From positions 6,792 to 70,791 of the IMG/VR virus record IMGVR_UViG_3300027762_000008: DNA of 64,000 bases, one strand, 5' to 3'. The notes under the pieces were generated by a model. That model was not told the origin of the DNA and did not search any database. It worked only from the letters and a program-made list of their open reading frames with translations. The stretch comes from a virus. This document shows positions 1 to 64,000 of the stretch, piece after piece (position 1 is the stretch's first letter; each line of letters opens with the position of its first letter). The position numbers were made by a program, and so were the translations under genes.

Positions 1-252
1 GATACCCGGATTAACGACATGCAACGGATAACCCAGCGAATTAGCCTCAATCCATTGGTGCATTGGCTCATGCTCCATATCGCCAAGATCACTGTGAACC
101 AGTACAATGTTACTGGGAATAATACCCTCAATAGCAAGACCATGAAGGTATGCAAGCATGGCTTGGCTATCTTTGCCCCCACTATGGGACACGTAAAGGC
201 AATCGGCTTGGCGGATTTGCTCTGGTAGTTTTGACCATTCACACTGTGTCAT
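1..252 (-). CDS. PAPS reductase-family (PP-loop) protein, 5' part only; runs off the window start
   Basis: Not in the ORF track. Manual translation from ATG at 252 (AAGGA upstream) gives MTQCEWSKLPEQIRQADCLYVSHSGGKDSQAMLAYL...IVLVHSDLG..., open to base 1. SGGKDS is the PP-loop of the PAPS reductase/CysH/DndC family. Confidence 0.85.
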   Translation of the reverse strand, partial: MTQCEWSKLPEQIRQADCLYVSHSGGKDSQAMLAYLHGLAIEGIIPSNIVLVHSDLGDMEHEPMHQWIEANSLGYPLHVVNPGI

Positions 253-266
253 GGTTTTTTGTTCCT

Positions 267-353
267 TTACTTAAGTGAGGCTATTGCCAAGGTTAATGCA
301 ATCAATCCTAGCACACCTACTAGAACAGTGAGAGAGAGAAGAGGAAAGAACAT
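267..353 (-). CDS. 28-aa hydrophobic single-TM peptide
   Basis: Manual translation MFFPLLSLTVLVGVLGLIALTLAIASLK*, GAGG RBS upstream, stop just before the RBS of the PAPS-reductase-like gene. Confidence 0.5.
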   Translation of the reverse strand: MFFPLLSLTVLVGVLGLIALTLAIASLK

Positions 354-494
354 TGAATACCTCGCTAAGAGAGAAGAGAACCGGGAACACATAAGTAGTA
401 CCAGAACCAAAAAACAGAGTCAATAGAGACTAGCAAAATAATTTGAGAGCCGGAGAATGCAATCAAAACAATAACATCACAAGCGGGTGTAAAT

Positions 495-1057
495 AGTTTA
501 GACAGTTAAGCGTGACAGTGTATACAACTTAGACAGAGAATGTAAAGCAATGATAACACTGTACAATCAGAGAATGTGCAAGATAGTAAACAAGTAAGAC
601 GAGTCGTGTTCATTATTTTGTACATTACCTGGGTAGCTACTGCTATTATGGGAAAAGGGCAACCAGTCTAGTCGACACTGGGGCACCGTGTCAATGTTTT
701 GCCCCATAGATATTTTGGATGGGAAAGGCTCTTGGGCATTCATTTTCTTGATAGGAGGCTAATTGGCTCGAGAGAGCCACACAGGTGCCAACTGAGTTGT
801 CATGCAAAAGTATGGTACTGCCAACTGAGTTGGCGCCAACTGAGTTGGCACCTAATCCCCAGGCACTGCCAACTGAGTTGGCACCTGTGTGGCTCCACAG
901 AGCCATGGAAACCTAGGCAACCCCTTTTAGTCTGGCTGGTCGACCAAGGGATGGATGGCGAAGCCATCCTGTATAAAGATTGGACACTGTCTAATTATTG
1001 GTCACCAAAGTTTAGACAGTATACTAATCCATTGACACTGTACAATCCTTAGACAGT
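495..1057. repeat. Dispersed short boxes (TTAGACAG x5, ACACTGTACAATC x2) in two clusters
   Basis: AGTTTAGACAGT at 495-506 and 1009-1020; CTTAGACAG at 528-536 and 1048-1056; inverted copy ACTGTCTAA at 986-994; ACACTGTACAATC at 556-568 and 1035-1047. Confidence 0.7.
764..905. repeat. 142-bp symmetric element with four GCCAACTGAGTTGGC palindromes inside 36-bp inverted arms
   Basis: Units start at 787, 820, 835 and 868 (the first ends ...TTGTC). Arms 764-799 and 870-905 are reverse complements with 5 mismatches. Axis of symmetry between 834 and 835. Confidence 0.92.
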
Positions 1058-1322
1058 CAGCCAGGCGGGGGAGGGGTGGCCGAAGTGGGGTGTCGACGGT
1101 GTGGGGGGGTGGGTCTGAACCCGGTGTGAAACCCCGAGCCAATTTTTCATTTCTGAGCTTGTTAAAAAACCCCGAGGAGCCAATTTTCCAAATTCTCCAA
1201 TTCAGGGCCATTCGGACCCTACCCACCCTACCCCCTCCCCCATATACGTAGCTCCTTGGCCCTTAAAATGGAAAAGGAGAAAAAGTCGTTGGCGCAGTTG
1301 AATATCTTCCGGGGCAAGGAGG

Positions 1323-1883
1323 CTATTTCAGCTTAAAAGCCTTCTCGAGCATGGCCTTGAGCTCTGGGCGAAGGCTCGTGAATTCCTCCCCGAGCTTCGC
1401 AGACTGGCATCTGGCCACTATGTGTTTGGAATCTATAGTGGTGCCAAATTCCCTGTTCTTTACGACACCTTCAGCTATCAAAGCCTCCAATCGAGCCAGA
1501 TATACTTCCGGCTTTTCATGGAAATAATCCTCCACTCCGGTGACTGAGGAAATCTCAGTTACGGGGTGTGGGCGACGGGACCATCTCCCATCTTCCCGTT
1601 GCTCAGATAGGTACAGGTGGTAATACGGTGGAAATTCCTTGAACGAGATTCGGCTCACAATGCATCGGAGTCGAATCCCGGTTCGAGGCAAAATGCGCCA
1701 CACAATCTGTCCCAGGAAATAAGGACAACAAGACAGAGCTATGTCATGCTCCGTTTGAGCCAGTGAAGCTTGAGTCTCCTTCAGGAGCTGAACCTGTTTC
1801 AGTCTCTTCTGAAACATACCCTCTATCGTCGTGTTCAAATACTTCGGAGTCTTTGGGTCTAATCCCTGATACGGCTGCTGCAT
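1323..1883 (-). CDS. hypothetical protein
   Basis: 186-aa ORF, GGAG upstream of the ATG; last gene of a leftward run. Confidence 0.65.
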   Translation of the reverse strand: MQQPYQGLDPKTPKYLNTTIEGMFQKRLKQVQLLKETQASLAQTEHDIALSCCPYFLGQIVWRILPRTGIRLRCIVSRISFKEFPPYYHLYLSEQREDGRWSRRPHPVTEISSVTGVEDYFHEKPEVYLARLEALIAEGVVKNREFGTTIDSKHIVARCQSAKLGEEFTSLRPELKAMLEKAFKLK

Positions 1884-2103
1884 CTATAATTGCTCCACCA
1901 GGAAAAATTCTTACACGTCTGGGATAGGCCACAGCACTTCCTTCAATCCGTTTCTTGATTACGGTGTGAGGAGTTCTCTGCAGCAATCTAATGATAGTAG
2001 CATTTGATAATGGCATTCCTAAAGCCATTATGTCTCTATACTCATACCATTGAGTTGGTTTGATATACTTCTTCAACAGCTCTGGGGTAGCTTTACGATA
2101 CAT
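1744..2103 (-). CDS. hypothetical protein, possible HTH DNA-binding
   Basis: Start moved to MYRKAT (ATG 2103), right after the stop of the 2105-2362 gene; segment YRDIMALGMPLSNATIIRLL resembles an HTH. Confidence 0.55.
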   Translation of the reverse strand: MYRKATPELLKKYIKPTQWYEYRDIMALGMPLSNATIIRLLQRTPHTVIKKRIEGSAVAYPRRVRIFPGGAIIDAAAVSGIRPKDSEVFEHDDRGYVSEETETGSAPEGDSSFTGSNGA

Positions 2104-2104
2104 A

Positions 2105-2362
2105 TTATGCCTTCTTAGTGTGGGTAGCCTCAAACTCTGTGGCATCAAGGACTCTGAATCCGAATACGCTCGGAAGCAGGTAGTCTCCGGGCTTTGCCAC
2201 TTGCTGGCAAACTTCGGAGGTCACGATAAGCCGAGCATTGGCTCCCGTGCCTTCTTTTTGAACGTAAGGACTTGAAGCCAGTTCTGCTGGAAGCGTTCCT
2301 GTTCCAGTCCATTTGATGACTTCAATGACTTCTGGGCTCTTGGTGAACTTCTCTTTTGCCAT
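2105..2362 (-). CDS. conserved phage hypothetical protein (KxPxVIExIxW...AxPGDY type)
   Basis: GGAGG RBS; motifs TKSPEVIEVIKWTG and AKPGDYLL typical of a widespread small phage protein. Confidence 0.7.
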   Translation of the reverse strand: MAKEKFTKSPEVIEVIKWTGTGTLPAELASSPYVQKEGTGANARLIVTSEVCQQVAKPGDYLLPSVFGFRVLDATEFEATHTKKA

Positions 2363-2392
2363 GGTTCTATTTCCTCCAAGTTAATTCACCCT

Positions 2393-2421
2393 ACCATATC
2401 TCCGCTTGGAGGATACGTCAA
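2393..2421 (-). promoter_or_regulatory. sigma70-like promoter
   Basis: Minus strand TTGACG-17 nt-TATGGT, about 30 nt upstream of the ATG at 2362. Confidence 0.6.
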
Positions 2422-2516
2422 GATTTTGGGGCAGTCAAATTTTCCCCGAAATACTCATTTCAATTTCTTTGGTGTTGTGATAGGCTCTTCCGATGACTCA
2501 ACCATAGGAGACAGGT

Positions 2517-2735
2517 ATGAACGCAAAAGGATGGATGGTAGAAACCAAGAAAGTAAGACGGGCAATGATTAAGTTGATCGAAAAATGGAAAGCTGAAGGA
2601 CGGGAGAAAGAGGCGGCTGAGCTGACAGAGGCTTTGATTTGTGCTGTCTGGGATGAGGAGTTCGTTCCACAAATCACAGCCCCAACCGATCCTTCTGATA
2701 GATACTACTTCATACGGAATAAGGGCAATGGCTAA
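2517..2735 (+). CDS. hypothetical protein
   Basis: 72 aa, AGGAG RBS, first gene of a short rightward operon. Confidence 0.65.
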   Translation: MNAKGWMVETKKVRRAMIKLIEKWKAEGREKEAAELTEALICAVWDEEFVPQITAPTDPSDRYYFIRNKGNG

Positions 2736-2973
2736 GAATCATCTTGTCGGAAGGAATACCTCTTCCCCAGAAGAAGTTGTGGAAGTCCTGCGAGTGCTGA
2801 AGGACCAATACGGGTTCAACCAGAAGCAATTGGCAGAAGCGGTGGGAGTCAGTCGGGTGACCATGTCTGACTACTATCGCCGCAGGAGCAATCCTTCCCC
2901 CTTAATTCTTGAACGCCTCAAAATGGTGGTGCTTGCATGCGAACAAAGCGAAAAGAAATTGAGCAAGAGTTAG
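2728..2973 (+). CDS. XRE/Cro-family HTH regulator
   Basis: FNQKQLAEAVGVSRVTMSDYYRRRSNPSPLILERL is a classic HTH_3 pattern; start set to ATG 2728. Confidence 0.85.
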   Translation: MAKNHLVGRNTSSPEEVVEVLRVLKDQYGFNQKQLAEAVGVSRVTMSDYYRRRSNPSPLILERLKMVVLACEQSEKKLSKS

Positions 2974-3392
2974 CCGACGGTTTCAAAGAAATTCAGGAGA
3001 GATACGCAGAGAAGATGGGAACCATGACCTATTTCTCTCTGTTGAACGCTTTTAAACGAGAGATACTGGCGCTGGCGATAACGATGTGCAAGGGAAACAT
3101 TCAACTGACGTCCAATGTTGTTGGAATTAAAAGATCCACCCTGACGTTGATGCTGCAGAAGTTCAAATTGTTCGAGCTCGTACAGAGGCTGAGAGAGCAT
3201 GGACAAATCAAGACAGTTGTCTACAAACGAGATCCCTCCACCGGTCCGAAGGGCTCCAAGAAACATCGCCGTTGTCGCTCCTGTAAGACGATTAGTTATA
3301 TCTTTGCGTCCGACTCCTGCCCCAAGTGTAAGTCGCCGAGGCAGTATATTCGTCGCATTTCCCAAACCGAAAGGAAAGCTCATGGCCTTTGA
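2937..3392 (+). CDS. Fis-type HTH protein with C-terminal zinc ribbon
   Basis: FKREILALAITMCKGNIQLTSNVVGIKRSTLTLMLQKFKL matches the Fis/NtrC-type HTH_8 pattern; CRSC...CPKC at the C-terminus. Confidence 0.75.
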   Translation: MRTKRKEIEQELADGFKEIQERYAEKMGTMTYFSLLNAFKREILALAITMCKGNIQLTSNVVGIKRSTLTLMLQKFKLFELVQRLREHGQIKTVVYKRDPSTGPKGSKKHRRCRSCKTISYIFASDSCPKCKSPRQYIRRISQTERKAHGL

Positions 3393-3723
3393 CAGTATTG
3401 ATGCATCTCTTACGGCATTTATTAAGCAGGTATTCGAAGATGAGATTCGAGGCACCCTGGTTGGTAACGCTACCAAAGCAGTGGACGCTGTTCAGGACTT
3501 GGATTTCGAGGTGAAGAATCTCACGGACAGGGTGAAAGAACTCCAAGCAGTGTTCTCAGAAGTACGAGAGCTCAACAAGGCATTTATTGATATTAACGAC
3601 CGGATGGCGAAGCTCTCTGAGAGAGTTGAGGTTCTCAACTCAAACAGCATCAAGCCTGAAAAGTTCAGGCGTGAGTTGGTTCAAGAGTTGGTAACTAAGA
3701 TTGCAGCGAGCATAGACGAGTAA
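3382..3723 (+). CDS. coiled-coil hypothetical protein
   Basis: Start MAFDSI (ATG 3382, AAGGA RBS); heptad-rich helical sequence. Confidence 0.65.
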   Translation: MAFDSIDASLTAFIKQVFEDEIRGTLVGNATKAVDAVQDLDFEVKNLTDRVKELQAVFSEVRELNKAFIDINDRMAKLSERVEVLNSNSIKPEKFRRELVQELVTKIAASIDE

Positions 3724-3747
3724 AGGAGCCCGGCATCACCGAGCTCC
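3721..3747 (-). terminator. putative intrinsic terminator between convergent operons
   Basis: Minus strand GGAGCTCGG-TGATG-CCGGGCTCC followed by TTTA; 9-bp stem with one G-U pair and a short U tract. Confidence 0.5.
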
Positions 3748-3758
3748 CGATAGGTAGG

Positions 3759-4403
3759 TTACTTCTTCACTGTGTCAGCGACGTCAGGAAGCTTAGATCT
3801 TGGCATATCTGCCGAGGGCTCAAGAGTGTCAGCGAAATCCGCATCCACATCCGGAGCAATCTCACCGAGAATCTCATACGCAGGAGCGATGATGCCTGTG
3901 TCGAACACGTCGGAACCAGCACCAATCCAGCGAGCCATGCAATCTTCAACAACCTTGAAGAGCTCCTGGATGTCAGCGTGGTCTTCAGCAGCCACGAATC
4001 CCTGCGTCGAAGCAGAGTCGAGACTCAACATAACCTGAACCACGTTGAAAATCTCGGAAGCAATCCTCTTCATCTTCACGTTCCGAATCTTCTGAATCTC
4101 AATCGTGTCGATGATGAGAAGCTTGAAGGCATACTCATGGCTAGGACTTGGGAGATCGTTGTGAGCCATCGAGAACTCAAGCTCTTCTCTGGCGATCTTC
4201 CACTGATTGCGAATGTTTCTCACATCACGAGGCTTGGCCTTCGAGCATGTGTTGTTACTGTCGCACTCGAGGAGGAACAGGAACAGACGTGCAACCTGCT
4301 CAAGCACCTGATGGATGCGATAGTTGCGGATGTTATATTCCACAACACGAATCTTGCGGCCAGCGATAACTCCTGGGTCAACTTTTTCGAGCTCTGAAAT
4401 CAT
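3759..4403 (-). CDS. helical protein with an internal two-fold repeat
   Basis: 214 aa; halves IRNYRIHQVLEQV...LLECDSNNT and IRNVKMKRIASEI...MLSLDSAST align; AAGGAG RBS. Confidence 0.75.
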   Translation of the reverse strand: MISELEKVDPGVIAGRKIRVVEYNIRNYRIHQVLEQVARLFLFLLECDSNNTCSKAKPRDVRNIRNQWKIAREELEFSMAHNDLPSPSHEYAFKLLIIDTIEIQKIRNVKMKRIASEIFNVVQVMLSLDSASTQGFVAAEDHADIQELFKVVEDCMARWIGAGSDVFDTGIIAPAYEILGEIAPDVDADFADTLEPSADMPRSKLPDVADTVKK

Positions 4404-4407
4404 GTGA

Positions 4408-4677
4408 TTACTCCTTCTTCATTTCGTCGATGATAGCCTGAACCAACTCAGCAATCTCAGCGATATTGATTTCGCTCCACTCGCCCGGTACCAACGAGGA
4501 GCCTTTGACAGCCTCAAGGAGAGCATCACGCAGAGAAGCATGAGTAGCGATAGCAACGATGAGATCCAACCCATCCTTAGGTTGAAGGCCATCCTTAGCC
4601 AGTAGAGCTACTTCCTTGTAGAGCTTAACGAGGGCAACAATTACTTCCTTCGACTCTTTCATCAACAAATCCTCCAT
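4408..4677 (-). CDS. hypothetical protein in the lysis region
   Basis: 89-aa amphipathic helical ORF, tightly packed with its neighbours. Confidence 0.7.
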   Translation of the reverse strand: MEDLLMKESKEVIVALVKLYKEVALLAKDGLQPKDGLDLIVAIATHASLRDALLEAVKGSSLVPGEWSEINIAEIAELVQAIIDEMKKE

Positions 4678-4682
4678 GACAG

Positions 4683-5360
4683 TTAATTAGACAACAGAGA
4701 CAAAAGCCAATCAAACAGTGGACGTAACCATTTGTCGTATTCATTAGGACCAATGAACTTGTCCAGTGTCTTATCCAGAAATCCTACCAGAAAACCAATC
4801 GAAAAGCTAAGGAACGGAATGAGCAGCTTTGGAATCTTTGGAAGTTTCATTTTGGGTTTTGCCGGTTCAGTCGGCGGAGCCTCAGGCTCAATACTAGGTT
4901 TTGATGGCTGTTTTGGAGTCTCCGGTTCTCCTGTGGGAAGGTCCGGAACCACCCCAGAACGCCGCTCAATCAGGAACGATTCCCTGAGTCGCCACAGGGA
5001 CAGAGTCTTATCGAATTTGACCAGGTCTTCCTGGGAAAATCCTTTAAGTTCGGCCATATCCGTAATGGAATTCCACACGGTAGCCGCTTCCTGAATCTGA
5101 GCCTGAATATCCGGGTTGGTACATCCCGTGCGGAATACGTCAGGAGAGACTTCCGAGAACCACTTGGTGGTAACGACCGCCAGAATGAAAAGTTTTATCC
5201 AGTCCACCCCGAGAGACAGACACGCCCTTTGGCAGTCGTCCGCCAGATTGGGGTGGTTCCGGTTGTATTGCGCCAACCAGAGGTTGAGATCAGAGGGAAG
5301 GATCACCTTGTGGGAGCTTTCATGGGTCAGTCGAACCATACAGAACCTCCGGTTAATCAC
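4683..5360 (-). CDS. protein with Pro-rich linker and C-terminal membrane anchor
   Basis: Globular N-terminus, PETPKQPSKPSIEPEAPPTEPAKP linker, hydrophobic LLIPFLSFSIGFLVGFL segment. Confidence 0.65.
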   Translation of the reverse strand: MINRRFCMVRLTHESSHKVILPSDLNLWLAQYNRNHPNLADDCQRACLSLGVDWIKLFILAVVTTKWFSEVSPDVFRTGCTNPDIQAQIQEAATVWNSITDMAELKGFSQEDLVKFDKTLSLWRLRESFLIERRSGVVPDLPTGEPETPKQPSKPSIEPEAPPTEPAKPKMKLPKIPKLLIPFLSFSIGFLVGFLDKTLDKFIGPNEYDKWLRPLFDWLLSLLSN

Positions 5361-6513
5361 TCCAAATAGGAGTATCGAACTTGATGGTGGCCGTAACTCT
5401 TCCTGCTGATGGGGCGATGTTAAGTCGCAGATACCTACATTTCCCGCTATAACTCCATATAAACTGGGACACGGCGGCGATGTTTTGGCTCGAGCCTCCG
5501 TAGGTGGACGTCACTGGCATCCAGGCAGTTCCATCCAAGGACTCCTCGATATTTGCTGTTCCTGCTGCAGCGGTGGCAGCGAGAGTATGTGTTCCTTCTC
5601 CTGCGGCCGAGGTGATGTCATCCTGAGTTCCCGTGGAGGCATCGGCAAGGGAGAGAGCCAACTTGATTGTGTTGGGATCGACCACGATAATCCAGTGGTT
5701 TCCTGCGACCAGTCCTCCTGGGAGAGTTCCTGCCGTGGACAGAGTGACCTGCAGCCCCGTGAAATACGAGTGCGTGGATATGGAAAGCGTATCTGCGGTC
5801 GAGTTGGTTCTGAAGTCGGTGAAGTTCTGCACCGCCACGGTGGGAGGGGTCAGCGTATGGGTTCCAGATCCGTCGGCAGTGAGATCTCTCGCAGTGCCAG
5901 CTACCGCATTGGCGAGCGAGGAAGCCAGTTTAATGGTATCCGGGTCGACAACAATCACCCAAGAGTCTCCTGCAGGAAGTCCTCCAGGAAGAGTTCCGTC
6001 CGTGGATACCGACACCAGCTGTCCGTCCCGATACCCATGAAGATTGATGTTGATTTCCTCATTGGCGGCATTGATGTTTGCGTCGGTAAACGTCTTCGCC
6101 GTGGCAGTAACAGGAGTTAGCGTGTGAATATCGTCCAGAAGATTGATAGCCGTACCTGCGAGAGCATTGGCAAGAGAGGAAGCCAATTGGAATGTGTTGT
6201 CCGTAAGGTAAATGAGCCAGTAGTCAGTCAAGGCAGCGAGGGGTTTGGGCAGAGTTCCCGTGGTGGTCACTCTCACCTTGTCTCCAGTAAGTCCTCCGTG
6301 AGCCACAATGGAGATCACGTTGGATCCAGAGTTAATGTCTGCCGAGGTAATAGCGATATTAGCGGCTACGCCAGTTGTCCAAGTACCTCCAATGGCGCAC
6401 CCGTTGAGAGCCTCATACCCGGAGCCATTAACACTTTTGAGATCGATGGTGTCGGCCAATCCACTTGCCGAGACTTCAGCATTGTGAATCGTGACGGGTC
6501 CAATCATGGCCAT
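5353..6513 (-). CDS. virion-associated protein with three tandem beta-repeat domains
   Basis: Three copies of IxxH(G/S)xxxGxxVxxxTxGTLP...W(L/V/I)I...xxLAxSLAxAxxGT; AAGGAG RBS. Confidence 0.75.
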   Translation of the reverse strand: MAMIGPVTIHNAEVSASGLADTIDLKSVNGSGYEALNGCAIGGTWTTGVAANIAITSADINSGSNVISIVAHGGLTGDKVRVTTTGTLPKPLAALTDYWLIYLTDNTFQLASSLANALAGTAINLLDDIHTLTPVTATAKTFTDANINAANEEININLHGYRDGQLVSVSTDGTLPGGLPAGDSWVIVVDPDTIKLASSLANAVAGTARDLTADGSGTHTLTPPTVAVQNFTDFRTNSTADTLSISTHSYFTGLQVTLSTAGTLPGGLVAGNHWIIVVDPNTIKLALSLADASTGTQDDITSAAGEGTHTLAATAAAGTANIEESLDGTAWMPVTSTYGGSSQNIAAVSQFIWSYSGKCRYLRLNIAPSAGRVTATIKFDTPIWSD

Positions 6514-6558
6514 GGGAAACTCCTTTGTTCGGGTTCTGGGGCGAGTATAACATAAAAG

Positions 6559-7335
6559 CTATCCCAAAACATCCGCTATAAGTTTGGCACCGGCTTGCAT
6601 AGCCTTTTCAATTCTTGCTTTTATAGGTCCGTCCGAAGTCTCATCGTCCATGAACTCGAGCTCCGAAAGGATGCAGATGGGACATCCGGAATTCTCGGCT
6701 CCGTTGAGAACGCCAAGCCCTGCGGCCATGACTCCCTTGGGGTACCCAGGGCTACCGGAGAAGACGGGGTTCCCGATGGCTTCGGCCATCTTGATTGCCC
6801 ACTTGGAGGCAAATTCTGCCGAGGCAATTTTGGAGTACTTCTTGTGTACCATGGCACAGGTGTAGTGCTCTCTCCCGTCGCAAGCGTTGAGATGCAGGGA
6901 GATGAACATGTCATATCCCCGAGCCCGGCTTCCAATCTCATAAAGGTCGTCTTCCTGGGGATCGTAAATATCGCAGGTGTGGCCGAGAACCTCCAGATAC
7001 ATCTTCAGGCACTGGGCTTGGTACATGTTGAGGACTTCTTCCCGGACGAGGGAGGACTTCCCAGTGGCTCCAGGGAGCCGTTTTGAGTGTCCTGGATCGA
7101 GCAGGATTCGTTTCTTCCCGATGGTCGCTGCCGGAGCCACAATCTTGGGAATCGGCTTGGCCACGGGAGCGACCTTCCAGGTCTTAGCCGTGGTCTTCAC
7201 TTCCTGCAGTTTGGCGATGAGTTCGTCTACGCTTGGAGACACCAGAACCCACAGGGGCTCCGCTGCGTTGTATCCGATTACGACGCCTTCGCCTCGTTCG
7301 GATTGATTGAATTCTAGCCACGAGGTAGGCTTCAT
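6559..7335 (-). CDS. N-acetylmuramoyl-L-alanine amidase (Amidase_3), endolysin
   Basis: Zn-binding and catalytic motifs ILLDPGH, EEVLN, FISLHLNA, ILSELEFMD. Confidence 0.9.
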   Translation of the reverse strand: MKPTSWLEFNQSERGEGVVIGYNAAEPLWVLVSPSVDELIAKLQEVKTTAKTWKVAPVAKPIPKIVAPAATIGKKRILLDPGHSKRLPGATGKSSLVREEVLNMYQAQCLKMYLEVLGHTCDIYDPQEDDLYEIGSRARGYDMFISLHLNACDGREHYTCAMVHKKYSKIASAEFASKWAIKMAEAIGNPVFSGSPGYPKGVMAAGLGVLNGAENSGCPICILSELEFMDDETSDGPIKARIEKAMQAGAKLIADVLG

Positions 7336-7441
7336 AATTAGCTCCTTCTTCGCATGTACATGGACAGAATACCTTTGGGTGAACCATAGGACTTACCTGT
7401 ATGACTCCATCACCAAGACAGAGCATACAGGAAACTATCAT
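7184..7441 (-). CDS. small Cys-rich (CxxC...CxC) protein
   Basis: ATGA-coupled to the upstream gene; CMLC and CPCTC motifs. Its 3' part overlaps the amidase gene, so it is uncertain. Confidence 0.4.
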   Translation of the reverse strand: MIVSCMLCLGDGVIQVSPMVHPKVFCPCTCEEGANYEAYLVARIQSIRTRRRRRNRIQRSGAPVGSGVSKRRRTHRQTAGSEDHG

Positions 7442-7665
7442 AGCTTAACCTTCAGGTGACTTTCAACTCTTTCGGAGAGCACTGCGTGTTCGATTTGGAG
7501 CTTTTCAAGTTTGGTTTGAAATTCTGTCCGCATCAATCGGACTTCAGATCTAAGATCCCGCAGCTCTTGTGCTGCGGTATTCAGGAGGAAGGTTACGATT
7601 GCGAGTAAGACTGGTACGCCAATCTTCGAAACCCATTCCATAGTCACTGCTGCCCTCTGAACCAT
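7438..7665 (-). CDS. single-TM plus coiled-coil protein, holin/lysis accessory candidate
   Basis: IGVPVLLAIVTFLL TM segment followed by heptads; sits between two peptidoglycan hydrolase genes. Confidence 0.6.
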   Translation of the reverse strand: MVQRAAVTMEWVSKIGVPVLLAIVTFLLNTAAQELRDLRSEVRLMRTEFQTKLEKLQIEHAVLSERVESHLKVKL

Positions 7666-7680
7666 AATACGATCTCCGTA

Positions 7681-8211
7681 TTAAAGGTTAAGTAACTCTT
7701 GCGCCTTCGGGACTAAGGCGATCACTTTCTCTGCGTAACCCTTAACCGGACACCAGTTCTTCCCGATGTGCCGAAGGAATCCTTCAGTGTCGTTCGTATA
7801 CTTCTCCCATCCAGCATAATACGGACGGGTCAAGAATACCCGCCATCCTTTTACTGCCGAATCTACGTCATAAAATTGAGCGAAAACAGCTTTTCCTTCG
7901 ACTTCGGACGTGACAGGAACCTCTTTCGGAGTGGCGATTCCGTCGAGCTCTGAGCGATACTTCATGCCCCAGAAATTGAGACAGGTCTTGGCGACGAGGC
8001 TCTCGCCCCATCCGCTCTCGAGAGCTGCCTGGGCGAGACAGGCAATCTTCATGGAGCGGGACATGGAACTTCGCTGCAGAGCGGCAATGAGCTGCTCCCA
8101 GGGAGGCATCGTGATGGGAGTCGTAGAGATTTCCGCGAAGGAATCGGGAGCGAAGGTTATCAAGGCTTTGAGAATGAGTTCAGCTTTGTCACTGGTGGAC
8201 CGTATTTGCAT
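7681..8211 (-). CDS. GH73 glucosaminidase/muramidase (FlgJ-like)
   Basis: LAQAALESGWGES...LNFWGMK...FAQF motif; start set to MQIRST (ATG 8211, AAGGAG RBS). Confidence 0.88.
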   Translation of the reverse strand: MQIRSTSDKAELILKALITFAPDSFAEISTTPITMPPWEQLIAALQRSSMSRSMKIACLAQAALESGWGESLVAKTCLNFWGMKYRSELDGIATPKEVPVTSEVEGKAVFAQFYDVDSAVKGWRVFLTRPYYAGWEKYTNDTEGFLRHIGKNWCPVKGYAEKVIALVPKAQELLNL

Positions 8212-8271
8212 GGAGTTCTCCTTTGGGGTTACTCTCAAAGTATATCCGATTTCGTGCTCGCTTCCAACCGG

Positions 8272-8475
8272 CTATTTGAGTCCCTTTAGCTTCACCGGAG
8301 GTTTCACTTCCGGGACTTCTGGAGGAGGAGAATCGCCTCGCACCAGCGGATCTTTTGCGTAGCAGGTCTTGCAGAGAAGGCTGTAGCCTTTCTCAATCTC
8401 CCGCATGGACAAAGGTTTGGAACAGATGGGACAACTCAAATCTACGCCAGTAATCGGAAGCTCCGATGTTGACAC
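8272..8475 (-). CDS. small zinc-ribbon protein
   Basis: CPIC...CKTC motifs; GGAGG RBS. Confidence 0.6.
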   Translation of the reverse strand: MSTSELPITGVDLSCPICSKPLSMREIEKGYSLLCKTCYAKDPLVRGDSPPPEVPEVKPPVKLKGLK

Positions 8476-8548
8476 GATAGGTATTCCTCCGAGGGATTAC
8501 TTTCAGTATACCAGACTCGGAAGAACAATCGGCAGTGTCAGTAAATAC

Positions 8549-9439
8549 TCAAAGAAACTCTTTAGTTTGCAGCAGGAATTTGGCTAAGGATACGTATTCA
8601 TGTCCGTATGAATTTTTCTGACATCCACGTTCAATTTCTTCTCCTATCCATGCATTGCCGGGGGATTCCCAGGATTCCATGCAGGTAGCTAGATCCTCGG
8701 CAATAGGCAGAAATTCTTTGTGGTTGGCAACAGCGTGTGCTGTGCGAAGGAACAAGCTGTGGGGAAATCTTCTGGCAAGAACTGCCGCTGCTTTCGCATG
8801 CCCCGTAGTCAAGGTTCCCAAATGTGCGTGCAGCATGATTTTTCTTGACACTAAATGAGCTTGGTATCCGGGTGGAACGGTGTTTGCTTCTGTTTGGATC
8901 GTCCAGTCATTCACTGTTTTTTCAGCTTGAGAAATTGGGGTTTTCAGCAATATTTTTACGAGTTCCAAGACTCCGCCAGTCAGATTGCATCTATCGTCAC
9001 CTGGGCAGAGTCTTCCGGTGCGTTCGATATATCGCATGGCAGACTTGAGCGAATCGGAGGTATGGGCAGCGGATCCTTCAAGCAGCCCTAGGAGCTGATC
9101 TCGGGAAAAGGAGTTCATGTCGGTGCCACCCACTCGTTTCGGATTTCTCCACGGGCGACCATCTTCTCCGATACTTTTCTCAATCAAGCTCCACGAACCC
9201 AAGTTTCCGTACAGCAGCGTCCAGCCCGTCATTGAGACTGCGTCACCCTCTACGATGCATTCGATGTTCGGGCGGCGAGCAGGAGCTGCTCCGTCACACG
9301 TCCAAGCAAGGAGCGACGTCATGCGCGTTATTTGCGCCTGCAGCCGCTCGGACACAATCTGTGGGATAGAGGGTTTGGTTTCCTGAATGCCGCAGCTATT
9401 CAGAAGCCACAACATCCCCAGCATCTGGAGGAGTTTCAT
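8549..9439 (-). CDS. predicted lipoprotein, helical domain of unknown function
   Basis: Start at ATG 9439 (GGAG RBS) gives MKLLQMLGMLWLLNSC, a signal peptide II/lipobox; internal motif DGRPWRNP...NSFSRDQLLGLL. Confidence 0.75.
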   Translation of the reverse strand: MKLLQMLGMLWLLNSCGIQETKPSIPQIVSERLQAQITRMTSLLAWTCDGAAPARRPNIECIVEGDAVSMTGWTLLYGNLGSWSLIEKSIGEDGRPWRNPKRVGGTDMNSFSRDQLLGLLEGSAAHTSDSLKSAMRYIERTGRLCPGDDRCNLTGGVLELVKILLKTPISQAEKTVNDWTIQTEANTVPPGYQAHLVSRKIMLHAHLGTLTTGHAKAAAVLARRFPHSLFLRTAHAVANHKEFLPIAEDLATCMESWESPGNAWIGEEIERGCQKNSYGHEYVSLAKFLLQTKEFL

Positions 9440-9563
9440 TCTTGATCTCCCTGATTTCAGATTCCATTCCCCGAATGAGGTTGGCGACTTCTTGGTACGG
9501 GCGGGTAACGAGATAGTTACCAATGGCAGACAACAAATTCTCTGGGACTGAAAATTGCTTCAC
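9396..9563 (-). CDS. 55-aa protein of the type found after tail-fibre genes (possible fibre chaperone)
   Basis: Not in the ORF track. GTG start with AAGGAG RBS; MKQFSVPENLLSAIGNYLVTRPYQEVANLIRGM... carries the YLxxRPYxEVxxLI motif. Confidence 0.65.
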   Translation of the reverse strand: MKQFSVPENLLSAIGNYLVTRPYQEVANLIRGMESEIREIKNETPPDAGDVVASE

Positions 9564-9574
9564 GTCGGGACTCC

Positions 9575-12500
9575 TTATGCTGGATTAGAAACTGAATCAA
9601 CTGTTCCGCCGATAATGCAGACGCGGATAGACTTTGTGCTACCATATTTGTTTTTGATTGTGAAGTCATTCGAGGTCGCACTTTTATATACGGCATACGT
9701 ACTTCCCGTGTCGGTTATTTCGAAAATAGAGGAAGGGTCAGCAATCTCAACAACGGTCGCTGAAATATAACTCAGGAAAAACGTACCTGAGTTACCGCTA
9801 TTGTCTGTTATCACAACCATGTAGCCTGTGGAGCCGCCGTTCATTGTTACTGTGATGGCTTGACCAGTCGTGAGCGTTGTCGCCGTATTACTTGTGTTCA
9901 TGCCGACGGAAGCGACGTGTGCAGAAGCTCCAGCAGAAGAAGCTCCAACTATGCGGGTAGCGTTTGCCGCAGGCCCAAGTGTCCATGCGCCTGCATTTGA
10001 TATACCTCCTAGATTAGTAAAAGCAGAGTCATTCGCTGACGAATAAAAGGTTAATATGGTTCCGGATGGCTGTATTGCCCAAACGTTATTAGTAGCGTCT
10101 ATTGTTCCGCTATTAATCCACTTTAACATCGGATAAGAGCCAGCCCCATCATTTCTTAATAACTTAACAAGTGATCCATTTACTGTATGTGTCAAAGCTC
10201 CACTGCTACTAGGTCCAAGCGTCCACGCACCTGCATTTGACATGGAGCCAAGATTGTTAGTAATGAGTCCCTTTTTTAAGTCTGCCGTAGAAGAGGAACC
10301 AAATACTAAACCGTCGAAGCCAGCAGTAGCTCCCGTGCCGATTGCAACATAATTAGTTCCATAACACGCAGCAGCCAGAGAAATTCTTCCTTTGGTAGCA
10401 GTTCCTCCAATAGTTCCGTAAACCGATTGAAAGAGAAACGGTGTTCTTGTCGTGTCTTCATTCACTGAAGCATCGGTGGGCATGGTGTAGTCGGCATTGG
10501 TTTGCTTGTTGGCAATGGCAAATACGCCGTTACTTGTGTGTGTGGCGGTAGCTGTGGTGCCGCTCGCTCCAAGCGTCCATGCTCCTACTGCTGAAACTTT
10601 GCCCACTTCATCTGCGTCAGCATCCACACCATCATTATCTTGATTTGCATAAAAATAGATAACAGCAGTAGCATCATTTGCGTTCGCCTGACATTCGATT
10701 GCTCCACCGGTATATGTAGCTTCTGCGCGACCATCTCTCGACCCGGACGTTACTCTACAGTTTGAGTAAATTCCCGTTGTGGAGTTTGGAACCAGCGTTG
10801 ACACTGGGGTTGATGCCAACATGTTGAAGCCGGTTCCGTTAGCTGGCCCCAGCGTCCATGCGCCTGCATTTGACACTAAACCTAATGCCTGTGTATAGGA
10901 AGATAGAGCCGCTGGTGTTCCAGAAGCGTCTCCATTTGTGGCCCTAAACTCAAAAGAGTTCTGAGCAGCTAATGTTCCCATGAACAGGGCCGTCGCACGG
11001 ACGTTTGTTCCTGTTGTGTACGCCACGTAGCTATTAGCAGACTGCGATGCTGAATAAAGATTCTGTCCTATTACTAGACCTGTTCCGGAATACTGCGAGG
11101 ATATGGTGGCGGCATAGGAGGAATTTCCAATTCTCATATGATTTACGCCACTAGACGAACTTCCGGTAAGGGTCAGAACGGTTGGAAGGTCTACTCCACC
11201 GGGCCCAAGCGTCCATGCGCCTGCGGATGAATATTTGCCTATATCAGTAGAACCGGCGTAGAAGGTAAGTTGCTTTGCAGCTCCGATGTATGATAAAGAG
11301 CTTATCCAGTTTTCTGACCCGTCTGCCTTGCTTCCTATTCTTACGATACCACCATTACCTGCTGTTGCGTTTTCAGCATCAAACGAGACAATAAAGTCTC
11401 CAAATGCACTTCCTTGTTCACCGCGAAGAATATGCCCGACAGTGCTTACCCCGCTCGGCCCAAGCGTCCATGCGCCTGCCGTTGTAGAATAGGCATGGAC
11501 ATTCGTTCCATCTGCAGATAACTGTAATTGAGCGGTGCTTGTAATATGCCCAATGGAAAACTTTGCTGTATCCGCGAAAAGGTCTACACGAGCGCCGCCG
11601 CCTGCAGAGCCCGTGATACTAATTCTGGATGCTGCTCCGGTTGCGCCGAAAGCGCCAGATAAGCCAGTGCCGCTAGCTGCTACCGTTGCGTCTTTGAGCA
11701 GAACACCATCAACCGTCACGCCAGCCGCAGAGGTGTACTCACTGATGGTGTCCGCCGCGACGCTAACCGCGAACTTTTCAGCCAAAGCATGATATTGCCC
11801 CGCTACGGCAATTCTGCGGGTGTTCCCAGCTTCTGCTGTGTTCAGCACCGTGGTTCCGTTGCGTGTGTAGGCTCCTCCTGCAGCAAGGTATCGATACCAA
11901 GTATCGGTTGAGAAAACGTAACTGATCGTGGCGTCTTTCCCGCTCGCCGCTTCTGCTGCAGTCACGTCTGTAAATCGATTTGCCGCTACCTGATCCCAAT
12001 TGGCCGCATCGGTGGCCCACGCAGCCGATGCCGTGTGCGCGGTGTTCGCTCTCCATATGCCGCTATTGAAGAGAACCACATTCCCAATCCGATACGTGCG
12101 CCCGGTAGTCCATGCTTGCAGTGAGTCGTAATCGTCCAGGCGGTCGAGAGCGAGCTGTACACTCGTTTCTGTTGCGCTAAGCTCTCCGTTGAAGTTTGAA
12201 GTATCTGTGGTGACCGTTCCAGCGGAGGAGCTTGAACCACTCGCGAAGTTTACACCGGATACTTGCTTGGCTGGAGTTACTGTAGTTATCGTTCCAGTAG
12301 TGAGAGAATTTCCAGCTCCACCTTGCATTGTGATGAAACCAAGATTGATTACTTCCAAACCTCCGCTGGCGACTGTCGGAAAAGACGCAACTGTGTTGGC
12401 TATGATCTGGTTGGCCGCAGCCGATGGACCATTGTGCTCTACGCTATCTGGAACAAGAATATATTGCGCTATCTGATCCCCAGCCGAATCACTTAGGTTG

Positions 12501-14155
12501 TTACTGGCATAGACCCCGACTCGCATGTTGACGTATTTGCCGTTGGTAATTCCAACAAAAGAAGTTCCACTTTGCCTACCGCTAGGTATTGTGGTACTTC
12601 CGGAATTATAGAAGGTGGCCCCACTAGCTCCCGTGTACAAAACTTTAATGGAAATTGGGTCTACACCACTATCGGCAACCGTAGTATTCAATCCATGATC
12701 AAAATAGGTGGAAGCTCCCACCATTTTTACGGTTCGACTACCTGCCACCAAAACCGTTAAAACGGCATTCGAATCGTTCTTAAGTGTAGATCCTTTGGCA
12801 TTATGTTCATATGACGACACATCTGCCGGGAACGACACGGGATGCGTTTGTTTACTTACCGCATAATTGGTGCCGTCGGAATATATGGAAAATAGTAAAA
12901 TCTTATCACTAAAAGATGGATCGGTTGTCTGCTGGATTAGTCCATCATCGTCAATGTAAATGAAATACGCCGTAAAGTCAGCAGGAAGGGTCACAGTCTG
13001 GGGCACTGCCCACGATACTGGAGAGGAGCGGACAAGACCGATTCCCGCTCGTAATACTGTGAACTCTCTTGTTCCAGCGTTGTAGGAATAATAGGCTCCT
13101 GTTCCAGACCATTGGACAAAACCAGACTGAGATAGATCGTATGGAGTCACAACGCAAAGACCAGATCCGGTCTTTCCGTAGTTTCCCTCCATGCTCATAA
13201 GCCAATCTTTTTGAGTGTCCGTTGCGCCCACGATAGATGCGTAAATGTTGGCAAAACCTGTGATCCTCATCGAACAACTGCTTGTGGTAAACGTTCCAGA
13301 GTTTCCACTTGTGTCGAGACACGTGCCATTAGCGGTACCGCCGCTGACTCCCTGCAAAACAAAACTACAATTCGATATAAGTCGCGGATAAACAGATGCA
13401 GATAGGATGCAAAAACCTTCTACTGTTCCAGAGAAGGCAGCCTTGGTGTTTATCACTGTGAGGTTATTTGCGTAGAAGTTCAGGCTTGCATCTGCTGAGT
13501 TCTCATAGCACTTAAGAAAGCCTGAAGCTGATGCCGCTTGCAATAGTATGGTACTATTGGTGAAGAAAATTCCCTGTTGTGTTGAAGTTCCACTCGTGGC
13601 GAGAGCATTGATAGCTTTAGTTGATCCGTCAAAGGTACTGGTTACAACCACATAGCATGCAAAAAAGCTACTTCCATAAGGGCTAGTTGTCTGTGCGAGC
13701 GATACTGCGTTAAAGGCATAATCTCCGGCTGTAGTAACGTTCACAAAGTAGTCGTTTGCGAGAATTGAGCCTGTGGCGTTCAGTGCGCTCTGTCCATCTG
13801 CTGTAATGGTGTACGAATGGTTAATACGATTGAGCAGAACCCACTCTAATCCGGTTGTGGTTGACGTGATCGTTCCCACAATCGTAGGAGCTGCCGGCCC
13901 ATTGCCTTTCCCTACTAGAGCCACGTAAGGTTTTAGCGTGATATTCTCCACATACGTCCCTGAATAAATCTCAATGACGTATGGTTTATTGATGGCGGCA
14001 TCTGTAACGGCATTAATCGCGGATTGAATGGAGGTATACTGTGCGCCTCCGGCTGCACATACGGTTACTGTTTGTGCCTTGTCCATTGGAAAGCGATCAA
14101 TGTAGCCAGTACTAGCGTTATAGACGTAACGGGAGGGGGATGGTGCGATAGTCAT
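9575..14155 (-). CDS. tail fibre/tailspike with N-terminal pectin-lyase-like beta-helix, CBM5/12-like module and GAWTLG-delimited modules
   Basis: 1526 aa, G/S/T/A-rich. YTSIQSAINA...IEIYSGTYVENI (beta-helix cap); AWTTGRTYRIGNVVLFNSGIWRA (CBM-like); six GAWTLG repeats. Confidence 0.85.
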   Translation of the reverse strand: MTIAPSPSRYVYNASTGYIDRFPMDKAQTVTVCAAGGAQYTSIQSAINAVTDAAINKPYVIEIYSGTYVENITLKPYVALVGKGNGPAAPTIVGTITSTTTGLEWVLLNRINHSYTITADGQSALNATGSILANDYFVNVTTAGDYAFNAVSLAQTTSPYGSSFFACYVVVTSTFDGSTKAINALATSGTSTQQGIFFTNSTILLQAASASGFLKCYENSADASLNFYANNLTVINTKAAFSGTVEGFCILSASVYPRLISNCSFVLQGVSGGTANGTCLDTSGNSGTFTTSSCSMRITGFANIYASIVGATDTQKDWLMSMEGNYGKTGSGLCVVTPYDLSQSGFVQWSGTGAYYSYNAGTREFTVLRAGIGLVRSSPVSWAVPQTVTLPADFTAYFIYIDDDGLIQQTTDPSFSDKILLFSIYSDGTNYAVSKQTHPVSFPADVSSYEHNAKGSTLKNDSNAVLTVLVAGSRTVKMVGASTYFDHGLNTTVADSGVDPISIKVLYTGASGATFYNSGSTTIPSGRQSGTSFVGITNGKYVNMRVGVYASNNLSDSAGDQIAQYILVPDSVEHNGPSAAANQIIANTVASFPTVASGGLEVINLGFITMQGGAGNSLTTGTITTVTPAKQVSGVNFASGSSSSAGTVTTDTSNFNGELSATETSVQLALDRLDDYDSLQAWTTGRTYRIGNVVLFNSGIWRANTAHTASAAWATDAANWDQVAANRFTDVTAAEAASGKDATISYVFSTDTWYRYLAAGGAYTRNGTTVLNTAEAGNTRRIAVAGQYHALAEKFAVSVAADTISEYTSAAGVTVDGVLLKDATVAASGTGLSGAFGATGAASRISITGSAGGGARVDLFADTAKFSIGHITSTAQLQLSADGTNVHAYSTTAGAWTLGPSGVSTVGHILRGEQGSAFGDFIVSFDAENATAGNGGIVRIGSKADGSENWISSLSYIGAAKQLTFYAGSTDIGKYSSAGAWTLGPGGVDLPTVLTLTGSSSSGVNHMRIGNSSYAATISSQYSGTGLVIGQNLYSASQSANSYVAYTTGTNVRATALFMGTLAAQNSFEFRATNGDASGTPAALSSYTQALGLVSNAGAWTLGPANGTGFNMLASTPVSTLVPNSTTGIYSNCRVTSGSRDGRAEATYTGGAIECQANANDATAVIYFYANQDNDGVDADADEVGKVSAVGAWTLGASGTTATATHTSNGVFAIANKQTNADYTMPTDASVNEDTTRTPFLFQSVYGTIGGTATKGRISLAAACYGTNYVAIGTGATAGFDGLVFGSSSTADLKKGLITNNLGSMSNAGAWTLGPSSSGALTHTVNGSLVKLLRNDGAGSYPMLKWINSGTIDATNNVWAIQPSGTILTFYSSANDSAFTNLGGISNAGAWTLGPAANATRIVGASSAGASAHVASVGMNTSNTATTLTTGQAITVTMNGGSTGYMVVITDNSGNSGTFFLSYISATVVEIADPSSIFEITDTGSTYAVYKSATSNDFTIKNKYGSTKSIRVCIIGGTVDSVSNPA
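9972..11485 (-). repeat. six ~29-bp in-frame direct repeats within the tail fibre gene
   Basis: Plus-strand consensus GGCCCAAGCGTCCATGCGCCTGC(ATTTGA) starting at 9972, 10212, 10566, 10845, 11202 and 11457. Confidence 0.9.
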
Positions 14156-14166
14156 GTGCTAACTCC

Positions 14167-14886
14167 TTAAGTCGCTGCGATAGAAACGAGCACTGCCTTT
14201 GTGGCGTCGGTATACGATACAGTTACCGTCTTCTGTGTCGTTCCACCAGAACCACCTGTCTTATACACCCACGTTTCAGTCGCTCCACCATCGGTGTATC
14301 CGACATAATCGAATTTCTTTGGTACGAAGGAACCGGTAAGTCTGTCGGACAAGATCGTTTCAATGTCTCCAATATCCGTGGCAATGTTTCCTGTGTCTGT
14401 AGATATGTCTCCGGTGTCGGTTTCAATATTCCCGACAGCGGTATCTATGTCGGAAAGAGTTGCTTCGGTTGCAAATCCAGAAGCAGAGATGTTAGCTCTA
14501 GGTACGATAGTTCCATCAGTATTAAATGTTCGATATGCTTTGGAGATATAAAATGTATCTCCTGCTCCGAGGGGGGTAAGCGATAATCTGACCGTAGGAG
14601 ATATGATTCCAGAGTTCTCATTAATCCACACGGCCCAAGTTCCTGTGGCATTCACTGTTCCCGTGACCGAGGCAGTCACCGGCACCCAGGAGAGCCCTCC
14701 GTCCAGGGATTCTTCGATAGATAGATCCGCAGTAGCTCCTACCGACAAAGCGGATACGACTACGGACACCTTCAATGTCGTGGTGTCGTTTCCAGAAATT
14801 GCCCCCAAGCTGACGTGCAAGGGGGTGGTGTCTGAGATGATCCTCTGGTAATTTTCCAGCTTCAGTTCAATCAGTTGATATGACAT
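14167..14886 (-). CDS. virion structural protein (beta-sandwich plus heptad stalk)
   Basis: IEESLDGGLSWVPV motif; repeating DTG(N/D)I heptads; AGGAGG RBS. Confidence 0.7.
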   Translation of the reverse strand: MSYQLIELKLENYQRIISDTTPLHVSLGAISGNDTTTLKVSVVVSALSVGATADLSIEESLDGGLSWVPVTASVTGTVNATGTWAVWINENSGIISPTVRLSLTPLGAGDTFYISKAYRTFNTDGTIVPRANISASGFATEATLSDIDTAVGNIETDTGDISTDTGNIATDIGDIETILSDRLTGSFVPKKFDYVGYTDGGATETWVYKTGGSGGTTQKTVTVSYTDATKAVLVSIAAT

Positions 14887-14896
14887 CGCAACCTCC

Positions 14897-15328
14897 TTAC
14901 TTCAAGCCACGAATGGTTCGGTAAACAGACGTAAACGTCGCCCCTGATGCAGCCCCGGCCACCACTTTGAAGCGCACATACGGCTTAATGGTGGATCCAA
15001 CCGAAGGAGCCTGGGGAGCAATCAGATGCACCGCCGTTGGACTTCCAATGGTGCCGCTTCCGGCAGTCCCAAAGTTTACGGGCCCGTCCACGTCCGTCCA
15101 GGCCGCGTCCGGCGCATTGGGCGTAGTGGCATCCTGCAGCGTGATTTCCACGTCATTCGCCCCGTATCGGGTTCCGATAAACGTGGAGAACACTCCGTGT
15201 ACCGAGTCGAGATGGGAAATAGTGTCTACACCGAAGTATTTTGTCTCTCCGGCAGCGACCACTACGATTTCGGCATCCGAACCATACGTCTTGCTGAGAA
15301 TCGACTTAGACCCGAAAAACCATGACAT
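14897..15328 (-). CDS. virion structural protein (beta-sandwich)
   Basis: 143 aa, beta-rich; resembles the N-terminal domain of 14167-14886. Confidence 0.65.
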   Translation of the reverse strand: MSWFFGSKSILSKTYGSDAEIVVVAAGETKYFGVDTISHLDSVHGVFSTFIGTRYGANDVEITLQDATTPNAPDAAWTDVDGPVNFGTAGSGTIGSPTAVHLIAPQAPSVGSTIKPYVRFKVVAGAASGATFTSVYRTIRGLK

Positions 15329-15329
15329 A

Positions 15330-15830
15330 CTAGCTTCCTTTCAATTTCTTCAACTCTTCTTCCAAAGCCTCTACCGACTTGGAAGCAAGGTGTTTAGGAA
15401 TGTTGGCAGTTATCTTGAGATTCTGTTGTACCTTTTGTTCCTTCTTTCGTTCCGACTTAAGCAGCAGCTCTGCCGCTTTGAACTTAATCATCAACGTCTT
15501 GGAATCCATATCCGGATCGCTGGGGTCAAGGTCCAGTAGGTCAATGACAGTTTCAGCAGCTTTTGTCTTCGCCTTATGCATGGCGATTATGAACGTGTCA
15601 GGAGTTAAGAGCCACTCAAAGAACCCCGGGATAAGACACCACGCTTCTATCTCCGCCAACTTAAAGGGCGATATGTATGGGATCAGCGCAGAAAGGTCAT
15701 CTTCAGTTATCCGCCCCAAGAAGTTCGGAGGGGTTCGTTCGTGCAGTGCGAGCTTGAGAGTAATCTGTCTGTCTGATGGCACAAAAGAAGCCATTTCGTT
15801 TACCGTAAGTATGTCGATTTCACGGGTCAT
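15330..15830 (-). CDS. putative terminase small subunit
   Basis: Start MTREID. WCLIPGFFEW HTH end, helical hairpin ending KAAELLL and a SVEALEEEL tail, a typical TerS layout; lies close to TerL. Confidence 0.5.
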   Translation of the reverse strand: MTREIDILTVNEMASFVPSDRQITLKLALHERTPPNFLGRITEDDLSALIPYISPFKLAEIEAWCLIPGFFEWLLTPDTFIIAMHKAKTKAAETVIDLLDLDPSDPDMDSKTLMIKFKAAELLLKSERKKEQKVQQNLKITANIPKHLASKSVEALEEELKKLKGS

Positions 15831-15904
15831 GGTATACTGCCTATGTACTGTCTGTTGGGAATCTGGTAAGCTGCCAACTATGAGCCTACCACAGGAGGGA
15901 CCGA

Positions 15905-16201
15905 ATGACCATTCGAGACAAAGTGACAACTGAGGGGGGCAACCGGGGCTACCGCATGATGCGGTCTAAGATAGCTAAAGACAAGAACGGCTACGGCAAA
16001 GTAGTCAGTGTTGCCCGGGAAAAACTGATGCAGAAACTGGGCAAAGACCCTGGATATAATGTTGTCGCTGCCCATGACAAACCGGGTTCTCACTTTGAGA
16101 AGGATGGCGGGGAGTTCGACCCGGCTACCCGGTCGGAGAATACGGCCGAATCGAATAAGCTGCGCAAATTCAAGAAAAAACTGAAGGAGAAGAAACAATG
16201 A
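15905..16201 (+). CDS. small basic protein, possible degenerate HNH
   Basis: AREKLM...VVAAHD...RSENT pattern loosely resembles packaging-associated HNH proteins. Confidence 0.45.
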   Translation: MTIRDKVTTEGGNRGYRMMRSKIAKDKNGYGKVVSVAREKLMQKLGKDPGYNVVAAHDKPGSHFEKDGGEFDPATRSENTAESNKLRKFKKKLKEKKQ

Positions 16202-16473
16202 GCTTTTCGGACATTTGGTTCCATGATGATGAGAAGGTTGGCGGTTCTCAGACCAAGGAAGAGAACCAGAAAGTCGTTAAACGGTCACACCTTAAGAACC
16301 TCGTTGGCAAGCACACAGCACCCTTAGCCCGTCCTTCTGCCTTTGAGGCTCGTAAGCTTCTGCAGAAGAAGATGGTGAAGAAGGCCGAAAAAGACGAAGA
16401 GAGCAAGAAGAATAAGAAGAATCTTAAGCAAGTAATTATGGCGCAGCAGTGTGGTAAATCGACCAGAGAGTAG
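16198..16473 (+). CDS. Lys-rich hypothetical protein
   Basis: ATGA overlap with the upstream gene; AAGGAG RBS. Confidence 0.6.
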   Translation: MSFSDIWFHDDEKVGGSQTKEENQKVVKRSHLKNLVGKHTAPLARPSAFEARKLLQKKMVKKAEKDEESKKNKKNLKQVIMAQQCGKSTRE

Positions 16474-16478
16474 GATTC

Positions 16479-18020
16479 GTGGACGACGAAAAGCTAAGGT
16501 TAATACAAGAGTATCAAGAAGAAGTAATCAGACAACGAGGTCGACTGCTCAAGGTTTTTATCCCAGATAAACCTTCTGCAGAGCCGTTTCCAGAACAAAT
16601 AGCCTTCCTCAGCGACAAGTCGAATTCTAAGCTGGCTCGCTGCGGAAACCGTGCAGCCAAGACTTTTACCACCATGCGAGACTTGGCATGGAAGATCACC
16701 CGTACTCACTGGTATAGACAAGACTGGAACGTCCTTAAGATTTCAGACAAGGCATGGAAAGACAAACTGGAAACGCCTGAGTATGAGAAGAAGTATCTCA
16801 AGGCAAAGCCAAGAACGTTCTGGGTGGTTGGTCCTACATACGAGTTCGTTAAAGAAACCATGTGGGGAATGTATCTGGAGCAGATGATTCCCGCATGGTT
16901 TATTAAGGAAATCAAACTCACCAACCAAAAGAATATCGAAGCCGTACACTTTATCAACGGCGATGTACTCAAATGTAAAACCTATGCCCAGCAGGATTCC
17001 ACCAAGATGGGTTTCGCTGTGGACGAGGTTTACATCGACGAAGCTCCTCCGGAAAAGAAGACAATTACCGAACTCATAGTTCGTACTTTCGACAAGGATG
17101 GTTCCATCACCCTGGGCTTTACCCCCATTGTGCAGAACAAGGAGATCCAGGCGTACCTGGACAGCTGCTGTTCAGATGGCACCATGTCCCTGCACTCCTG
17201 GAGCGTCTTGGCGAACCCGCACTACCGGGATCACCCGGAACGCCGGGAGAGGGTGCTTGCCGAATACTCCCACATGTCCGAGGAGGAGCGGAACACCCGT
17301 CTTTCCGGAGCATGGTACATTGAGAGGCCGAACCAGCCAGTCTTCGAAGGGCTCGAGCCAGAGATAGTGGACGACTTCCCTGTCCCCGACCATTGGCGGC
17401 AGATTCGCTATACCGACCCGGCATCCCATGTGACAGGGCATGCCATCTTCGCTGAAGACCCCGCCACTGGGGAATGGTACACTATCCATGCTCAAGAGAT
17501 TACCTGGGGCAAGATAGCCAAAGCTGAGGACATCCTCGACGTAATCGAAGCCCTGAAGCCCACCCGGTACTTTAAGTACTACGACAGCGTCTACGACAAC
17601 GCAGAAGCTTGGTTCGGTGCCTACGGTAGACAATATGGGTATCGTCCCTGTATCGTAAAGAACAGAGAAGCGGCCATCATGCAGACCCGCAACGCAGTGG
17701 GAACCAAGAGACTGAAGTTCTTCCGTCGGGCAGCTGCAGGAGCGGTGGAGCAGTTCAAGGAGTACCACTACAAGCCCGATGGACAGGGAGTGGTAAAGAA
17801 GAAGGATCACATGTTGGATTGCGTCATGTATTTCTGTCGGGAAATCCCTGATCCTCTTCCTACGGCAGAGAATCAACCGACGGTGAAAGAGGAAGCTGTC
17901 CAGAATCTGATACGCAAGTATGAGGCAGGACCGATGTCTACCCGTAAGCAATGGGCATTCAATCGGGCGGCAAGAAATTCACGGTTTCAGCAGATTGGTA
18001 GACTTAGGAGCATGAGATGA
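16479..18020 (+). CDS. terL: terminase large subunit
   Basis: PFPEQ Q-motif, Walker A GNRAAKT, Walker B VYIDEAP, LGFTP coupling motif, nuclease motifs YTDPA and KDHMLDCVMY. Confidence 0.92.
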   Translation: MDDEKLRLIQEYQEEVIRQRGRLLKVFIPDKPSAEPFPEQIAFLSDKSNSKLARCGNRAAKTFTTMRDLAWKITRTHWYRQDWNVLKISDKAWKDKLETPEYEKKYLKAKPRTFWVVGPTYEFVKETMWGMYLEQMIPAWFIKEIKLTNQKNIEAVHFINGDVLKCKTYAQQDSTKMGFAVDEVYIDEAPPEKKTITELIVRTFDKDGSITLGFTPIVQNKEIQAYLDSCCSDGTMSLHSWSVLANPHYRDHPERRERVLAEYSHMSEEERNTRLSGAWYIERPNQPVFEGLEPEIVDDFPVPDHWRQIRYTDPASHVTGHAIFAEDPATGEWYTIHAQEITWGKIAKAEDILDVIEALKPTRYFKYYDSVYDNAEAWFGAYGRQYGYRPCIVKNREAAIMQTRNAVGTKRLKFFRRAAAGAVEQFKEYHYKPDGQGVVKKKDHMLDCVMYFCREIPDPLPTAENQPTVKEEAVQNLIRKYEAGPMSTRKQWAFNRAARNSRFQQIGRLRSMR

Positions 18021-18280
18021 TAGAGTTAATTTTGGTTTTGTGTTTTCTCAATTTCATGGCAACTGTAGCTTTGGGCGTCTGGGTAGTCATTTCGCACAGG
18101 AAACAGACCCACACTCTCGAGCTTTATTCTTCTCATTTCCTTGCGAAAGTAGGGGAGCTGGAGAAGAACAACAACACTTTGGGTAAGGTGATGAAAATCT
18201 TCGAAGACGAAACCCAAATCCTTAAACGCCGCAATGAAAACATGGCTCTCAAAGATCGATTCCAAAGAACTCCGAGGTGA
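18017..18280 (+). CDS. single-TM coiled-coil protein
   Basis: Hydrophobic N-terminus; ATGA overlap with terL. Confidence 0.65.
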   Translation: MIELILVLCFLNFMATVALGVWVVISHRKQTHTLELYSSHFLAKVGELEKNNNTLGKVMKIFEDETQILKRRNENMALKDRFQRTPR

Positions 18281-18283
18281 TAA

Positions 18284-20311
18284 ATGCCAAAAGTTCGACT
18301 TCTATCCGATGCCGAGTTGTCCCGGCTTATCGCTGCTCAGTACCAGGAAGCGAAAGAGAAAGCGGATAAACTCAAGGTGGAATACGACATCTGCGAGATG
18401 GCGTATCAGTGCATCAACAACAAAATTCGTGGCGCTTTGGACTCTGGTCTGGCGACTCAGTTTCTGTTCTCTCCACAAAACGAAGAGAACGTCATGCCGC
18501 TTATCGAAGGACTGGACTTGGCTAAGGCCATCCTGTTCCTTCACAGCAAACTGTGTATCTCCGACCCCGTGGTGACCGCTGCTCCCCGTAAGCAGGATCA
18601 TGCCACCAAGATGTCGGCAAAATATGCCCAGCAGCACATGGAATACCTCAAGAACAAGACTCGGATGCAGGAAATCTCCGAAGCCGGAGCATTCCTGAAC
18701 CTCTGTATCTACGGCACCGGAATCACTTTCTGGGGCTGGAATCCCCATGGCGGCGAGAAGCCCATGGACGATATTCCGGATAACGTGGACATCGAGAACT
18801 TTGACTTCCGTATGGAAGGAGCTCACGACGTACGAAACGTCAATCCAAAGAAGTTCTTTCCCGATGCTACGGCGGACATGTGGATCAATGCCGAACATTG
18901 CTTTGAAGAGATGGACGTCCCGGCAAAGAAGGCTTACTACGACTTCGATAAACCCGAGCAGCAAGAGATTCTGCGAGCGTCACAGAACGAAGTAAACAAC
19001 TCCGAAAGTTCAGGCAATAAAGAGAAGAGCACTATTAAGCTCATCCACTACTGGGAGAAAGGACTTCCTTGGAACGGCTTCCTGGGCTCCCATGTTATCT
19101 TTATCCGGCCTGAGAATCCTCGCATTCTGTATCGGGGTCCGAATCCTTTTGCCCACAAGAAGCTCCCGTACAGTGTGCTCACAGACATCGACATCCCAGA
19201 CAACGTGATGGGAATGAGCCGCATTGTGTACGCATACCAGACCCAGATGAGCATCAACAACATGCTCACCATGGTCATGGACAACATGAGCCTCTTCGGA
19301 GCGGCGAAGGCGATGCTTCCAGAGGGTGGATTCAATGAGGACATGATCGACAACGATAAGTCGCTCATTGGAACGTACAACCCGGCTTCGGGAGGAAAAC
19401 CTGAGTTCTTCCGTCCAGTGAATGTGACCTCCGATGTGTGGCGAGCCTATGACATCATGAAGGGATACATCAATAACCTGTATGGTATGAATGAGTTCTC
19501 CCAGGGCCAGATTCCTCGAGAGCTTTCGTCCTATGCGGTTCAGTTGGCCTTGGAGATGGACGACAAGTACCGTATCCGCCTCTTCAATAAGAAGAAGCAG
19601 TACGTGAAGGACATGTACACCTTCGGTCTTGAGATGACCAAACAGTACGTTACTGAACCCATTCGGCTCAGCATTACGGGAGTTGAAGGATTCGAGAACG
19701 ACGAATTCTTCATGTCGTCCCAGCTCGAGGGCGAATACGATATTTCCGTGGATTACGGAGCCTACATCCCGGTGGATCCGGCTGCTCGTAAACAGCAGAT
19801 TCTGGAGTTCATCAAGTCTGGCATGTTCGAGAAGGCTGGCGGCAATATGAAGAAAGCCGCCTCGCTTCTGGTTGATGGTTCGATGTTGGACGTTAAGGAT
19901 TCGATGGAAACGTCTAGAAACCTGCAGAACGCCGAAATCGCCAGACTCATCAAGGGCGAGAAGGTGAATGTGGAGCCATGGGATGACGATGGGGAACACG
20001 CCGCAGCCATTGAAGACTTTGCAAGAACCCAGACCTTCGAAACCCTTCCAAGGGACATCAAGGAAGCAATCTGGGCTCATGGAGAAGCCCACATTAAGAC
20101 TCTCGCCGAGAAGATTGCCAAATCCGGCGGACAGCCGGGGGCTCCAGGAGGTCCGATGGGAGCGGGTGGTCCTGGTGGGATGCCTCCTCCTGGCGGTCCA
20201 GCTGGCGGTCCAGGGATGCCGCCGATGGGAGGAGCGGGAGCACCTCCTGCGCCGCCTCCAGGAGCAGGTCCGGGGATGCCCATGGCCTCCCCCTCGCAGC
20301 CACTGGTTTGA
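18284..20311 (+). CDS. portal protein
   Basis: 675 aa, just downstream of terL. IYGTGI, VRNVNPKKFFPD, NPFAHKKLPY and QMSINNML segments fit podovirus (P22-like) portals; Gly/Pro-rich tail. Confidence 0.88.
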   Translation: MPKVRLLSDAELSRLIAAQYQEAKEKADKLKVEYDICEMAYQCINNKIRGALDSGLATQFLFSPQNEENVMPLIEGLDLAKAILFLHSKLCISDPVVTAAPRKQDHATKMSAKYAQQHMEYLKNKTRMQEISEAGAFLNLCIYGTGITFWGWNPHGGEKPMDDIPDNVDIENFDFRMEGAHDVRNVNPKKFFPDATADMWINAEHCFEEMDVPAKKAYYDFDKPEQQEILRASQNEVNNSESSGNKEKSTIKLIHYWEKGLPWNGFLGSHVIFIRPENPRILYRGPNPFAHKKLPYSVLTDIDIPDNVMGMSRIVYAYQTQMSINNMLTMVMDNMSLFGAAKAMLPEGGFNEDMIDNDKSLIGTYNPASGGKPEFFRPVNVTSDVWRAYDIMKGYINNLYGMNEFSQGQIPRELSSYAVQLALEMDDKYRIRLFNKKKQYVKDMYTFGLEMTKQYVTEPIRLSITGVEGFENDEFFMSSQLEGEYDISVDYGAYIPVDPAARKQQILEFIKSGMFEKAGGNMKKAASLLVDGSMLDVKDSMETSRNLQNAEIARLIKGEKVNVEPWDDDGEHAAAIEDFARTQTFETLPRDIKEAIWAHGEAHIKTLAEKIAKSGGQPGAPGGPMGAGGPGGMPPPGGPAGGPGMPPMGGAGAPPAPPPGAGPGMPMASPSQPLV

Positions 20312-20360
20312 CTAAAGTGAATAAATAGTGTTTGATAGTCACTAAACCAAGGAGAATTGT

Positions 20361-21536
20361 ATGCCAGAGATTAGTACCCCCGCACCCGTATCTGCACCAG
20401 CACCTGTATCAGCACCTTCTGCTGCACCAGCATCTAGCACCGGATTCAGACAGCCAGAAGGAGCTATGTCTCCGGATGAAATCTTCCGTGAATTCGAATC
20501 GAAATTGGAAGAGCAAGCTCCAGACTTTTCGAAAGCCCGTAAGTATGACGACAGGACTCCAGACGAGATTCTGAGTGCCCTGGACGAGAATGATGGAAAT
20601 CTCCCTCCTGAAGAGCCGGAAGATAACATCGATCCGACCACAGGCGTCAGTCCTGAGATGGACGAAGCAGCAACCCCTACTGACGAATTCAAATTCGAAT
20701 TCGAAGGAGAGGTTGGCGGGAAGAATTACAAGATCAACTTCAAGAGCCAGGAACAAATCAACAACGCCATCAAGAAGGCGATTGTTGCCGACCAGCTCTA
20801 TCAGAAGACCCGTACGCTTGAGTCTCAGGTTCAGGAGATGGGTCAGTACAAAGAGTTCTCCGACCAGATGGATCACTATCTCGAGAACGATCCAAAGGGG
20901 CTTATGGATCTCATTATCGAGGATCTCCCCGAGGAAGATGTAAAAGAGTGGCTCATCGCTAAAGCGGAATGGTACGGACAGGATCAGGAAATACGCAAGC
21001 AAGCCATGATTGCGAAGGAGAACGAACTCCTCCGCAGGAAGATTGCAGCCATCGAAGAGGCGGATAAGAAACTGGACGAGAAGCGGCGTATGGCGGCTGT
21101 GGAAGCCGATAAGCACGTGCTTCAGTCTTGGGGTTCTGGAGTGATGTCAAAAATGAAATCACGTATTCCAGACTCGTATCATGGTATAATCGAACGTGAA
21201 CTTAATAATTCAGTATTAGAAGCCAAGTATATGCAGAGTAGTGGACAAGACGTTAATGTTAAGACTCTTGATAGGATCTTCGCTCGAAATATGAGGCCCA
21301 TTCTGGAACTCATACAAGAGAAATCCAATGACAGAATCGTAAATACCCAAGTAGCAAAGATTGTGCAGGATAAGAAGAACCAGAACCTCGCAAGAGTTCA
21401 GGGGGCAGCTACTCAGGCTCAGTCTAAGGTAAATCGTAGCAGTACGCTCAGTAAGGAAATTGACGAGAATCCAGCTAAGATGTTCGACCTTCTCCTCAAA
21501 GGGATGGATGAAGGCCGCATCAGAATGAAGGCATAA
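20361..21536 (+). CDS. capsid scaffolding protein
   Basis: Acidic disordered N-terminus, short beta segment FEGEVGGKNYKI, long coiled coil; lies between portal and capsid genes. Confidence 0.75.
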   Translation: MPEISTPAPVSAPAPVSAPSAAPASSTGFRQPEGAMSPDEIFREFESKLEEQAPDFSKARKYDDRTPDEILSALDENDGNLPPEEPEDNIDPTTGVSPEMDEAATPTDEFKFEFEGEVGGKNYKINFKSQEQINNAIKKAIVADQLYQKTRTLESQVQEMGQYKEFSDQMDHYLENDPKGLMDLIIEDLPEEDVKEWLIAKAEWYGQDQEIRKQAMIAKENELLRRKIAAIEEADKKLDEKRRMAAVEADKHVLQSWGSGVMSKMKSRIPDSYHGIIERELNNSVLEAKYMQSSGQDVNVKTLDRIFARNMRPILELIQEKSNDRIVNTQVAKIVQDKKNQNLARVQGAATQAQSKVNRSSTLSKEIDENPAKMFDLLLKGMDEGRIRMKA

Positions 21537-21546
21537 GGAGGAAAAA

Positions 21547-23352
21547 ATGCCAGTTATTGCAGAGAACAACGCATTTTCAAATGCGCAGTTTAAGCAGTCA
21601 GACCTGCTTAAGTTTATCCAGGAAAAAGGTTCCAAGACCCTGTGGCGTGTTGTCTCGGGTTTGGACTCGGTCACCAAGAAGGGCGAATGGCCTGGGGGTA
21701 AGGAATTCCGTTACCACATGACCGTTGATGCCGGTGGTGGAGCGTTCAGTGGTTTGAACTCCGTTGGTGGCGTGTTTGCCAACCCTGACCGTGCATACGG
21801 AATTCAGGCGTTCATGGTTCCGAAGTATCAGACGATGACCATGTACTTCGACCGAATCATGGGCAAGTTGACTGACAGCGATGCCAAGGCTTACTTGGGC
21901 TCGATGAAGATGGAATATGAGCAGAAGACTCTGTTCCAGAAGAGCTTCACGAACCTCCAGCAGATTATGGACGGCACAGGCCGTGTTGCTACTCCTATCG
22001 GTCTTGGTGCATCCAACACCGCAACTGGAAACAGCTTCACGATTGCCAGCCCTTCGACTCTTCTGAAGGTCAAGCTCTCTTCGCTCGACACCGCAACCGG
22101 ATCTGCCGCCTACTGTATGGAAGGTATGGTGGTTTCGTTCCTGTATCCGAACTATGACGACGATGACAATGGCACGGTTGCCACCACGAAGGCTGACTGC
22201 GTTCCTCGTTTCGCCGTTCTCGGATTCAAGGCTTCTACGGTTCGCTCGTATTACGATGCTTTCCGTGTTGTCCGTATCAACCAGTCGGCGAACGAGGTTC
22301 TTCTCGCTCCCGCACGTAAGGCCGCTGGAGACAGCGACACCTACACTCCCTATACGACGGTAGACGCCTCGCACATGGTGCAGCAGGGCGGTTCGTCCAC
22401 GATGTGGTGCGGCGGAACAGGTACTGTGACTGTCACTCCGTGGCAGGGTCGTACGACTGCTCTCGGTGCTCCGACGGATACCAATGGTCTTACTGGCGGT
22501 GCCTCCCTCGGTCTTGATCACTTCTTCAGCTATGCCGGATTCACCAGCTACGTGGCTGCGGACCATCCGACAGCGACCTTCTTGGTCCTCACCGGGTATA
22601 TTCCTACGGGAACCGTTGACTACGGCATCGGCAATTCGGACTTCAGCTCGTTCTCTGGGGCTACCACCACCAATGCTGCAGCGGCTCGTGCGATTCTCGG
22701 CCTCGGCTGGGATGCGAACGTGGACTCTGCCTACGGTGTTACCCAGGACGTGTCGCTTGTGAACCCGTACCTGATGACTGGTATCGAATCGTTGATTTTC
22801 AATGATACGAACCTCGTTCAGGGCGTTCCTCGCTACAGCATCCAGCAGTACCTCCCGACGAAGAAGGACTTGAACTCTCAGGCTCTGACGTTCAACGGAC
22901 TCTTCGCTGGTGTGGCTGAGCACTATGTTCGTAACCGTGACAAGGATCCGAACTCGGCAGACGTGATTCAGTGGAACCTTCTCGACATGAACCCGCTGGT
23001 GTACACCTCGCTCCTGTCGCTCTCTGAGGCTGACCGCCGTATCACCGATGACAAGGGCATCCGTGGTACCTCGTGTAAGACCATTCAGGTGGGCAACAAG
23101 AAGTTCGAGCTGAACATGAACTCCTCCATGCGTCTTGACCGTATCGTCGGTATTCCGAAGGATGCGATCCAGATGAAGGGTGGAACTCTTGACCCGGTGG
23201 AAGTTGATGGCCAGCGTCAGTACATGGCTCTCAACAGTTCTGCTCGAAGAGTTAACGCGTATGAGCAGTATTACACCATACAAGGAGAACAGTATGTTGA
23301 GAATCTCCGCGACTGTCTGTTCTTCAGAAACTTTACCATAAGTATACTGTAA
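21547..23352 (+). CDS. major capsid protein with a large internal insertion
   Basis: Follows the scaffold; strong AAGGAGG RBS; biased codon use; HK97-like spine helix ending MDGTG, with the core resuming at LMTGIESLI. Confidence 0.8.
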   Translation: MPVIAENNAFSNAQFKQSDLLKFIQEKGSKTLWRVVSGLDSVTKKGEWPGGKEFRYHMTVDAGGGAFSGLNSVGGVFANPDRAYGIQAFMVPKYQTMTMYFDRIMGKLTDSDAKAYLGSMKMEYEQKTLFQKSFTNLQQIMDGTGRVATPIGLGASNTATGNSFTIASPSTLLKVKLSSLDTATGSAAYCMEGMVVSFLYPNYDDDDNGTVATTKADCVPRFAVLGFKASTVRSYYDAFRVVRINQSANEVLLAPARKAAGDSDTYTPYTTVDASHMVQQGGSSTMWCGGTGTVTVTPWQGRTTALGAPTDTNGLTGGASLGLDHFFSYAGFTSYVAADHPTATFLVLTGYIPTGTVDYGIGNSDFSSFSGATTTNAAAARAILGLGWDANVDSAYGVTQDVSLVNPYLMTGIESLIFNDTNLVQGVPRYSIQQYLPTKKDLNSQALTFNGLFAGVAEHYVRNRDKDPNSADVIQWNLLDMNPLVYTSLLSLSEADRRITDDKGIRGTSCKTIQVGNKKFELNMNSSMRLDRIVGIPKDAIQMKGGTLDPVEVDGQRQYMALNSSARRVNAYEQYYTIQGEQYVENLRDCLFFRNFTISIL

Positions 23353-23357
23353 GTCAA

Positions 23358-23386
23358 TTGACGAATGCGGGAGATTCGGATATTGT
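23358..23386 (+). promoter_or_regulatory. sigma70-like promoter for the HNH-AP2 gene
   Basis: TTGACG-17 nt-TATTGT. Confidence 0.6.
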
Positions 23387-23412
23387 CCTCCGTCTAACGA
23401 TTGGAGGACAAT

Positions 23413-24099
23413 ATGGCACAGATACCAGTATTCAAGGGCGGGGTTAAGGTTTTCGAGATTGAGGTGGACGACGATATGTACGAGGAACTTTCAAAAAGTG
23501 TATGGTATGCTTGCTCGGGAACGAAGCAATATGCCCAACGCAAAGTGAAAGCTCCCAATGGGATTTTCTGGAATCAAAAACTGCACCAGACAATTCTCGG
23601 ACTGCCGAGAAAATCCGGAGTGGTGGTGGATCATATCGACAGAAACCCATTGAATTGTCGTAAAAGCAATCTTCGAATGGTCACCTTTCAGGAGAATTCC
23701 TGGAACAGGAGCAAACGCAAACGGGAGACTACTTCCCGGTATACCGGGGTTTCCTGGGCTACGCACCAGCGATGGGTTGCAACTATCGATGGAGAGCACA
23801 TCGGCTATTTTGATTCGGAGGAGAATGCTGCCAAAGCATATGACTACGAAGCAAGACAGCGCAGAGGAGCATTTGCGGTAGTCAATTTCCCAGATGTGAA
23901 TGAGAAACCTGCTCCTGACAGGAAAACTTTAACCAAACGCAAGTACGTTACTGTGGTGAATAAGAATGGCAAGCCCAAGTATCATATCCAAATAACTTGC
24001 TGCGAACCTCGAATTATCACCACAAGGACTACTCTTGAAGCAGCTATTGAGTGTCGGAATGAAAAACTGAAGGAGTTGGGTGTTCCAATTCCTGATTGA
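23413..24099 (+). CDS. free-standing HNH homing endonuclease with AP2 DNA-binding domain
   Basis: VVDHIDRNPLNCRKSNLRMVTFQENSWN (HNH_3), then SRYTGVSW...HIGYFDSEENAAKAYD...GAFAVVNFP (AP2); GGAGG RBS before ATG 23413. Confidence 0.92.
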   Translation: MAQIPVFKGGVKVFEIEVDDDMYEELSKSVWYACSGTKQYAQRKVKAPNGIFWNQKLHQTILGLPRKSGVVVDHIDRNPLNCRKSNLRMVTFQENSWNRSKRKRETTSRYTGVSWATHQRWVATIDGEHIGYFDSEENAAKAYDYEARQRRGAFAVVNFPDVNEKPAPDRKTLTKRKYVTVVNKNGKPKYHIQITCCEPRIITTRTTLEAAIECRNEKLKELGVPIPD

Positions 24100-24127
24100 C
24101 TCTTTTGAATAACCGAAAGGATACGAT

Positions 24128-25042
24128 ATGCCAGCAATTGGATTATCGAGACTTCAACAGGACACACTTGACCGGCATCTGTCTGCTGGCAAGCGGTCCA
24201 ACAACGGACTCCTTCTCTCTGCTATGCAGTGCGGAATGATTGAGACTTTTCAGGGCAAGGGACTGGTTCACTATGTGCGTACCGACGTGGGCGGCGGCGA
24301 TGAAGTCGATGTCGCCACGTATATCACCGGACTCACCGGTCTGGATGCAGACTTGGATCCTTACTACGTGACTGGAACGGGACACCTCTTGGCTCTTCGT
24401 GGGTCGGATTCAACCCCCACAGCTTCCACTGTAGGTATCCCTGTGGCTTCTACCACAGCGTCCTCCACGGGTGTTCTTCGCCTCACGAATCGTGACGTCA
24501 ATGCAGCGAACGTGGCGGGTGTTTCTCAGGAAGGAGCTCTCTGGATTCCAGGGTCCACTCCTTGGGTTGCTCAGTTCGAACTTACCGTTCCGAAGAATGC
24601 TTATGCTGTCGGCGTGGCGTTCCAGGAAATCGGATTCATGGGAGCGGGCGATCTCGCCACGCACTTCGTTGATGCATCGAAAGAGTTCGGATACGTGGAT
24701 GGAACCAGCGACGTTGCTTTCGTGGCTCTGAAGTTCTACGCCGGAAATGGATACCTTCGGATTCGTCCTGCCACGGCGGGAACGATTCTCACCAGTGCGG
24801 CGTTCCCGATTCCGACTTCCGGAAAGCACACCTATCGCATTGAGAACAACTACTCGACGACTGGAGGAACTCCCACAGTCTCTTTGTTCATTGACGATGC
24901 GTTCGTGGTTTCGATAGCGGCTACAGTAGCCAGCGGACTTCAGTTTGCGGCCCGTACATGTCACGGAGCGAGCTATGCCGCAGCTACCCATACGCCTCCC
25001 GTGTTCGACATCGACACTGTCGTTGTCGCCATCAACCCATAA
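24128..25042 (+). CDS. virion protein, possible head decoration/lectin-like fold
   Basis: Beta-rich; GKHTYRIE...VSLFIDDAFV resembles concanavalin-like folds; follows the capsid gene. Confidence 0.6.
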   Translation: MPAIGLSRLQQDTLDRHLSAGKRSNNGLLLSAMQCGMIETFQGKGLVHYVRTDVGGGDEVDVATYITGLTGLDADLDPYYVTGTGHLLALRGSDSTPTASTVGIPVASTTASSTGVLRLTNRDVNAANVAGVSQEGALWIPGSTPWVAQFELTVPKNAYAVGVAFQEIGFMGAGDLATHFVDASKEFGYVDGTSDVAFVALKFYAGNGYLRIRPATAGTILTSAAFPIPTSGKHTYRIENNYSTTGGTPTVSLFIDDAFVVSIAATVASGLQFAARTCHGASYAAATHTPPVFDIDTVVVAINP

Positions 25043-25053
25043 GGAGATAGATC

Positions 25054-25410
25054 ATGCCTATGCCAATGCCTATGGGCGGTAAGCCTCCAATGGGAAATCC
25101 TGCGCCACTTCCGGGTGACGAGGACTCCTCGTATATTGACGACATCATGGGTCAAGACCTTGAAGGCGGAGAAGATGATCTGTTCGGGAAGGAATCTCCT
25201 CTCGAATCAGCTCTGATCGACGCCGGATTCCAGGTTTCGCCTGACCAGCTGTCGCAGATTGAATCCATTCTGTCCAAGCCTGCCCCTAAACCGGGTGAGG
25301 GTCTTGCCGGGAAACCCCCTGTTGGTGCCGGTCCTGCAAAACCGATGGCTAAGCCCACCGGTGGTGCGGTTCCCGCTGGCATGGGCCCTGGCGATCTCCC
25401 CGTTCGCTAG
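25054..25410 (+). CDS. Pro/Gly-rich small protein
   Basis: AAGGAG RBS; ends just before a terminator. Confidence 0.65.
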   Translation: MPMPMPMGGKPPMGNPAPLPGDEDSSYIDDIMGQDLEGGEDDLFGKESPLESALIDAGFQVSPDQLSQIESILSKPAPKPGEGLAGKPPVGAGPAKPMAKPTGGAVPAGMGPGDLPVR

Positions 25411-25428
25411 TGGGACTCCTAGAGTGAT

Positions 25429-25468
25429 AAGGCCCTGTCGAACTCTCGATGGGGCTTTTTCGTTTTTT
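25429..25468 (+). terminator. intrinsic terminator
   Basis: AAGGCCCTGTCGA-ACTC-TCGATGGGGCTT stem followed by TTTCGTTTTTT. Confidence 0.8.
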
Positions 25469-25495
25469 GGTGTATGATGATTCGTGGAGGATGTC

Positions 25496-25645
25496 ATGCC
25501 CGGATTTGTTAAGACTCCCAAGGACGAGCGCAAATGGGACAAAGCCAAGGAAGCTGCCGGAAAGAAGGGCAAGGAAACCAATTGGGCTTTGGCGAATTAC
25601 ATCTTCCATAAAGTGAAGAAGTACAAAAGCAAGAAGGAGAAATAA
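25496..25645 (+). CDS. 49-aa basic protein (ChaB-like helical hairpin)
   Basis: Not in the ORF track. GGAGG RBS; MPGFVKTPKDERKWDKAKEAAGKKGKETNWALANYIFHKVKK... Confidence 0.65.
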   Translation: MPGFVKTPKDERKWDKAKEAAGKKGKETNWALANYIFHKVKKYKSKKEK

Positions 25646-25646
25646 T

Positions 25647-26030
25647 ATGCCACAAGGTGCTATTCTGCCGCAAGCACTGGAGGACTTGGTCAAAGGGTAT
25701 CGGGAAGGAAAACCGATGTTCAATGAATCTCCTTCTGCTGCTCCTACTCCGCTTCCTGAGGAAGAGGAAGATTTTTGGAATCTTCGGAATAAGGAAATCC
25801 CAGGCGGACCCGTTCCAAACAGGGACATAAAGGAAAAAATTATCCGTCCCACACACGGCGACGGACGATATATTCCACCGAAAGGACCAGAGGGAGTCGG
25901 CACTGCGCGGCCTTCACGGGATACTGCACCCTCTCAACCTCTTCCTCCGGGGTATAAGCTTCCTACCCCCGCCCCGCAGCAACAGCAGGGATTGAAGGAC
26001 AAGCTCCTGAGAATGCGGGGAGGAAAATAA
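25647..26030 (+). CDS. Pro-rich hypothetical protein
   Basis: AAGGAG RBS; tightly packed with neighbours. Confidence 0.65.
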   Translation: MPQGAILPQALEDLVKGYREGKPMFNESPSAAPTPLPEEEEDFWNLRNKEIPGGPVPNRDIKEKIIRPTHGDGRYIPPKGPEGVGTARPSRDTAPSQPLPPGYKLPTPAPQQQQGLKDKLLRMRGGK

Positions 26031-26031
26031 C

Positions 26032-27129
26032 ATGGCTAAAGACACCTTCAATCCTGATTATCTCGGCATTGTGGACGAAACTGACCCAGCTCTTTTCGAT
26101 ATTGAAGAATATCTGAAAGCCATGAAGTCTGGCGGCGTTAAAGGCAGACAGGACGAAGAACCAATCGCAGTGGAAGAGATGCTCAAGGCATTGGGCAGTC
26201 TCGAGAAAGAACAAAAGAGAATAAAAGGACAAAGATGGTATGACCCAGAAGGAGAATCCCCAGCAGAGAAAGAGTTTAAATACGCCGACATCCCTACCAC
26301 TTTCGATGATTCTGAGCCTCGGGGAGAATATCGAGCTCCTCCCGGAGATATTCCGTCCTATGACGAAGAAGGCGCTTCAATCGATGAACTCCTTGAAGAA
26401 TTCTCTCCGACAAAAGAAGAAAAAACTGGTCCGCTCCGCAAAATTCGTGAAGATGACCTTCCTCCTGAGCCTTCAGCTAAAGTGTCTGAGGTTGCAGTGG
26501 CTAAAACACCCTTCCAAAAGAAACAGGGTGGAGCGAAAACTGTTGGAAAAACTGATTCTGTTGCTAAGAAAACTGTAGAACTCAGCGGAGATGTCTTCGG
26601 AGAGAAGAAGCCTGAGAAAACTCAGACCAAAAAAGACGAAGATCCGCTTACGGGACTGAATGTTCCATGGGAAATGATGAGAGAAGAGGGAGCGGAAGAG
26701 GAAGAACTTCCTTGGCTGCTCGGTTCTCTCGCCACAGGCCCTGTCATGGGGCTTGGAAAAGCTGCAGCGAAAGGAATCGCTGGCAAGCTGGGAAGTAAAG
26801 CCGTAAAACCTGCTGTAGAGAAACTCGGAAGTGACCTCGCCGGACCTGCTGTCGAGGAAACCACTTCCGCATTACCAAGACTGGTGGAGAAAATGGCAAG
26901 AAGTAAAGTGAAAGAGGACGTAAAACCCGCGATGCAGTACACCCGGGACGTTGGAAACAAGTTCCGTGAGTACGCTAAGAAGGAAGGATTCACTCCGCAG
27001 CGGAAACTCCCTTCAAGTCTCGCTGGCCGCATGAAGGCTAACCCTGAAATCGACAGACTCCTTCGCATGGTGCGTGAAGGAAAGCTTCCTGCTGAGAAAG
27101 CCCGACAGCTTATCAACCAAATGGAGTAA
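26032..27129 (+). CDS. charged low-complexity protein, possible internal virion protein
   Basis: 365 aa, E/K/P-rich, with a Gly/Ala-rich segment; GGAGG RBS. Confidence 0.65.
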   Translation: MAKDTFNPDYLGIVDETDPALFDIEEYLKAMKSGGVKGRQDEEPIAVEEMLKALGSLEKEQKRIKGQRWYDPEGESPAEKEFKYADIPTTFDDSEPRGEYRAPPGDIPSYDEEGASIDELLEEFSPTKEEKTGPLRKIREDDLPPEPSAKVSEVAVAKTPFQKKQGGAKTVGKTDSVAKKTVELSGDVFGEKKPEKTQTKKDEDPLTGLNVPWEMMREEGAEEEELPWLLGSLATGPVMGLGKAAAKGIAGKLGSKAVKPAVEKLGSDLAGPAVEETTSALPRLVEKMARSKVKEDVKPAMQYTRDVGNKFREYAKKEGFTPQRKLPSSLAGRMKANPEIDRLLRMVREGKLPAEKARQLINQME

Positions 27130-27132
27130 TCC

Positions 27133-28404
27133 ATGGACACCAAAGAACTCGAGGCGATTGTCCGAGACAGATTGCTTGAATATCAAACAGATCCTATCGA
27201 CAGCACCTACATTCTTCGGTGTCTTAACGAAGCCTATCGCTTTGCGTACAACCATTTCGTAAAAAGCAACGATACCCACTTTGGAGAGATCTACGAACTG
27301 CAGATTATCGCTGGACAGTCTGAATATACTCTCCCGGAGAACCTCTGGACGAAGAGAATTGAGCATTTTCAGATTCCTTCTCCTCCAAATGAGTCGCAAC
27401 AGCCCTGGGGCTGGGTGAAAATACCTAAACACGACTGGAAACAGACGTATCGGTACCAGACCAACAGAATCCGCACGTATTACCCCAATGTGTGGAGCCA
27501 GATGAACAACAAGATCTACGTCTATCCACCTTCGCTGGTGAGCTTCACGGCGAAGATGGTTATCAGCCGCAGAATCGCACCTCTGGGGACGTATTGTGGA
27601 CGGATTACGAATCTTGAGAGCAACGTAATCACTCTGGACGAGCTAGCGGACAGCCGGTTGACCACCTACGCTTCTGATCCGACCATGGCGTTTATCAGCG
27701 TGTCGGATCACACGACAGGAGAGCTCAAGGCTCTGTATCCGTACAACTCCGTGAACTCCACAACCAAAAAAATCACCTTGGCTTCAGCTCCGTATGGACG
27801 GAAATACGCAGCCTATGTGATTCAGGATCTCACCTGGGTAGCGGCAACGGCTGGGACAGGCGGACAGGCTATCTCGGTGCAGTACACCGACACGGGAGGC
27901 GGCGGCTTGGCTGTCTCGGCCTCAGGAAATGCCATCACAGTCAATTTTGGCGGTGCTACTCCCACGGCCAACCAAGTGCGTGCCGCAGCCATTGCCGTAC
28001 CTGCTGTCGTCGCTCTGGCCTCTCCTGTGGTCACAGGAACCGGAACCACAGTGCAGACCCAGCCAGTCTCCGCTGTCTACCTCGTAGGCGGTACTGGGCA
28101 CTTCATGGAGTGGGACATCTCAGACCTTCCTGGAACCCAGTGGGGCTCCATCGAGCTCGACGACATCGTTTGCTTTGGCGTGGCCACCGGAGTCTCCATC
28201 TTCGGGGAAGCCTTCGACACCTTCCTGACAGACTGGGCTACCCAGAAAGTCAGAGGAGCCCTTAACGAGACAGATCCTGAAGTGGTAAACTCACTGAAGC
28301 TCCAGCTTCAAGAGCTCGCAGGTGACCTCGGAGGAAGGGTTACCGGAATTCGAATCAATCGCTCCACGATGAACCAATGGGGAGCAAGACCTTTCAGGAG
28401 ATAA
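27133..28404 (+). CDS. head-tail adaptor (tail tubular protein A-like)
   Basis: N-terminal helices ending LRCLNEAY, then GQSEYTLPE and IYVYPP, the usual adaptor pattern; position before the nozzle gene. Confidence 0.75.
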   Translation: MDTKELEAIVRDRLLEYQTDPIDSTYILRCLNEAYRFAYNHFVKSNDTHFGEIYELQIIAGQSEYTLPENLWTKRIEHFQIPSPPNESQQPWGWVKIPKHDWKQTYRYQTNRIRTYYPNVWSQMNNKIYVYPPSLVSFTAKMVISRRIAPLGTYCGRITNLESNVITLDELADSRLTTYASDPTMAFISVSDHTTGELKALYPYNSVNSTTKKITLASAPYGRKYAAYVIQDLTWVAATAGTGGQAISVQYTDTGGGGLAVSASGNAITVNFGGATPTANQVRAAAIAVPAVVALASPVVTGTGTTVQTQPVSAVYLVGGTGHFMEWDISDLPGTQWGSIELDDIVCFGVATGVSIFGEAFDTFLTDWATQKVRGALNETDPEVVNSLKLQLQELAGDLGGRVTGIRINRSTMNQWGARPFRR

Positions 28405-28408
28405 TCCA

Positions 28409-31400
28409 ATGTCGATAAGACCAGATCCCGCGACACTTGTTCCAATCAACAGTTATCGAGGGGTAGATGGATCTGTGTCTCCATTACGTTTGGCTGATGG
28501 ATTTTGCCAAGAGATGGAGAATGCGGACATCAGCACTGCAGGGGTTATCAAGAAGCGGGGCGGATATGTTACTTGCGGAGGAAGATTTCCAGTAAACGGC
28601 ATGCCGGTTACTCCAGGATCTCCTACTTATTACTCATTGTATCGAAAAGAATATCCAATAGGTAAGATACCATATTTGACTCGAGCGTATCCTCTGTCAT
28701 GGTCTGGAGGGCTCCAAGAAATTGTAAAAAATATTGGATACATAGATCTTCCCACGAATTTTGGTGATTACTACTTTTTTGCTGAATTTTGGGCGGATGC
28801 CGAGTACCCAGTAACCGAAAATACAATTTTCGTGCATGGAGCGGCCTCAGAAAGTGTTTGTCGTTTTGCTCCGATAAAAATATACGGGAATAAATATGCC
28901 ATGTTTAGCCGCAATGTGTGGCAAGCATGGAGCGGATTTAATCTTGCCCCAGCCATTACTTGGGCTGCATTCTTGGGATCTCCGTATCAGGATTTTGATA
29001 CCGGCACGTACAAGACAATAGGCACCCAAGGATTTGTTTGGCCTATGTTCCCTATCGATTTGATCGCTCAAATAGAGAGACTTAGTGCTACTAGCGCAAA
29101 AATATACACCTCACTCCCTCTCCCCAAGTACACCCCCATTCGCCTACTTGGTGGTGTGGCTGGAATGATAACAGACGCGATTGGACCACGGCATTACCCT
29201 ATAGAAAACTGTTGTTACGTTTCGGATACGGATAATCGGACGTATTTTACCATAACTGAAATGTCTGGATTGAGCGCGGCACGTTTAGACACCCGTCCAG
29301 ATTCTACTTTTTTGTTTAGGTATGCTTTACATAAGAAAGTTGATTCTACGATAGATGGCACACCTTTGGTAGACACCTATATCCTAAACTCAGACAATTC
29401 TATAGCTACCCGGACAGCGTATTTGCCCTGGGGTGTGTCCACCTTTGAGTATGGAACTGGAGTGGATATTGGAGATGTCCAAACAGTAGAGGCGTTCACA
29501 AACTTGGCTGAAGGTCAGCAAAACATTGCTGCTTTGGTGAACGGACGAGTCTTCAAAGGCCCATCCGAATATGAATTTCTTACCGCACTACGTGTGGATC
29601 AACCTCCTGCATTTACTACATATGGGACAGTATCTGCAGTAAATGGAATATTCACGGTGCCATACCCCTCTGCCTCTACTTATTATCGAGTAGGGGATGT
29701 TGTCGAGATAAAGAAAATAGATCTTTTGGGGGAGGCTACTTCGATTACGCAATTAGATGTGGCTGGAACGACCGGATCGGAATTGCTGCTGTCATCGGAT
29801 GGACTTACTTCTCTTTCATATGAATATGGGGAAGTATGGAATTTTACTCGTGAGGATACGCTTATTCCCGGAGCCACGATCGTGACTAATTCTCCCTACG
29901 GAGTGGTTTCTCCGTATGATCCTGTTCATGGGGATACCATATTCTTTGGGGGGCTGGGGTCTGGGTATTCCGCGCATGAGCTCTGGTATACGAATGAATT
30001 GGTGGCAGAGACTCAGTATAGGCTAGTCTTCAAGAATTCCGTAGTATTCTCCTCTTCTGAATTGGTGTATGTGCAGAAAAGGTGGGGAGAGGTTGTTTTC
30101 CCGGTCGAAGCAAATCCCATGCTTCCGTCAGTTGGTTCTCCTGATTTCTCCACCATCACCTCAAATGGCATATCTGCGCGCCCCTCCACAAGTGAAATAG
30201 TCTCCAGTGTTTCGTACTCAGGCTCTTCATTTTTCTCCACAAAAGATGACGGTGTCGTGGTGTTCAATGGAACAGAGGTATACTCACTTAGGCTAGAAAG
30301 ACCCCAAGTAGAAACCATACGTTCTCTTCCAGGAACTAAAGGTAGATTTCCAATTAGAGTAGGAAGTAACGGGGAAAAAATAGGAAAACAAATAGAAGCG
30401 TTATTTGTATATTCATACTATGACTCCAACAACAGATTGATGGAATCCGAACCATCGTCAGCGAGTGAAGGGATTTTTTCTCCGAATGCTGCAAGAGATG
30501 GCAGTGATTATTCCGAATTGGCGGAATATCGAATTTCTCCTCCCCCCACTCTGTGTGGGCTGGAGACTAGCAGATTAACGATAGATGTTTACGTTAGAGT
30601 AGTAGATCCAACTACTTCTTCTGATTTAGACTATGTTCTGTATCGAAGAGTATCTGCAATCATGGGTTCTGCTACTTCGATTATTTTGGGGGACATATCC
30701 CCTGAATATCTATCTGGGAATAAACTTATCTATACCCTCTCTGAGGGTAAGTCACACCTGTCCTCCCCTCTGGCTAAGTTCTTAGTTTCAGCAGCCGGAA
30801 GACTGGTCGCTCTGAATTGCAGGTCTAAAGACTATTGGAAACTAAAGATACTAAAAGTATTTAATTCAGATAATACTTTTGGCGCGTATACTTCATTTCA
30901 CTGGCCGTGTAGAGACAGATACGCTGGAGGTGGTGCCTTTGATCCGGTATTCTACACTTTTCCTTTGGGGGTAGTCGAAGTCAATCCCGGAGGAGGATTA
31001 CCTAAAACCTTTCGTCCAGCTAAAGATAAGACGGAAATCACAGGATACCCGGATTCACTATATCCTGAGTTTACTACTTATTCTTTAGATTACACCAATC
31101 TTTGGAACGGAACTACTGGATGCTCAGTAAATGGGGATACGTTGGCCACGTCCCCCCGAGTGAAACTCAAACTTACGTATGGGGACGTTTCAGATCGTTT
31201 CAATGTAACCACCACTGTGACTACTGATCAGTCTGTGAAATTCCGATTCGCTGGCAGTGCCACCCCAACGGGTTTGCCAATAGATTTCCTCGGAGACACT
31301 TTCAAATCACTTACTAGTCCCCCAGCTAGTCCGACCACCCTTCGTGGTTCTACTCGATGGACGGATGCCTCTCTGGACTCCACCGGCATTCCAATAGCTC

Positions 31401-34036
31401 TTCGTGACACTACGGCTTTGGAGTTCCCAGAAGCATATGTTTCTGGAGGAAGTTGGACAGACGCACTTTCGAAAAGAGTATTGCAGTCTCAGGTGGACAA
31501 TGCCGACTATGGAATCGTTATCTCCACGGAAGCTGGAGAAACCAAGATCTATTACTATTACGACGCCACAATTGCCGCCCCGGTTGCTCCGGCACAGCCA
31601 AACAGTTACTGCATTATCAATGGCCCCAGCACCCTCGGAAATATCCGAAAAGCCGGAACTACAAAAATACTGTCGTTCGACTCCGATTTGACCTTCATTA
31701 CTGAAGCGGTAATAACGGGAACTGTGTCCGTAGGCACTCGCACGTACAAATCCATTCGTCTGTTTCCCATTACCTTCACTCTTGATGCTACCGGAGCATA
31801 TGCGGCCCAGAAGTATGAAGTAGTCGCAGATGAAATCATGGATCTTGGAGCGTTTTCTTACTCCATGACGATCTATGAAAGAGCAGCGCTCACTTCTCCC
31901 GTGACGTTTTCAGGATTCACGCTACCATCTACTACCCTGACCGTTTACCATACCACCCTACGCATAGATACTTTGTTTGCTGTAGATGACTATGCCATAG
32001 TTGAGTTGTCCGACGGGGATCAGAAGCGAATACCTCAGGGATTTCCAAAACTGATGCCTGGGGCTTTTAGAGTCAAATCTGTTGGAAATACTGGAGGAGG
32101 AAGCCCCTACTATATCACTATAGATGTGCCGTATTCCCCTGAATTTCGATCCGCTACCACTGCGACAACCTCCATTGAACTGGATGAGTATAGTTACATC
32201 GTCAACGCCAAAAAAATAATTTATTTGACTTCTGGAAACATAAGGGTATACGTCGGTACCGGAGCCCAACCCTATCAGAGCTTGACTCGGTCACTCACCG
32301 TGGGTAATGCCGCTCAAGCCTATGCGTCTTTTCTGCTGCTGCGGGGAGCGGATTTCACTTCTGCAGATGTCGGACTATCTGGCTATTACTGGAGAGTCGG
32401 TGGAGATTCTTCAGGATACGCCACCCTTCGAACCAATCTTACCGCTATTGATTATTCTAAAATTACCGGGATTAGATACTCCAGTTTCACAAATGTATCT
32501 ACGTCTTCCACCTATGGAATTCCTGTTCCCTGCCCTATTTCTCTGGGATTGGCTGACTCTCTGTTGGACCTCGCACTACCTATATTTTCCAAAACCCCAT
32601 TATTGGTAGATGTGGGGCTAGTTCAGGTAGGGAAAAGAATCACTGGAGCAATAAATTCCCTATATAACCATTTCTTCTATGCATATAATGATAGTTATCC
32701 GGCGGGATTGATGGAGGCAGAGCCGAATGAAATTATAATTTCTGCCAATACTTCAGTATTAAACTATATTACAGACATATATACTGGATACAGCCAATAT
32801 AACCCATTTCGATGGACTCAGTATGATTTCTGGTATTCCGCGGCGTTTGTTTCATTGGCCACGGATGCGTTTTATCAGTCAACTCAATTTGTAAATGACG
32901 GCACTGGCACTTACAAAACACGAAAAGTTATATTCGGCAAGCATCATACTAGCTCCTCTACATCTGGAACCTCGATTCTGGATAATTATCCCAATAGAAT
33001 TCAGTGGACTGATGCTCGTTCGGAAACGGTAATCTCTCCCAATATCCCTATGTTCGGAGAAGGAAATTACTACGACTTAGACACTCAGGATGACTCCGAA
33101 ATTCTCGGGGCTTCCTCATTCCAGAATACTTTGATTGTCCAAAAGAAGAATTCTCTCTGGCGCGGAACTTTCGACAACTACGGCGATTTGACTTTTCAGC
33201 GTATACAGTCTCCTGTGGGAGGATACGGCCACAATAACATGCCATCTACCTTGTCCTATATGTACTTCATCAATCCTGAGGGAGTCTATTACACCGACGG
33301 CAATGCTGTGGAACCTGTCCTCAAGCTTAACAAGCTGTTTGAAGACCGGGTGAATAAGAGTCAGTACCTCCTGTCTCGCACAGCCGGATTTGCGGACCAA
33401 AAGAACAAGCAGCTCTATGTTGGAACCCCATACGTCAGTAACTATATCACCGACACGGCGGATATTGATGGGCAGTTTAACTACTGCTACAACGATGGCG
33501 TCATGGGATGGCAGGTGAATAAAGGATTCGACGCCTACAAGTGGACTTCCATCAACGGAGAGTACTATTTCGCATCGAGCAGAGGACGAGTCTATCGCCT
33601 GCGCTCCGAGCCATTCCTGAGCCGGTATCGTGACGGAGAAGAAGCCGTCCCATTCGCCATGCTGACTCGGTATCTCACGGCAGACGAGGGAGTGAACTTC
33701 AAGTTCTGGCGCAATGTGTTGTTCCAGTTCGGAACCACCAGCGACTTCACCATGAACGTTAGCTACCAGATAGACTTCAAGAGCACCACGTATCCACTAG
33801 AGACGTACCCAATCACTGGGGCCGAAACCGTGGCGGGAGCCAAATGGTACGGAAATGACCGGGTAATGAAAGCCATTCGAGAAACGTTTGGTCAAAGGGT
33901 GGCCCAAGTGTCCTTCCTCTTCACCGAGGCGACGATAGACACGGACTGTCCTATTTATTCCGTACAGGTGCAGGGAATGCTGACAAATACCAGACTCGTA
34001 CCTCAGAAGAACACTAGAGCAGGAGGCGATCGATGA
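28409..34036 (+). CDS. tail nozzle/tubular protein B-like protein (P22 gp10/T7 gp12 position), very large
   Basis: N-terminal MENADISTAGVIKKRGG; C-terminal beta-propeller segments (PNRIQWTD, LIVQKKNSLW, YFINPEGVYYTDG) and a FKFWRNV beta-sandwich. Confidence 0.8.
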   Translation: MSIRPDPATLVPINSYRGVDGSVSPLRLADGFCQEMENADISTAGVIKKRGGYVTCGGRFPVNGMPVTPGSPTYYSLYRKEYPIGKIPYLTRAYPLSWSGGLQEIVKNIGYIDLPTNFGDYYFFAEFWADAEYPVTENTIFVHGAASESVCRFAPIKIYGNKYAMFSRNVWQAWSGFNLAPAITWAAFLGSPYQDFDTGTYKTIGTQGFVWPMFPIDLIAQIERLSATSAKIYTSLPLPKYTPIRLLGGVAGMITDAIGPRHYPIENCCYVSDTDNRTYFTITEMSGLSAARLDTRPDSTFLFRYALHKKVDSTIDGTPLVDTYILNSDNSIATRTAYLPWGVSTFEYGTGVDIGDVQTVEAFTNLAEGQQNIAALVNGRVFKGPSEYEFLTALRVDQPPAFTTYGTVSAVNGIFTVPYPSASTYYRVGDVVEIKKIDLLGEATSITQLDVAGTTGSELLLSSDGLTSLSYEYGEVWNFTREDTLIPGATIVTNSPYGVVSPYDPVHGDTIFFGGLGSGYSAHELWYTNELVAETQYRLVFKNSVVFSSSELVYVQKRWGEVVFPVEANPMLPSVGSPDFSTITSNGISARPSTSEIVSSVSYSGSSFFSTKDDGVVVFNGTEVYSLRLERPQVETIRSLPGTKGRFPIRVGSNGEKIGKQIEALFVYSYYDSNNRLMESEPSSASEGIFSPNAARDGSDYSELAEYRISPPPTLCGLETSRLTIDVYVRVVDPTTSSDLDYVLYRRVSAIMGSATSIILGDISPEYLSGNKLIYTLSEGKSHLSSPLAKFLVSAAGRLVALNCRSKDYWKLKILKVFNSDNTFGAYTSFHWPCRDRYAGGGAFDPVFYTFPLGVVEVNPGGGLPKTFRPAKDKTEITGYPDSLYPEFTTYSLDYTNLWNGTTGCSVNGDTLATSPRVKLKLTYGDVSDRFNVTTTVTTDQSVKFRFAGSATPTGLPIDFLGDTFKSLTSPPASPTTLRGSTRWTDASLDSTGIPIALRDTTALEFPEAYVSGGSWTDALSKRVLQSQVDNADYGIVISTEAGETKIYYYYDATIAAPVAPAQPNSYCIINGPSTLGNIRKAGTTKILSFDSDLTFITEAVITGTVSVGTRTYKSIRLFPITFTLDATGAYAAQKYEVVADEIMDLGAFSYSMTIYERAALTSPVTFSGFTLPSTTLTVYHTTLRIDTLFAVDDYAIVELSDGDQKRIPQGFPKLMPGAFRVKSVGNTGGGSPYYITIDVPYSPEFRSATTATTSIELDEYSYIVNAKKIIYLTSGNIRVYVGTGAQPYQSLTRSLTVGNAAQAYASFLLLRGADFTSADVGLSGYYWRVGGDSSGYATLRTNLTAIDYSKITGIRYSSFTNVSTSSTYGIPVPCPISLGLADSLLDLALPIFSKTPLLVDVGLVQVGKRITGAINSLYNHFFYAYNDSYPAGLMEAEPNEIIISANTSVLNYITDIYTGYSQYNPFRWTQYDFWYSAAFVSLATDAFYQSTQFVNDGTGTYKTRKVIFGKHHTSSSTSGTSILDNYPNRIQWTDARSETVISPNIPMFGEGNYYDLDTQDDSEILGASSFQNTLIVQKKNSLWRGTFDNYGDLTFQRIQSPVGGYGHNNMPSTLSYMYFINPEGVYYTDGNAVEPVLKLNKLFEDRVNKSQYLLSRTAGFADQKNKQLYVGTPYVSNYITDTADIDGQFNYCYNDGVMGWQVNKGFDAYKWTSINGEYYFASSRGRVYRLRSEPFLSRYRDGEEAVPFAMLTRYLTADEGVNFKFWRNVLFQFGTTSDFTMNVSYQIDFKSTTYPLETYPITGAETVAGAKWYGNDRVMKAIRETFGQRVAQVSFLFTEATIDTDCPIYSVQVQGMLTNTRLVPQKNTRAGGDR

Positions 34037-34548
34037 AATTCGAGGCACAACTATTCAAACCCAATGGTGAGCCACCTGAACTGGCCAGATTCTTCCAGCA
34101 CTACAACCTAGTCTGCAAGTATCTTATTGATTTTAATGCTAATCCCCTGAAACTTGGGGCGGACGTGGCACTGCCTGTCCAGCAAGTGACATTGATCCAC
34201 AATCAGCCCTCCCAGGTAAACCACCGACAAGGTACTCGGAAAAACGTAGTTTTCTGCGGTAGGGTAGAAATGTTCAACATCTCGGCCTCCACCCAGGATA
34301 AAATCACGGTGGTGCCTAAACTATTGACTACTTCACTGGCGACCGAACCGACTGGACGTTTAACCCAGAAAATTTACGTGAAAGATCCGGCACTTTTTCA
34401 AGTGGGGGACAAAGTACTCCTTGGATCCAACTTCAGAACCATCGAAAATATCACAGGTAATGAGTTCACGTTGGATGAAAACTTCATGTATGCTAATATC
34501 TGGGTAGTGTCTCTGGCTCTTGAGACTGTCACCGCGCTCATCTTCTGA
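34033..34548 (+). CDS. tail-associated hypothetical protein
   Basis: ATGA overlap with the nozzle gene; AGGAGG RBS. Confidence 0.65.
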   Translation: MKFEAQLFKPNGEPPELARFFQHYNLVCKYLIDFNANPLKLGADVALPVQQVTLIHNQPSQVNHRQGTRKNVVFCGRVEMFNISASTQDKITVVPKLLTTSLATEPTGRLTQKIYVKDPALFQVGDKVLLGSNFRTIENITGNEFTLDENFMYANIWVVSLALETVTALIF

Positions 34549-34555
34549 GGTAAAC

Positions 34556-37500
34556 ATGGGACTAAGAACTCCTTCGGCATGGCTGCCGCAAGATACTCGA
34601 ACCCAAATGGCCCAAGGCAATATCTCTGGGCTCACGCCAAAGCAGGAGGATATGTCCTTTGCTCGTAGCCCTTTGGCGTCGCAGCAGCAGAATGAGGTCA
34701 AGCCCAAGGAAGAAAAAGGAACCACTGCCGGGGAACGGGCGCAGACAGAACAAGAAGGTCGACAGGAACAACAAACCCAAACCTCGCAGCAAGCTCGACA
34801 GCAGCAGCAGGCTTCTCCCGTAAGTATGGCGGTGGAGAACGTAGCAAGTAAACTGTCCAACTTCTCTTACACCCTGCGTGGATATGTGAACCAATTCCTC
34901 CAGGGAGGTGCGTCAGCTGTTGGGCTGGGGCAAGCCAAAGAGCAGTACAAATATGACCCGGACTCAAAAAAATACGTGCTGTCCATTTCCGAACAGCAAG
35001 CAGACATCGAACCTGTTCTCCAAGAAAAGATGCGCCAGCAGGAGAAACTTAAACAGAGTTTAAGTCCCTTCGCTCAGCAGGTCGGAGAGAAGCTCGTAGG
35101 AAAACAGTTTGGGCAAGTCCTGGAAGAGCAGTTCGGAGAAGACCCACAGATCTCCTCTCTCCTTCAGACGGTGACCGCTCTTCAAGATTTAGAAGCACGA
35201 GGACTTTCAGGTTCCCCGGAAGCAAAAGCTCTCGAAGCGCAGATCCGAGAACAGGATCAGTTCGGAATGGTTTCAAGTCTCCGAGAGGCGATGCAGTCGT
35301 ACAACAAACTCATGGGAGTCGATCCCGCCGGAGAAGAAACCAAGTGGTATGGGGATCAAGCCGACACAGGATACTCCGCACTGGACATCGCCCAGTTGAG
35401 TTCGGATACTCTCCGCACGGAGATTGAAAAAGCCCGAGAGTTCAGCTCCGGATTATTCGGAGGAGACTTCGAAGAGAACCTCAAGAAGAAATATGACACG
35501 GAATCCGCAGAAGGACAGGCGGCAGCGAGGAGAAAAGAGGCGGTACACTCCGAACTCATGTCCGGATTCCAGAGCTATATGGATGAAGCGGCGGGAGGAT
35601 TTCAGTCCGCTAGAGACACCATTGACACCGCATTCAAAGGAGCGGCTGAAGCAGTAAAAGCAGAGCTTGCATTGGACGACAGTGCGGGTGGTGTTGCCGC
35701 TATGAAATGGTTTGAGAGCTTCCAGGAGGGGGGAGATTTTACCTCCATCCTGTATAACGCCATGAACGATCCCAACAGCGGACTTGGGGTAGAACAGCGA
35801 CAGGCCATAGCAGACTACATTGGTAAGGCCGGGAGTGGCTCCAAAGAAGGCCAGCTGTATACTTGGATTAACTCTCTGGGCACCACGGGAAAGATTCCGA
35901 TTAACATCCAAGGAGAAGACGGATTCGAGAAAACTCAGTTCGTCGAGCCCTCGGTCGAAGATAAGCTGCAGATCAATGCTCTCATGAAAGATAAAACTCT
36001 GTCTCCGGAAGAGAAGACGGAGAAGATGCACGAACTGATCCGAGGCATCGGAGTGGATACTGCGACCAGCATTGGGTCCACGATAGACACAGCCATGGAA
36101 ACTGCAAATCGCACGGGTAGCTTGGCTGCGGGTGTGGTGGCTCTGAACCGTGGAATCGTAGAGAGTCTTAAGACATTCGCCCAGAGTAAGACGGAAGACT
36201 TTGTCCGCCAGTCGCTGCAGATAGACGACAAAACATGGAATGCATTGGACGCCGACGCCAAATCTAGCCTTATTTCCCGTACGCTCACCAACATGACTCC
36301 AGAACAGAAGGAGCAGTTGGTAAGTATTTTTCACGAGAAACAGAATCAGGAAATAACCAAAAAAGACACCTATATCAATCAGTGGAGATCGTCGCTGAAG
36401 GGAAGACTCGCGGAGATTGATGGAGATCCGGAGAAAGGCATTCCCGGAGTTCTGGCGAACGTACAGCAGCAGATTGACGATTTAGGTGCGCAGAAGAACG
36501 GAATCTACACCAAGTTCGCCAGCAAAGTGCAAGACGTTCTGCGCCGAGATGTGTCCCGATTTAACGCCATCTTTCAGCAGGTGGGGAATAACCCTTGGAT
36601 ACAGGCAAACGTCCCAGGCCCAGAAAGAGCTAAGCTGGCAGAATTGATTGAATGGCAGGAGAAACTCAGCCGACTGAATTCTATGGATCCGTTGTTGGTG
36701 TCTAGACTTACTGGAGGAGCTTACTCTCAGATAGACCCGGTAGATTTAGCTGTCTCCGGAGCCAAGAGCAAAGATTTCACCGCAATGAATAGGCTCTACG
36801 ACGCATACACCAAATCCGTAAATGCTCCAGGTACCTTGGACAAAATGCCTTCTGTGATTACGGATCACATCAATAATCTCTATTCCCAATACAAGTCCGA
36901 TCCAAACGGCATTCCCCCCGGGATGCTTACAGTTATGAACGTACTTGGGGAATACGAGAACACCGACGGGGTTCTCCGGCAGAACCTGCAGCAGGTGCAG
37001 GAAGCTCGAGACAAGATCACAAATCCTGAAACTGGGTATCTTGCGCAGGTCGACGAACTCAGCAAGTCAGCTGACTTCCCCTCTTTCACTCCGGATCAGA
37101 TCCTCGGATTCAGTATGGGTGTGGCGAAGGGAGTGGAAACCGGGGTCGACTGGATTACCGGAGACAAACAACCCCCCTCTATCAAGGATATTGATTGGGG
37201 CAAGCTTGGTGGAGAGATTGAGGACATCATCACCAATTGGGCGGGATACGGTCCGGATGCAATCAAAGATGCTCTCGCGGACAAACTCGGATTCCCGGCG
37301 GATTCAATCTCACTCAAAGGCGGTGTTCCCCATATTCAGATGTCTAATGGAGAGTATATCCCGTTCTCTGATGCGCTTATTACGAAGCTCAGCTCAGCAA
37401 CAACAGAAAATCTCACTCCGATGGTTGCAGCATTGCCTGGAGAATACGCGGGGCCTGACATCGCAGCTCGTGGGGATATGCTTACTGGGGCCATGGCGAA

Positions 37501-38095
37501 GGTTCCGGCAATGCCGGTTCCAGAAGAAAAGAAGCCGGGAGAAAAAGGCACCGTGGTGGGAGCTCCCACCTTTATCACTCAGCCTCAAGGAAAGGATCCT
37601 TCGTTTATCACTCAGCCTCAAGGAAAGGATCCTTCGTTTATCACTCAGCCTCAAGGAAAGGATCCTTCGTTTATCACTCAGCCTCAGGGCGTAGGTCCGT
37701 CTTTCATCACCCAGCCCCAGTACGGTACGGTTGGGGCTACCCCCACTGCGCAACCTACTTCCAAAGCTCTTCCGAAAAACGTTCAAACAAGTATTGGAAA
37801 AGTATATGGGGCACTCGGAATAGGTCAAGGAATGCTTGCGGCAAGTACCTTTTACCAGCAGAATGGGCGCTGGCCTACTGAGGCGGAGCTTAAGACTTTG
37901 AAAAATCCCCCCAAGAAGGGTACTCGTGCGGCTCCCCCAGTTGAGGTGGATGCTCAGCCCAAGAAAGAATCAAAGAAAAAGACCCCCAAAAAGAAGACTT
38001 CTACCCCCACTCAAAAACCCTCAAATGTAACTCAACCTTCCGGAGTGTCCTCCGGGCCACAGGGGTCTGGTGGCGGCGCAGGATATAGGAGATAG
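34556..38095 (+). CDS. putative internal virion/ejection protein
   Basis: Start MGLRTP (ATG 34556); helical Q/E-rich body, disordered C-terminus; position after tail genes. Confidence 0.7.
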   Translation: MGLRTPSAWLPQDTRTQMAQGNISGLTPKQEDMSFARSPLASQQQNEVKPKEEKGTTAGERAQTEQEGRQEQQTQTSQQARQQQQASPVSMAVENVASKLSNFSYTLRGYVNQFLQGGASAVGLGQAKEQYKYDPDSKKYVLSISEQQADIEPVLQEKMRQQEKLKQSLSPFAQQVGEKLVGKQFGQVLEEQFGEDPQISSLLQTVTALQDLEARGLSGSPEAKALEAQIREQDQFGMVSSLREAMQSYNKLMGVDPAGEETKWYGDQADTGYSALDIAQLSSDTLRTEIEKAREFSSGLFGGDFEENLKKKYDTESAEGQAAARRKEAVHSELMSGFQSYMDEAAGGFQSARDTIDTAFKGAAEAVKAELALDDSAGGVAAMKWFESFQEGGDFTSILYNAMNDPNSGLGVEQRQAIADYIGKAGSGSKEGQLYTWINSLGTTGKIPINIQGEDGFEKTQFVEPSVEDKLQINALMKDKTLSPEEKTEKMHELIRGIGVDTATSIGSTIDTAMETANRTGSLAAGVVALNRGIVESLKTFAQSKTEDFVRQSLQIDDKTWNALDADAKSSLISRTLTNMTPEQKEQLVSIFHEKQNQEITKKDTYINQWRSSLKGRLAEIDGDPEKGIPGVLANVQQQIDDLGAQKNGIYTKFASKVQDVLRRDVSRFNAIFQQVGNNPWIQANVPGPERAKLAELIEWQEKLSRLNSMDPLLVSRLTGGAYSQIDPVDLAVSGAKSKDFTAMNRLYDAYTKSVNAPGTLDKMPSVITDHINNLYSQYKSDPNGIPPGMLTVMNVLGEYENTDGVLRQNLQQVQEARDKITNPETGYLAQVDELSKSADFPSFTPDQILGFSMGVAKGVETGVDWITGDKQPPSIKDIDWGKLGGEIEDIITNWAGYGPDAIKDALADKLGFPADSISLKGGVPHIQMSNGEYIPFSDALITKLSSATTENLTPMVAALPGEYAGPDIAARGDMLTGAMAKVPAMPVPEEKKPGEKGTVVGAPTFITQPQGKDPSFITQPQGKDPSFITQPQGKDPSFITQPQGVGPSFITQPQYGTVGATPTAQPTSKALPKNVQTSIGKVYGALGIGQGMLAASTFYQQNGRWPTEAELKTLKNPPKKGTRAAPPVEVDAQPKKESKKKTPKKKTSTPTQKPSNVTQPSGVSSGPQGSGGGAGYRR
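37571..37720 (+). repeat. 33-bp coding tandem repeat (FITQPQGKDPS)
   Basis: TTTATCACTCAGCCTCAAGGAAAGGATCCTTCG, three exact copies from 37571, then one diverged copy and one partial copy. Confidence 0.95.
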
Positions 38096-38096
38096 C

Positions 38097-38831
38097 ATGC
38101 CCGCATTTACTCAAGACGTCTTCGACGCCACAAAAGAAAAGCCCATTACTGGGGAGTACGAAAAGTACAACGAACTTTTGCAGAAGCGAGCGAAGGCAGC
38201 GCAAGAACAGTACGGTGGCTGGGGCACATACAAAGCTACCCCGCAGATGTCTGACGTCGATAGGCTCAGAGCCGAAAGGGAATACAAGGGCACAGAATAC
38301 GGACGTCGGCAACAAGCAGCTCAACAGAAGTTCGGACTGGCTCAGTCCATTGAGACATCTCGAGGAGGCATTGCCGACCGTGTCCGTGCTGCGCTCACCG
38401 GAAGAGAAGGACTCAAGCAGGACGTATGGGATCAGCAGAAGCGGATGGAACAGGAGTCTGGACTGGCTCAGCAGGAACAGGCCCTCCAGTTCCGCACCCA
38501 AATGGGCAAGATGAACTTCGCCTCGTTCCAGACAGCGGCTGAGAGAATCGACGCTATGCAACAGGCTTACGCTAAGGGCACTCTCAACTTCCAGATGCTG
38601 GACGCCGCACGAAACAATATGCTCACTATGGTAGACATCGACAAGTACTTTGCCATCCTGAAAAACAATTTCGCAAACGCTTTGGAAGACCTTAAAACAG
38701 AGGGCCAAGTCAAGCTAGATGCGGCTAAGTCGTTGTTCGAAGCAGATAGCAGAAATACCGGAAGCATCATCAGTGGACTGTTTGACATTGCTTCGGTTGC
38801 TATGAAATCGTATGCCAGTAAGGGGTCTTAA
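38097..38831 (+). CDS. putative ejection (pilot-type) protein
   Basis: Start MPAFTQ (AGGAG RBS); Q/A-rich coiled coil with a C-terminal Gly-containing hydrophobic segment. Confidence 0.65.
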   Translation: MPAFTQDVFDATKEKPITGEYEKYNELLQKRAKAAQEQYGGWGTYKATPQMSDVDRLRAEREYKGTEYGRRQQAAQQKFGLAQSIETSRGGIADRVRAALTGREGLKQDVWDQQKRMEQESGLAQQEQALQFRTQMGKMNFASFQTAAERIDAMQQAYAKGTLNFQMLDAARNNMLTMVDIDKYFAILKNNFANALEDLKTEGQVKLDAAKSLFEADSRNTGSIISGLFDIASVAMKSYASKGS

Positions 38832-38833
38832 TT

Positions 38834-39223
38834 ATGAACCGACTAGCTCTTTTGTTGAACAAAATGCGTGATGCCAATTGGGTTACCCGTCCGTCGGAAG
38901 ACGCAGAAGGGCAAGAATCCGTTGGGCCGCAAACGGACATCGTGAAATCAGAGGTTTCGCCTGGGGGTATGGGTGCCGAAGCGACGGGACAGTCTCCTCA
39001 ACCTACCAAACCTATCAATCCCCAGGCTCTTACTTCAGTGGCTGACACCATTCAGGCGTCAGAACCGGAACAGTCTTACACTGCTCCGAAGATTGGGGAA
39101 ACCCCTATGTCCAAGAAAAGAGACAAACTGGCGACTATGGGAAAACTCCAGACAATGAAGTATCCTGAACTGGCTCCGAAGAAGACACTGGCAGGAGGGG
39201 GATATGGCTCTGGAATTTTCTGA
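38834..39223 (+). CDS. low-complexity hypothetical protein
   Basis: 129-aa ORF packed in the operon. Confidence 0.6.
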   Translation: MNRLALLLNKMRDANWVTRPSEDAEGQESVGPQTDIVKSEVSPGGMGAEATGQSPQPTKPINPQALTSVADTIQASEPEQSYTAPKIGETPMSKKRDKLATMGKLQTMKYPELAPKKTLAGGGYGSGIF

Positions 39224-40049
39224 TTTCGATCTTCCCCCGGAAGAGCGGGTCAAGCTCCGAGAAAAAGCATACGAATCCTTTGCCAATATCGCACAACCTG
39301 CGTATCAGGAGCAGATAGCCCGGGAGCGGGGACAGCTGGCAGAGGACGTATATCGTCAAGCGGCTCAGGCTGCGGCACAGGGACAGCAAGCTAAAATCGG
39401 CGGACTTCTCGGACAGGTGGCACAGACCACGGCGTCCATGCTTCCTGGGCAGCAGCAGAAAGCCGACGAGATGGCGATGCAGGGAGCGCAGATGAAGGAG
39501 GATATTACCACCTCCCGTCAGACTGCCGCCATCAATCGCTACGTGCAGAACACGGAAGACATGAAGACCAACACGGCTCGACAGCTTGCGAACCAAGCCT
39601 TTCAGATGGGCATGGACTCCAAGCGGTTGGCGTTGGCACAGAATGCATACCTTGCCGACGAAGGCCTTCGACGCATGTACGATGACCTTCAGGCGGGAAG
39701 AGCAACTCAATACGAGGTGCAAGCTCTCACCAATAAACTTCAGCTCGAGGCAGAGAAGGCTAATTATGCCCTCAAGCAAGAAGAGGCCAAACTGCGTGGA
39801 GAGATTGATACTCTGTTGGGTCAGATGAATCTCGATGCTGCCAAGGTTCGTTACGAAAAACTGTTGTCTCTTCAGAAAGACGCTCTACAGAAACAGGCAA
39901 AAGCCAATGCCACTGGATCTATTTTGGCTGGAGTATTCCAGATAGCAGCAACAGCAGTAGGCACGTATTTCGGAGGTCCGGCTGGCGGTGCTGCGGCGAA
40001 TGTGGCAGCTAAAGCAGTTACAGATAAAGCGCAGGAAGGGAACCAATAA
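39204..40049 (+). CDS. putative ejection protein with glycine-zipper C-terminus
   Basis: Q/A-rich coiled coil; GSILAGVFQIAATAVGTYFGGPAGGAAA. Confidence 0.7.
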   Translation: MALEFSDFDLPPEERVKLREKAYESFANIAQPAYQEQIARERGQLAEDVYRQAAQAAAQGQQAKIGGLLGQVAQTTASMLPGQQQKADEMAMQGAQMKEDITTSRQTAAINRYVQNTEDMKTNTARQLANQAFQMGMDSKRLALAQNAYLADEGLRRMYDDLQAGRATQYEVQALTNKLQLEAEKANYALKQEEAKLRGEIDTLLGQMNLDAAKVRYEKLLSLQKDALQKQAKANATGSILAGVFQIAATAVGTYFGGPAGGAAANVAAKAVTDKAQEGNQ

Positions 40050-41968
40050 TGGCTGAAGGACAACCCAACATCTATGACGAAGTCATCGGCAGACTCACCG
40101 GCACCGGGTCCACTTACGGGTATACCCCGGCAGCGCGGGAAATGGACATGCGGTTACTGGAGGCCCGTCTGAAAGACCCCAATGTTCCGCTTGCTGAGAA
40201 AGCCCAGCTCCGAGCCATTTTAGGATCTGCTAAAAGAGAGTTAGAGGCAGGGAAAATGGCGGCTCCTCCCCCGGGTGCGCCTACTCCCAAGCCTCCTCCG
40301 GCCACTCCTGCTCCCACCCCAAAGCCAGCGAGTACGATTCCTCCGGAGTTTGCTCCTCCTCCAGCTATCCCTGCACCAAAGCCAGCTCCTGCGGCCAGGG
40401 TACGCCAAGCATTGGCTCCTAAACCGACCCCTAAACCGACGCCAATTCCGGCTCCAGAGGAAGAAGTTGCCAAGGCTCCGGCTATTCCGGATCAGATGCC
40501 TCCAGACCCTTTTGAGAAACTTAAAAAACAGGAAGCCCCCGCCGAAAAAGGGACGTGGGTATCCGATCTCAAAGGAAAGTTGGGTGCGACGATACCTTCT
40601 ATGGAAGGCTCCGCTCCTGCAGCTCCTGCGGCTGTTCCTACTGCGACTCCTCCCCCTCAAGATGATTTCTTGGGGAATTTCCTCGGTAGGATGAAGGGTG
40701 AAACCCTTTACCCGAGTCTCAAGCCCGGGCCCAACGGATCGTTCTATGCCAGCGAGCCGAAGTACGGAGCAAAGCAGGAAAAGAAGACCACCGAATCCGA
40801 ATTCGTGTCTCCCCCCAAGCTGCAGAGCAGCGTCGAGGGCTCGATGTCCGCCCAGGAAACGGCGGCAGAGAACTACCGCAAAGCCATCGCTGCTTACTAC
40901 GGCACCGAAGGAGAGCCCGGAAAGGAATCTCCTTACGCTTCCGACCTCGCCGCCAAGGAGAAATCCCGCAAGGAGGCTTACGACCAATTCCTGTCCCGCA
41001 TGGACGGGGCGCAGAAAGCGGAGATGTGGGACAAAATCATCGGGGCTCTGGGCAAGATCACCGCAGGTACTGTGGGGCTCAAAGGACTCAGCGGAGTTCC
41101 TGGGCTCCCCAAGATTCCTGCTGGGCTGAACGTCGCCGGAGCGTACCAGTACACTCCGTCGGTCGACCGTGGGCAGCTCGAGGCGTCCGCTGCCAAGTTG
41201 CGTGAGGCGCAGGAAGGCCGGGCGGATGAGGTATTCCAGATGGCGAAGAGCAAGCGACTGGAACCCCAGCAAGCGGCGTTCTTGGCTTCGCTCCCGCCCG
41301 AGCAGCAGATGAAGTTCTGGGACATGTACGGCAAGTATGCCGGAGGAAAGACTCGTGCCACGGAAACAGGTACCGGAGAAGAGTTCGGAGTGGGCGGAAG
41401 AGTTATCACGCCTTCTCAGTACTATCCTAGTGCCAAGTCGAGCAAGAAAGAGGGCGAGGACGTAAAATTCATTCAGGGGAAGATAGACGAGGATAAATTC
41501 CAAACTGATGTGAATGCTATCCGCACAAATCACACTAAAGTGTCTACCAACTTTCCGCCAAATGCTGCTGGATTGAATGATGCTCAGTATATCAAACAAA
41601 GAAGTGGGCTAGGGGCGGATGCAAAGCAGCCCAGCGTACTTCCAAGACAATTCATAGAAGGCTTGCTTAAGCACTACAAGGCCACGGCTAAGACTCCTGC
41701 AGATGCTTATAGGGCTACAGATGAAGCAATTCTTAGGATATTGACTGTCACTAATATGAGCCCTGAATCAGAAGAATATGATGCTTGGTATGGAGCGGTA
41801 GAAGCAGAAGAAAAGAAAGCTGGAGGGGTCCAGAGCGGGTTACGGGGATTGGTTCCGACTCATCGTGAGCAACACGGAGGTCGATTCGTTCCTCAGTTCG
41901 ATCCAAACTCCAATCCCAATAGCTGGAGAAACCAAAACAAAAACAGCAAACAGCCGCAGACCAAATAG
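40049..41968 (+). CDS. putative internal virion protein, Pro-rich
   Basis: 639 aa; long P/A-rich N-terminal region. Confidence 0.65.
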   Translation: MAEGQPNIYDEVIGRLTGTGSTYGYTPAAREMDMRLLEARLKDPNVPLAEKAQLRAILGSAKRELEAGKMAAPPPGAPTPKPPPATPAPTPKPASTIPPEFAPPPAIPAPKPAPAARVRQALAPKPTPKPTPIPAPEEEVAKAPAIPDQMPPDPFEKLKKQEAPAEKGTWVSDLKGKLGATIPSMEGSAPAAPAAVPTATPPPQDDFLGNFLGRMKGETLYPSLKPGPNGSFYASEPKYGAKQEKKTTESEFVSPPKLQSSVEGSMSAQETAAENYRKAIAAYYGTEGEPGKESPYASDLAAKEKSRKEAYDQFLSRMDGAQKAEMWDKIIGALGKITAGTVGLKGLSGVPGLPKIPAGLNVAGAYQYTPSVDRGQLEASAAKLREAQEGRADEVFQMAKSKRLEPQQAAFLASLPPEQQMKFWDMYGKYAGGKTRATETGTGEEFGVGGRVITPSQYYPSAKSSKKEGEDVKFIQGKIDEDKFQTDVNAIRTNHTKVSTNFPPNAAGLNDAQYIKQRSGLGADAKQPSVLPRQFIEGLLKHYKATAKTPADAYRATDEAILRILTVTNMSPESEEYDAWYGAVEAEEKKAGGVQSGLRGLVPTHREQHGGRFVPQFDPNSNPNSWRNQNKNSKQPQTK

Positions 41969-41977
41969 GATCCCACA

Positions 41978-44900
41978 ATGGCAGATTATCTGGACGAAGA
42001 AAAGCCGATTGGGTACCAGTATCCGGAAGAACTTGAATCCGCTATTGGGCCTATCACGCCGATTGAAACGAAAGAAGAACGAGAAGCACGGCTCGCAGCC
42101 AAGCGAAGCCAGACAGCGCATTTCGTTCCCATCTCTCCTGAGTCTGCCACCAAGATTAAACAGTACTGGGACGAAAAAGGAGGGGATGGATATTTCAATC
42201 GTCCCACCACCTATCTCGAAGAGAAATTCCAAGGGCTGGTTGGGAAGATGTTCAACAAGGACTATGCTCCTCCAGTAATCCCCAAGAAACTTGATGAGTG
42301 GATGGACACCTCGGGGGATACTCCTCGGGTGGACTATCAGGCTTTACGGCTTGTCGGAATTCCTCCAGAGATTAAGCACGGTGCAATGGCGGACGTAGCG
42401 CAGAACGTCTACGGCGTGGCGAAGAAAATTGCGCTGTCCGGAAATGACATCAAAGAGAAGCCTGACGACACCTTTCCTATTCGCCTGGGCAAAACTTTGA
42501 CTCAGACAGTGGATCAATTCGCAGGGGTTTTCGGTTCGTCGGTGTATGAGCACCTAAAATCCGGTGGGCGGTTTGACGATATTTACCTTCCTTCGGTTCT
42601 CGATGACGAAGAGCGCACAGAGATTCAGAATGCCTTGAGTGCAGGAAAACCTGGAGCCATCCTTCGGGGAGGTATCACGGTTTCGCTGCGCCCGTTCCAA
42701 GGAGCCCAGCAAGCCAACATCTCTGACGTCTACGATCATGTGGCGAAGGAGAAAATCAAATTCGTCTGGGATCAAATCAACGACGCCACGGACACGGCTC
42801 TCACCAAAGACGCAGCTCTTGTTGCCAACTTCATTCCCGTACTCGGGTACTTGAAGTGGCTCGGTAAAGCCGGTGAAGCTTCGAAAGCAGTTAAAGCAGT
42901 CTCGGCGGTGGCCAACCCGCTCACTGCCGCCACCCAAGCTCTGAAGGGCGGAAAGTCTTTGGGACTTCCAGCTCTCGTGGGACTTAGTGCAGCTGAAGCC
43001 GCATTGATGCAGCGTCGGCACCTATCAGAGTCTGCTCAGCAGGAAGAGCTGGCTGGGCGAGGACTCTCTGCGGTATTTGGGGGAGGACTCACCGGAGCCT
43101 TGGGTGCGGTAGGTGTCGCCCTCAACAAAGGCAGCAAAGCAATCGCAGCTCGCCGAGCCGAGACACAGAACCGGGCAGCTCAAGAAGTCGGAAAGCTGGT
43201 GGCCGAACTCCCTCCAGAGCAGGTACACAATATCGCCATGGGTCTGGAGGATTTCCCAGAGCCAAAGGTGGACTTCCCGGCGCAGCAGAAGGCTGAAGGA
43301 TTTGCCGTTCCTGCAAGACCCGTGGTTCCGGTGGCCGCTGATCCGCAGTATGTGAAAGAAGTCAAAGCCGGGCTTATCGTCCATGCTTTAGATAAGGAAA
43401 AGCAACTCTCGGCTGACCCTCGAATCATTCAGCAAGTATTCACCAGTCTCCCACATAATAAGAAGCTGCAGGATCTTGCCACCATACGTCGGCAGCAAGC
43501 ATACGGTGAAAATCCACAGCAAGCCAAGATGCGGCTGGCTCTTCTCAACGTCCTGAACCAAACCGAAGACAGTGTGGCAGAGGGACAGACGCTGATTAAA
43601 AAGGCGATGGATAAGCAACTGGAGCTTCCTCCGGCACATCAAGAAAGCATTCAGTCCAATGTGAATGATCTCGATGCCATCTCCGACCTTCTCGATGACA
43701 ATACGTTCGCCAAGATCACTGCAGGAACCGACCAAGAATTCTTGGCTGCGGTCAGAGCTGTGGCTCCGAACAGAGCCAAAGCGGTTGAGTTGCAGTTGGG
43801 ACGCATTTCCGATGCTGACCTGATGCAGCGAGAGTTCGTGGACATCTTCCGGGCTCTTCCTCCCGACAAGGTTACAGACGTAGCAGCTCCCAGGAACTCT
43901 GTCTCCCATCGCTTCTTGGATTCGATACATAACTGGTGGGATAAACGGGTGAAATCCCAAGAAGACATCGATGCTGTGCTGGACAAATCCAACAAGCTCG
44001 GCATCTCCGTGGAAAACCAGAAAGTCTCCTCGGTTCAGCAGCTCGATTCCGTCATCACCAAGATACAGAAGCAGACTCCAGTGACCGGAGAAGGTGCCGA
44101 CATCGGCCACTCCACCATGCTTGATTCTCTTGCTTCTCTCCGGGACGATATGGAAGCTGCCGCCCGGAACGGAACCACCATCGACCCGCTCCACTCCACC
44201 ATCCTCGCCAAGGATGCCAAAAACTTCATGGACGCCGGCGAGCTCGAGGCGATTCAGACGAACATTACCAAGTTCAACGAGCTGCAGGAGCAGCGGCTGC
44301 TGGTACATGACCAAGCGGCACAGATTCTTGTGGACAAGGTTTACATGAATCGAATGAAGATGGGACAGAAGAAGGATAAGATTTCGACAACGGACGTAAT
44401 CCTGCAGCGGCTTACGTCAGGAAAATCCGCAGACGAAATCTACGAAGGTCTGAACCAATACTTCACCAAGTATGCCCGGGATATGAAGATCGATCCGGCG
44501 AACCTTCGTGACGTCACGGGAGACTTCAAAATCGTTGCCGACTCCATGGCAGGAGGAAGCTCCATTCCCGATGCCGTGATCAATCGCTTCATCGTCAATT
44601 CCGGCAGGTTCATTGAATCCGTCCGTCCTTCCAGCTCGGGTCGCTTGCGCCGATTCGGAAGAGCTCTGGAGCAATACAACCGTGAGGCTCACTGGCTCGA
44701 CACCGTATCCGACATGATTGAGTTGGGATATGACGACCCGGTAAAATTTGCAGCGCAAATTGTCCCCCGCCTCGGCCACATCGCAGAACATGCCAGGAGC
44801 TCAAGTCTGCTCCGCAGGTTCGAGCTGCTTAAGGCTGCAGGGCACGATATTTACATGAAGGCCATGCGGGAAATCGATCTCCCCGAAACCGCAAAGAGCC

Positions 44901-47900
44901 AGATGTACGAAGCCCAGGCTGGTGGACTCACTGCCAAACTCAGGCTGGCGATGAATCCCAACTTTGTATTCCGCACGGAATCCCACATCCAGAACGTCTT
45001 CAAGGCGACGAAGGAATGGGACATAGCTCTGTTCAAGGCCATGAACGATGCGTTGGCGGAAGCGGGGATTACTCCGAACAAAGAATTCCTCCTTGGTCAC
45101 TTCCTCACACCTCACAACAATTTCGATAAGAGCGGATACCTGCTGAAACTTGGCATCGACGCTATCGGAGCAGAGAAGTGGGCGAAGATATGGAACCGGA
45201 GAAAGAATTTCTCCAATAGTAAATTCAGTGCCATTGCCAATTTCGTGTCCAATACGGAATACATAATGGGCACGTTGAATGAAGAGCTCGGACGTGGACT
45301 GCTCCACGAGGAGCAAGCCTTCGCCGGAGGAATCAAGACCGCAACAGAGTCCATTTCCAACAATTTCAAAGTGGAATTCTCACTGCTGCTACAAAAGCTC
45401 ACCAGAGAATGGGCGGAACCTGAATTCAAATATGGATTCAATAAGCTGCAGGGCTCAAAGGGAATCTTGGCGGTTAACGGATTCTTCTACGGGTTCGATA
45501 ACAACACCAGAAAGATGATCAACACCCCACTTGGGGAGTGGCATCGTCACGCCTTCATTAGAAACAATGCGTACACAGCCCAGCAGATTCAGCGTGGAGA
45601 CAAAGTCGGCTTCATTAGGGACACTCAGAAGTTCCTGCGAAACTTCAAGGAGTACATGGACGACGATGCTCTTCGCAAGCAGACCGCCAGTGCATTGTGG
45701 GATTACTTCTACGATGCTGGTGGAGGACCAAATAATCGAACGGTTATGTTGGATGCCCAAGCCTGGAAGAGCATCTGGGAATATATCCAATTTCAATCGG
45801 TCACACTAAACAAAGCATATACTCTGGCGGCAGAGGCGGTGGCCAACAACAATGAAAAGATGAAAAGCCTCGGGTACAACATCGCCATGCCCGACTGGAG
45901 GCAGTACTACGTGTACGAGCCCTCCAAGAACCGCTATGACTTGCACGAGTTCACCGACCGGCTGTTCCGGGATATGGACACCACCCGGTGGTTCGGCTCC
46001 TCCATGCGAGGACAGCTCGAGAAGGCGGAAAGAATAGTTCTCGACGGTCCTTCGTATGAGAACCTCGCTCACCCGGCTCAGATTATCTACGACTACGTCC
46101 ACCACAATCTCATGTCCGCTCACACTATTCACTCAAGGACTCACCTTGAGAATTTCGGAATGCTTATCCGGGATCAGGGGTACATAAATCTCTCTGATTG
46201 GGTGATGGATTTGGCTCAAAATAAGCTCCGAGGATCTGGCAAAAATGAGATGTTCGACGGAAGGACGATAGCAGAGCAGTTGGAAAACTGGCTCGTTACC
46301 AAGAGGTTGACTCGAGCGGTAACTCTTCTTGCCCAACCAGCGGCGGTGGTGTTGGGAGTTACTAGAATAGCCAACGCTCTTAACTCTCCTAAAAGCATTA
46401 TCAAGAACATCGTCCAAGCCTCACTTGAATCTTGGATAGTCCGTGGTCCTGTCAAAGGCCTGAAGACTTCCATGGGTACCGTATACAACACGGTGAAAAA
46501 CTATTTCTGGCAGCTCAACAGACCTCTGCCGAATAAGCCATTGCCGTTTGAATCCCTTCGCCGTGAAGTGCTCGAGGCGGATGCTCGAGGAGAATTCATT
46601 TCTGGAAGAGACATCTCTCCTGGAACTGCTGAAGCTATTTATACGGCAAAAAGAGGGCTCAGCGATAACTATGACCGAGCCCGGTTGTATTCCGTACAGC
46701 TTATGACATCCACTGTTGGTGAGGTTCCTATTCCTAGAAGAAAGGGTGGTTTGACCCGATTAGCTCTGGGAGCCCGTCTTGCCGAAGATGCAATGGAAGA
46801 CTGGGTGCGCAAGGCAATGAAAGAGCGGGGGGAAACCTCTATCTCCATGGCTCATCTTCAGCTAGGTGGACGTATTCACGACGCAGCTTTGGTTCACCTT
46901 TACCGGGATGGAACCCAAAAAGCGTATGAGTATCTGATGAAAGAGATGCCCTCCATGCGAAAGAACTTGGTGTGGGGCTTCGTGACCGAGATGGAGCGGG
47001 GGTTAAAGCAGGGGAATCCCAATTTCGTCACCCTTGATTTCCTCTACACGTTCCATGCTCTGCAGAACGGTCGGTTCTCTCCGACAGCTGCACCTCAGTT
47101 GGTGCGTTCTCCCTATATCCGCTCGACGCTCCCGCAGCTCTTCATGTTCGCAAACGCCAAGGCTCTGCGTCCATTCCGGTATCTGGATCTCATCCGCAAT
47201 ATCCGGGGCAACGTGTGGGAGAAGTCCACTTCCTTTATGTTCAAGACGAGAGGTATGCCTTCTCAGATGCAGAAGAGAATGTATCTCACTCTGATTCCTG
47301 GGCTGGGCATTCCGACAGCCTTATTCTCATGGCAGTTTGGCTTGGGGTCCATGGTTCCCGAAAGCGTTGCAGATAAGATGAGAGAGAACACGGAGCCTGG
47401 AAGCTTTCTTCGAAGGTGGGTTGAAGGCTCCGGTTATCCTCTCACTGAATGGGGTCCGCTCCCCGGATTCTTTGCTGACACTCGCTCAAAAACTGTTCCG
47501 GTAGGCATGACTGCGGCTTTGCAAAACGTGGCCATGAACTATAAGAAGGTGGGAGAAGCCGTGCAGTCAGCATGGTATCACACTATGCGCTCCTTCGGTG
47601 AAGTGAATGATGCCTGGGAAGACTACCTGCAGGGTGTGCCCGGGGTAAACACAAAGTTGGAGCGTCTTGTCTCCAAGCGCAGAGCCATAATGGAGATAGA
47701 AGACGTCAATGTCCGTGAGGCCGAAGAGGAGAAGATAAATACGGAGATGTTGGAACTGCAAAAGCACTTCGAAGACACCGTTCTTCCCAAAGCTTTGGAC
47801 TACATATTCGCCAACGTACCTGCTTTGGATTTCGTTGACTCCGTTGGAAAGCCGTTGTCCTTCCTGAAAGTGATCAACACTCCGTTCTATCGTGCTCACC

Positions 47901-48394
47901 TGGAGCGCGAAGCCTTGGCAAATGATCGACTCGAGGCAGACGAAACAGCGTTCTTTGCTCTCAACAACGCCGCCATCGGCGGATACACCGGAAACTGGTC
48001 CGCTGCCGCCGCCATGCTCGGACTCAAGGGCGAGCTCGGAAGGATTGCAGATGCTAATGCAGAGGAAACCAAGAAACGCCTCATGCAGGAATATGAATGG
48101 CTGGGCGAGTCCCCTGAATCCGCCGAGGTGTTCGCCAATCTGACCTTTAAACTCGCCAACTGGATGGACGAGGAAGACCTCATAACCATGTACGGGCACC
48201 AGACCTACGGAGAGAAGGTCAAATACCAAGACGTCATCGACAGATTCCTCAAGGCTCAGAAGGATTACGTCCGCCCGGAGAAGATGGACAAGCAGCAGGA
48301 GCTGTCGGACGTCGAAGCGTTAATGTTGAAAGATACGGCCAGGGAAAGATTCCGAAGACAGATTCTGAACCGGCTTAAAGCGTCTGAGAAATAA
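41978..48394 (+). CDS. large internal virion/ejection protein (T7 gp16-like position)
   Basis: 2138 aa, mostly helical, Gly/Ala-rich segments near aa 290-380; last gene of the structural operon; no enzyme motif recognised. Confidence 0.7.
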   Translation: MADYLDEEKPIGYQYPEELESAIGPITPIETKEEREARLAAKRSQTAHFVPISPESATKIKQYWDEKGGDGYFNRPTTYLEEKFQGLVGKMFNKDYAPPVIPKKLDEWMDTSGDTPRVDYQALRLVGIPPEIKHGAMADVAQNVYGVAKKIALSGNDIKEKPDDTFPIRLGKTLTQTVDQFAGVFGSSVYEHLKSGGRFDDIYLPSVLDDEERTEIQNALSAGKPGAILRGGITVSLRPFQGAQQANISDVYDHVAKEKIKFVWDQINDATDTALTKDAALVANFIPVLGYLKWLGKAGEASKAVKAVSAVANPLTAATQALKGGKSLGLPALVGLSAAEAALMQRRHLSESAQQEELAGRGLSAVFGGGLTGALGAVGVALNKGSKAIAARRAETQNRAAQEVGKLVAELPPEQVHNIAMGLEDFPEPKVDFPAQQKAEGFAVPARPVVPVAADPQYVKEVKAGLIVHALDKEKQLSADPRIIQQVFTSLPHNKKLQDLATIRRQQAYGENPQQAKMRLALLNVLNQTEDSVAEGQTLIKKAMDKQLELPPAHQESIQSNVNDLDAISDLLDDNTFAKITAGTDQEFLAAVRAVAPNRAKAVELQLGRISDADLMQREFVDIFRALPPDKVTDVAAPRNSVSHRFLDSIHNWWDKRVKSQEDIDAVLDKSNKLGISVENQKVSSVQQLDSVITKIQKQTPVTGEGADIGHSTMLDSLASLRDDMEAAARNGTTIDPLHSTILAKDAKNFMDAGELEAIQTNITKFNELQEQRLLVHDQAAQILVDKVYMNRMKMGQKKDKISTTDVILQRLTSGKSADEIYEGLNQYFTKYARDMKIDPANLRDVTGDFKIVADSMAGGSSIPDAVINRFIVNSGRFIESVRPSSSGRLRRFGRALEQYNREAHWLDTVSDMIELGYDDPVKFAAQIVPRLGHIAEHARSSSLLRRFELLKAAGHDIYMKAMREIDLPETAKSQMYEAQAGGLTAKLRLAMNPNFVFRTESHIQNVFKATKEWDIALFKAMNDALAEAGITPNKEFLLGHFLTPHNNFDKSGYLLKLGIDAIGAEKWAKIWNRRKNFSNSKFSAIANFVSNTEYIMGTLNEELGRGLLHEEQAFAGGIKTATESISNNFKVEFSLLLQKLTREWAEPEFKYGFNKLQGSKGILAVNGFFYGFDNNTRKMINTPLGEWHRHAFIRNNAYTAQQIQRGDKVGFIRDTQKFLRNFKEYMDDDALRKQTASALWDYFYDAGGGPNNRTVMLDAQAWKSIWEYIQFQSVTLNKAYTLAAEAVANNNEKMKSLGYNIAMPDWRQYYVYEPSKNRYDLHEFTDRLFRDMDTTRWFGSSMRGQLEKAERIVLDGPSYENLAHPAQIIYDYVHHNLMSAHTIHSRTHLENFGMLIRDQGYINLSDWVMDLAQNKLRGSGKNEMFDGRTIAEQLENWLVTKRLTRAVTLLAQPAAVVLGVTRIANALNSPKSIIKNIVQASLESWIVRGPVKGLKTSMGTVYNTVKNYFWQLNRPLPNKPLPFESLRREVLEADARGEFISGRDISPGTAEAIYTAKRGLSDNYDRARLYSVQLMTSTVGEVPIPRRKGGLTRLALGARLAEDAMEDWVRKAMKERGETSISMAHLQLGGRIHDAALVHLYRDGTQKAYEYLMKEMPSMRKNLVWGFVTEMERGLKQGNPNFVTLDFLYTFHALQNGRFSPTAAPQLVRSPYIRSTLPQLFMFANAKALRPFRYLDLIRNIRGNVWEKSTSFMFKTRGMPSQMQKRMYLTLIPGLGIPTALFSWQFGLGSMVPESVADKMRENTEPGSFLRRWVEGSGYPLTEWGPLPGFFADTRSKTVPVGMTAALQNVAMNYKKVGEAVQSAWYHTMRSFGEVNDAWEDYLQGVPGVNTKLERLVSKRRAIMEIEDVNVREAEEEKINTEMLELQKHFEDTVLPKALDYIFANVPALDFVDSVGKPLSFLKVINTPFYRAHLEREALANDRLEADETAFFALNNAAIGGYTGNWSAAAAMLGLKGELGRIADANAEETKKRLMQEYEWLGESPESAEVFANLTFKLANWMDEEDLITMYGHQTYGEKVKYQDVIDRFLKAQKDYVRPEKMDKQQELSDVEALMLKDTARERFRRQILNRLKASEK

Positions 48395-49616
48395 TCTTCT
48401 CTTTCGCTTTGAGCACCCGGGCTATCTTGGTGTCCACACCCTCTCGGACAATGTCCACCACATGGCAGGTATGCTTCTGGCCTATTCTGCGAATCCTTCC
48501 CACAGCCTGTGCATTCATGGCAGGAATCCATGATAAGTCATTCCGCACCACAGTGTGCGAAGCCGTAAGCGTCAGTCCGGTACCCATCGCTCCGATAGTG
48601 CCTACTAGGAAGGGATATTTGCCCTGCTGGAAGTAGTTCACGAACCTGTCCCTGTCCGACATGGTTGTGGCTCCGTGGATCAACAGCGGAGTCCCAAGCC
48701 CATCGGCGAGATCCTTCGCTGGCTGCACGTGGTCGGTGAAGATAACCAGCGGACCTTGGTCATTGCTGACTAAATGCTGGCAGTATTCCAGCGTGAACGG
48801 CACCTTGTTCTCAGCCGACTCGAGCTTGGCGGACGAGATATGCCCAGGAACAGAGTTGAATTGCTCCATGGTTTCCCATCCGGATTCCAGCTCCTTGTCG
48901 CAGAGGAGCAGGGGGCTGACTTCGGCCTCCACATCCTCGTAGATCACTTCCGGGATGTCGGCGAGCTCGGACAACCGATGCCGGAAATAGATACCCGACA
49001 ACCAGTTCTTCAGCTCCGGCAGATTCCTCATTCCCTCAAACTGGGTGATGACTCTTCCGCCGAACCGCTTCTCCACCTTGTTGCTGAACGTGGTGTTGAA
49101 AATCCACTGATTCGGAAACGCCTTCTTGAATCCCCGAGGAGCTCCGTACTCGATAAGCAGGAGCAGAGAATACAACTCCGGGATCCGGTTCCTCATCGGG
49201 GTTCCCGACATCAGAATCAGCTTCTTCGGCTTGAAATCCTTCACATACGAATGCAGAGCCATTGTCCGTCGGGCTTTGATGTTGCAAAAGAGGTGGCATT
49301 CATCGACCGCCAGGGCGTCAAGATTATGGAACAGCGAAGCATCCTTGTGAACCTGATCCGCTGAGATAATCGTGATGTTTCCCTTCTCAGGATAGATACG
49401 GGATTCCTTGCCGGTGAACTTCTTTATCTCCGCTCTCCAGTTTCGACACAGGAAAGCGGGACACACCACCAACGACTTCGTGGTATTTTCCAGCATGGCC
49501 ATAGCCGGAAGGGTTTTACCTGTTCCGGCTTCTGAGCCATTCAAACAATAGGGGTGGTCTTGATAATGCTGGATAGACTTCTTCTGGTGCTCAAACAGTA
49601 CTACTTCCGGTAACAT
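48375..49616 (-). CDS. SNF2/HARP-like superfamily 2 helicase
   Basis: EAGTGKT, LVVCPA, VDECH, MSGTPMRN, GTGLTLT and QAVGRIRRIGQ motifs. Confidence 0.92.
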   Translation of the reverse strand: MLPEVVLFEHQKKSIQHYQDHPYCLNGSEAGTGKTLPAMAMLENTTKSLVVCPAFLCRNWRAEIKKFTGKESRIYPEKGNITIISADQVHKDASLFHNLDALAVDECHLFCNIKARRTMALHSYVKDFKPKKLILMSGTPMRNRIPELYSLLLLIEYGAPRGFKKAFPNQWIFNTTFSNKVEKRFGGRVITQFEGMRNLPELKNWLSGIYFRHRLSELADIPEVIYEDVEAEVSPLLLCDKELESGWETMEQFNSVPGHISSAKLESAENKVPFTLEYCQHLVSNDQGPLVIFTDHVQPAKDLADGLGTPLLIHGATTMSDRDRFVNYFQQGKYPFLVGTIGAMGTGLTLTASHTVVRNDLSWIPAMNAQAVGRIRRIGQKHTCHVVDIVREGVDTKIARVLKAKEKIISQTL

Positions 49617-49625
49617 TGTTGTAGT

Positions 49626-50060
49626 TCAACCCCGCACAACGTTCGTTCTTCGTTCCATGGTGAGTCTGTCGTACTGCCCGTCGGTATTCGTGTGGAGAGA
49701 AATATCTCCAAACTTCACTGTCCACTGTGCTATGGAATCTTTCGCCACCTTTCGGCAGCGGGTGTCATCCCAGTTGGGAGGAAACCAGAAGTTGAATATC
49801 CAGCCCGGATACGTCTTGCGAACCAGGAAATGGGCATCCGGATCCTCGTCTATTCTCTCAATCCGGATCTCTTCCCCGGTTCTGGCCACCACAAGTTTAC
49901 ACCCGAGAACCTCTGGCTCCGGCTCGTCCATCTCGAATTCCTCGACGTCATACCCACTCAGACCGGAGACATATAGCTCCGCTTTCACCTTGTCAGAGAA
50001 GCAGCGGACGATATGATAATCGGAGTAGTACCCGGCGGTGACCACATATACCTTAGCCAT
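49626..50060 (-). CDS. conserved phage hypothetical protein
   Basis: Start MAKVYVVTAGYYSDYHIVRCFSDKVKAE, a common small phage domain. Confidence 0.65.
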   Translation of the reverse strand: MAKVYVVTAGYYSDYHIVRCFSDKVKAELYVSGLSGYDVEEFEMDEPEPEVLGCKLVVARTGEEIRIERIDEDPDAHFLVRKTYPGWIFNFWFPPNWDDTRCRKVAKDSIAQWTVKFGDISLHTNTDGQYDRLTMERRTNVVRG

Positions 50061-50805
50061 TTTGCTTCGCCTTAATCGCAGCGTCCCACAGTCCGAGATC
50101 CTTCGCCTTGAACGAGCTCGCCACCAACAGAAGAGTTCCAGCACACGGGTTACCGTTGATCATAATGATTTGGGTGCCGTGAATCTTGGCAACAATAGCC
50201 TTCGCAAACTCGATTGCCTTGGTGGACGTCTTCCACGAGGGCTCAACCTCATCCAGAACCCTTTGCACCAGGAGAGCGTGTTCCCTGTTGGCCTTGTCGT
50301 AATAAACTACCATCTCCTCAACCTTGGCCTCGACCACGGGAGCAGGTTCTGCAGCAACCGGGGCCGGTGCCACTTCTACTGCTCCCGCAGGAGCCTCTTC
50401 CACGGCAGGAGCTGGAGGAGCGACCTTCGCCGGGCGTCCACGCTTCTTGGTGGTTTCCACTTCCGTGTTGGGAACAGATGAAGGAGCAGGGGAATCACCA
50501 GCGTCAACCGATGACCTCGTGAGAGAAACGACAGTCTCCACAACATGCGGGACTGACGAGTTACCCCCAAGGAACTGCTCCTTCGCCGCCCTCTTCTTCT
50601 CTTCTACCCATGCCTCAATGACCGCAGCAGACGGCTTGTTGTTAGGGTCGAATTGAAGAAAGAACTCAAAATCTTCTGTGTAGTACTCTTCGATGTCAAC
50701 GTCCTTATTTCGTTGACCCTTCGTCAGGTGAAGTCCCAGGCGCACCATGCTGAAATAAATGTCAGTGCCAAATCTCTCTACCTTAGTTTCCATAATTCTG
50801 GCCAT
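50053..50805 (-). CDS. hypothetical protein with AT-hook-like motif and Ala/Pro linker
   Basis: KKRGRPAK, APAPVAAEPAP linker; position next to the nuclease/SSB/PolA cluster. Confidence 0.7.
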   Translation of the reverse strand: MARIMETKVERFGTDIYFSMVRLGLHLTKGQRNKDVDIEEYYTEDFEFFLQFDPNNKPSAAVIEAWVEEKKRAAKEQFLGGNSSVPHVVETVVSLTRSSVDAGDSPAPSSVPNTEVETTKKRGRPAKVAPPAPAVEEAPAGAVEVAPAPVAAEPAPVVEAKVEEMVVYYDKANREHALLVQRVLDEVEPSWKTSTKAIEFAKAIVAKIHGTQIIMINGNPCAGTLLLVASSFKAKDLGLWDAAIKAKQNG

Positions 50806-50806
50806 G

Positions 50807-51712
50807 TTATTTGTTCTCCATTAAAAGGTCTACAGGGGCTTTTGTTCTGTCGTTAATGTTGCTCAGGGTGAACACTTTCACTGAATCCCTGCACTCAGTA
50901 AAGGTCTTCCCGTGGCACCTGCTCCAATACTCGCAGGGGCGATTGTAGTCAATGCACGACTGGCGGTTGCAGATAGCTGTCTCGGACGAGAGAGAATCCA
51001 TCTCCACCTTCGCTTGCATCAGATCCTCAAACGCCTCGGTGTAATCCAATTCTCCGGCGTTCACCTCAACGTCATACATCTCAGGCGCAGCCCGAAGACT
51101 GTATGCGTCGAAGGATTCTCCCGTCTTCGGCACATGCTTCGGCTTCGTCACCACCCGGTATCTCACCCCGGCAAATTTTGCCGTGTCGAGCCCGTACTTA
51201 AGAGCCACCTGCCCTGCAAAATTTGCATACAGGTTGAGCTGTGGGTCACGGTGCAGCCGGGCGAAGAGGCTCTGAACCAGCATCCCAGAAGTCTTAAGGT
51301 CGCAAATCCACCAGAAGCCGTTGGAGTCCACCAAGATGGCGTCGATATATCCGACGATGTCATCGTTGGAGACTTCCATTTCGAGCCCGATGCACTTGAG
51401 CCGGGATACCAAGTGAAGCTTGTAGTAACTCATCAAACAAGCATAGACCTTAAACACGTCCTCCAATTCAAGATTCTGCTCTTTACAGGCAGTATTGAAT
51501 ATGTCCATCGTGAACAAAGACTTCTCATGCTTTGTGAGCTCGCAGACCTTATGGAACGCCGAACCGAACCGCAGCGCAACCGCGTCGTCGGTATAGTCCG
51601 GGTCTTTCGGTACATGCAGCTTGTACTTCAGGTATGCCTTCCTGCGGCACTTCCTGAGCATGGACATAGCCGAATACGAAATCTTCTTATCAATCTCTTG
51701 CAATATCTCCAT
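50807..51712 (-). CDS. PD-(D/E)XK (RecB/Cas4-like) exonuclease with predicted Fe-S staple
   Basis: ISYSAM...CRRK, FGSAFH, GYIDAI, ICDLKT, QLNLYA, and C-terminal CIDYNRPCEYWSRC. Confidence 0.88.
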   Translation of the reverse strand: MEILQEIDKKISYSAMSMLRKCRRKAYLKYKLHVPKDPDYTDDAVALRFGSAFHKVCELTKHEKSLFTMDIFNTACKEQNLELEDVFKVYACLMSYYKLHLVSRLKCIGLEMEVSNDDIVGYIDAILVDSNGFWWICDLKTSGMLVQSLFARLHRDPQLNLYANFAGQVALKYGLDTAKFAGVRYRVVTKPKHVPKTGESFDAYSLRAAPEMYDVEVNAGELDYTEAFEDLMQAKVEMDSLSSETAICNRQSCIDYNRPCEYWSRCHGKTFTECRDSVKVFTLSNINDRTKAPVDLLMENK

Positions 51713-51723
51713 CGGGAGACTCC

Positions 51724-52113
51724 TTACAGCAGAGGATTATCTTCGCCCATTTCCGGTGGAGTCGAAATGGTTTCAAGCTGGGGACGGGAGCCACGGCCAG
51801 CTCGAGAAGGATCTCTCTCGATCTTGAACTGGTTGGATTCCTTCCCTGCCATCGGTCCCTTGGTGAGAGTGATGCGCCCGGCGAATGTGATGCGAACGAA
51901 GTCTTCCTTGTTGACGGAGTGGGACAAAGCATAGTCCAATTGACCGGCCTTGTTCAGAACGGTAGTCCTGCCATTCTCGTCGATAAAATAGTGCTGTGGG
52001 CCGAACTTTCCCGGCTTGGTTTCAATGTACCAGCCCTCGACCAGAATCTCCCCATCTTTACACTCTTTGTACTTGGGGTAATTAAACTTTCCGCCTACTT
52101 CCTGAAAACTCAT
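51724..52113 (-). CDS. putative single-stranded DNA-binding protein (OB fold)
   Basis: Start MSFQEV (GGAGG RBS); beta-rich OB-like pattern with acidic/Pro tail EDNPLL; position between the PolA and nuclease genes. Confidence 0.6.
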   Translation of the reverse strand: MSFQEVGGKFNYPKYKECKDGEILVEGWYIETKPGKFGPQHYFIDENGRTTVLNKAGQLDYALSHSVNKEDFVRITFAGRITLTKGPMAGKESNQFKIERDPSRAGRGSRPQLETISTPPEMGEDNPLL

Positions 52114-52202
52114 AAACCCTCCAGAAACTGATTGCGTTGTGGGAACTATACCCAAAGACGCTCGTTGTTACTGTCGAAGCCGACTATCGGCTCGACTCAA
52201 AA

Positions 52203-52231
52203 ACAATAGAATACTTTGTGTCCGGTGTCAA
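52203..52231 (-). promoter_or_regulatory. sigma70-like promoter upstream of the SSB-like gene
   Basis: TTGACA-17 nt-TATTGT, followed by a hairpin at 52173-52196. Confidence 0.7.
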
Positions 52232-52233
52232 TA

Positions 52234-52512
52234 TCACCCTTTGAAATCCTTAAGGCAATAATTTCCCTCGGCGTATTTTCCCACCGCTCCCAGGGCGGTG
52301 GTGTTGGCGTGAAGCCGGAGCGGAGGAGGAGCCAAGTTGGTACCCTCAACCATTGAGCTAATATCAATTGCATTCTCCCAGTCTTCGATGGCATCACCGA
52401 TGCCGAAGTCCGGGCTGGACGGTACCGGGTCGTGAACATTTCCAACCTTGATGCCTACGCTAATCTTGTCTTTACCCGCCTGAATATCCAGGTGATCCAA
52501 TACTTCGCTCAT
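52234..52512 (-). CDS. hypothetical protein
   Basis: Start MSEVLD right after the polA stop; GGAG RBS. Confidence 0.5.
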   Translation of the reverse strand: MSEVLDHLDIQAGKDKISVGIKVGNVHDPVPSSPDFGIGDAIEDWENAIDISSMVEGTNLAPPPLRLHANTTALGAVGKYAEGNYCLKDFKG

Positions 52513-52514
52513 GC

Positions 52515-54584
52515 TTACTCCAATCCTGTTGCTAATGGCCAATCGTTAAACTCTTCTGGGGTCATAAAGTACTTCGCCAGCATTGCGTGAATTCTCTCTC
52601 CTCCTTCTTCAACATACTCCTCCCGGCTGTTCCATGTCTTGGCATCCATCCGAATATCCCTGCCGTAGAAGTCCTTGAACGCTCTGTTCATGCACTCCTT
52701 GAGCACCTTAATCTGCTCCGGCTTGTCCTCCCGATGGATGACGTACAGAGCATCATGCAGCGGAGCCACCACGTGAATCCCGGCTCGCTGGGCATACCGA
52801 ACCGCTCTCCGGAGAATTGCTCCTCCCGCACCCTGAATCGGAAAATTGGCGACACTCATCTGGTTTGGGTTATCTGTGAACAACCAAAATCCGTCCCGAG
52901 TCTTGAGAGGCTTTCTCTCCGAATAGTCGTCCAGCTGATCCCGGCTCCAGTCCCAGTAGGTGGAGAAGGTTTCCTTGTGGTGACCATAAAGCTCTCGGGC
53001 TTGGTCTTCAGTAATGGTCTTGTCTCCGGTATCCGCAATCAGCTTACGGTGTAATTTAGGTGCGCCCATACCGAATTGAAGTCCTAGTACTGTAGCCTTT
53101 AACTGTGTACGTAATTGCGGGTGGCTGCTCTTCGTGGCGGTTGCCGGGAGCACTCCCGCCAGCACACCGAAGTTGACGTAGACGTCCGGCTTTCCTCCCG
53201 CCGTGGAGGTGTCGTACGCTGCCACCATGTTCTCATCCTGCGATTCACACGCAGCGATAATGAATTCCTCGGAGGAATAGTCCACTGCGGTGTAGCACCA
53301 CCCAGGCGGCGGCTTGAGGCAGGAGCGAATCCACTTGGCCTGAGCCAACAGAAAGCTTCTTGCTGGTGGTGCGTTTCTTCCCGTCTGAGTTCCATAGGGA
53401 TTCCAGTACACCCGCAGCCGACCGTCACTCCCGATGCGTTGAAAGATGGATTCCTTCCCTTCGGTGGAAACCATATCCTCCCCGTCCTCTTCGCCAATGA
53501 TGACTTCCTCGAACCCCGTCTTGCTGGTGTAGGATTTGGTCTGGCTGTCGAAGTTGCGGATGCGGGTCAGCTCTTTCACTTCAGGATAGAGTTCCTCATA
53601 TTCCTTGAGCACATCCTTGGCGAAGGAGAACTTCCCGGTCTTTGCGCTCTTCGGCCACTCTTTGTCGAGTCCCTTGGCTTTGACGAATTCCTCCTTCTTG
53701 GCGTCGGAGTAAACCCACTCGCCCTTCTTGTTCTTCAGGTAGAACGGGAAGAGGGTGTCGCAGAGCATGGTGATCCACTCATCCAGAATGGCCTTCCTCG
53801 AGTCGGCGATGCGGCGCAGCCGGGCGGTATTTACCGGCATTCCGGTGCGCTCGATAAGAGCCAATCTTGCCGACCATTCCCCCCGCACCAAAGCGTCGTT
53901 GAGATACGTCTGAAACGGCTGTCCCGTGAGAGCCCGTATCTCCTTCTGCAGGATTCGAAACAGGTCGGGAAGGTGAACCACGTCAGAGGCGGCGTACTTG
54001 ATAATCTCTTCCCTCTCCCACGGGGAATAGTTCCCCCGGAGAATGATGTCCCGCATGTGATTCTTGTGCTGTAAATCCGGCTCGATTCCCAGGAACGCCC
54101 AGAGGGTGGATGACAAGTCGATGTTGGTCTTGGCATTGTTGCGCTTCCTCGGGTCGGTCTTCTCGAGGTGAAGCGTCTTCCCCCGGTCGTCCACAATCGG
54201 AGGATACGAAGTCTTTTTGTTTCCCTTGGAGTCAACGTACTTGCCGTAAAGTCGCTTGTAGTTTCCGTTCCTCACCTGCTTGGTTTCGGTCAGGAGGTCT
54301 ACAAACTCCCAGTCGGTAACCTTGAGTCTCTTCTCTTCAGAGCAGAGGCTCATGATGGCACTGGCTTCGGCGATGATATTGTACGACAGGATTACCGCAC
54401 CCTTCTCCATGAGCTCCTCGAGCATCCGGAAGAGTGCTATCTTCTCATCGTAATTTCCCTGCAGCCATCGGACTTCTTCGAGGATGGTCACTCCATCCTT
54501 TCGGACAAGAATAGCGCAGCAGACCACATCCATTGCTGATTCACTACTCTGACGATACTCGAAATCAAGATAAATATAGTACAT
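52515..54584 (-). CDS. polA: family A DNA polymerase with 3'-5' exonuclease domain
   Basis: Exo motifs LDFEY and YAASDV; TQTGRN; motif A DYSSEE; motif B RTQLKATVLGLQFG; NFPIQG; motif C LHDA. Confidence 0.93.
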   Translation of the reverse strand: MYYIYLDFEYRQSSESAMDVVCCAILVRKDGVTILEEVRWLQGNYDEKIALFRMLEELMEKGAVILSYNIIAEASAIMSLCSEEKRLKVTDWEFVDLLTETKQVRNGNYKRLYGKYVDSKGNKKTSYPPIVDDRGKTLHLEKTDPRKRNNAKTNIDLSSTLWAFLGIEPDLQHKNHMRDIILRGNYSPWEREEIIKYAASDVVHLPDLFRILQKEIRALTGQPFQTYLNDALVRGEWSARLALIERTGMPVNTARLRRIADSRKAILDEWITMLCDTLFPFYLKNKKGEWVYSDAKKEEFVKAKGLDKEWPKSAKTGKFSFAKDVLKEYEELYPEVKELTRIRNFDSQTKSYTSKTGFEEVIIGEEDGEDMVSTEGKESIFQRIGSDGRLRVYWNPYGTQTGRNAPPARSFLLAQAKWIRSCLKPPPGWCYTAVDYSSEEFIIAACESQDENMVAAYDTSTAGGKPDVYVNFGVLAGVLPATATKSSHPQLRTQLKATVLGLQFGMGAPKLHRKLIADTGDKTITEDQARELYGHHKETFSTYWDWSRDQLDDYSERKPLKTRDGFWLFTDNPNQMSVANFPIQGAGGAILRRAVRYAQRAGIHVVAPLHDALYVIHREDKPEQIKVLKECMNRAFKDFYGRDIRMDAKTWNSREEYVEEGGERIHAMLAKYFMTPEEFNDWPLATGLE

Positions 54585-54587
54585 TGT

Positions 54588-54734
54588 CTATCCACATGTG
54601 CATTTAGAAAAGAAAAGTATAGCTTTATAGATGCAAAATAGTCCGAACCCAAGTATGCCCGTCACCCCGGCTAGGTACAAAGTAATGATAGCAGGAAAAA
54701 TAACTTTGTCTATCCACTCTTCCCGTCCGATCAT
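54588..54734 (-). CDS. 48-aa membrane peptide
   Basis: Not in the ORF track; MIGREEWIDKVIFPAIITLYLAGVTGILGFGLFCIY... Confidence 0.5.
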   Translation of the reverse strand: MIGREEWIDKVIFPAIITLYLAGVTGILGFGLFCIYKAILFFSKCTCG

Positions 54735-54851
54735 TTATTTCTTCTCCTTCTTAATCTCATCCAGTATCAATAGTGCGGCCAAAACCGCTGCGCCTAGAAC
54801 GATTCCCACCCCACAGATTGCAAGGTGATGATTCGAGAAAAGCTCATTCAT
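54735..54851 (-). CDS. 38-aa membrane peptide
   Basis: MNELFSNHHLAICGVGIVLGAAVLAALLIL...; starts within a junction repeat. Confidence 0.55.
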   Translation of the reverse strand: MNELFSNHHLAICGVGIVLGAAVLAALLILDEIKKEKK

Positions 54852-55023
54852 CGCTCTTCTCCTCGAGCTTCCCAAACAAGGCATCCAGAGCGAAATAGCA
54901 CCCCATAGCCAATTCCAATTCTCTCTGCGCATCCACGAGTGACAGTTCTTCCTTCAGATATTTAACCGTTGGGGTGTCCTTAAGAGCGTCTATTGCTTCG
55001 GCTATCTCTTTAGCATTGCTCAT
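54844..55023 (-). CDS. hypothetical protein
   Basis: MSNAKE...EKSDE; starts and ends in junction repeats. Confidence 0.6.
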   Translation of the reverse strand: MSNAKEIAEAIDALKDTPTVKYLKEELSLVDAQRELELAMGCYFALDALFGKLEEKSDE

Positions 55024-55112
55024 CGCTCTTCCTCCTCCTCGCTGTCTTCCACCTTCTCCGCAGCTTCTAGCCTTAACCATTCGTCGAACATATCGTCCAA
55101 AATCTCACTCAT
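55020..55112 (-). CDS. 30-aa acidic peptide
   Basis: Not in the ORF track; MSEILDDMFDEWLRLEAAEKVEDSEEEEER*, ATGA-coupled on both sides. Confidence 0.5.
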   Translation of the reverse strand: MSEILDDMFDEWLRLEAAEKVEDSEEEEER

Positions 55113-55384
55113 GCCTTCTCCTTCACATCTACCAAGCACACAAGACCTCTTGCCGGGCTCGCTCGCACCAAAGAAAACTCACACCGACTGATATGCCCAT
55201 ATCCAGACATCCGTATAAGCGGTTCCAGGAGGTTCGTGGGCTTGTCAACCACCACTCGGATGTGAGCATTCAGCAGTACCGTGTCTCTTCCTGCCAACAG
55301 GACAATCAATTTCCATCTAAGGTCGTGCCAAAAGTTTTTCACTGATGCCGTCGATATGAACCCCGTTGCATTACTATCACTCAT
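55109..55384 (-). CDS. hypothetical protein
   Basis: 91 aa; starts within a junction repeat. Confidence 0.6.
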   Translation of the reverse strand: MSDSNATGFISTASVKNFWHDLRWKLIVLLAGRDTVLLNAHIRVVVDKPTNLLEPLIRMSGYGHISRCEFSLVRASPARGLVCLVDVKEKA

Positions 55385-55778
55385 CGCTCTTCTCCCTCAA
55401 TGCTTTCTCAGCAATACAATAGGGGCAGTAATCAGCCTCATCTGGATCTGGATCATCTCCACAATCGCACATAGTGACGCCAAGTATGGAGTCAAGAGCG
55501 TTCCTTAGCCTGTCAATCCGATTTACCAACTCCAAATTATGTGCCTGTGCCGCATTGTGTTGGGCGAGCATCTTCTCCTCAAGCTCCTCGATCTCCTTTT
55601 GCAGTCCAAGTTTCTCTCCTCTCAGGCGGAATATCTCGGAGCTTTTCTCGGCACATATTTTCTTTAGCGATTCTTTGTCCAATACTTCGTCAGATATTTC
55701 ACTCTCCCTTTCTGGAACGTACATGCTATGTCTCCAACAGTCGCAACCAACATCTTCGCAAGTTAATTCTTTACTCAT
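55377..55778 (-). CDS. coiled-coil protein with Cys clusters
   Basis: CEDVGCDC, coiled coil, CDC...CPYC motifs. Confidence 0.65.
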   Translation of the reverse strand: MSKELTCEDVGCDCWRHSMYVPERESEISDEVLDKESLKKICAEKSSEIFRLRGEKLGLQKEIEELEEKMLAQHNAAQAHNLELVNRIDRLRNALDSILGVTMCDCGDDPDPDEADYCPYCIAEKALREKSDE

Positions 55779-56052
55779 CGCTCGGAACCTCCTGCATGCG
55801 TCCGTGTCTCTTCAAGAACTCGTCAACGTAGCTGTTGGTGGTGTTTGGTGCGAACTGGCGTTTTCCTGCTTCCAGATAGTCAAGGGCGAGGTTGAGGTTG
55901 TACTCCAGTTCGTCGATGCGCTTTTCTCGTTCGGACATCTTTGCGGCGATGCGTCGGAGATCGGTTACGAGCGACGGGTTTAGGAGTTTGCTTTGGTAAT
56001 TCCACGCAGCGATCCATGTAGCCAGTTCGTGCAGTGTATCTGAGTCACTCAT
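55771..56052 (-). CDS. hypothetical protein
   Basis: Start MSDSDT within a junction repeat. Confidence 0.6.
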   Translation of the reverse strand: MSDSDTLHELATWIAAWNYQSKLLNPSLVTDLRRIAAKMSEREKRIDELEYNLNLALDYLEAGKRQFAPNTTNSYVDEFLKRHGRMQEVPSDE

Positions 56053-56257
56053 CGCTCGGCACCTCCGGCCTTTGTTCGAGACTTTCCTTCCACCGTACAC
56101 CGGCAATCCTTGCGGGTGAACTTCTGCCGCTCGGTTCCCACTCTGGGCTATCATCGTAGAATGTTTTTGGCCTTCTCTCATACCACCACCACGCTCCATT
56201 GGCGTCCATCGCCAAATAATCCGCCCACGGCGGTGCATCTTTCCAATTAGGTTTCAT
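56045..56257 (-). CDS. conserved Trp-rich phage protein
   Basis: MKPNWKDAPPWADYLAMDANGAWWWYERRP...WKESLEQRP, a widespread small phage domain. Confidence 0.75.
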   Translation of the reverse strand: MKPNWKDAPPWADYLAMDANGAWWWYERRPKTFYDDSPEWEPSGRSSPARIAGVRWKESLEQRPEVPSDE

Positions 56258-56624
56258 CGCTCGGCACCTCGTAAAATCCGTCTTTATTTGGGACGGCGGG
56301 CCAATAACGGAAACAGTCTCCGAGAACTTCTCGTGCGTGTTCCTCGCTTTCATAAAGGTATGCAGATAGCTCCGTATATCTGTCGTCTTTGAGTAATGCA
56401 GGAGCCATTAATTTTGGCTTCGGAGGCTCTTTCCATTCCCCCACGATGTCGGCATTTCTGTTTACGGCTGTGAGCCCTGTGTCTTTGTCCCAACTTTCAT
56501 GAAGCCACTTATCGTCCTCGTCCTGTACGGCTCCAAGCGCCCATCCCTCGCCGTTGTCCAACATAAATACTTGTGCCTTATAACCGCAGCGAGTCCTGTA
56601 ATACTTTCCTGATTCAAATCTCAT
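56247..56624 (-). CDS. conserved phage hypothetical protein
   Basis: MRFESGKYYRTRCGYKA...DIVGEW pattern. Confidence 0.7.
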   Translation of the reverse strand: MRFESGKYYRTRCGYKAQVFMLDNGEGWALGAVQDEDDKWLHESWDKDTGLTAVNRNADIVGEWKEPPKPKLMAPALLKDDRYTELSAYLYESEEHAREVLGDCFRYWPAVPNKDGFYEVPSDET

Positions 56625-57085
56625 TCTTTCTCTCCTACAATCACACGCTCGTTCGCTTCCTCTCCTTCCACCGGCGTCTTGCCGATGATCCAATAGCCGG
56701 ATGCGGTTACTGTCGCCACTGCATCACCGTTGGATGTGAACACCCAAGGCTCGGCAGATGCTGGCATAGGAGGTATGTACACTGCCCACGGCAATTCCTC
56801 TCCGGCACGATTGCGCCTTGCTAGTTCATCCCAACACTTTCCCCGGTAGCAGAACCACCGTGGATTTCTCGCATATTCCACCATAACCTCGACTGTCTCA
56901 CGGCAGAATGGGCATTCTTTCTTAACGAGCTTCGGTTTCCATTCTCGTAACTCTTGAGCAAGAGCCATGAGGCAGTCAGGGCAAACACGGACCACTCCGT
57001 GCTCACCGCCCGAAGGATCAAACTCGACAACCTTGGCGTGTTTGTCGCAGTAATCGCATTCAAAAAACCCAAATTCATGGCTCAT
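56621..57085 (-). CDS. Cys-rich zinc-binding protein
   Basis: CDYC, CPDC and CPFC motifs. Confidence 0.65.
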   Translation of the reverse strand: MSHEFGFFECDYCDKHAKVVEFDPSGGEHGVVRVCPDCLMALAQELREWKPKLVKKECPFCRETVEVMVEYARNPRWFCYRGKCWDELARRNRAGEELPWAVYIPPMPASAEPWVFTSNGDAVATVTASGYWIIGKTPVEGEEANERVIVGEKE

Positions 57086-57263
57086 CTACTGTCTCCATTT
57101 TCGGTATGTTTTGTTCAAACCAGTTATGATAACATATGAGACAGAAATCAGAGCTGTTGCCGTCCATAGTGAACTTTACGCCATAGCCTTTCGATGATTC
57201 CCACCCGCACTTTGGGCATTTTGTTTTGGCTTCCTTCGGTGGATATATCGTCATTTCTTCCAT
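57075..57263 (-). CDS. small zinc-finger protein
   Basis: Start MEEMTI; CPKC...CLIC. Confidence 0.6.
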   Translation of the reverse strand: MEEMTIYPPKEAKTKCPKCGWESSKGYGVKFTMDGNSSDFCLICYHNWFEQNIPKMETVDEP

Positions 57264-57264
57264 C

Positions 57265-57567
57265 TCATTCCCCTCCCTGATGCAGCATCGCTCGCAATTC
57301 TGGATTCCTAGGAGCAAATCCAACCCACTCGCTTCCGTCGTATGTGATAGGGAAATAGACGTATCTCTTTCCCCAGGCAGTGAACGGACACCCTTCTGCC
57401 CCTCCGAAACCGTCATCGAATACCTGTGCCATCTCGGGAGAATCAATCTCAACAAACCGGAAGTCGTTGGCTACTCCACAATCTTCTCTTCCAACAACAA
57501 TCGCCTCCAGCTCATCTTTGTTTACCCTTACTGCTTCCAGTAATTCATCTTTCCAACAAGTCTTCAT
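57265..57567 (-). CDS. conserved phage hypothetical protein
   Basis: FDDGFGGAEGCPFTAWGKRYVYFPITYDGSEWV...PRNP motif. Confidence 0.75.
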   Translation of the reverse strand: MKTCWKDELLEAVRVNKDELEAIVVGREDCGVANDFRFVEIDSPEMAQVFDDGFGGAEGCPFTAWGKRYVYFPITYDGSEWVGFAPRNPELRAMLHQGGE

Positions 57568-57770
57568 CTTACTTCTCCTCCTCCAATAAAATCTTTCCAC
57601 CGAAACCCAAAAAAGAACTTCATCCAAAACTGATGCCACCGACTCGGCCTCTCTGGAAATGAGATGCGCACATCGTACGGAAATTCCCCAAGCTGGTAGT
57701 ATCCCACGTACTTAGGAGGATTTGCGGCTGTGAAAGTCTCCCGGATTACGTATTGGTTCTCAGTGTCCAT
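57564..57770 (-). CDS. hypothetical protein
   Basis: Start MDTENQ; RPSRWHQFWMKFFFGFRW motif. Confidence 0.65.
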   Translation of the reverse strand: MDTENQYVIRETFTAANPPKYVGYYQLGEFPYDVRISFPERPSRWHQFWMKFFFGFRWKDFIGGGEVR

Positions 57771-57771
57771 C

Positions 57772-58161
57772 TTACTTCTCCTCTTCATTACCTTTTGGGT
57801 TGCACTTCAGTGCCCAGGCAACGCACCCTCCTCGTATGTCGTCATCTACCTCACTAACTGTTCCTTCCTCATACCCTCCCCCCACCGGACATATTACCGA
57901 TGTGTCTGACGGGAGAATGCGAAACAGCCAGATAGGTATGAGAAGATATTCCCCATCCCAGTTACCGAAGCCGAGCGAAAACATCTCTTGCCGGGTAAGC
58001 TTGCTTAAGTCCAAATCCTTGGGGAATGCTTTGCTCATCTGTTCTCTTCGTTTAAAGATGGTTTTCTTGGTGATCTCCTCCGACCATTGGTGGTACGGTT
58101 CCCCCGCTGCCTGTGCGGACCAAACAGCAAACTTCAATAGCTCGTTGAATACTTCTCTCAT
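57772..58161 (-). CDS. conserved phage hypothetical protein
   Basis: LTRQEMFSLGFGNWD...LLIPIWL...DDDIRGGCVAW. Confidence 0.7.
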   Translation of the reverse strand: MREVFNELLKFAVWSAQAAGEPYHQWSEEITKKTIFKRREQMSKAFPKDLDLSKLTRQEMFSLGFGNWDGEYLLIPIWLFRILPSDTSVICPVGGGYEEGTVSEVDDDIRGGCVAWALKCNPKGNEEEK

Positions 58162-58162
58162 C

Positions 58163-58378
58163 TTACTTCCCCTGTGTGATAGCAGCATGGGCTGCGTAGT
58201 CCGGTGCAGATTCGTACCTCTGACACACGCAATCAGGGCCTATCCAGCACCATCCTTCGTGCAAAAGATTTCGTTGTAGTTCGGTCATTTCCCTCTCACA
58301 CATGTATGTCATTCCATTGAACCATACGCACGTACTGCAGGTTTGCACCGGGCGCAGGATGGGTATTTCTGGTGTCAT
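58163..58378 (-). CDS. small Cys-rich protein
   Basis: TCSTCVWF...C...C...C pattern; AGGAG RBS. Confidence 0.6.
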   Translation of the reverse strand: MTPEIPILRPVQTCSTCVWFNGMTYMCEREMTELQRNLLHEGWCWIGPDCVCQRYESAPDYAAHAAITQGK

Positions 58379-58392
58379 CTTGCTGTCTCCTA

Positions 58393-59865
58393 TTAAATGT
58401 TCTCTTCGCTAATGTGGTCTACTACCAATATATCTTCGTCTTTTGGCACATCACTCTCCCGTCCAATTCCAATCCAGTAGCCGGTGTTCCCGTTCCGTTT
58501 TTCGATTTTCATTCCCTTGTCCAGTAGGTGTCTGTCCATCTTGTGGAGCAAAGCCTGAAGTGTGGATCCTGTTGGTTTTGGCCGAAGCCCGTTTATGTAT
58601 AGGCTCTCTAAATCTTTGCGTTTGATGCTGATCTTGGGGTGGAACACCAAGTGATGTGCTTCCAAACAGGAATAGAAACTCTCAAGGTCGCCGGACTCAA
58701 TCTCGTCCCAGTTCATCCTGCTGCTGTCAATCTCATGGCTCCTGCTCACCCGGGCGTATGCTTCCCGAGCCTTGAACAGAAGATGCTTCTTCTCATCAAT
58801 CAGCCCTTGCTCCCAAGGAAGATCAATGCCCACCGAGGAGTCATCCGTCCTTGGAGACAGCTTCACCATGAGAAGCCGGGAGCGTTCGTTCTTGACGCTC
58901 GAAGAGATCTTTGGGTAGTAATTCGACATGATGATAACCTTGGAGTACGCATTCGCCGTGTACATCTTCTTGCCTTTGGGGTTGATTGTGATGTTGTCCC
59001 CGCCTGTGATTTTGTGAATCTCCTCATGCACCACCGCTCCATACATCTTGCTGTCGGAGTCCACGAGAAGTCTCTTGCCGATGCGTCCTTCCGCTCCGTG
59101 GTTGTTGGATAGGGTGGCAGCATCAAACGTCCCACAGGCATTTCCCAACCAAGCAGCAAGGGTTTTAGACACCGAAGTCTTTCCTCCTCCTCCGGCGTCA
59201 CGCACCCAGAGAAGTTGTCGGCCTCTGTCTTGCACACAGAAGACAGACCAAATGAACGCCAGGAATTCGTCCTGCAAATCTACACGGGCAAGGAATTGAT
59301 CCCAACATGGAGTTGGTCCCTCTTCGACTTCCAGTGGAATATAGTGCTGACACGGTTCAGAAGAAGAATTGGAGCAGTAAGGAGCATCGACACCAAACTC
59401 AATTCCGGGGATCATTCTGGCAGAATCGAGTATGTAGCTCAAGGTTTCTTTGAGTCTATTCTTGGTCAGTTTTTTGGACGGGAAGATGTCCATCATTCGC
59501 ATTACAGGCCCATGGATTAAGGGCAGAGAAGTTATCTGAGACTCGAGAGATTCCACATCCGCTGGGAGTCGAATCATCTCGTATGCTTGTTGTGATTTCC
59601 TGACGTACAGAAACCTAGCGGTACTTCCCGGAAGCTGTGGGGACATGCGAATCTGGGGGAAGATTTCTTTCTCGAATATCTGTACGATTTTCTGTTCTGC
59701 CTCCTTCTTCTCGGCTACCTGTTTATCCTTCTCCTTCTCCTTGAGAGTATCACTGAGTTGTTTATACAACACATTCACTTCAGCTCGGGAAGCGGTTTTC
59801 ATTTTTTCAAGGATTTCAGAGATCTCTGGGTCTGTCGAAGACTCTTGACTCGGAGCTTGGGTCAT
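58393..59865 (-). CDS. D5/P4-type SF3 helicase (primase-helicase family); no primase domain recognised
   Basis: Walker A AGGGGKTS, GKRLLVDSD, KITGGDNITINPKGK, IIMSNYYP, and a C-terminal winged-helix-like GYWIGIG. Confidence 0.85.
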   Translation of the reverse strand: MTQAPSQESSTDPEISEILEKMKTASRAEVNVLYKQLSDTLKEKEKDKQVAEKKEAEQKIVQIFEKEIFPQIRMSPQLPGSTARFLYVRKSQQAYEMIRLPADVESLESQITSLPLIHGPVMRMMDIFPSKKLTKNRLKETLSYILDSARMIPGIEFGVDAPYCSNSSSEPCQHYIPLEVEEGPTPCWDQFLARVDLQDEFLAFIWSVFCVQDRGRQLLWVRDAGGGGKTSVSKTLAAWLGNACGTFDAATLSNNHGAEGRIGKRLLVDSDSKMYGAVVHEEIHKITGGDNITINPKGKKMYTANAYSKVIIMSNYYPKISSSVKNERSRLLMVKLSPRTDDSSVGIDLPWEQGLIDEKKHLLFKAREAYARVSRSHEIDSSRMNWDEIESGDLESFYSCLEAHHLVFHPKISIKRKDLESLYINGLRPKPTGSTLQALLHKMDRHLLDKGMKIEKRNGNTGYWIGIGRESDVPKDEDILVVDHISEENI

Positions 59866-60092
59866 GGTACGACCTTCTTATTGGGAGAGGATCGATCCAT
59901 CGCACCACGTTCAGGTCGGTCCTCTCTGTTCACTGCCTCCTTCGTACCTCGCCCCCTTTCTCCCGTCAAGAATCCCGACCCCTGAAATAATAAAAAAATC
60001 TGAAAAAAAGAGAATCGAGAGGAGGGGGAGGGGGGAAATTGCTAGAGTCTGATATAAGATTAGAATGCATTCAAAAATATGTATATACATTA

Positions 60093-60629
60093 TTAGATAG
60101 TGCGATCGGAGGGATTTTTCCGATATTCAGTGAGAAGTCCTGTTGACCATGCGAACCAGAAAGCTATCATTGCTGCGTCTATCTCTCCGTCTTTGCGCAG
60201 TTTCCCATCTGGATACACGATGTTATAGCATTCCATCGTCTTTGCTTTGCTGTCACCAGAGTCTTTTGATTTTCTGCACAGGCTGTGAATCACCCGAGTC
60301 CAGGTGGAAGGGTATACCAAGGCAATACCTATACCTTGGAGTTGGAGACAGGCATGGACTATACCCCAGTTGATACCCACAGTCCCGACAGAGCCAGCAG
60401 CATTGCCTCCCAGGAACAGGGGTTGCTCGAGCACAGCTATGTCAGGGTTCAGTCTTTGGAGAAGAGAGGATAGGGAAATGGGATCGACTCGGCTATGCCC
60501 ATCCTTGGTTACGATAGGCATTCGTATGGCCTCGGAAACGTGTCCTGAGACTAAGAGGACAAGAGCCCCTTTGATGCCCGGGTCTATGCCTAGGATGCGG
60601 CGGGGGTTTCCACACAGACGGGCTGGGCT
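60093..60629 (-). CDS. ruvC: RuvC-like Holliday junction resolvase; 5' end lacks a canonical start and is probably reached by frameshift
   Basis: In-frame ILGIDPGIKGAL (60596-60561) lies upstream of the first ATG (60521); then AVLEQP, VYPSTW and KDGEIDAAMIA. Confidence 0.85.
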   Translation of the reverse strand, partial: SPARLCGNPRRILGIDPGIKGALVLLVSGHVSEAIRMPIVTKDGHSRVDPISLSSLLQRLNPDIAVLEQPLFLGGNAAGSVGTVGINWGIVHACLQLQGIGIALVYPSTWTRVIHSLCRKSKDSGDSKAKTMECYNIVYPDGKLRKDGEIDAAMIAFWFAWSTGLLTEYRKNPSDRTI

Positions 60630-60787
60630 TTTTTTGGCGGGAGGGTTTTCTCCAATGCCTCAATTCGTTTCTCGAGCCTCAGGATGGCGTCTTCCCACTT
60701 GGGGGCTGTCTCGATAGGCTCGACCAGCAAATCTTCAACCACGGCTTCCTTTGCCACTACTGTGGGGGTCTTCTTGGGTCTTCCCAT
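60590..60787 (-). CDS. 65-aa protein (GRPKK motif plus short coiled coil), probable frameshift leader of ruvC
   Basis: GGAGG RBS; MGRPKK...RLEKRIEALEK; contains A-AAA-AAA in frame. Confidence 0.7.
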   Translation of the reverse strand: MGRPKKTPTVVAKEAVVEDLLVEPIETAPKWEDAILRLEKRIEALEKTLPPKKAQPVCVETPAAS

Positions 60788-60788
60788 G

Positions 60789-61175
60789 TCACTGCGCCTC
60801 CGGGGATGCTATCCCCTGCTCTGAAAGGTTCTTCTGTCTCTGCCTCAGGATCTCCTTGCGAAGCTGGGGAGAGTCTCCGTCATGCAATACCTTGCCAGCG
60901 TAATGCCTTCTCTGTTCCTCGGAGAAGGTACCTATGCCTTTGTCCTCTGCCAAGCCTATCTCAATGGCACAGGTGGGATCTTCCAAAGCGGTAAACTTCT
61001 TCCTGAATCCCTTGCTGTCTGTGAGTTCGTTGCAGTCGGACATGTAATTGAGCTGCGACCAAAACTCGTAGGTGATCTCCATGGGAGTCCCACAGCAATC
61101 ACCAGGGTGAGCCGTCTGATCCATCGCCACACGTTTGCATGTGCTGCACTTGTAGTCATGTGTTACCATTACCAT
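60789..61175 (-). CDS. FmdB-like zinc-ribbon protein
   Basis: HDYKCSTC...CCGTPM. Confidence 0.7.
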   Translation of the reverse strand: MVMVTHDYKCSTCKRVAMDQTAHPGDCCGTPMEITYEFWSQLNYMSDCNELTDSKGFRKKFTALEDPTCAIEIGLAEDKGIGTFSEEQRRHYAGKVLHDGDSPQLRKEILRQRQKNLSEQGIASPEAQ

Positions 61176-61176
61176 A

Positions 61177-61581
61177 TCACGGCCCCTTACACCAATCAGT
61201 TACGGCCTTTGTGCCCCCATCGTAGGGCACAGCCAGTTTATTTTTCAACAGTTCAGTGGCCACGTCAAGCTTCCCGATGCGTACTCCGGCATCGATTCGA
61301 AAGTATTTATCCCGGCTTGGCTCAACCAAATCCACCTTTTGATTGAGCACCAAGGTGGTCACTAACCCCTTGGCAAGCTCGGCCTTGTGAGCCTCACAAG
61401 GGTTATCTGAATACATCTCTGGAGCATCGATACCCCGTATACGAACCGGCATATCCTTTCCGAACAGAGGATGCACCGACAGAATGTTTACCGTAATAGT
61501 GTCTCCATCGTACACCTTTGTCACTTCCACACAGGGAAAGAGCCCCAGTCTAAGGGCGCACACCACCCATAGTTTGGTCAT
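61177..61581 (-). CDS. thermonuclease (staphylococcal nuclease family)
   Basis: VYDGDTI, VRIRGIDAPE, RDKYFRI, LAVPYDGG; start MTKLWV. Confidence 0.92.
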   Translation of the reverse strand: MTKLWVVCALRLGLFPCVEVTKVYDGDTITVNILSVHPLFGKDMPVRIRGIDAPEMYSDNPCEAHKAELAKGLVTTLVLNQKVDLVEPSRDKYFRIDAGVRIGKLDVATELLKNKLAVPYDGGTKAVTDWCKGP

Positions 61582-61760
61582 CTCTCCTCCCCGAAAGGAA
61601 TAGTCTCGGCGCAAGTATCCACCCGGTCTTCAAACGAGCGGTCAGGATACTCAGCAAGGGCTTCGTAGGCACACACGTGCAGGTCAACCATACACTGAGA
61701 CACTGCTGCCGGTTCCTGCAGGAAGGCACAATATACAAACAGCAGCTCTAAGACCGACAT
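61578..61760 (-). CDS. small Cys-containing hypothetical protein
   Basis: GGAGG RBS; ATGA-coupled to the nuclease gene. Confidence 0.55.
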   Translation of the reverse strand: MSVLELLFVYCAFLQEPAAVSQCMVDLHVCAYEALAEYPDRSFEDRVDTCAETIPFGEER

Positions 61761-61987
61761 GAGAAACCTCCACCGAACTTGCGTTTGCTGCCGCTCTTGA
61801 GAATCAGTTCCATAAGATCTGGCCTGTTGGTTTTAATCCACCTACGCAGCGTTTGGTCTGAACCGATACCGAGACTACGCATTATCTGGTTGATGCTCTT
61901 CCCGTCCAGCGCCATTGCTTCTATCTTCTTCTCGTTCTGTGCTATGAATTCTGGCGTCGTTCGGGATCTCTTGCTTGTCACGTGCAT
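61748..61987 (-). CDS. HTH protein
   Basis: GKSINQIMRSLGIGSDQTLRRWI. Confidence 0.6.
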   Translation of the reverse strand: MHVTSKRSRTTPEFIAQNEKKIEAMALDGKSINQIMRSLGIGSDQTLRRWIKTNRPDLMELILKSGSKRKFGGGFSCRS

Positions 61988-62540
61988 AGAGTCGCCTAGA
62001 TATAATCTCGGTAAATTCACGTTTGCTCTCTCCTTTCATCTTCTCACAAATTCCTGGAGCCTCTTGGTTCCACTTATTTACGGCATCTTCCAACGTCTGG
62101 ACATACTCTTTTGGTTGCCCGAACAGCACACAGAATACCTTCTTCCTAAGCTTAGGCTTCGAGATCATCTTCTCCAACACATCATAGTAACCACGGTACC
62201 GATAGCTCTGCAGCGCAGCATACACGTGGCCAAAGGTGATGGGGATTTCAAACACCAGCTCCTCAAGCCTTCGGTACTTGAAGATGGCCTTGACCAGCTC
62301 GAGCATTCTCTCCTTCTCCGTTGAGGGAAGGGTGCGAATCACCGGGCGGTCGAGGCCGTTGTACTCAATGTAAATCGGGCAGGGCGAGGTAAAGATTTCA
62401 GCGGGAGCTCTCGTCTTCCCTGTCTTGCTCGCCTTGGTTTTGAACAGGCTCCACTTGTTCTCCCCTGTCTGCCTGACTTCCAAGGTGACCATTCGTTTGT
62501 CGGCACCGAAGTACCGAACCATGGTGGGATATGGGTTCAT
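61875..62540 (-). CDS. hypothetical protein
   Basis: 221-aa ORF, ATGA-coupled to the upstream gene. Confidence 0.65.
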   Translation of the reverse strand: MNPYPTMVRYFGADKRMVTLEVRQTGENKWSLFKTKASKTGKTRAPAEIFTSPCPIYIEYNGLDRPVIRTLPSTEKERMLELVKAIFKYRRLEELVFEIPITFGHVYAALQSYRYRGYYDVLEKMISKPKLRKKVFCVLFGQPKEYVQTLEDAVNKWNQEAPGICEKMKGESKREFTEIISRRLYARDKQEIPNDARIHSTEREEDRSNGAGREEHQPDNA

Positions 62541-63262
62541 TGTTTCTCCGGCGGCAGCACAAGGTCAGCGATTGTCTTCAGGTCGTGTACGTCCTGCTTC
62601 TCTGCCAAGTGACACAGGGGATCGTAAGGACACGCCAAGCAAGGGGACTTCTTCGGGGTGTCGAGTCCCTTCGGCCTGTCCGGGAGTTGGTTCCGGTTGA
62701 AATACCCAAAGAGCTCTTGGATGCCATCCACCACAGGAACCGGGGAATAGGAGGTCAGTCCCATGTTGACGGACACCTTCTCATTCTTCGTGCTCACAAA
62801 GAAGGGACGATAGAAGGGCTTGAGGGTCTGGCTGAAGTAGTACAGCGTCTTCGGCTGCACGTAGTGGATGTGGCACACCTTGCCTTGGTGAAGCTGCGAA
62901 TACCACCCGGCAATGAGAACGTCCTCGGCATTCGGCTGCTGCCGGGCGTTCAAGTTATGGGCAGCGGATGCGGACAACACCGGAACCGCAACCACCGGGA
63001 GTCCTCGGGCGTCGGTGGGAACAATGGCCACCCACGTCCCGGTGGTGGTCTGCTCAATGATGGTACGCTCTCCCACCGAGAATACCTTGGCGGCAGCGTC
63101 AATCATCGCTTCCATCACGGCGTCGATCATCTTGAGTCCCCTCTGGTGATGGATGCCTGTCTTCTTGTACAGCACATACCGAGGGCACCTGCGAGGGCTG
63201 TCACACCTGAACGTCTTGTCATCCTTGAAATAAAATGCGAGGTCGAAAACCTTAACTTCCAT
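62537..63262 (-). CDS. Cas4-like Fe-S protein, apparently lacking the nuclease motif
   Basis: N-terminal CPRYVLY and C-terminal PCLACPYDPLC (1+3 Cys staple); no (D/E)xK motif at the expected position; AGGAG RBS. Confidence 0.65.
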   Translation of the reverse strand: MEVKVFDLAFYFKDDKTFRCDSPRRCPRYVLYKKTGIHHQRGLKMIDAVMEAMIDAAAKVFSVGERTIIEQTTTGTWVAIVPTDARGLPVVAVPVLSASAAHNLNARQQPNAEDVLIAGWYSQLHQGKVCHIHYVQPKTLYYFSQTLKPFYRPFFVSTKNEKVSVNMGLTSYSPVPVVDGIQELFGYFNRNQLPDRPKGLDTPKKSPCLACPYDPLCHLAEKQDVHDLKTIADLVLPPEKQ

Positions 63263-63289
63263 GCTGTCTCCTTCTACTGTGGTTGTCTG

Positions 63290-63318
63290 TTGACTCTACA
63301 CTATTTGGTTGCTACACT
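63290..63318 (+). promoter_or_regulatory. sigma70-like promoter
   Basis: TTGACT-17 nt-TACACT, about 30 nt upstream of ATG 63348. Confidence 0.65.
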
Positions 63319-63347
63319 TCAAGTATTCATTCGAGAAAGGGTAAAAC

Positions 63348-63899
63348 ATGAAATTTTCCGAGTACTTAGATTCCGTCACCAGAACAGCAAATGGCGAGCT
63401 CTCCCTGGAATTGCAGGTTCTTAACGCCTCTTTGTCCTTCTTTGAAGAAACCGGCGAGGTCATCTCGCATTACAAAAAGCACATGTTTCACGGGCATCCC
63501 CTCTCCTCACCCAAAGTCGAATCTGAGTTAGGGGATGTCCTTTTCTACCTCTCGTGGCTCTTCCTCTGCGCCAACGAGGGCAACAGCTTGGACGAGTCCT
63601 CCCTGGAAATGACGTTCCACTGGGACATCCTCCCGTCTGAAGACATTGAGGTTGTCCCGGCCATTGCCTCTCTCGCCACCGTTGCCAACAAGAACCTGCA
63701 GAACGTGGTACAGCATGGGCTTCTGGAGCGCACTGCCTTCTATCCCGGGTTCCGGTATCTCGCAGCCTTGGCCAAGTTCCATAACCGCAAGCTCTCGGAC
63801 ATTGCCGCAGCCAACAGCGAGAAGTTGAAGATCCGATACCCCGAGTCCTTTACCGCCGAAGCCAGTATTGCGAGGGTGGACGTTGAAAGTCCGGTATGA
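63348..63899 (+). CDS. MazG-like nucleoside triphosphate pyrophosphohydrolase
   Basis: EETGEV...KKHMFHGH...SELGDVLFYL...NSEKLKIRYP. Confidence 0.88.
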   Translation: MKFSEYLDSVTRTANGELSLELQVLNASLSFFEETGEVISHYKKHMFHGHPLSSPKVESELGDVLFYLSWLFLCANEGNSLDESSLEMTFHWDILPSEDIEVVPAIASLATVANKNLQNVVQHGLLERTAFYPGFRYLAALAKFHNRKLSDIAAANSEKLKIRYPESFTAEASIARVDVESPV

Positions 63900-64000
63900 G
63901 GCTCGCTCAAAGGGCAACAACTGGGAGAAAGCCATCCACCGCTTCTGTGTGCTGCATGGCTGCTCCGCTGCGTATGCCAACGCCGTTGTCCCTGTTGTAG
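63883..64000 (+). CDS. 5' part of a possible Hjc-type PD-(D/E)XK nuclease; runs off the window end
   Basis: TTG start with GAGG RBS; MKVRYEARSKGNNWEKAI resembles the KGxxxE N-terminal helix of Hjc-like resolvases. Confidence 0.4.
   Translation, partial: MKVRYEARSKGNNWEKAIHRFCVLHGCSAAYANAVVPVV

Follow-up and report, generated by a model that had tools for sequence, protein, structure and literature searches.

The window analysed here is a 64,000-nt stretch of the 70.8-kb (70,791-base) record of an uncultured phage, which is 97% complete. A single open frame without internal stop, located on the minus strand at positions 9575..14155 of the window, codes for a protein of 1526 aa consisting of a tailspike-like N-terminal part, a modular fibre, and a tip. 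Lysis genes lie on one side of the fibre gene and terminase/portal genes on the other. The gene is the sole match within the phage record, and megablast and tblastn searches of GenBank phages with it gave no match. No PHROG family was found for the protein, and a PHROG match is lacking in all nine large structural-side ORFs of this phage. At E <= 1, CBM_5_12 was the only Pfam match of the protein, below its cut-off, while neither Phage_fiber_2 nor another curated Pfam tail-fibre repeat was recognized in the repeat region. A Peptidase_S74 (PF13884) C-terminus is absent from the protein (designated as P0001 in the comparisons below). GAWTLG is mentioned in none of the papers searched. With no Pfam model, PHROG model, solved structure, or mention in the searched literature, this fibre family is undescribed.

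About residues 30-300 (13256..14068) are predicted to form a right-handed beta-helix-like domain. In the AlphaFold2 model, pLDDT is mostly 80-95 over aa 30-280, and the structure is all beta. Acinetobacter phage tailspike 6e1r (E 6.5e-6), the tail fibres of phage 7-7-1 (9rkv, E 1.5e-4), and pectin methylesterases were matched to this domain in Foldseek. At fold level, the model places the N-terminal part among tailspike-type beta-helices. A CBM5/12-like stretch was recognized at aa 681-717 (12005..12115; PF02839, 23.5 bits with a cut-off of 26.2), and the whole protein compared with the PDB gave only weak CBM5/12-like sequence matches, covering aa 669-719. ESM Atlas scores of at most 0.89, including 0.84-0.85 to T4 fibre clusters, are leads only.

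The repeat search identified one repeat family in the fibre gene, with six copies of (S)(N)AGAWTLGP, all direct and in frame, at start-to-start spacings of 240, 354, 279, 357, and 255 nt in window order, just as the first-pass annotation had described them, direct orientation included. In gene order, these spacings correspond to 85, 119, 93, 118, and 80 aa, and the G of GAWTLG is at aa 894, 979, 1098, 1191, 1309, and 1389. When the 23-mer GCAGGCGCATGGACGCTTGGGCC was searched for at no more than three mismatches, five matches were found (0, 0, 1, 1, and 3 mismatches), every one inside the fibre gene, and 100 dinucleotide shuffles gave none. Copy 1 (11457..11479), with the AGAWTLGP core at aa 893-900, and copy 2 (11202..11224) are identical to the 23-mer. 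Copy 3 (10845..10867) and copy 6 (9972..9994) have one mismatch each, and copy 5 (10212..10234) has three. The most diverged is copy 4 (10566..10588; VGAWTLGA, aa 1190-1197), with 4 of 23 bases different. The same DNA word had been claimed for most of the copies; this is right for the two exact copies and the two one base off, but with three and four mismatches in the other two, "most identical" was somewhat generous. Beyond the six copies, no frame of the window contains the motif peptide. A Chi-like or genome-wide site was rejected because the word occurs in the window only inside the fibre gene. An internal start or overlapping frame was rejected too, because the out-of-frame ATG made by the word is missing from the GCT-type word of another lineage. 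In genome contigs, the DNA core had 106 single matches, none of them a family member according to its flanks (unrelated high-GC proteins or chance); these matches thus reveal no prophage and give no clue to the host.

Five modules are separated by the motif copies. Module 1 (11225..11456) is of a type also present in P0003/L067 according to module clustering, and the type of module 2 (10868..11201) is also in P0009 (library comparison and module clustering). Module 3 (10589..10844) has relatives in P0015, P0022, and P0027 in the library comparison. For module 4 (10235..10565), the strict block screen and module clustering revealed close relatives in P0155/P0007 and more distant ones in P0011, P0002, P0004, and P0060. 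Module 5 (9995..10211) is a diverged look-alike of the tip core. The C-terminal tip itself (9578..9971) includes a predicted beta-sandwich at aa 1424-1526 (9578-9886; pLDDT about 95), and most of the 155 library matches cover the tip alone. Its fold matches are weak (best E 1.9e-3) and are to tailspike and tail-fibre C-termini and galectins. Little mutual similarity of the modules had been noted from the sequence, and this was borne out: after trimming of the motif, all 10 pairs of the five inter-motif modules had Smith-Waterman z <= 1.0 against 300 shuffles. The sole exception among the 15 pairs including the tip is module 5 with the tip, with z 5.8 reached by 0/300 shuffles. The repeat search revealed neither a second copy of any module nor a long internal duplicate in the gene.

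Modules modelled as a monomer fold poorly (pLDDT 45-60); in the trimer model, their folding improves (77-79). The trimer modelling proposed in the first-pass annotation was run, and the model placed the motif in the inter-chain interface: the predicted interface includes motifs 5 and 6 and about 30 residues after the motif. The trimer model scored 0.90 versus 0.00 for the best of three controls. It was computed with its own alignment and three copies, unlike the calibration, where 20 of 30 proteins with a structure as a pair and 1 of 23 with a structure as a single chain came up to the score mark; memorization of similar fibres by the predictor may also contribute to such a score. At least 70% of contacts recur between the trimer runs, and partner pLDDT is at least 76. 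A profile of 51 junction windows found no solved structure in the PDB, only a 9-residue match at E 0.35. Since the motif is in the predicted trimer interface, it would be structural as well, and "structural" and "recombination joint" are not alternatives. A purely structural motif would go further than this: AGAWTLGP would only pack the trimer, illegitimate recombination would take place anywhere, selection would keep the products joined at the seam, and silent-site uniformity would be unrelated. The predicted interface and the better folding of the modules in the trimer model agree with such an explanation, and selection for folded recombinants alone would also put surviving breakpoints at domain seams.

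The motif was present in 27 of 153 retrieved proteins, which come from freshwater sediment, soil, and wetland metagenomes, and there are 1 to 8 copies of it per family protein. At the DNA level, family ORFs were gathered with a codon-neutral DNA pattern, and the family size is to be read as an "at least" figure. Architectures vary among 45 family proteins in module clustering, and whole shaft modules of 60-140 aa are the variable units. Peptidase_S74 is an intramolecular chaperone typical of trimeric fibres. It was over the cut-off at the C-terminus of five of the eight motif-bearing relatives and is missing from P0001, so the family ends in either the chaperone or the beta-sandwich tip.

The order of modules is not invariant among relatives. 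As the first-pass annotation had anticipated, module number and order vary with breakpoints at the repeat, and this is seen in a common tip, a common module 4, indels, and a cassette swap. Breakpoint blocks were taken from a strict PAM30/low-X-drop protein screen. Over their last 139 aa, P0001 and P0154 are 96% identical, and this tract begins 1 aa ahead of the G of the motif, while upstream of motif 6 identity is visibly far lower, and it is 37% over the whole 748-column alignment. The tip that P0001 has in common with P0154 and P0006 begins at motif 6; no relative was confirmed when viral contigs were searched with P0006, and this breakpoint is thus known at the protein level. Module 4 of P0001 is 88-89% identical to P0155/P0007 from motif 4 to just past motif 5. 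The L067 ORF (the same as P0018) and P0003 are 98-100% identical except for an indel of two modules (208 aa), whose joint is in the motif. L022 and P0005 differ in a one-module indel, the module being missing from L022, and L057 and P0004 have exactly one module in common. At the nucleotide level, identity between L024 and L041 goes from 0.13-0.53 to 0.97-1.00 at AAGAWTLGPS, and L007 and L053 represent a single-module cassette swap, in which identity is 0.87-1.00 along one module bounded by a motif copy on either side. In all three seams checked, the DNA-level transitions are inside the core itself, which counts against a purely structural motif. These comparisons of natural relatives, rather than events caught in progress, suggest that recombination took place at the motif.

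Near the motif (-15 to +20 aa) were 16 of 18 internal block ends, after the ends had been hand-collapsed into "independent events" (null 0.29, P 2e-7). If three anchor ends are scored as misses, the tally is 16/21 (P 9e-6). Breakpoints restricted to the motif are contradicted by the N-terminal anchor blocks, which end at least 56 aa before the first motif, and by a 40-aa block common to L113 and P0004, which ends away from any motif; breakpoints away from the motif would be in line with a purely structural motif.

Contigs of another metagenome have likeness to the gene that stops at 9994 and starts at 11457, i.e., at the edges of motif copies 6 and 1. One foreign contig matches only two motif copies, with one difference each and 232 other letters between them, and two motif words as the only common sequence are not what a purely structural motif accounts for. 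The likeness of a foreign contig starts at 9735, inside the tip and away from the motif. Data sets X2 and X3 gave the same figures throughout and were treated as a single data set, and X4 contributed one short contig spanning motif 1. From runs with a small share, the matching pieces alone served as evidence, the habitat labels being left aside. The source run, X1, consists of contigs only; no repeat-to-repeat joint was found in them, and such contigs cannot show rare variants.

Silent sites of the motif are not free to vary in this gene. Invariant module order and freely varying silent sites had been named in the first-pass annotation as signs of a purely structural motif, and on both counts the opposite was found. 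Synonymous positions had been described as mostly identical, and the counts agree: among the six copies, identical codons are used in 54 of 95 same-residue pairs (57%) versus 27% expected from the codon usage of the gene, and 1 of 5000 simulations reached this value. Among the ORFs listed with at least three copies, six of eight have an observed identity of 57-89% versus 27-31% expected, reached by 0/3000 simulations. Codon uniformity here and in five other genes is 2-3 times that predicted from codon usage. Five of the six genes with the excess have a common N-terminal anchor and are hence not independent. L003, with six copies, has no codon excess (25% versus 29%, P 0.81) and thus keeps the peptide without the codons, which counts against the recombination-joint reading and for a purely structural motif.

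The excess is in columns A-1, G0, A+1, T+3, L+4, and G+5 (55 copies in the 22 ORFs listed). The core Thr is ACG in 47 of 53 copies versus 19% background, and in 20 of the 22 ORFs listed most codons for this Thr are ACG. The first Gly of the core is GGC in 41 of 55 copies, and the last Gly is GGG in 32 of 54 copies versus 14% background. The core consensus is GCA GGC GCN TGG ACG YTN GGG, 17-23 nt long. Control residues use codons at background frequencies; these are Gly at -6, Pro at +6, and, in the downstream H-x-[IVLF]-x-G, both His and Gly. A purely structural motif leaves this core-confined excess unexplained, as the neighbouring Gly, Pro, and His are equally conserved but have background codons; on the whole, it is a rather improbable explanation. 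Codon-pair context does not account for the excess: elsewhere, ACG makes up 37% of 63 Thr codons after Trp, and GGG 16% of Gly codons after Leu/Phe. The near-universal ACG is kept across lineages with different Leu codons (TTG, CTT, and CTG), a pattern that simple homogenization by crossovers does not obviously predict.

Alternatively, the locked codons could serve translation or mRNA, as a pause for the three-chain register or as local RNA structure, and the breakpoints would be a side effect of seam tolerance. The preferred ACG and GGG are rarer codons (about 20% of Thr and about 15% of Gly, respectively), ACG is maintained when the Leu codon differs between lineages, and the ACG use of Thr after Trp elsewhere is somewhat enriched, all of which fits a role in translation. 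On the other hand, GCA and GGC are also locked though they are not rare, codon usage in these phages is only weakly biased, and neither near-identical DNA words in otherwise unalignable genes nor crossovers inside the word are predicted. A role of this kind is very unlikely.

The first-pass annotation had found no invertase or reverse transcriptase in the window, and this holds for the whole record. Its 70,791 bases gave no match to reverse transcriptase (PF00078) or to serine or tyrosine recombinases (PF00239 and PF00589), with positive controls detected, and no invertase or integrase was found in the phage record. No single-strand annealing protein was recognized there either; RecT and ERF are missing, and a PD-(D/E)XK nuclease was all that the search revealed. 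These results bear on a programmed system, in which a dedicated phage or host enzyme, a nuclease or recombinase, would recognize the core, break or exchange DNA at the seams, and produce high-frequency fibre variation in one population. A specific word conserved across distant lineages beyond simple homogenization, as in the ACG codon, would fit such a system, and many genes of this phage, the large structural-side ORFs among them, are without a recognized family. Against it are the lack of the above recombination genes in a nearly complete record, the confinement of the word in the window to the fibre gene, and the source-run contigs without a joint, within what contigs can show. A programmed system is very unlikely. 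That the core is a specific recombinogenic site, recognized or broken by an enzyme or hyper-recombinogenic, and that the population continuously varies the number, order, and kind of modules is also highly doubtful; if true, an enzyme-targeted core would be a direct-repeat counterpart of a shufflon without a recombinase gene.

The best reading is probably that of a structural seam doubling as a short-homology recombination joint. The gene would encode a trimeric, putatively receptor-binding fibre of an uncultured, probably virulent phage, and in its C-terminal 630 aa, sequence-unrelated cassettes of 80-119 aa follow one another, every one of them beginning with the seam G-x-[VI]-[ST]-x-A-G-A-W-T-L-G-P. 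The seam and about 30 following residues would pack three chains together, and the residues would be conserved for this reason. The DNA of the core is nearly constant at silent sites, within the gene and between distant genes, and would therefore offer a brief identity tract that is structurally neutral in position and always in one reading frame. Crossover at the core could proceed by general or relaxed homologous recombination, or by slippage between direct repeats. Between copies within one gene, crossovers would delete or duplicate whole modules, and between fibre genes of co-infecting phages they would swap modules or tips. Junctions allowing in-frame gain, loss, or swapping of modules, as proposed from the sequence, are supported by the natural relatives and the silent-site pattern. 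Such junctions may be "built in", i.e., selected for evolvability, or may be a by-product of repeated crossovers. That DNA identity directs the crossovers may be inferred, and the same applies to the enzymes involved and to the exchange rate.

Shufflons and invertase switches use inverted repeats and a dedicated recombinase, and diversity-generating retroelements need a reverse transcriptase and a template repeat. The fibre resembles the former in alternative C-terminal parts of a host-recognition protein, and the latter in that receptor-binding proteins of phages are the target. It differs from shufflons in its direct copies and the lack of a PF00239 or PF00589 gene, and from diversity-generating retroelements in having no PF00078 match and no second module copy in the gene.

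Closer parallels exist in other phage adhesins. In the part of PMC3157838 used here, which cites Tetart et al. 1996 and 1998, recombination at conserved motifs is described for distal fibre/adhesin genes of T-even phages (glycine-rich motifs of gp38, and motifs of gp37). According to the same part, short conserved motifs of gp38, thought to be a structural core, alternate with hypervariable segments, the glycine-rich motifs follow one another in a strictly conserved order, and single deletions were not viable. To the extent of that source, the likeness is in short conserved motifs between variable segments, here in six copies with mutually dissimilar modules, and in natural chimeras with exchange points in or beside the motifs. 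There is no sequence relationship to gp36, gp37, or gp38, nor any Pfam or PHROG match of the repeat region. In gp38, as described there, loops vary, whereas here whole shaft modules of the lengths given above vary, together with the number of motif copies. Silent-site locking of the core is what was measured here in comparison with the T-even system. In tailspikes of E. coli phages, DNA stretches of 20-95 bp that are conserved above their surroundings flank exchangeable domains across phage genera, and the available part of PMC10408124 reads them as sites of homologous exchange and proposed recombination hotspots. Conserved DNA beside exchangeable domains is common to both systems. As far as that part goes, the tailspikes are of other phages and another protein family, with one anchor-to-RBD boundary per gene, while the fibre gene repeats a single word six times in frame, so that modules can also be gained and lost within the gene. 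Antireceptors of Streptococcus thermophilus phages have collagen-like repeats separating domains (Duplessis and Moineau 2001, as cited in PMC5601072). By that secondary account, they are similar in having repeats between distinct domains of a host-range protein with variable regions, but their repeats are of the low-complexity GXY type, and here there is a unique 8-residue word. The route of diversification had been claimed to be distinct from shufflons and diversity-generating retroelements, and in this it is distinct; it is not new in kind, as exchange at conserved adhesin motifs is published, judging from the parts of PMC3157838 and PMC10408124 used. By analogy, the fibre would work like the conserved-motif exchange of T-even adhesins and would be a new example of it in an undescribed fibre family.

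Phage host range is set largely by fibres, and how new fibre specificities are gained is a practical question for phage engineering and ecology. The eight-residue seam with its fixed DNA word marks points of in-frame removal, insertion, and exchange, with natural products of each kind documented, and it suggests a ready-made splice point for chimeric fibres in this fibre family.

A second kind of junction is located upstream of the repeat region. Over aa 1-460, P0157, P0158, and P0160 are 36-63% identical to the fibre protein; they carry the same TSVQLALDxLD stretch, and the C-termini after this stretch differ. According to these sequences, TSVQLALDRLDD (12131..12166) represents the junction at which N-terminal relatives switch to other C-termini. 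Between it and the first motif copy lies a stem segment, ISEYTSAAGVTVDGVLLKDA (11687..11746), which is common to the N-termini of the short relatives P0007, P0155, P0013, and P0088.

The long fibre gene occupies window 9575-14155 on the minus strand and codes for 1526 aa, in an IMG/VR virus record of 70,791 bases rated as 97% complete. Terminase large subunit (16479-18020) and P22/SU10-like portal (18284-20311) are its neighbour genes, and the lysis enzymes, an amidase and a glucosaminidase, are coded at 6559-7335 and 7681-8238, respectively. A second fibre-like ORF of 386 aa (5353-6513) matches tail-fibre and baseplate-wedge PHROGs and is without the motif (S)(N)AGAWTLGP; no motif copy was found in the window outside the fibre gene. 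The repeat search recovered one direct repeat family with six copies at spacings of 240, 354, 279, 357, and 255 nt, as the first-pass annotation had reported, and the G of GAWTLG is in gene order at aa 894, 979, 1098, 1191, 1309, and 1389. The 23-mer GCAGGCGCATGGACGCTTGGGCC has five matching places with 0, 0, 1, 1, and 3 mismatches and no match in 100 shuffles; the sixth copy, VGAWTLGA, differs from it by 4 bases. The five modules between successive copies, previously described as little alike, are indeed pairwise unrelated when trimmed of the motif (z ≤ 1.0 against 300 shuffles in all ten pairs). The sole related pair is module 5 (window 9995-10211) and the C-terminal tip (9578-9971), with a score of 58 and z of 5.8, reached by none of 300 shuffles. 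In this alignment, module 5 matches the beta-sandwich core of the tip, thus one "module" is a diverged tip copy.

The protein is read as combining a tailspike-like head with a modular trimeric fibre, in which the motif would be a structural seam, based on fold matches of the head, the trimer model, and Peptidase_S74 in relatives. A confident all-beta domain was predicted at aa 30-300, with a phage tailspike (6e1r, E 6.5e-6), phage tail fibres (9rkv, E 1.5e-4), and pectin methylesterases as the best fold matches. In the N-terminal part of the gene (window 12131-14155, aa 1-675), about 30 aa precede the beta-helix, tailspike-like domain, and no separate anchor is recognisable in them. Related proteins P0157, P0158, and P0160 align with aa 1-460 (36-63% identity) and continue to the TSVQLALDxLD stretch (aa 664-675 here), with other C-termini thereafter; this switch is a second, different junction in the fibre gene. 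Between head and fibre lies a CBM5/12-like carbohydrate-binding stretch (window 12005-12115; 23.5 bits, below the Pfam cut-off of 26.2), followed by a stem segment that short relatives have at their N-termini, then by the region with the six seams and by the tip. A beta-sandwich was modelled for the final 103 residues (pLDDT about 95), and the modules folded poorly as monomer (pLDDT 45-60). Modelling aa 1194-1526 as a trimer gave a score of 0.90 (best of three controls 0.00). In calibration, 20 of 30 proteins solved as pairs attained the score mark, as did 1 of 23 solved as single chains; the run used a custom alignment and three copies, unlike this calibration, and a fibre resembling solved ones may score because the model has learned those structures. 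The trimer runs agree in at least 70% of contacts with partner pLDDT of at least 76, and the confident interface takes in motif 5 (122-131 in the modelled fragment), motif 6 (202-211), and about 30 residues after each. Five of eight motif-bearing relatives end in Peptidase_S74, the intramolecular chaperone of trimeric fibres and spikes.

No Pfam model, PHROG model, or solved structure matched the fibre family, the motif peptide was found in no paper by literature text search, and no multi-copy locus of the motif word was present among 185,579 species genomes scanned. A full phmmer pass over 1.84 billion representatives gave 155 proteins at E ≤ 1e-3 (150 listed); most of the matches listed cover the tip only, and the motif is present in 27 of the 153 proteins retrieved. 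With a codon-neutral DNA pattern for AGAWT[LF]GP, five loci were found in IMG/VR (four family members and one chance match) and at least 118 in metagenomes (L numbers here). Family members were chosen by their flanks (G-x-[VI]-[ST]-x before the motif, H-x-[IV] after it) and G+C of 0.45-0.53; the remaining matches, failing the flank context, were set aside as high-GC proteins without relationship or as chance hits.

Module-type strings of 45 family proteins vary in number (1 to 8 seams) and in order, and natural chimeras and indels place the breakpoints at the motif, as the first-pass annotation had predicted. The studied protein (P0001) and its relatives P0154/P0006 share 96% identity in their final 139 aa, with the switch 1 aa before the G of motif 6; upstream there are scattered identities only, and identity over all 748 columns is 37%. 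Module 4 occurs in P0155/P0007 at 88-89% identity as a block that begins at motif 4 and stops just past motif 5, placed between the stem, which it directly adjoins, and a different C-terminus. The ORF of L067 (P0018) is 98-100% identical to P0003 except for a 208-aa stretch representing exactly two modules joined within the motif, L022 is without one 82-aa module of P0005, and exactly one module (91%) is common to L057 and P0004. Between P0002 and P0003, likeness is limited to the anchor and the final 120 aa (99%), the latter beginning 1 aa before the motif. At the nucleotide level, identity of L024 and L041 changes from 0.13-0.53 to 0.97-1.00 at AAGAWTLGPS, and L007 and L053 are alike in one module between two motif copies (0.87-1.00, with 0.33-0.63 outside).

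Alignment rows were collapsed by hand to 18 internal block ends in the repeat region, after dropping protein termini, repeat sightings of an event via near-identical proteins, and N-terminal anchor ends preceding the first motif. Sixteen of these were within -15 to +20 aa of a motif (null fraction 0.29, P 2e-7), and six of the ten left ends were within 3 aa (null 0.056, P 5e-6); with three anchor ends scored as misses, 16 of 21 are near a motif (P 9e-6). The misses are a 40-aa block common to L113 and P0004, and the likeness of a foreign contig that begins at window 9735, inside the tip beta-sandwich and away from the motifs. In that relative, the last 53 codons were exchanged separately. Contigs of another metagenome (X2) represent independent DNA evidence, with X3 the same in every figure. 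One X2 contig resembles the window over 9735-9994 (15 differences) and loses the likeness past 9994, the edge of motif 6. In a second contig, likeness covers 11457-11623 (2 differences), and the 63 letters ahead of 11457, where motif 1 has its edge, are unlike. A third matches two motif words only (1 difference each), with 232 other letters in between.

Synonymous positions of the motif are held rather than freely varying, which agrees with the earlier claim, and the excess is limited to core columns. In A-G-A-W-T-L-G-P of the fibre gene, 54 of 95 same-residue codon pairs are identical (57% vs 27% expected; 1 of 5000 simulations). Eight ORFs have at least three copies, including L131, a 72% G+C non-member; in six of the eight the observed identity (57-89% vs 27-31%) was reached by none of 3000 simulations, five of these six having a common N-terminal anchor and thus not being independent. 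L003 (5252-8008), a family gene with six seams, has no codon excess (25% vs 29% expected), which means that not every family gene keeps the DNA word locked. By column, the excess in 55 copies from 22 ORFs is confined to columns A-1 to G+5. ACG encodes 47 of 53 Thr (19% background) and holds the majority in 20 of the 22 ORFs (own gene and loci L002-L113). The first Gly is GGC in 41 of 55 copies, and the last one is GGG in 32 of 54 (14% background). The conserved Gly at -6 and Pro at +6 have codons near expectation, and the conserved His and Gly of the downstream H-x-[IVLF]-x-G have background codons. Neighbour context does not explain the excess: elsewhere, ACG makes up 37% of Thr codons that follow Trp (63 cases), GGG 16% of Gly codons that follow Leu or Phe, and GGC 20% of Gly codons in A-G-A. 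The core GCA GGC GCN TGG ACG is common to the fibre gene and genes just 26-31% identical in protein. ACG is kept even in lineages with a different adjacent Leu codon (TTG, CTT, CTG), and homogenisation by crossovers alone does not fully explain it, which leaves room for a translation or RNA constraint or a site-specific factor.

The proposal that motif copies are junctions for in-frame gain, loss, and swapping of modules is thus supported by both module order and number and the silent sites, and its mechanism can be sketched as follows. The seam would be kept as protein because it packs the trimer, as modelled, and its DNA core would supply 17-23 nt of identity, always in one frame, where the structure tolerates a joint. 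Homologous recombination of host or phage, or slippage between the direct repeats, could cross over at this core and thereby delete, duplicate, or swap modules in frame; relatives show natural examples of each outcome. Recurrent crossovers would in turn hold the word uniform. In this reading, identity and not selection would position the crossovers.

The gene has the defining features of neither shufflons nor DGRs. Its copies are direct, and reverse transcriptase, serine and tyrosine recombinases, RecT, and ERF were absent in the whole record, with positive controls detected each time; the absence of invertase and reverse transcriptase noted for the window therefore extends to the record, and the route is distinct from both systems. 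According to PMC10408124, conserved DNA motifs flank tailspike receptor-binding domains and are proposed as recombination hotspots; these resemble the seams, with no homology to the fibre gene. T-even adhesins (PMC3157838) work by the same logic, again with no homology. Collagen-like repeats between domains of Streptococcus thermophilus phage antireceptors (cited in PMC5601072) are a looser and likewise non-homologous parallel. The gene is a well-documented new case of an already known fibre-diversification route, with crossover at the seams as its putative mechanism.

The replication block encodes helicase, PD-(D/E)XK nuclease, family-A polymerase, and primase. The nuclease (lambda-exonuclease/Cas4-like, window 50807-51712) has no recognisable annealing partner, and the ORFs flanking it (50053-50805 and 51724-52155) belong to no family. 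All nine large plus-strand ORFs tested in window 20361-48394, including ones of 1875, 1191, and 2138 aa, had no PHROG match at E ≤ 0.001. Two seam-bearing ORFs were found on each of three phage contigs, L024 (518 and 638 aa), L002 (291 and 597 aa), and L007 (1116 and 406 aa), so exchange between fibre genes of one genome is possible.

Follow-up and report, generated by a model that had tools for sequence, protein, structure and literature searches.

How does a nuclease come to be translated when the codons of its catalytic N-terminus lie upstream of every canonical start in its reading frame? The question is raised by a resolvase gene (P0001) in the window analysed here, a stretch of 64,000 nucleotides from the viral record IMGVR_UViG_3300027762_000008. 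The resolvase frame overlaps, in the -1 register, a short upstream ORF (ORF1), and the junction of the two (60093-60801, minus strand) comprises the following features.

60797-60801, minus strand: ribosome-binding site of ORF1, GGAGG, 9 nt before the ORF1 ATG; read from the sequence
60590-60787, minus strand: ORF1 (P0002), 65 codons plus TAG; from the ORF listing and translation
60650-60653, minus strand: GGAG, formed by the codons TTG GAG (Leu-Glu), 14 nt 5' of the heptamer; putative stimulator
60629-60635, minus strand: A_AAA_AAA heptamer, the proposed shift site, CC A AAA AAA G, in the -1 register of ORF1
60576-60623, minus strand: predicted stem-loop starting 5 nt past the heptamer; from the minimum-energy fold
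60093-60629, minus strand: post-shift -1 frame, 178 codons plus stop, a linker and then the RuvC/MOC1-like domain; from translation
60576-60596, minus strand: ILGIDPG (ATC CTA GGC ATA GAC CCG GGC), strand β1 with the presumed catalytic Asp, D26 of P0001
60596-60594, minus strand: ATC, candidate near-cognate start, 1 nt ahead of the ORF1 TAG (ATC C TAG)
60592-60590, minus strand: ORF1 stop TAG, followed by a second in-frame TAG at 60586-60584
60519-60521, minus strand: internal ATG, M47 of P0001, preceded by GAGG N8; the start chosen by gene callers

Profile matches, predicted fold and conserved residues agree on a RuvC-like resolvase whose catalytic N-terminus stands ahead of any canonical start, as the preliminary description of this DNA had proposed. 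Specifically, the protein matches phrog_1770 (E 2.5e-17 over residues 20-168) and phrog_159 (2.3e-7), and a family profile of 13 sequences (A3) compared with the PDB finds MOC1 (E 3.9e-20) and the Deinococcus radiodurans RuvC 7w8d (2.4e-5). The AlphaFold2 model (pLDDT 89.9, pTM 0.84), in which strand β1 spans residues 21-26, has ZmMOC1 as its top Foldseek match (E 1.2e-9, target TM-score 0.77), with further matches to RuvC of Deinococcus, Pseudomonas, Thermus, E. coli and Lactococcus phage 67. Across A3, the Glu after β4 (E78) is invariant and the Asp of β1 (D26) nearly so; the acidic pair of the C-terminal helix, D157 and D161, shows no variation in an alignment of five sequences (A4). We take these four residues to be catalytic from the alignment to MOC1 and from RuvC biochemistry. 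The likeness to MOC1 and RuvC resolvases thus lies in fold, profile match and conserved acidic residues, while identity to the solved structures is only 14-25%. No Pfam family was found for the resolvase at E up to 0.1, PF02075 is touched by only 2 of the 13 family members (best E 0.022), and the RuvC equivalog NF000711 of NCBIfam gives 13 bits against a cut-off of 163. Because it falls below the cut-offs of PF02075 and NF000711, we regard the protein as a superfamily member and not as a bacterial RuvC orthologue. Together, sequence and model support a product of the RuvC superfamily (RNase H fold), MOC1-like and belonging to PHROG 1770, which is predicted to be a Holliday junction resolvase. 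Members of this family normally carry a Met 1-4 residues before ILGIDPG; the present clade has none there. A product started at the ATG at 60521 was rejected, since it would lack strands β1 to β3 and the catalytic Asp and since the codons upstream of it are under selection.

Sequence, ORF listing and translation bear out the layout given in the preliminary description. ILGIDPG (60596-60576) lies upstream of the first ATG (60521); the resolvase frame is open back to a TGA at 60662-60660 and has no ATG, GTG or TTG before the ATG at 60521-60519; the 65-aa ORF reads CCA AAA AAA GCC, with an A-AAA-AAA heptamer (60635-60629) in the register for a -1 shift; GGAG is present 14 nt further upstream (60653-60650); and the fusion length of about 231 aa is arithmetically right (53 + 178 codons). 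The heptamer precedes ILGIDPG by 13 codons, and behind it 178 codons are open in the -1 frame versus 12 in frame 0. The linker ahead of the resolvase domain comprises about 10 residues and is predicted to be disordered. The only near-cognate codons in the open stretch of the resolvase frame are ATT (60656), CTG (60617), ATC (60596) and ATA (60587). In the predicted stem-loop, 12 pairs interrupted by a 2-nt bulge close a loop of 22 nt, within which lie both the ATC and the TAG. At its other end, ORF1 starts 1 nt after the TGA of the preceding gene (60791-60789), forming the junction TGA C ATG (60791-60785). Scanning 59700-62700 for promoters and terminators revealed nothing relevant to how the resolvase is started.

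Such a layout might arise trivially, if the true homopolymer were eight long and split a continuous gene, or if the gene were a pseudogene minus its start; homopolymers are error-prone in some technologies, and the gene callers give only a truncated 142-aa product. We consider this very improbable, and the observations largely refute it. A strain 3.5% diverged (L002) has seven A's at this point as well and its frames unchanged, and the contigs of runs X2 and X4 likewise have seven A's, with 0 gaps at the heptamer. The L002, X2 and X4 assemblies represent one strain variant from another study, with 33 differing sites in 60084-61032, and the count of seven is one of contigs, not of raw reads; the contig of a further run (X5) covers 59160-59310 only, away from the junction. 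The frame offset and the heptamer, whose conservation the preliminary description had marked for comparison, are thereby reproduced in a single 96%-identical strain. Moreover, between the window and L002, P0001 codons 23-46 differ at 11 sites, 9 of them synonymous (8 of the 10 changed codons). Since the changes are mostly synonymous, these codons are evidently translated in the resolvase frame, and at the level of sequence the start-less N-terminus is shown to be under purifying coding selection in that frame. An intact set of catalytic residues, a confident model (pLDDT 89.9) and the recurrence of the split state at 60% identity, in two contigs, all speak against artefact or decay. ORF1 itself differs from its L002 counterpart by 3 non-synonymous and 1 synonymous change, giving no positive coding signal from this pair. 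The ATC and both TAGs are intact in L002 despite two base changes nearby.

In the 64 ORFs of the window, A_AAA_AAR occurs in frame at 5 of 19,895 positions and any X_XXY_YYZ at 54 of 19,895, so that about 0.006 and 0.06 occurrences, respectively, are expected by chance in the roughly 21 available codons. The in-register heptamer found here exceeds this expectation. The credible ORFs of the phage hold four in-register A_AAA_AAN sites, and a long -1 frame lies only behind the present one (178 codons versus 4, 11 and 26). The A7 run as such is not over-represented, with 6 in the window against 12.3 expected; runs elsewhere in the phage include those at 27766, 32210 and 34966. In E. coli, A_AAA_AAA is far less shift-prone than A_AAA_AAG (PMC5009743), which may not hold for the host of this phage.

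The elements proposed to stimulate a shift fare less well than the heptamer, and the observations make them weak candidates. The hairpin that the preliminary description placed 5 nt downstream does appear in the minimum-energy fold, with a folding energy of -16.4 kcal/mol, which ranks among the best 4% when 6775 windows of 48 nt from this phage are compared. It is, however, no better than shuffled sequences (z = -0.34 over 69 nt, -1.29 over 48 nt), and in L002 an A-to-C change at 60587 breaks one of its pairs without compensation, so that the fold rearranges (z = -0.68) and the stem is not kept in this close relative. The suggested pseudoknot between the loop CCCCC and GGGG finds no support, the GGGG being paired with the spacer GCCC in the predicted fold. 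As for GGAG, it is a 4-mer only, and 14 nt is at the far end of the effective spacing. At the protein level, the Leu-Glu behind it and the spacing to KK are kept in all four ORF1 homologues.

ORF1 opens with an invariant MGRPKK, continues through a variable middle and a helix-like R-x-x-ALE-x-x-L segment, and closes with the KK of the shift site and the tail QPVCVETPAAS. Its homologues are P0154, P0155 and P0156, and the latter two, about 50% identical to ORF1, are invariant at 13 of the last 14 residues (KK, then Q..S) versus 18 of the first 51. The KK and 11 tail residues are invariant among the homologues, so the conserved block begins at the proposed shift site; this is the pattern that would be expected where two frames, possibly plus RNA structure, constrain the same bases. 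No function emerges for ORF1 from Pfam, PHROG or NCBIfam families, and it matches no helix-turn-helix or transposase family; its atlas matches stay below 0.9 and its predicted structure is of low confidence. A complex prediction of ORF1 with the resolvase domain scored 0.01 against a mark of 0.32, which is no evidence either way.

Beyond L002, the split arrangement appears to be conserved in relatives at 50-60% identity, where proteins show the same picture; the preliminary description's call for wider conservation is answered there by proteins and not by codons. The gene call for P0004, a resolvase at 60% identity, begins at the same internal Met, and that for P0157, from another contig of the same lineage, at the position of L33, both calls excluding GIDPG. 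P0155 and P0156 probably adjoin P0004 and P0157, and their KK is probably encoded as an A run. The family norm, as the start positions of its members indicate, is a stand-alone resolvase with an ATG just before ILGIDPG. An ATG stands 3-4 codons before the equivalent of Ile22 in 15 of 15 distant viral loci, 104 of the 143 representatives in which the motif can be recognised carry no more than 5 residues ahead of it, and P0005, the closest full-length relative (52%), begins MIERVVGIDPG. P0006 and P0007 carry basic N-terminal tails of 20-22 residues, and BLASTP extends them into the -1 frame of the window, back to residue 12 and residue 7, respectively; these upstream alignments (BLASTP, HMMER) are weak evidence, lying in a low-complexity region. 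No in-frame fusion of ORF1 with the resolvase was found in any relative, and when longer proteins were screened with the ORF1 alignment, none of 8000 candidates scored at E up to 1, itself weak evidence. At the DNA level, relatives were absent from the genome contigs, and the viral contigs contained nothing closer than 29% identity and 0 matches to either of two degenerate patterns, one built on a conserved peptide of the resolvase and the other on the tail of ORF1. In the phage collection all tblastn matches were below 60% identity and blastn gave none, and the metagenome scan returned L002 only.

We put at about an even chance the reading that in this tailed phage a -1 shift yields a 231-aa fusion beside the 65-aa product. 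Ribosomes would start at the well-placed ATG of ORF1 (60787), and most would read its 65 codons and stop at the TAG at 60592-60590. A minority would slip one base back on CC A AAA AAA G (60635-60629), where both Lys tRNAs can re-pair on AAA, and would run on in the -1 frame through the short disordered linker into the RuvC/MOC1-like domain. The resulting 231-aa product would join ORF1 residues 1-53 to P0001 residues 11-188, and the outcome would be a low, fixed dose of a potentially harmful junction-cutting nuclease bearing a basic N-terminal motif and helix. Of the frameshift interpretation in the preliminary description, the start-less resolvase and the frame offset, reproduced in a second strain, stand, and the stimulators are weak candidates; we infer the slip itself, its efficiency, any role for GGAG and the hairpin, and what the N-terminal part does. 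In favour of frameshifting, the ribosome-binding site of ORF1 is strong, and none of the candidate near-cognate codons is preceded by one at a workable spacing. Counted against it are the stand-alone family norm and the fact that the end of ORF1 coincides exactly with the start of the resolvase domain.

These last two points lead to a serious though somewhat unlikely rival, in which a separate resolvase is made from a weak near-cognate start and the A7 run is coincidental. The preliminary description had treated a start at CTG, ATT or ATC purely as an outcome that would refute frameshifting; ATC deserves weight of its own, with the family N-terminus at hand and the stop adjacent. The likeliest form is reinitiation at the ATC (60596-60594) after the ORF1 TAG, giving a protein of about 167 aa that begins M-LGIDPG; starts at CTG 60617 or ATT 60656 are less likely. 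Such a weak start would keep a dangerous nuclease scarce, just as the AUU start of infC, a weak near-cognate codon, keeps its gene product low. The ATC encodes Ile22, where β1 starts, and thus falls at the usual N-terminus of a family most of whose members begin 1-4 residues before this position and a few at it; the stand-alone form is the norm and most relatives are without an N-terminal domain. ATC C TAG has the appearance of a common coupled junction between two genes, the second with a weak start codon, and fits other tight operon junctions, such as TGA C ATG at 60791-60785. L002 retains the ATC and both TAGs, and the C-to-T change observed there at 60593 is the only one that would be silent in both frames. 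The presence of an ATC at a conserved Ile is nevertheless uninformative, because any Ile codon is a near-cognate start. Compared with infC-type starts, the ATC here stands at the expected N-terminus, has no ribosome-binding site before it and comes with a slippery heptamer. Shine-Dalgarno motifs are missing 5-10 nt before ATC, CTG and ATT alike: GGAA lies 11 nt before ATC, nothing before CTG, and GAGG 1 nt before ATT. GGAG was rejected as a start signal, since no near-cognate codon follows it at 5-10 nt in the resolvase frame. A near-cognate start also leaves unexplained the in-register A_AAA_AAA (about 0.006 expected) and the invariant KK and QPVCVET of the ORF1 homologues, which would be single-coded if the resolvase began at ATC. 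The alignments of P0006 and P0007 extend upstream of the ATC as well, a weak point given their low complexity.

The same 231-aa fusion might instead come from RNA polymerase stuttering on the A7/T7 run, with one extra A in some transcripts, which we rate as improbable. A homopolymer of seven is present and conserved, one added A would encode the identical protein, and stuttering needs neither the hairpin nor the GGAG, both of which are weak here. On the other hand, the X_XXY_YYZ register is needed by ribosomal but not by transcriptional slippage, and documented productive transcriptional slippage in bacteria mostly involves runs of 8-9 or more, which counts against stuttering on A7.

The programmed shift, were it to occur, would have several counterparts. 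In the OrfA-OrfAB arrangement of IS911 and the IS3 family, a small ORF of DNA-binding and coiled-coil character is joined to an RNase-H-fold nuclease that has no efficient start of its own, the -1 shift taking place on an A-rich heptamer, and short and long products share an N-terminus, as they would here. There the nuclease is a DDE transposase, whereas here it is a RuvC/MOC1-type resolvase in a phage replication module; inverted repeats and element ends are absent, and ORF1 matches no helix-turn-helix or transposase family. We tentatively suggest, as a possibility that is rather unlikely as a whole, that in this small clade of freshwater phages a stand-alone resolvase was turned into the downstream half of an IS3-like OrfA/OrfAB frameshift cassette whose short form controls the fusion. 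The 65-aa product, with its basic MGRPKK motif and helix, would be abundant and the 231-aa fusion rare. Because the two share their N-terminus, the shorter protein would dictate or counteract targeting or dimerisation of the nuclease tethered in the longer one.

In E. coli dnaX, an upstream Shine-Dalgarno-like element and a downstream hairpin stimulate the shift, to which the GGAG and the GC-rich stem here may be compared; the spacing of the upstream element is 10 nt in dnaX versus 14 nt for GGAG. The stem here is without statistical support and not conserved in L002, and the dnaX heptamer ends in G (A_AAA_AAG) while the present one ends in A. In addition, the dnaX shift truncates the protein, whereas the one proposed here would lengthen a 65-aa protein to yield a full enzyme that has no other start. 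What the two have in common is the Lys-Lys A_AAA_AAN heptamer (PMC5009743) in the -1 register and a pair of products that would here, too, have one N-terminus between them. The tail assembly chaperones G/GT are a conserved phage case of -1 frameshifting with a fixed ratio of short to extended product, as described in parts of PMC7911831 and PMC3711429. They belong to another module and function, and both of their frames have long been recognised, whereas the downstream part here is a normally stand-alone enzyme. Frameshifting linked to a resolvase, RuvC or Holliday junctions is not mentioned in the first 300,000 characters of PMC5009743 or in the main text of PMC3711429. A passage of a software paper (PMC10885494) does list RusA/RuvC, within its false-positive predictions, among genes 'known to contain a frameshift', and for that case cites a 1991 paper on E. 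coli ruvC. The preliminary description knew of no frameshift in a resolvase, and the literature searches agree with it except for this one listing in the passage of PMC10885494.

The public gene calls of the clade (142, 137 and 153 aa) are wrong, because they start downstream of the catalytic Asp, and whichever mechanism holds, automated annotation keeps missing its active enzyme. The locus is also a clean test bed for frameshifting versus near-cognate reinitiation, whose products of about 25 kDa and about 18 kDa are separable by single silent mutations. If the cassette is real, junction cutting in replication and packaging would be under a built-in stoichiometric control, and recoding would be seen for the first time in a phage enzyme of recombination or resolution. 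If the shift itself is real, a DNA-resolution enzyme would join the tail chaperones, capsid proteins and few polymerases for which phages use programmed frameshifting, and would provide a natural example of the dosing of a toxic nuclease by recoding.

The resolvase gene of this phage lacks a canonical start codon, and this anomaly is real and reproducible. All coordinates of the preliminary description proved correct when reread on the minus strand, in the ORF listing and in translation, and the overlap is laid out as follows:

60787–60590, minus strand: ORF1 (P0002), 65 aa, with GGAGG nine bases 5′ of its ATG
60662–60660 (TGA) to the stop at 60093, minus strand: resolvase frame (P0001), 188 residues between stops, −1 relative to ORF1
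60635–60629, minus strand: heptamer A_AAA_AAA, in the ORF1 codons CCA AAA AAA GCC
60596–60576, minus strand: ILGIDPG, the catalytic motif, as read from the sequence

The first ATG, GTG or TTG of the resolvase frame is the ATG at 60521 (M47), and a product from M47 would be without three strands and the catalytic Asp. Since ORF1 reads CCA AAA AAA GCC, the heptamer falls in the −1 register; 178 codons are open in −1 after it, versus 12 in frame 0, and a shift there would give the proposed fusion of about 231 residues (53 + 178 = 231). The ATG at 60521 is preceded by GAGG N8 and probably draws gene callers. The window call spans 60093–60521 (minus strand), and the public calls for the clade (P0003, P0004 and P0157; 142, 137 and 153 aa) begin inside the gene, at a Met or Leu position, with the catalytic Asp upstream of the start.

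The earlier assignment as a RuvC-like resolvase is borne out by the match of P0001 to PHROG 1770 (Holliday junction resolvase; E 2.5e-17), which opens at residue 20, profile position 4. A profile of 13 family members matches the chloroplast resolvase MOC1 at E 3.9e-20 and Deinococcus RuvC at 2.4e-5. In the AlphaFold2 model of P0001 (pLDDT 89.9), β1 comprises residues 21–26, and residues 1–20, modelled with low confidence, show no secondary structure. Foldseek ranks ZmMOC1 first (target TM-score 0.77), then bacterial and phage RuvC, and D26, E78, D157 and D161 are conserved in the family alignments. The nearest solved structures to the family are those of plant chloroplast MOC1, well ahead of bacterial RuvC. 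Profiles and model thus indicate a MOC1-like phage resolvase of the RuvC superfamily, and not a RuvC orthologue, because in profile searches neither P0001 nor its family reaches the Pfam and NCBIfam RuvC cut-offs.

The window covers bases 6792–70791 of the 70,791-base IMG/VR virus record (completeness estimate 97%) and codes for a large terminase, portal, family-A-like DNA polymerase, helicase and exonuclease. The locus belongs to a compact operon on the minus strand (nuclease, 128-aa ORF, ORF1, resolvase) with junctions of the TGA C ATG type, adjoined by:

58393–59865, minus strand: DUF5906/primase-like protein, 490 aa, from Pfam and PHROG matches
61177–61614: SNase-like nuclease, from profile matches

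A 227-nt non-coding gap (59866–60092) with two T7/A7 runs (59992–59998 and 60003–60009) and a C-rich tract separates the resolvase from the primase-like gene. The strain represented by metagenome contig L002 has 120 unrelated letters in place of 59960–60084, and the gap may be promoter or terminator DNA swapped between strains. In the contig from sequencing run X2, 543 other letters replace a 483-nt stretch at 59358–59842 (minus strand), the N-terminal part of the DUF5906/primase-like gene, which points to mosaic exchange of this domain between strains. Four large or conserved-looking ORFs, one of 1526 aa, match no PHROG family at an E cut-off of 1e-5: 9575–14155 (minus), 21547–23352 (plus), 24128–25042 (plus) and 61875–62540 (minus).

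L002 is about 96% identical to the window over 4.1 kb and keeps the same seven A's, ORF1 stop and frame offset. Logan contigs from runs X2 and X4 of a separate study cross the A run with 0 gaps, and their differences from the window (33 and 47) equal the L002 counts over the same stretches, so the three represent one strain variant assembled three times. The preliminary description had named an eighth T as the case of a continuous ORF; at contig level, all three keep seven. On these contigs, the missing start and frame break are not a sequencing or assembly error. Between the two strains, 9 of the 11 changed sites in resolvase codons 23–46, upstream of the first ATG, are synonymous (codons 47–188: 11 synonymous and 4 non-synonymous sites). 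Because the changes in codons 23–46 are mostly synonymous, this pattern indicates that the start-less N-terminus is translated in the resolvase frame under purifying selection, and an artefact or pseudogene is highly improbable. The 112 bases at 60705–60594, spanning the C-terminal half of ORF1 and the shift region, are identical between window and L002; we draw nothing from them, because they lie inside a wider low-divergence block (about 60593–61040; 7 sites differ over about 450 nt, vs about 5% in the flanks), which could reflect recent recombination or constraint.

The anomaly is apparently conserved in relatives. A word-based search gave only two relatives of P0001: P0003, which is the L002 copy, and P0004, at 60% identity, whose gene call likewise begins at the internal Met used in the window. 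P0157, from the P0004 cluster but another contig and source, is called from the L33 position, downstream of GIDPG. Judging from these calls, this lineage most likely also lacks a canonical start, since gene callers normally take one before the domain when present. ORF1 has two distant homologues of about 50% identity, P0155 (72 aa) and P0156 (68 aa). In the alignment of four ORF1 sequences, all share the same residue at 18 of the first 51 positions, with indels in the middle, vs 13 of the last 14 (KK, one A/P position, QPVCVETPAAS); the Leu-Glu whose codons supply GGAG is invariant in all four, as is its distance from KK. This KK-to-tail block begins at the proposed shift site and is the stretch that a frameshift would have read in both frames. 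The comparison with P0155, P0156, P0004 and P0157 is at protein level, and P0155 and P0156 are presumed to lie beside P0004 and P0157.

[quoted passage not shown] In 31 of these Y is A or T, and 5 read A_AAA_AAR; among the five are the resolvase-locus site and a pair from a doubtful ORF within an intergenic region. In the roughly 21 codons that separate ILGIDPG from the TGA bounding the resolvase frame on its 5′ side, chance would give about 0.06, 0.03 and 0.006 sites, respectively. The other in-register A_AAA_AAN sites in credible ORFs are:

34966–34972, plus strand: in a 1191-aa ORF; −1 closes after 26 codons
28726–28732, plus strand: in a 1875-aa ORF; −1 closes after 11 codons
10271–10277, minus strand: in a 1526-aa ORF; −1 closes after 4 codons

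With their −1 frames closing so soon, these three are unlike recoding sites.

The in-register heptamer, its protein-level conservation and the point at which the conserved block begins favour a programmed ribosomal −1 shift, which is the leading, though hypothetical, explanation of resolvase expression; we consider its chances about even. Its proposed stimulators are weak. GGAG does lie 14 nt upstream of the heptamer, and the stem 5 nt downstream (60623–60576) is part of the minimum-energy fold; the suggested CCCCC/GGGG pseudoknot is unsupported by the fold. The 48-nt stem (−16.4 kcal/mol) ranks within the top 4% among 6775 windows on phage coding strands, with z of −1.29 (48 nt) and −0.34 (69 nt) against dinucleotide shuffles. 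Conservation does not extend to the stem: in L002, A-to-C at 60587 disrupts a U-A pair, no compensatory change is present, and the fold rearranges (−14.9 kcal/mol, z −0.68). Transcriptional slippage would make the same fusion and seems improbable.

The main rival, a near-cognate start or reinitiation at the resolvase, is serious, if somewhat unlikely. The ATC at 60596–60594 encodes Ile22, the first residue of β1; the ORF1 TAG follows 1 nt later and a second TAG two codons on, resembling a coupled gene junction. L002 keeps the ATC and both TAGs despite two substitutions, of which C-to-T at 60593 is the sole single change of that Leu codon silent in both frames. A stand-alone protein is moreover the family norm. 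Exhaustive searching with an E limit of 0.001 returned 1104 relatives; among the best 150, a regular expression recognised the motif in 143 (the others being P0004, without its N-terminus, and six variant motifs), with at most 5 residues ahead of the Ile22 equivalent in 104, 6–12 in 24, 13–25 in 8 and more than 25 in 7. A few members begin at the ATC-equivalent position, an ATG stands 3–4 codons ahead of it in all 15 distant IMG/VR loci, and the closest full-length relative, P0005 (52%), begins MIERVVGIDPG. No in-frame ORF1–resolvase fusion was found among relatives in the word-based, exhaustive and longer-protein ORF1-alignment searches. However, ATC, CTG and ATT all lack a preceding ribosome-binding site, finding an Ile codon where Ile is conserved carries no information, and the heptamer and KK-to-tail block are left unexplained. 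An ATC start would double-code only the last two ORF1 codons. P0006 (49%) and P0007 (45%) carry basic tails of 20–22 residues, with which the window −1 frame aligns by BLASTP back to residues 12 and 7; they weakly suggest upstream reading of that frame, because the sequence is low in complexity. Frameshift and near-cognate start could also operate together.

The layout works like that of dnaX and especially of IS3-family OrfA/OrfAB, in which a −1 shift joins a small DNA-binding ORF to a nuclease of the RNase H fold. In E. coli, according to PMC5009743, A_AAA_AAA is far less shift-prone than A_AAA_AAG. Literature searches found no paper on a frameshift in a resolvase gene; the searched portion of PMC5009743 and the main text of PMC3711429 contain no mention of resolvase, RuvC or Holliday, and a passage in the PRFect paper (PMC10885494) names RusA/RuvC among predicted frameshift cases. 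If true, the resolvase shift would be a new instance of an already known kind of recoding.
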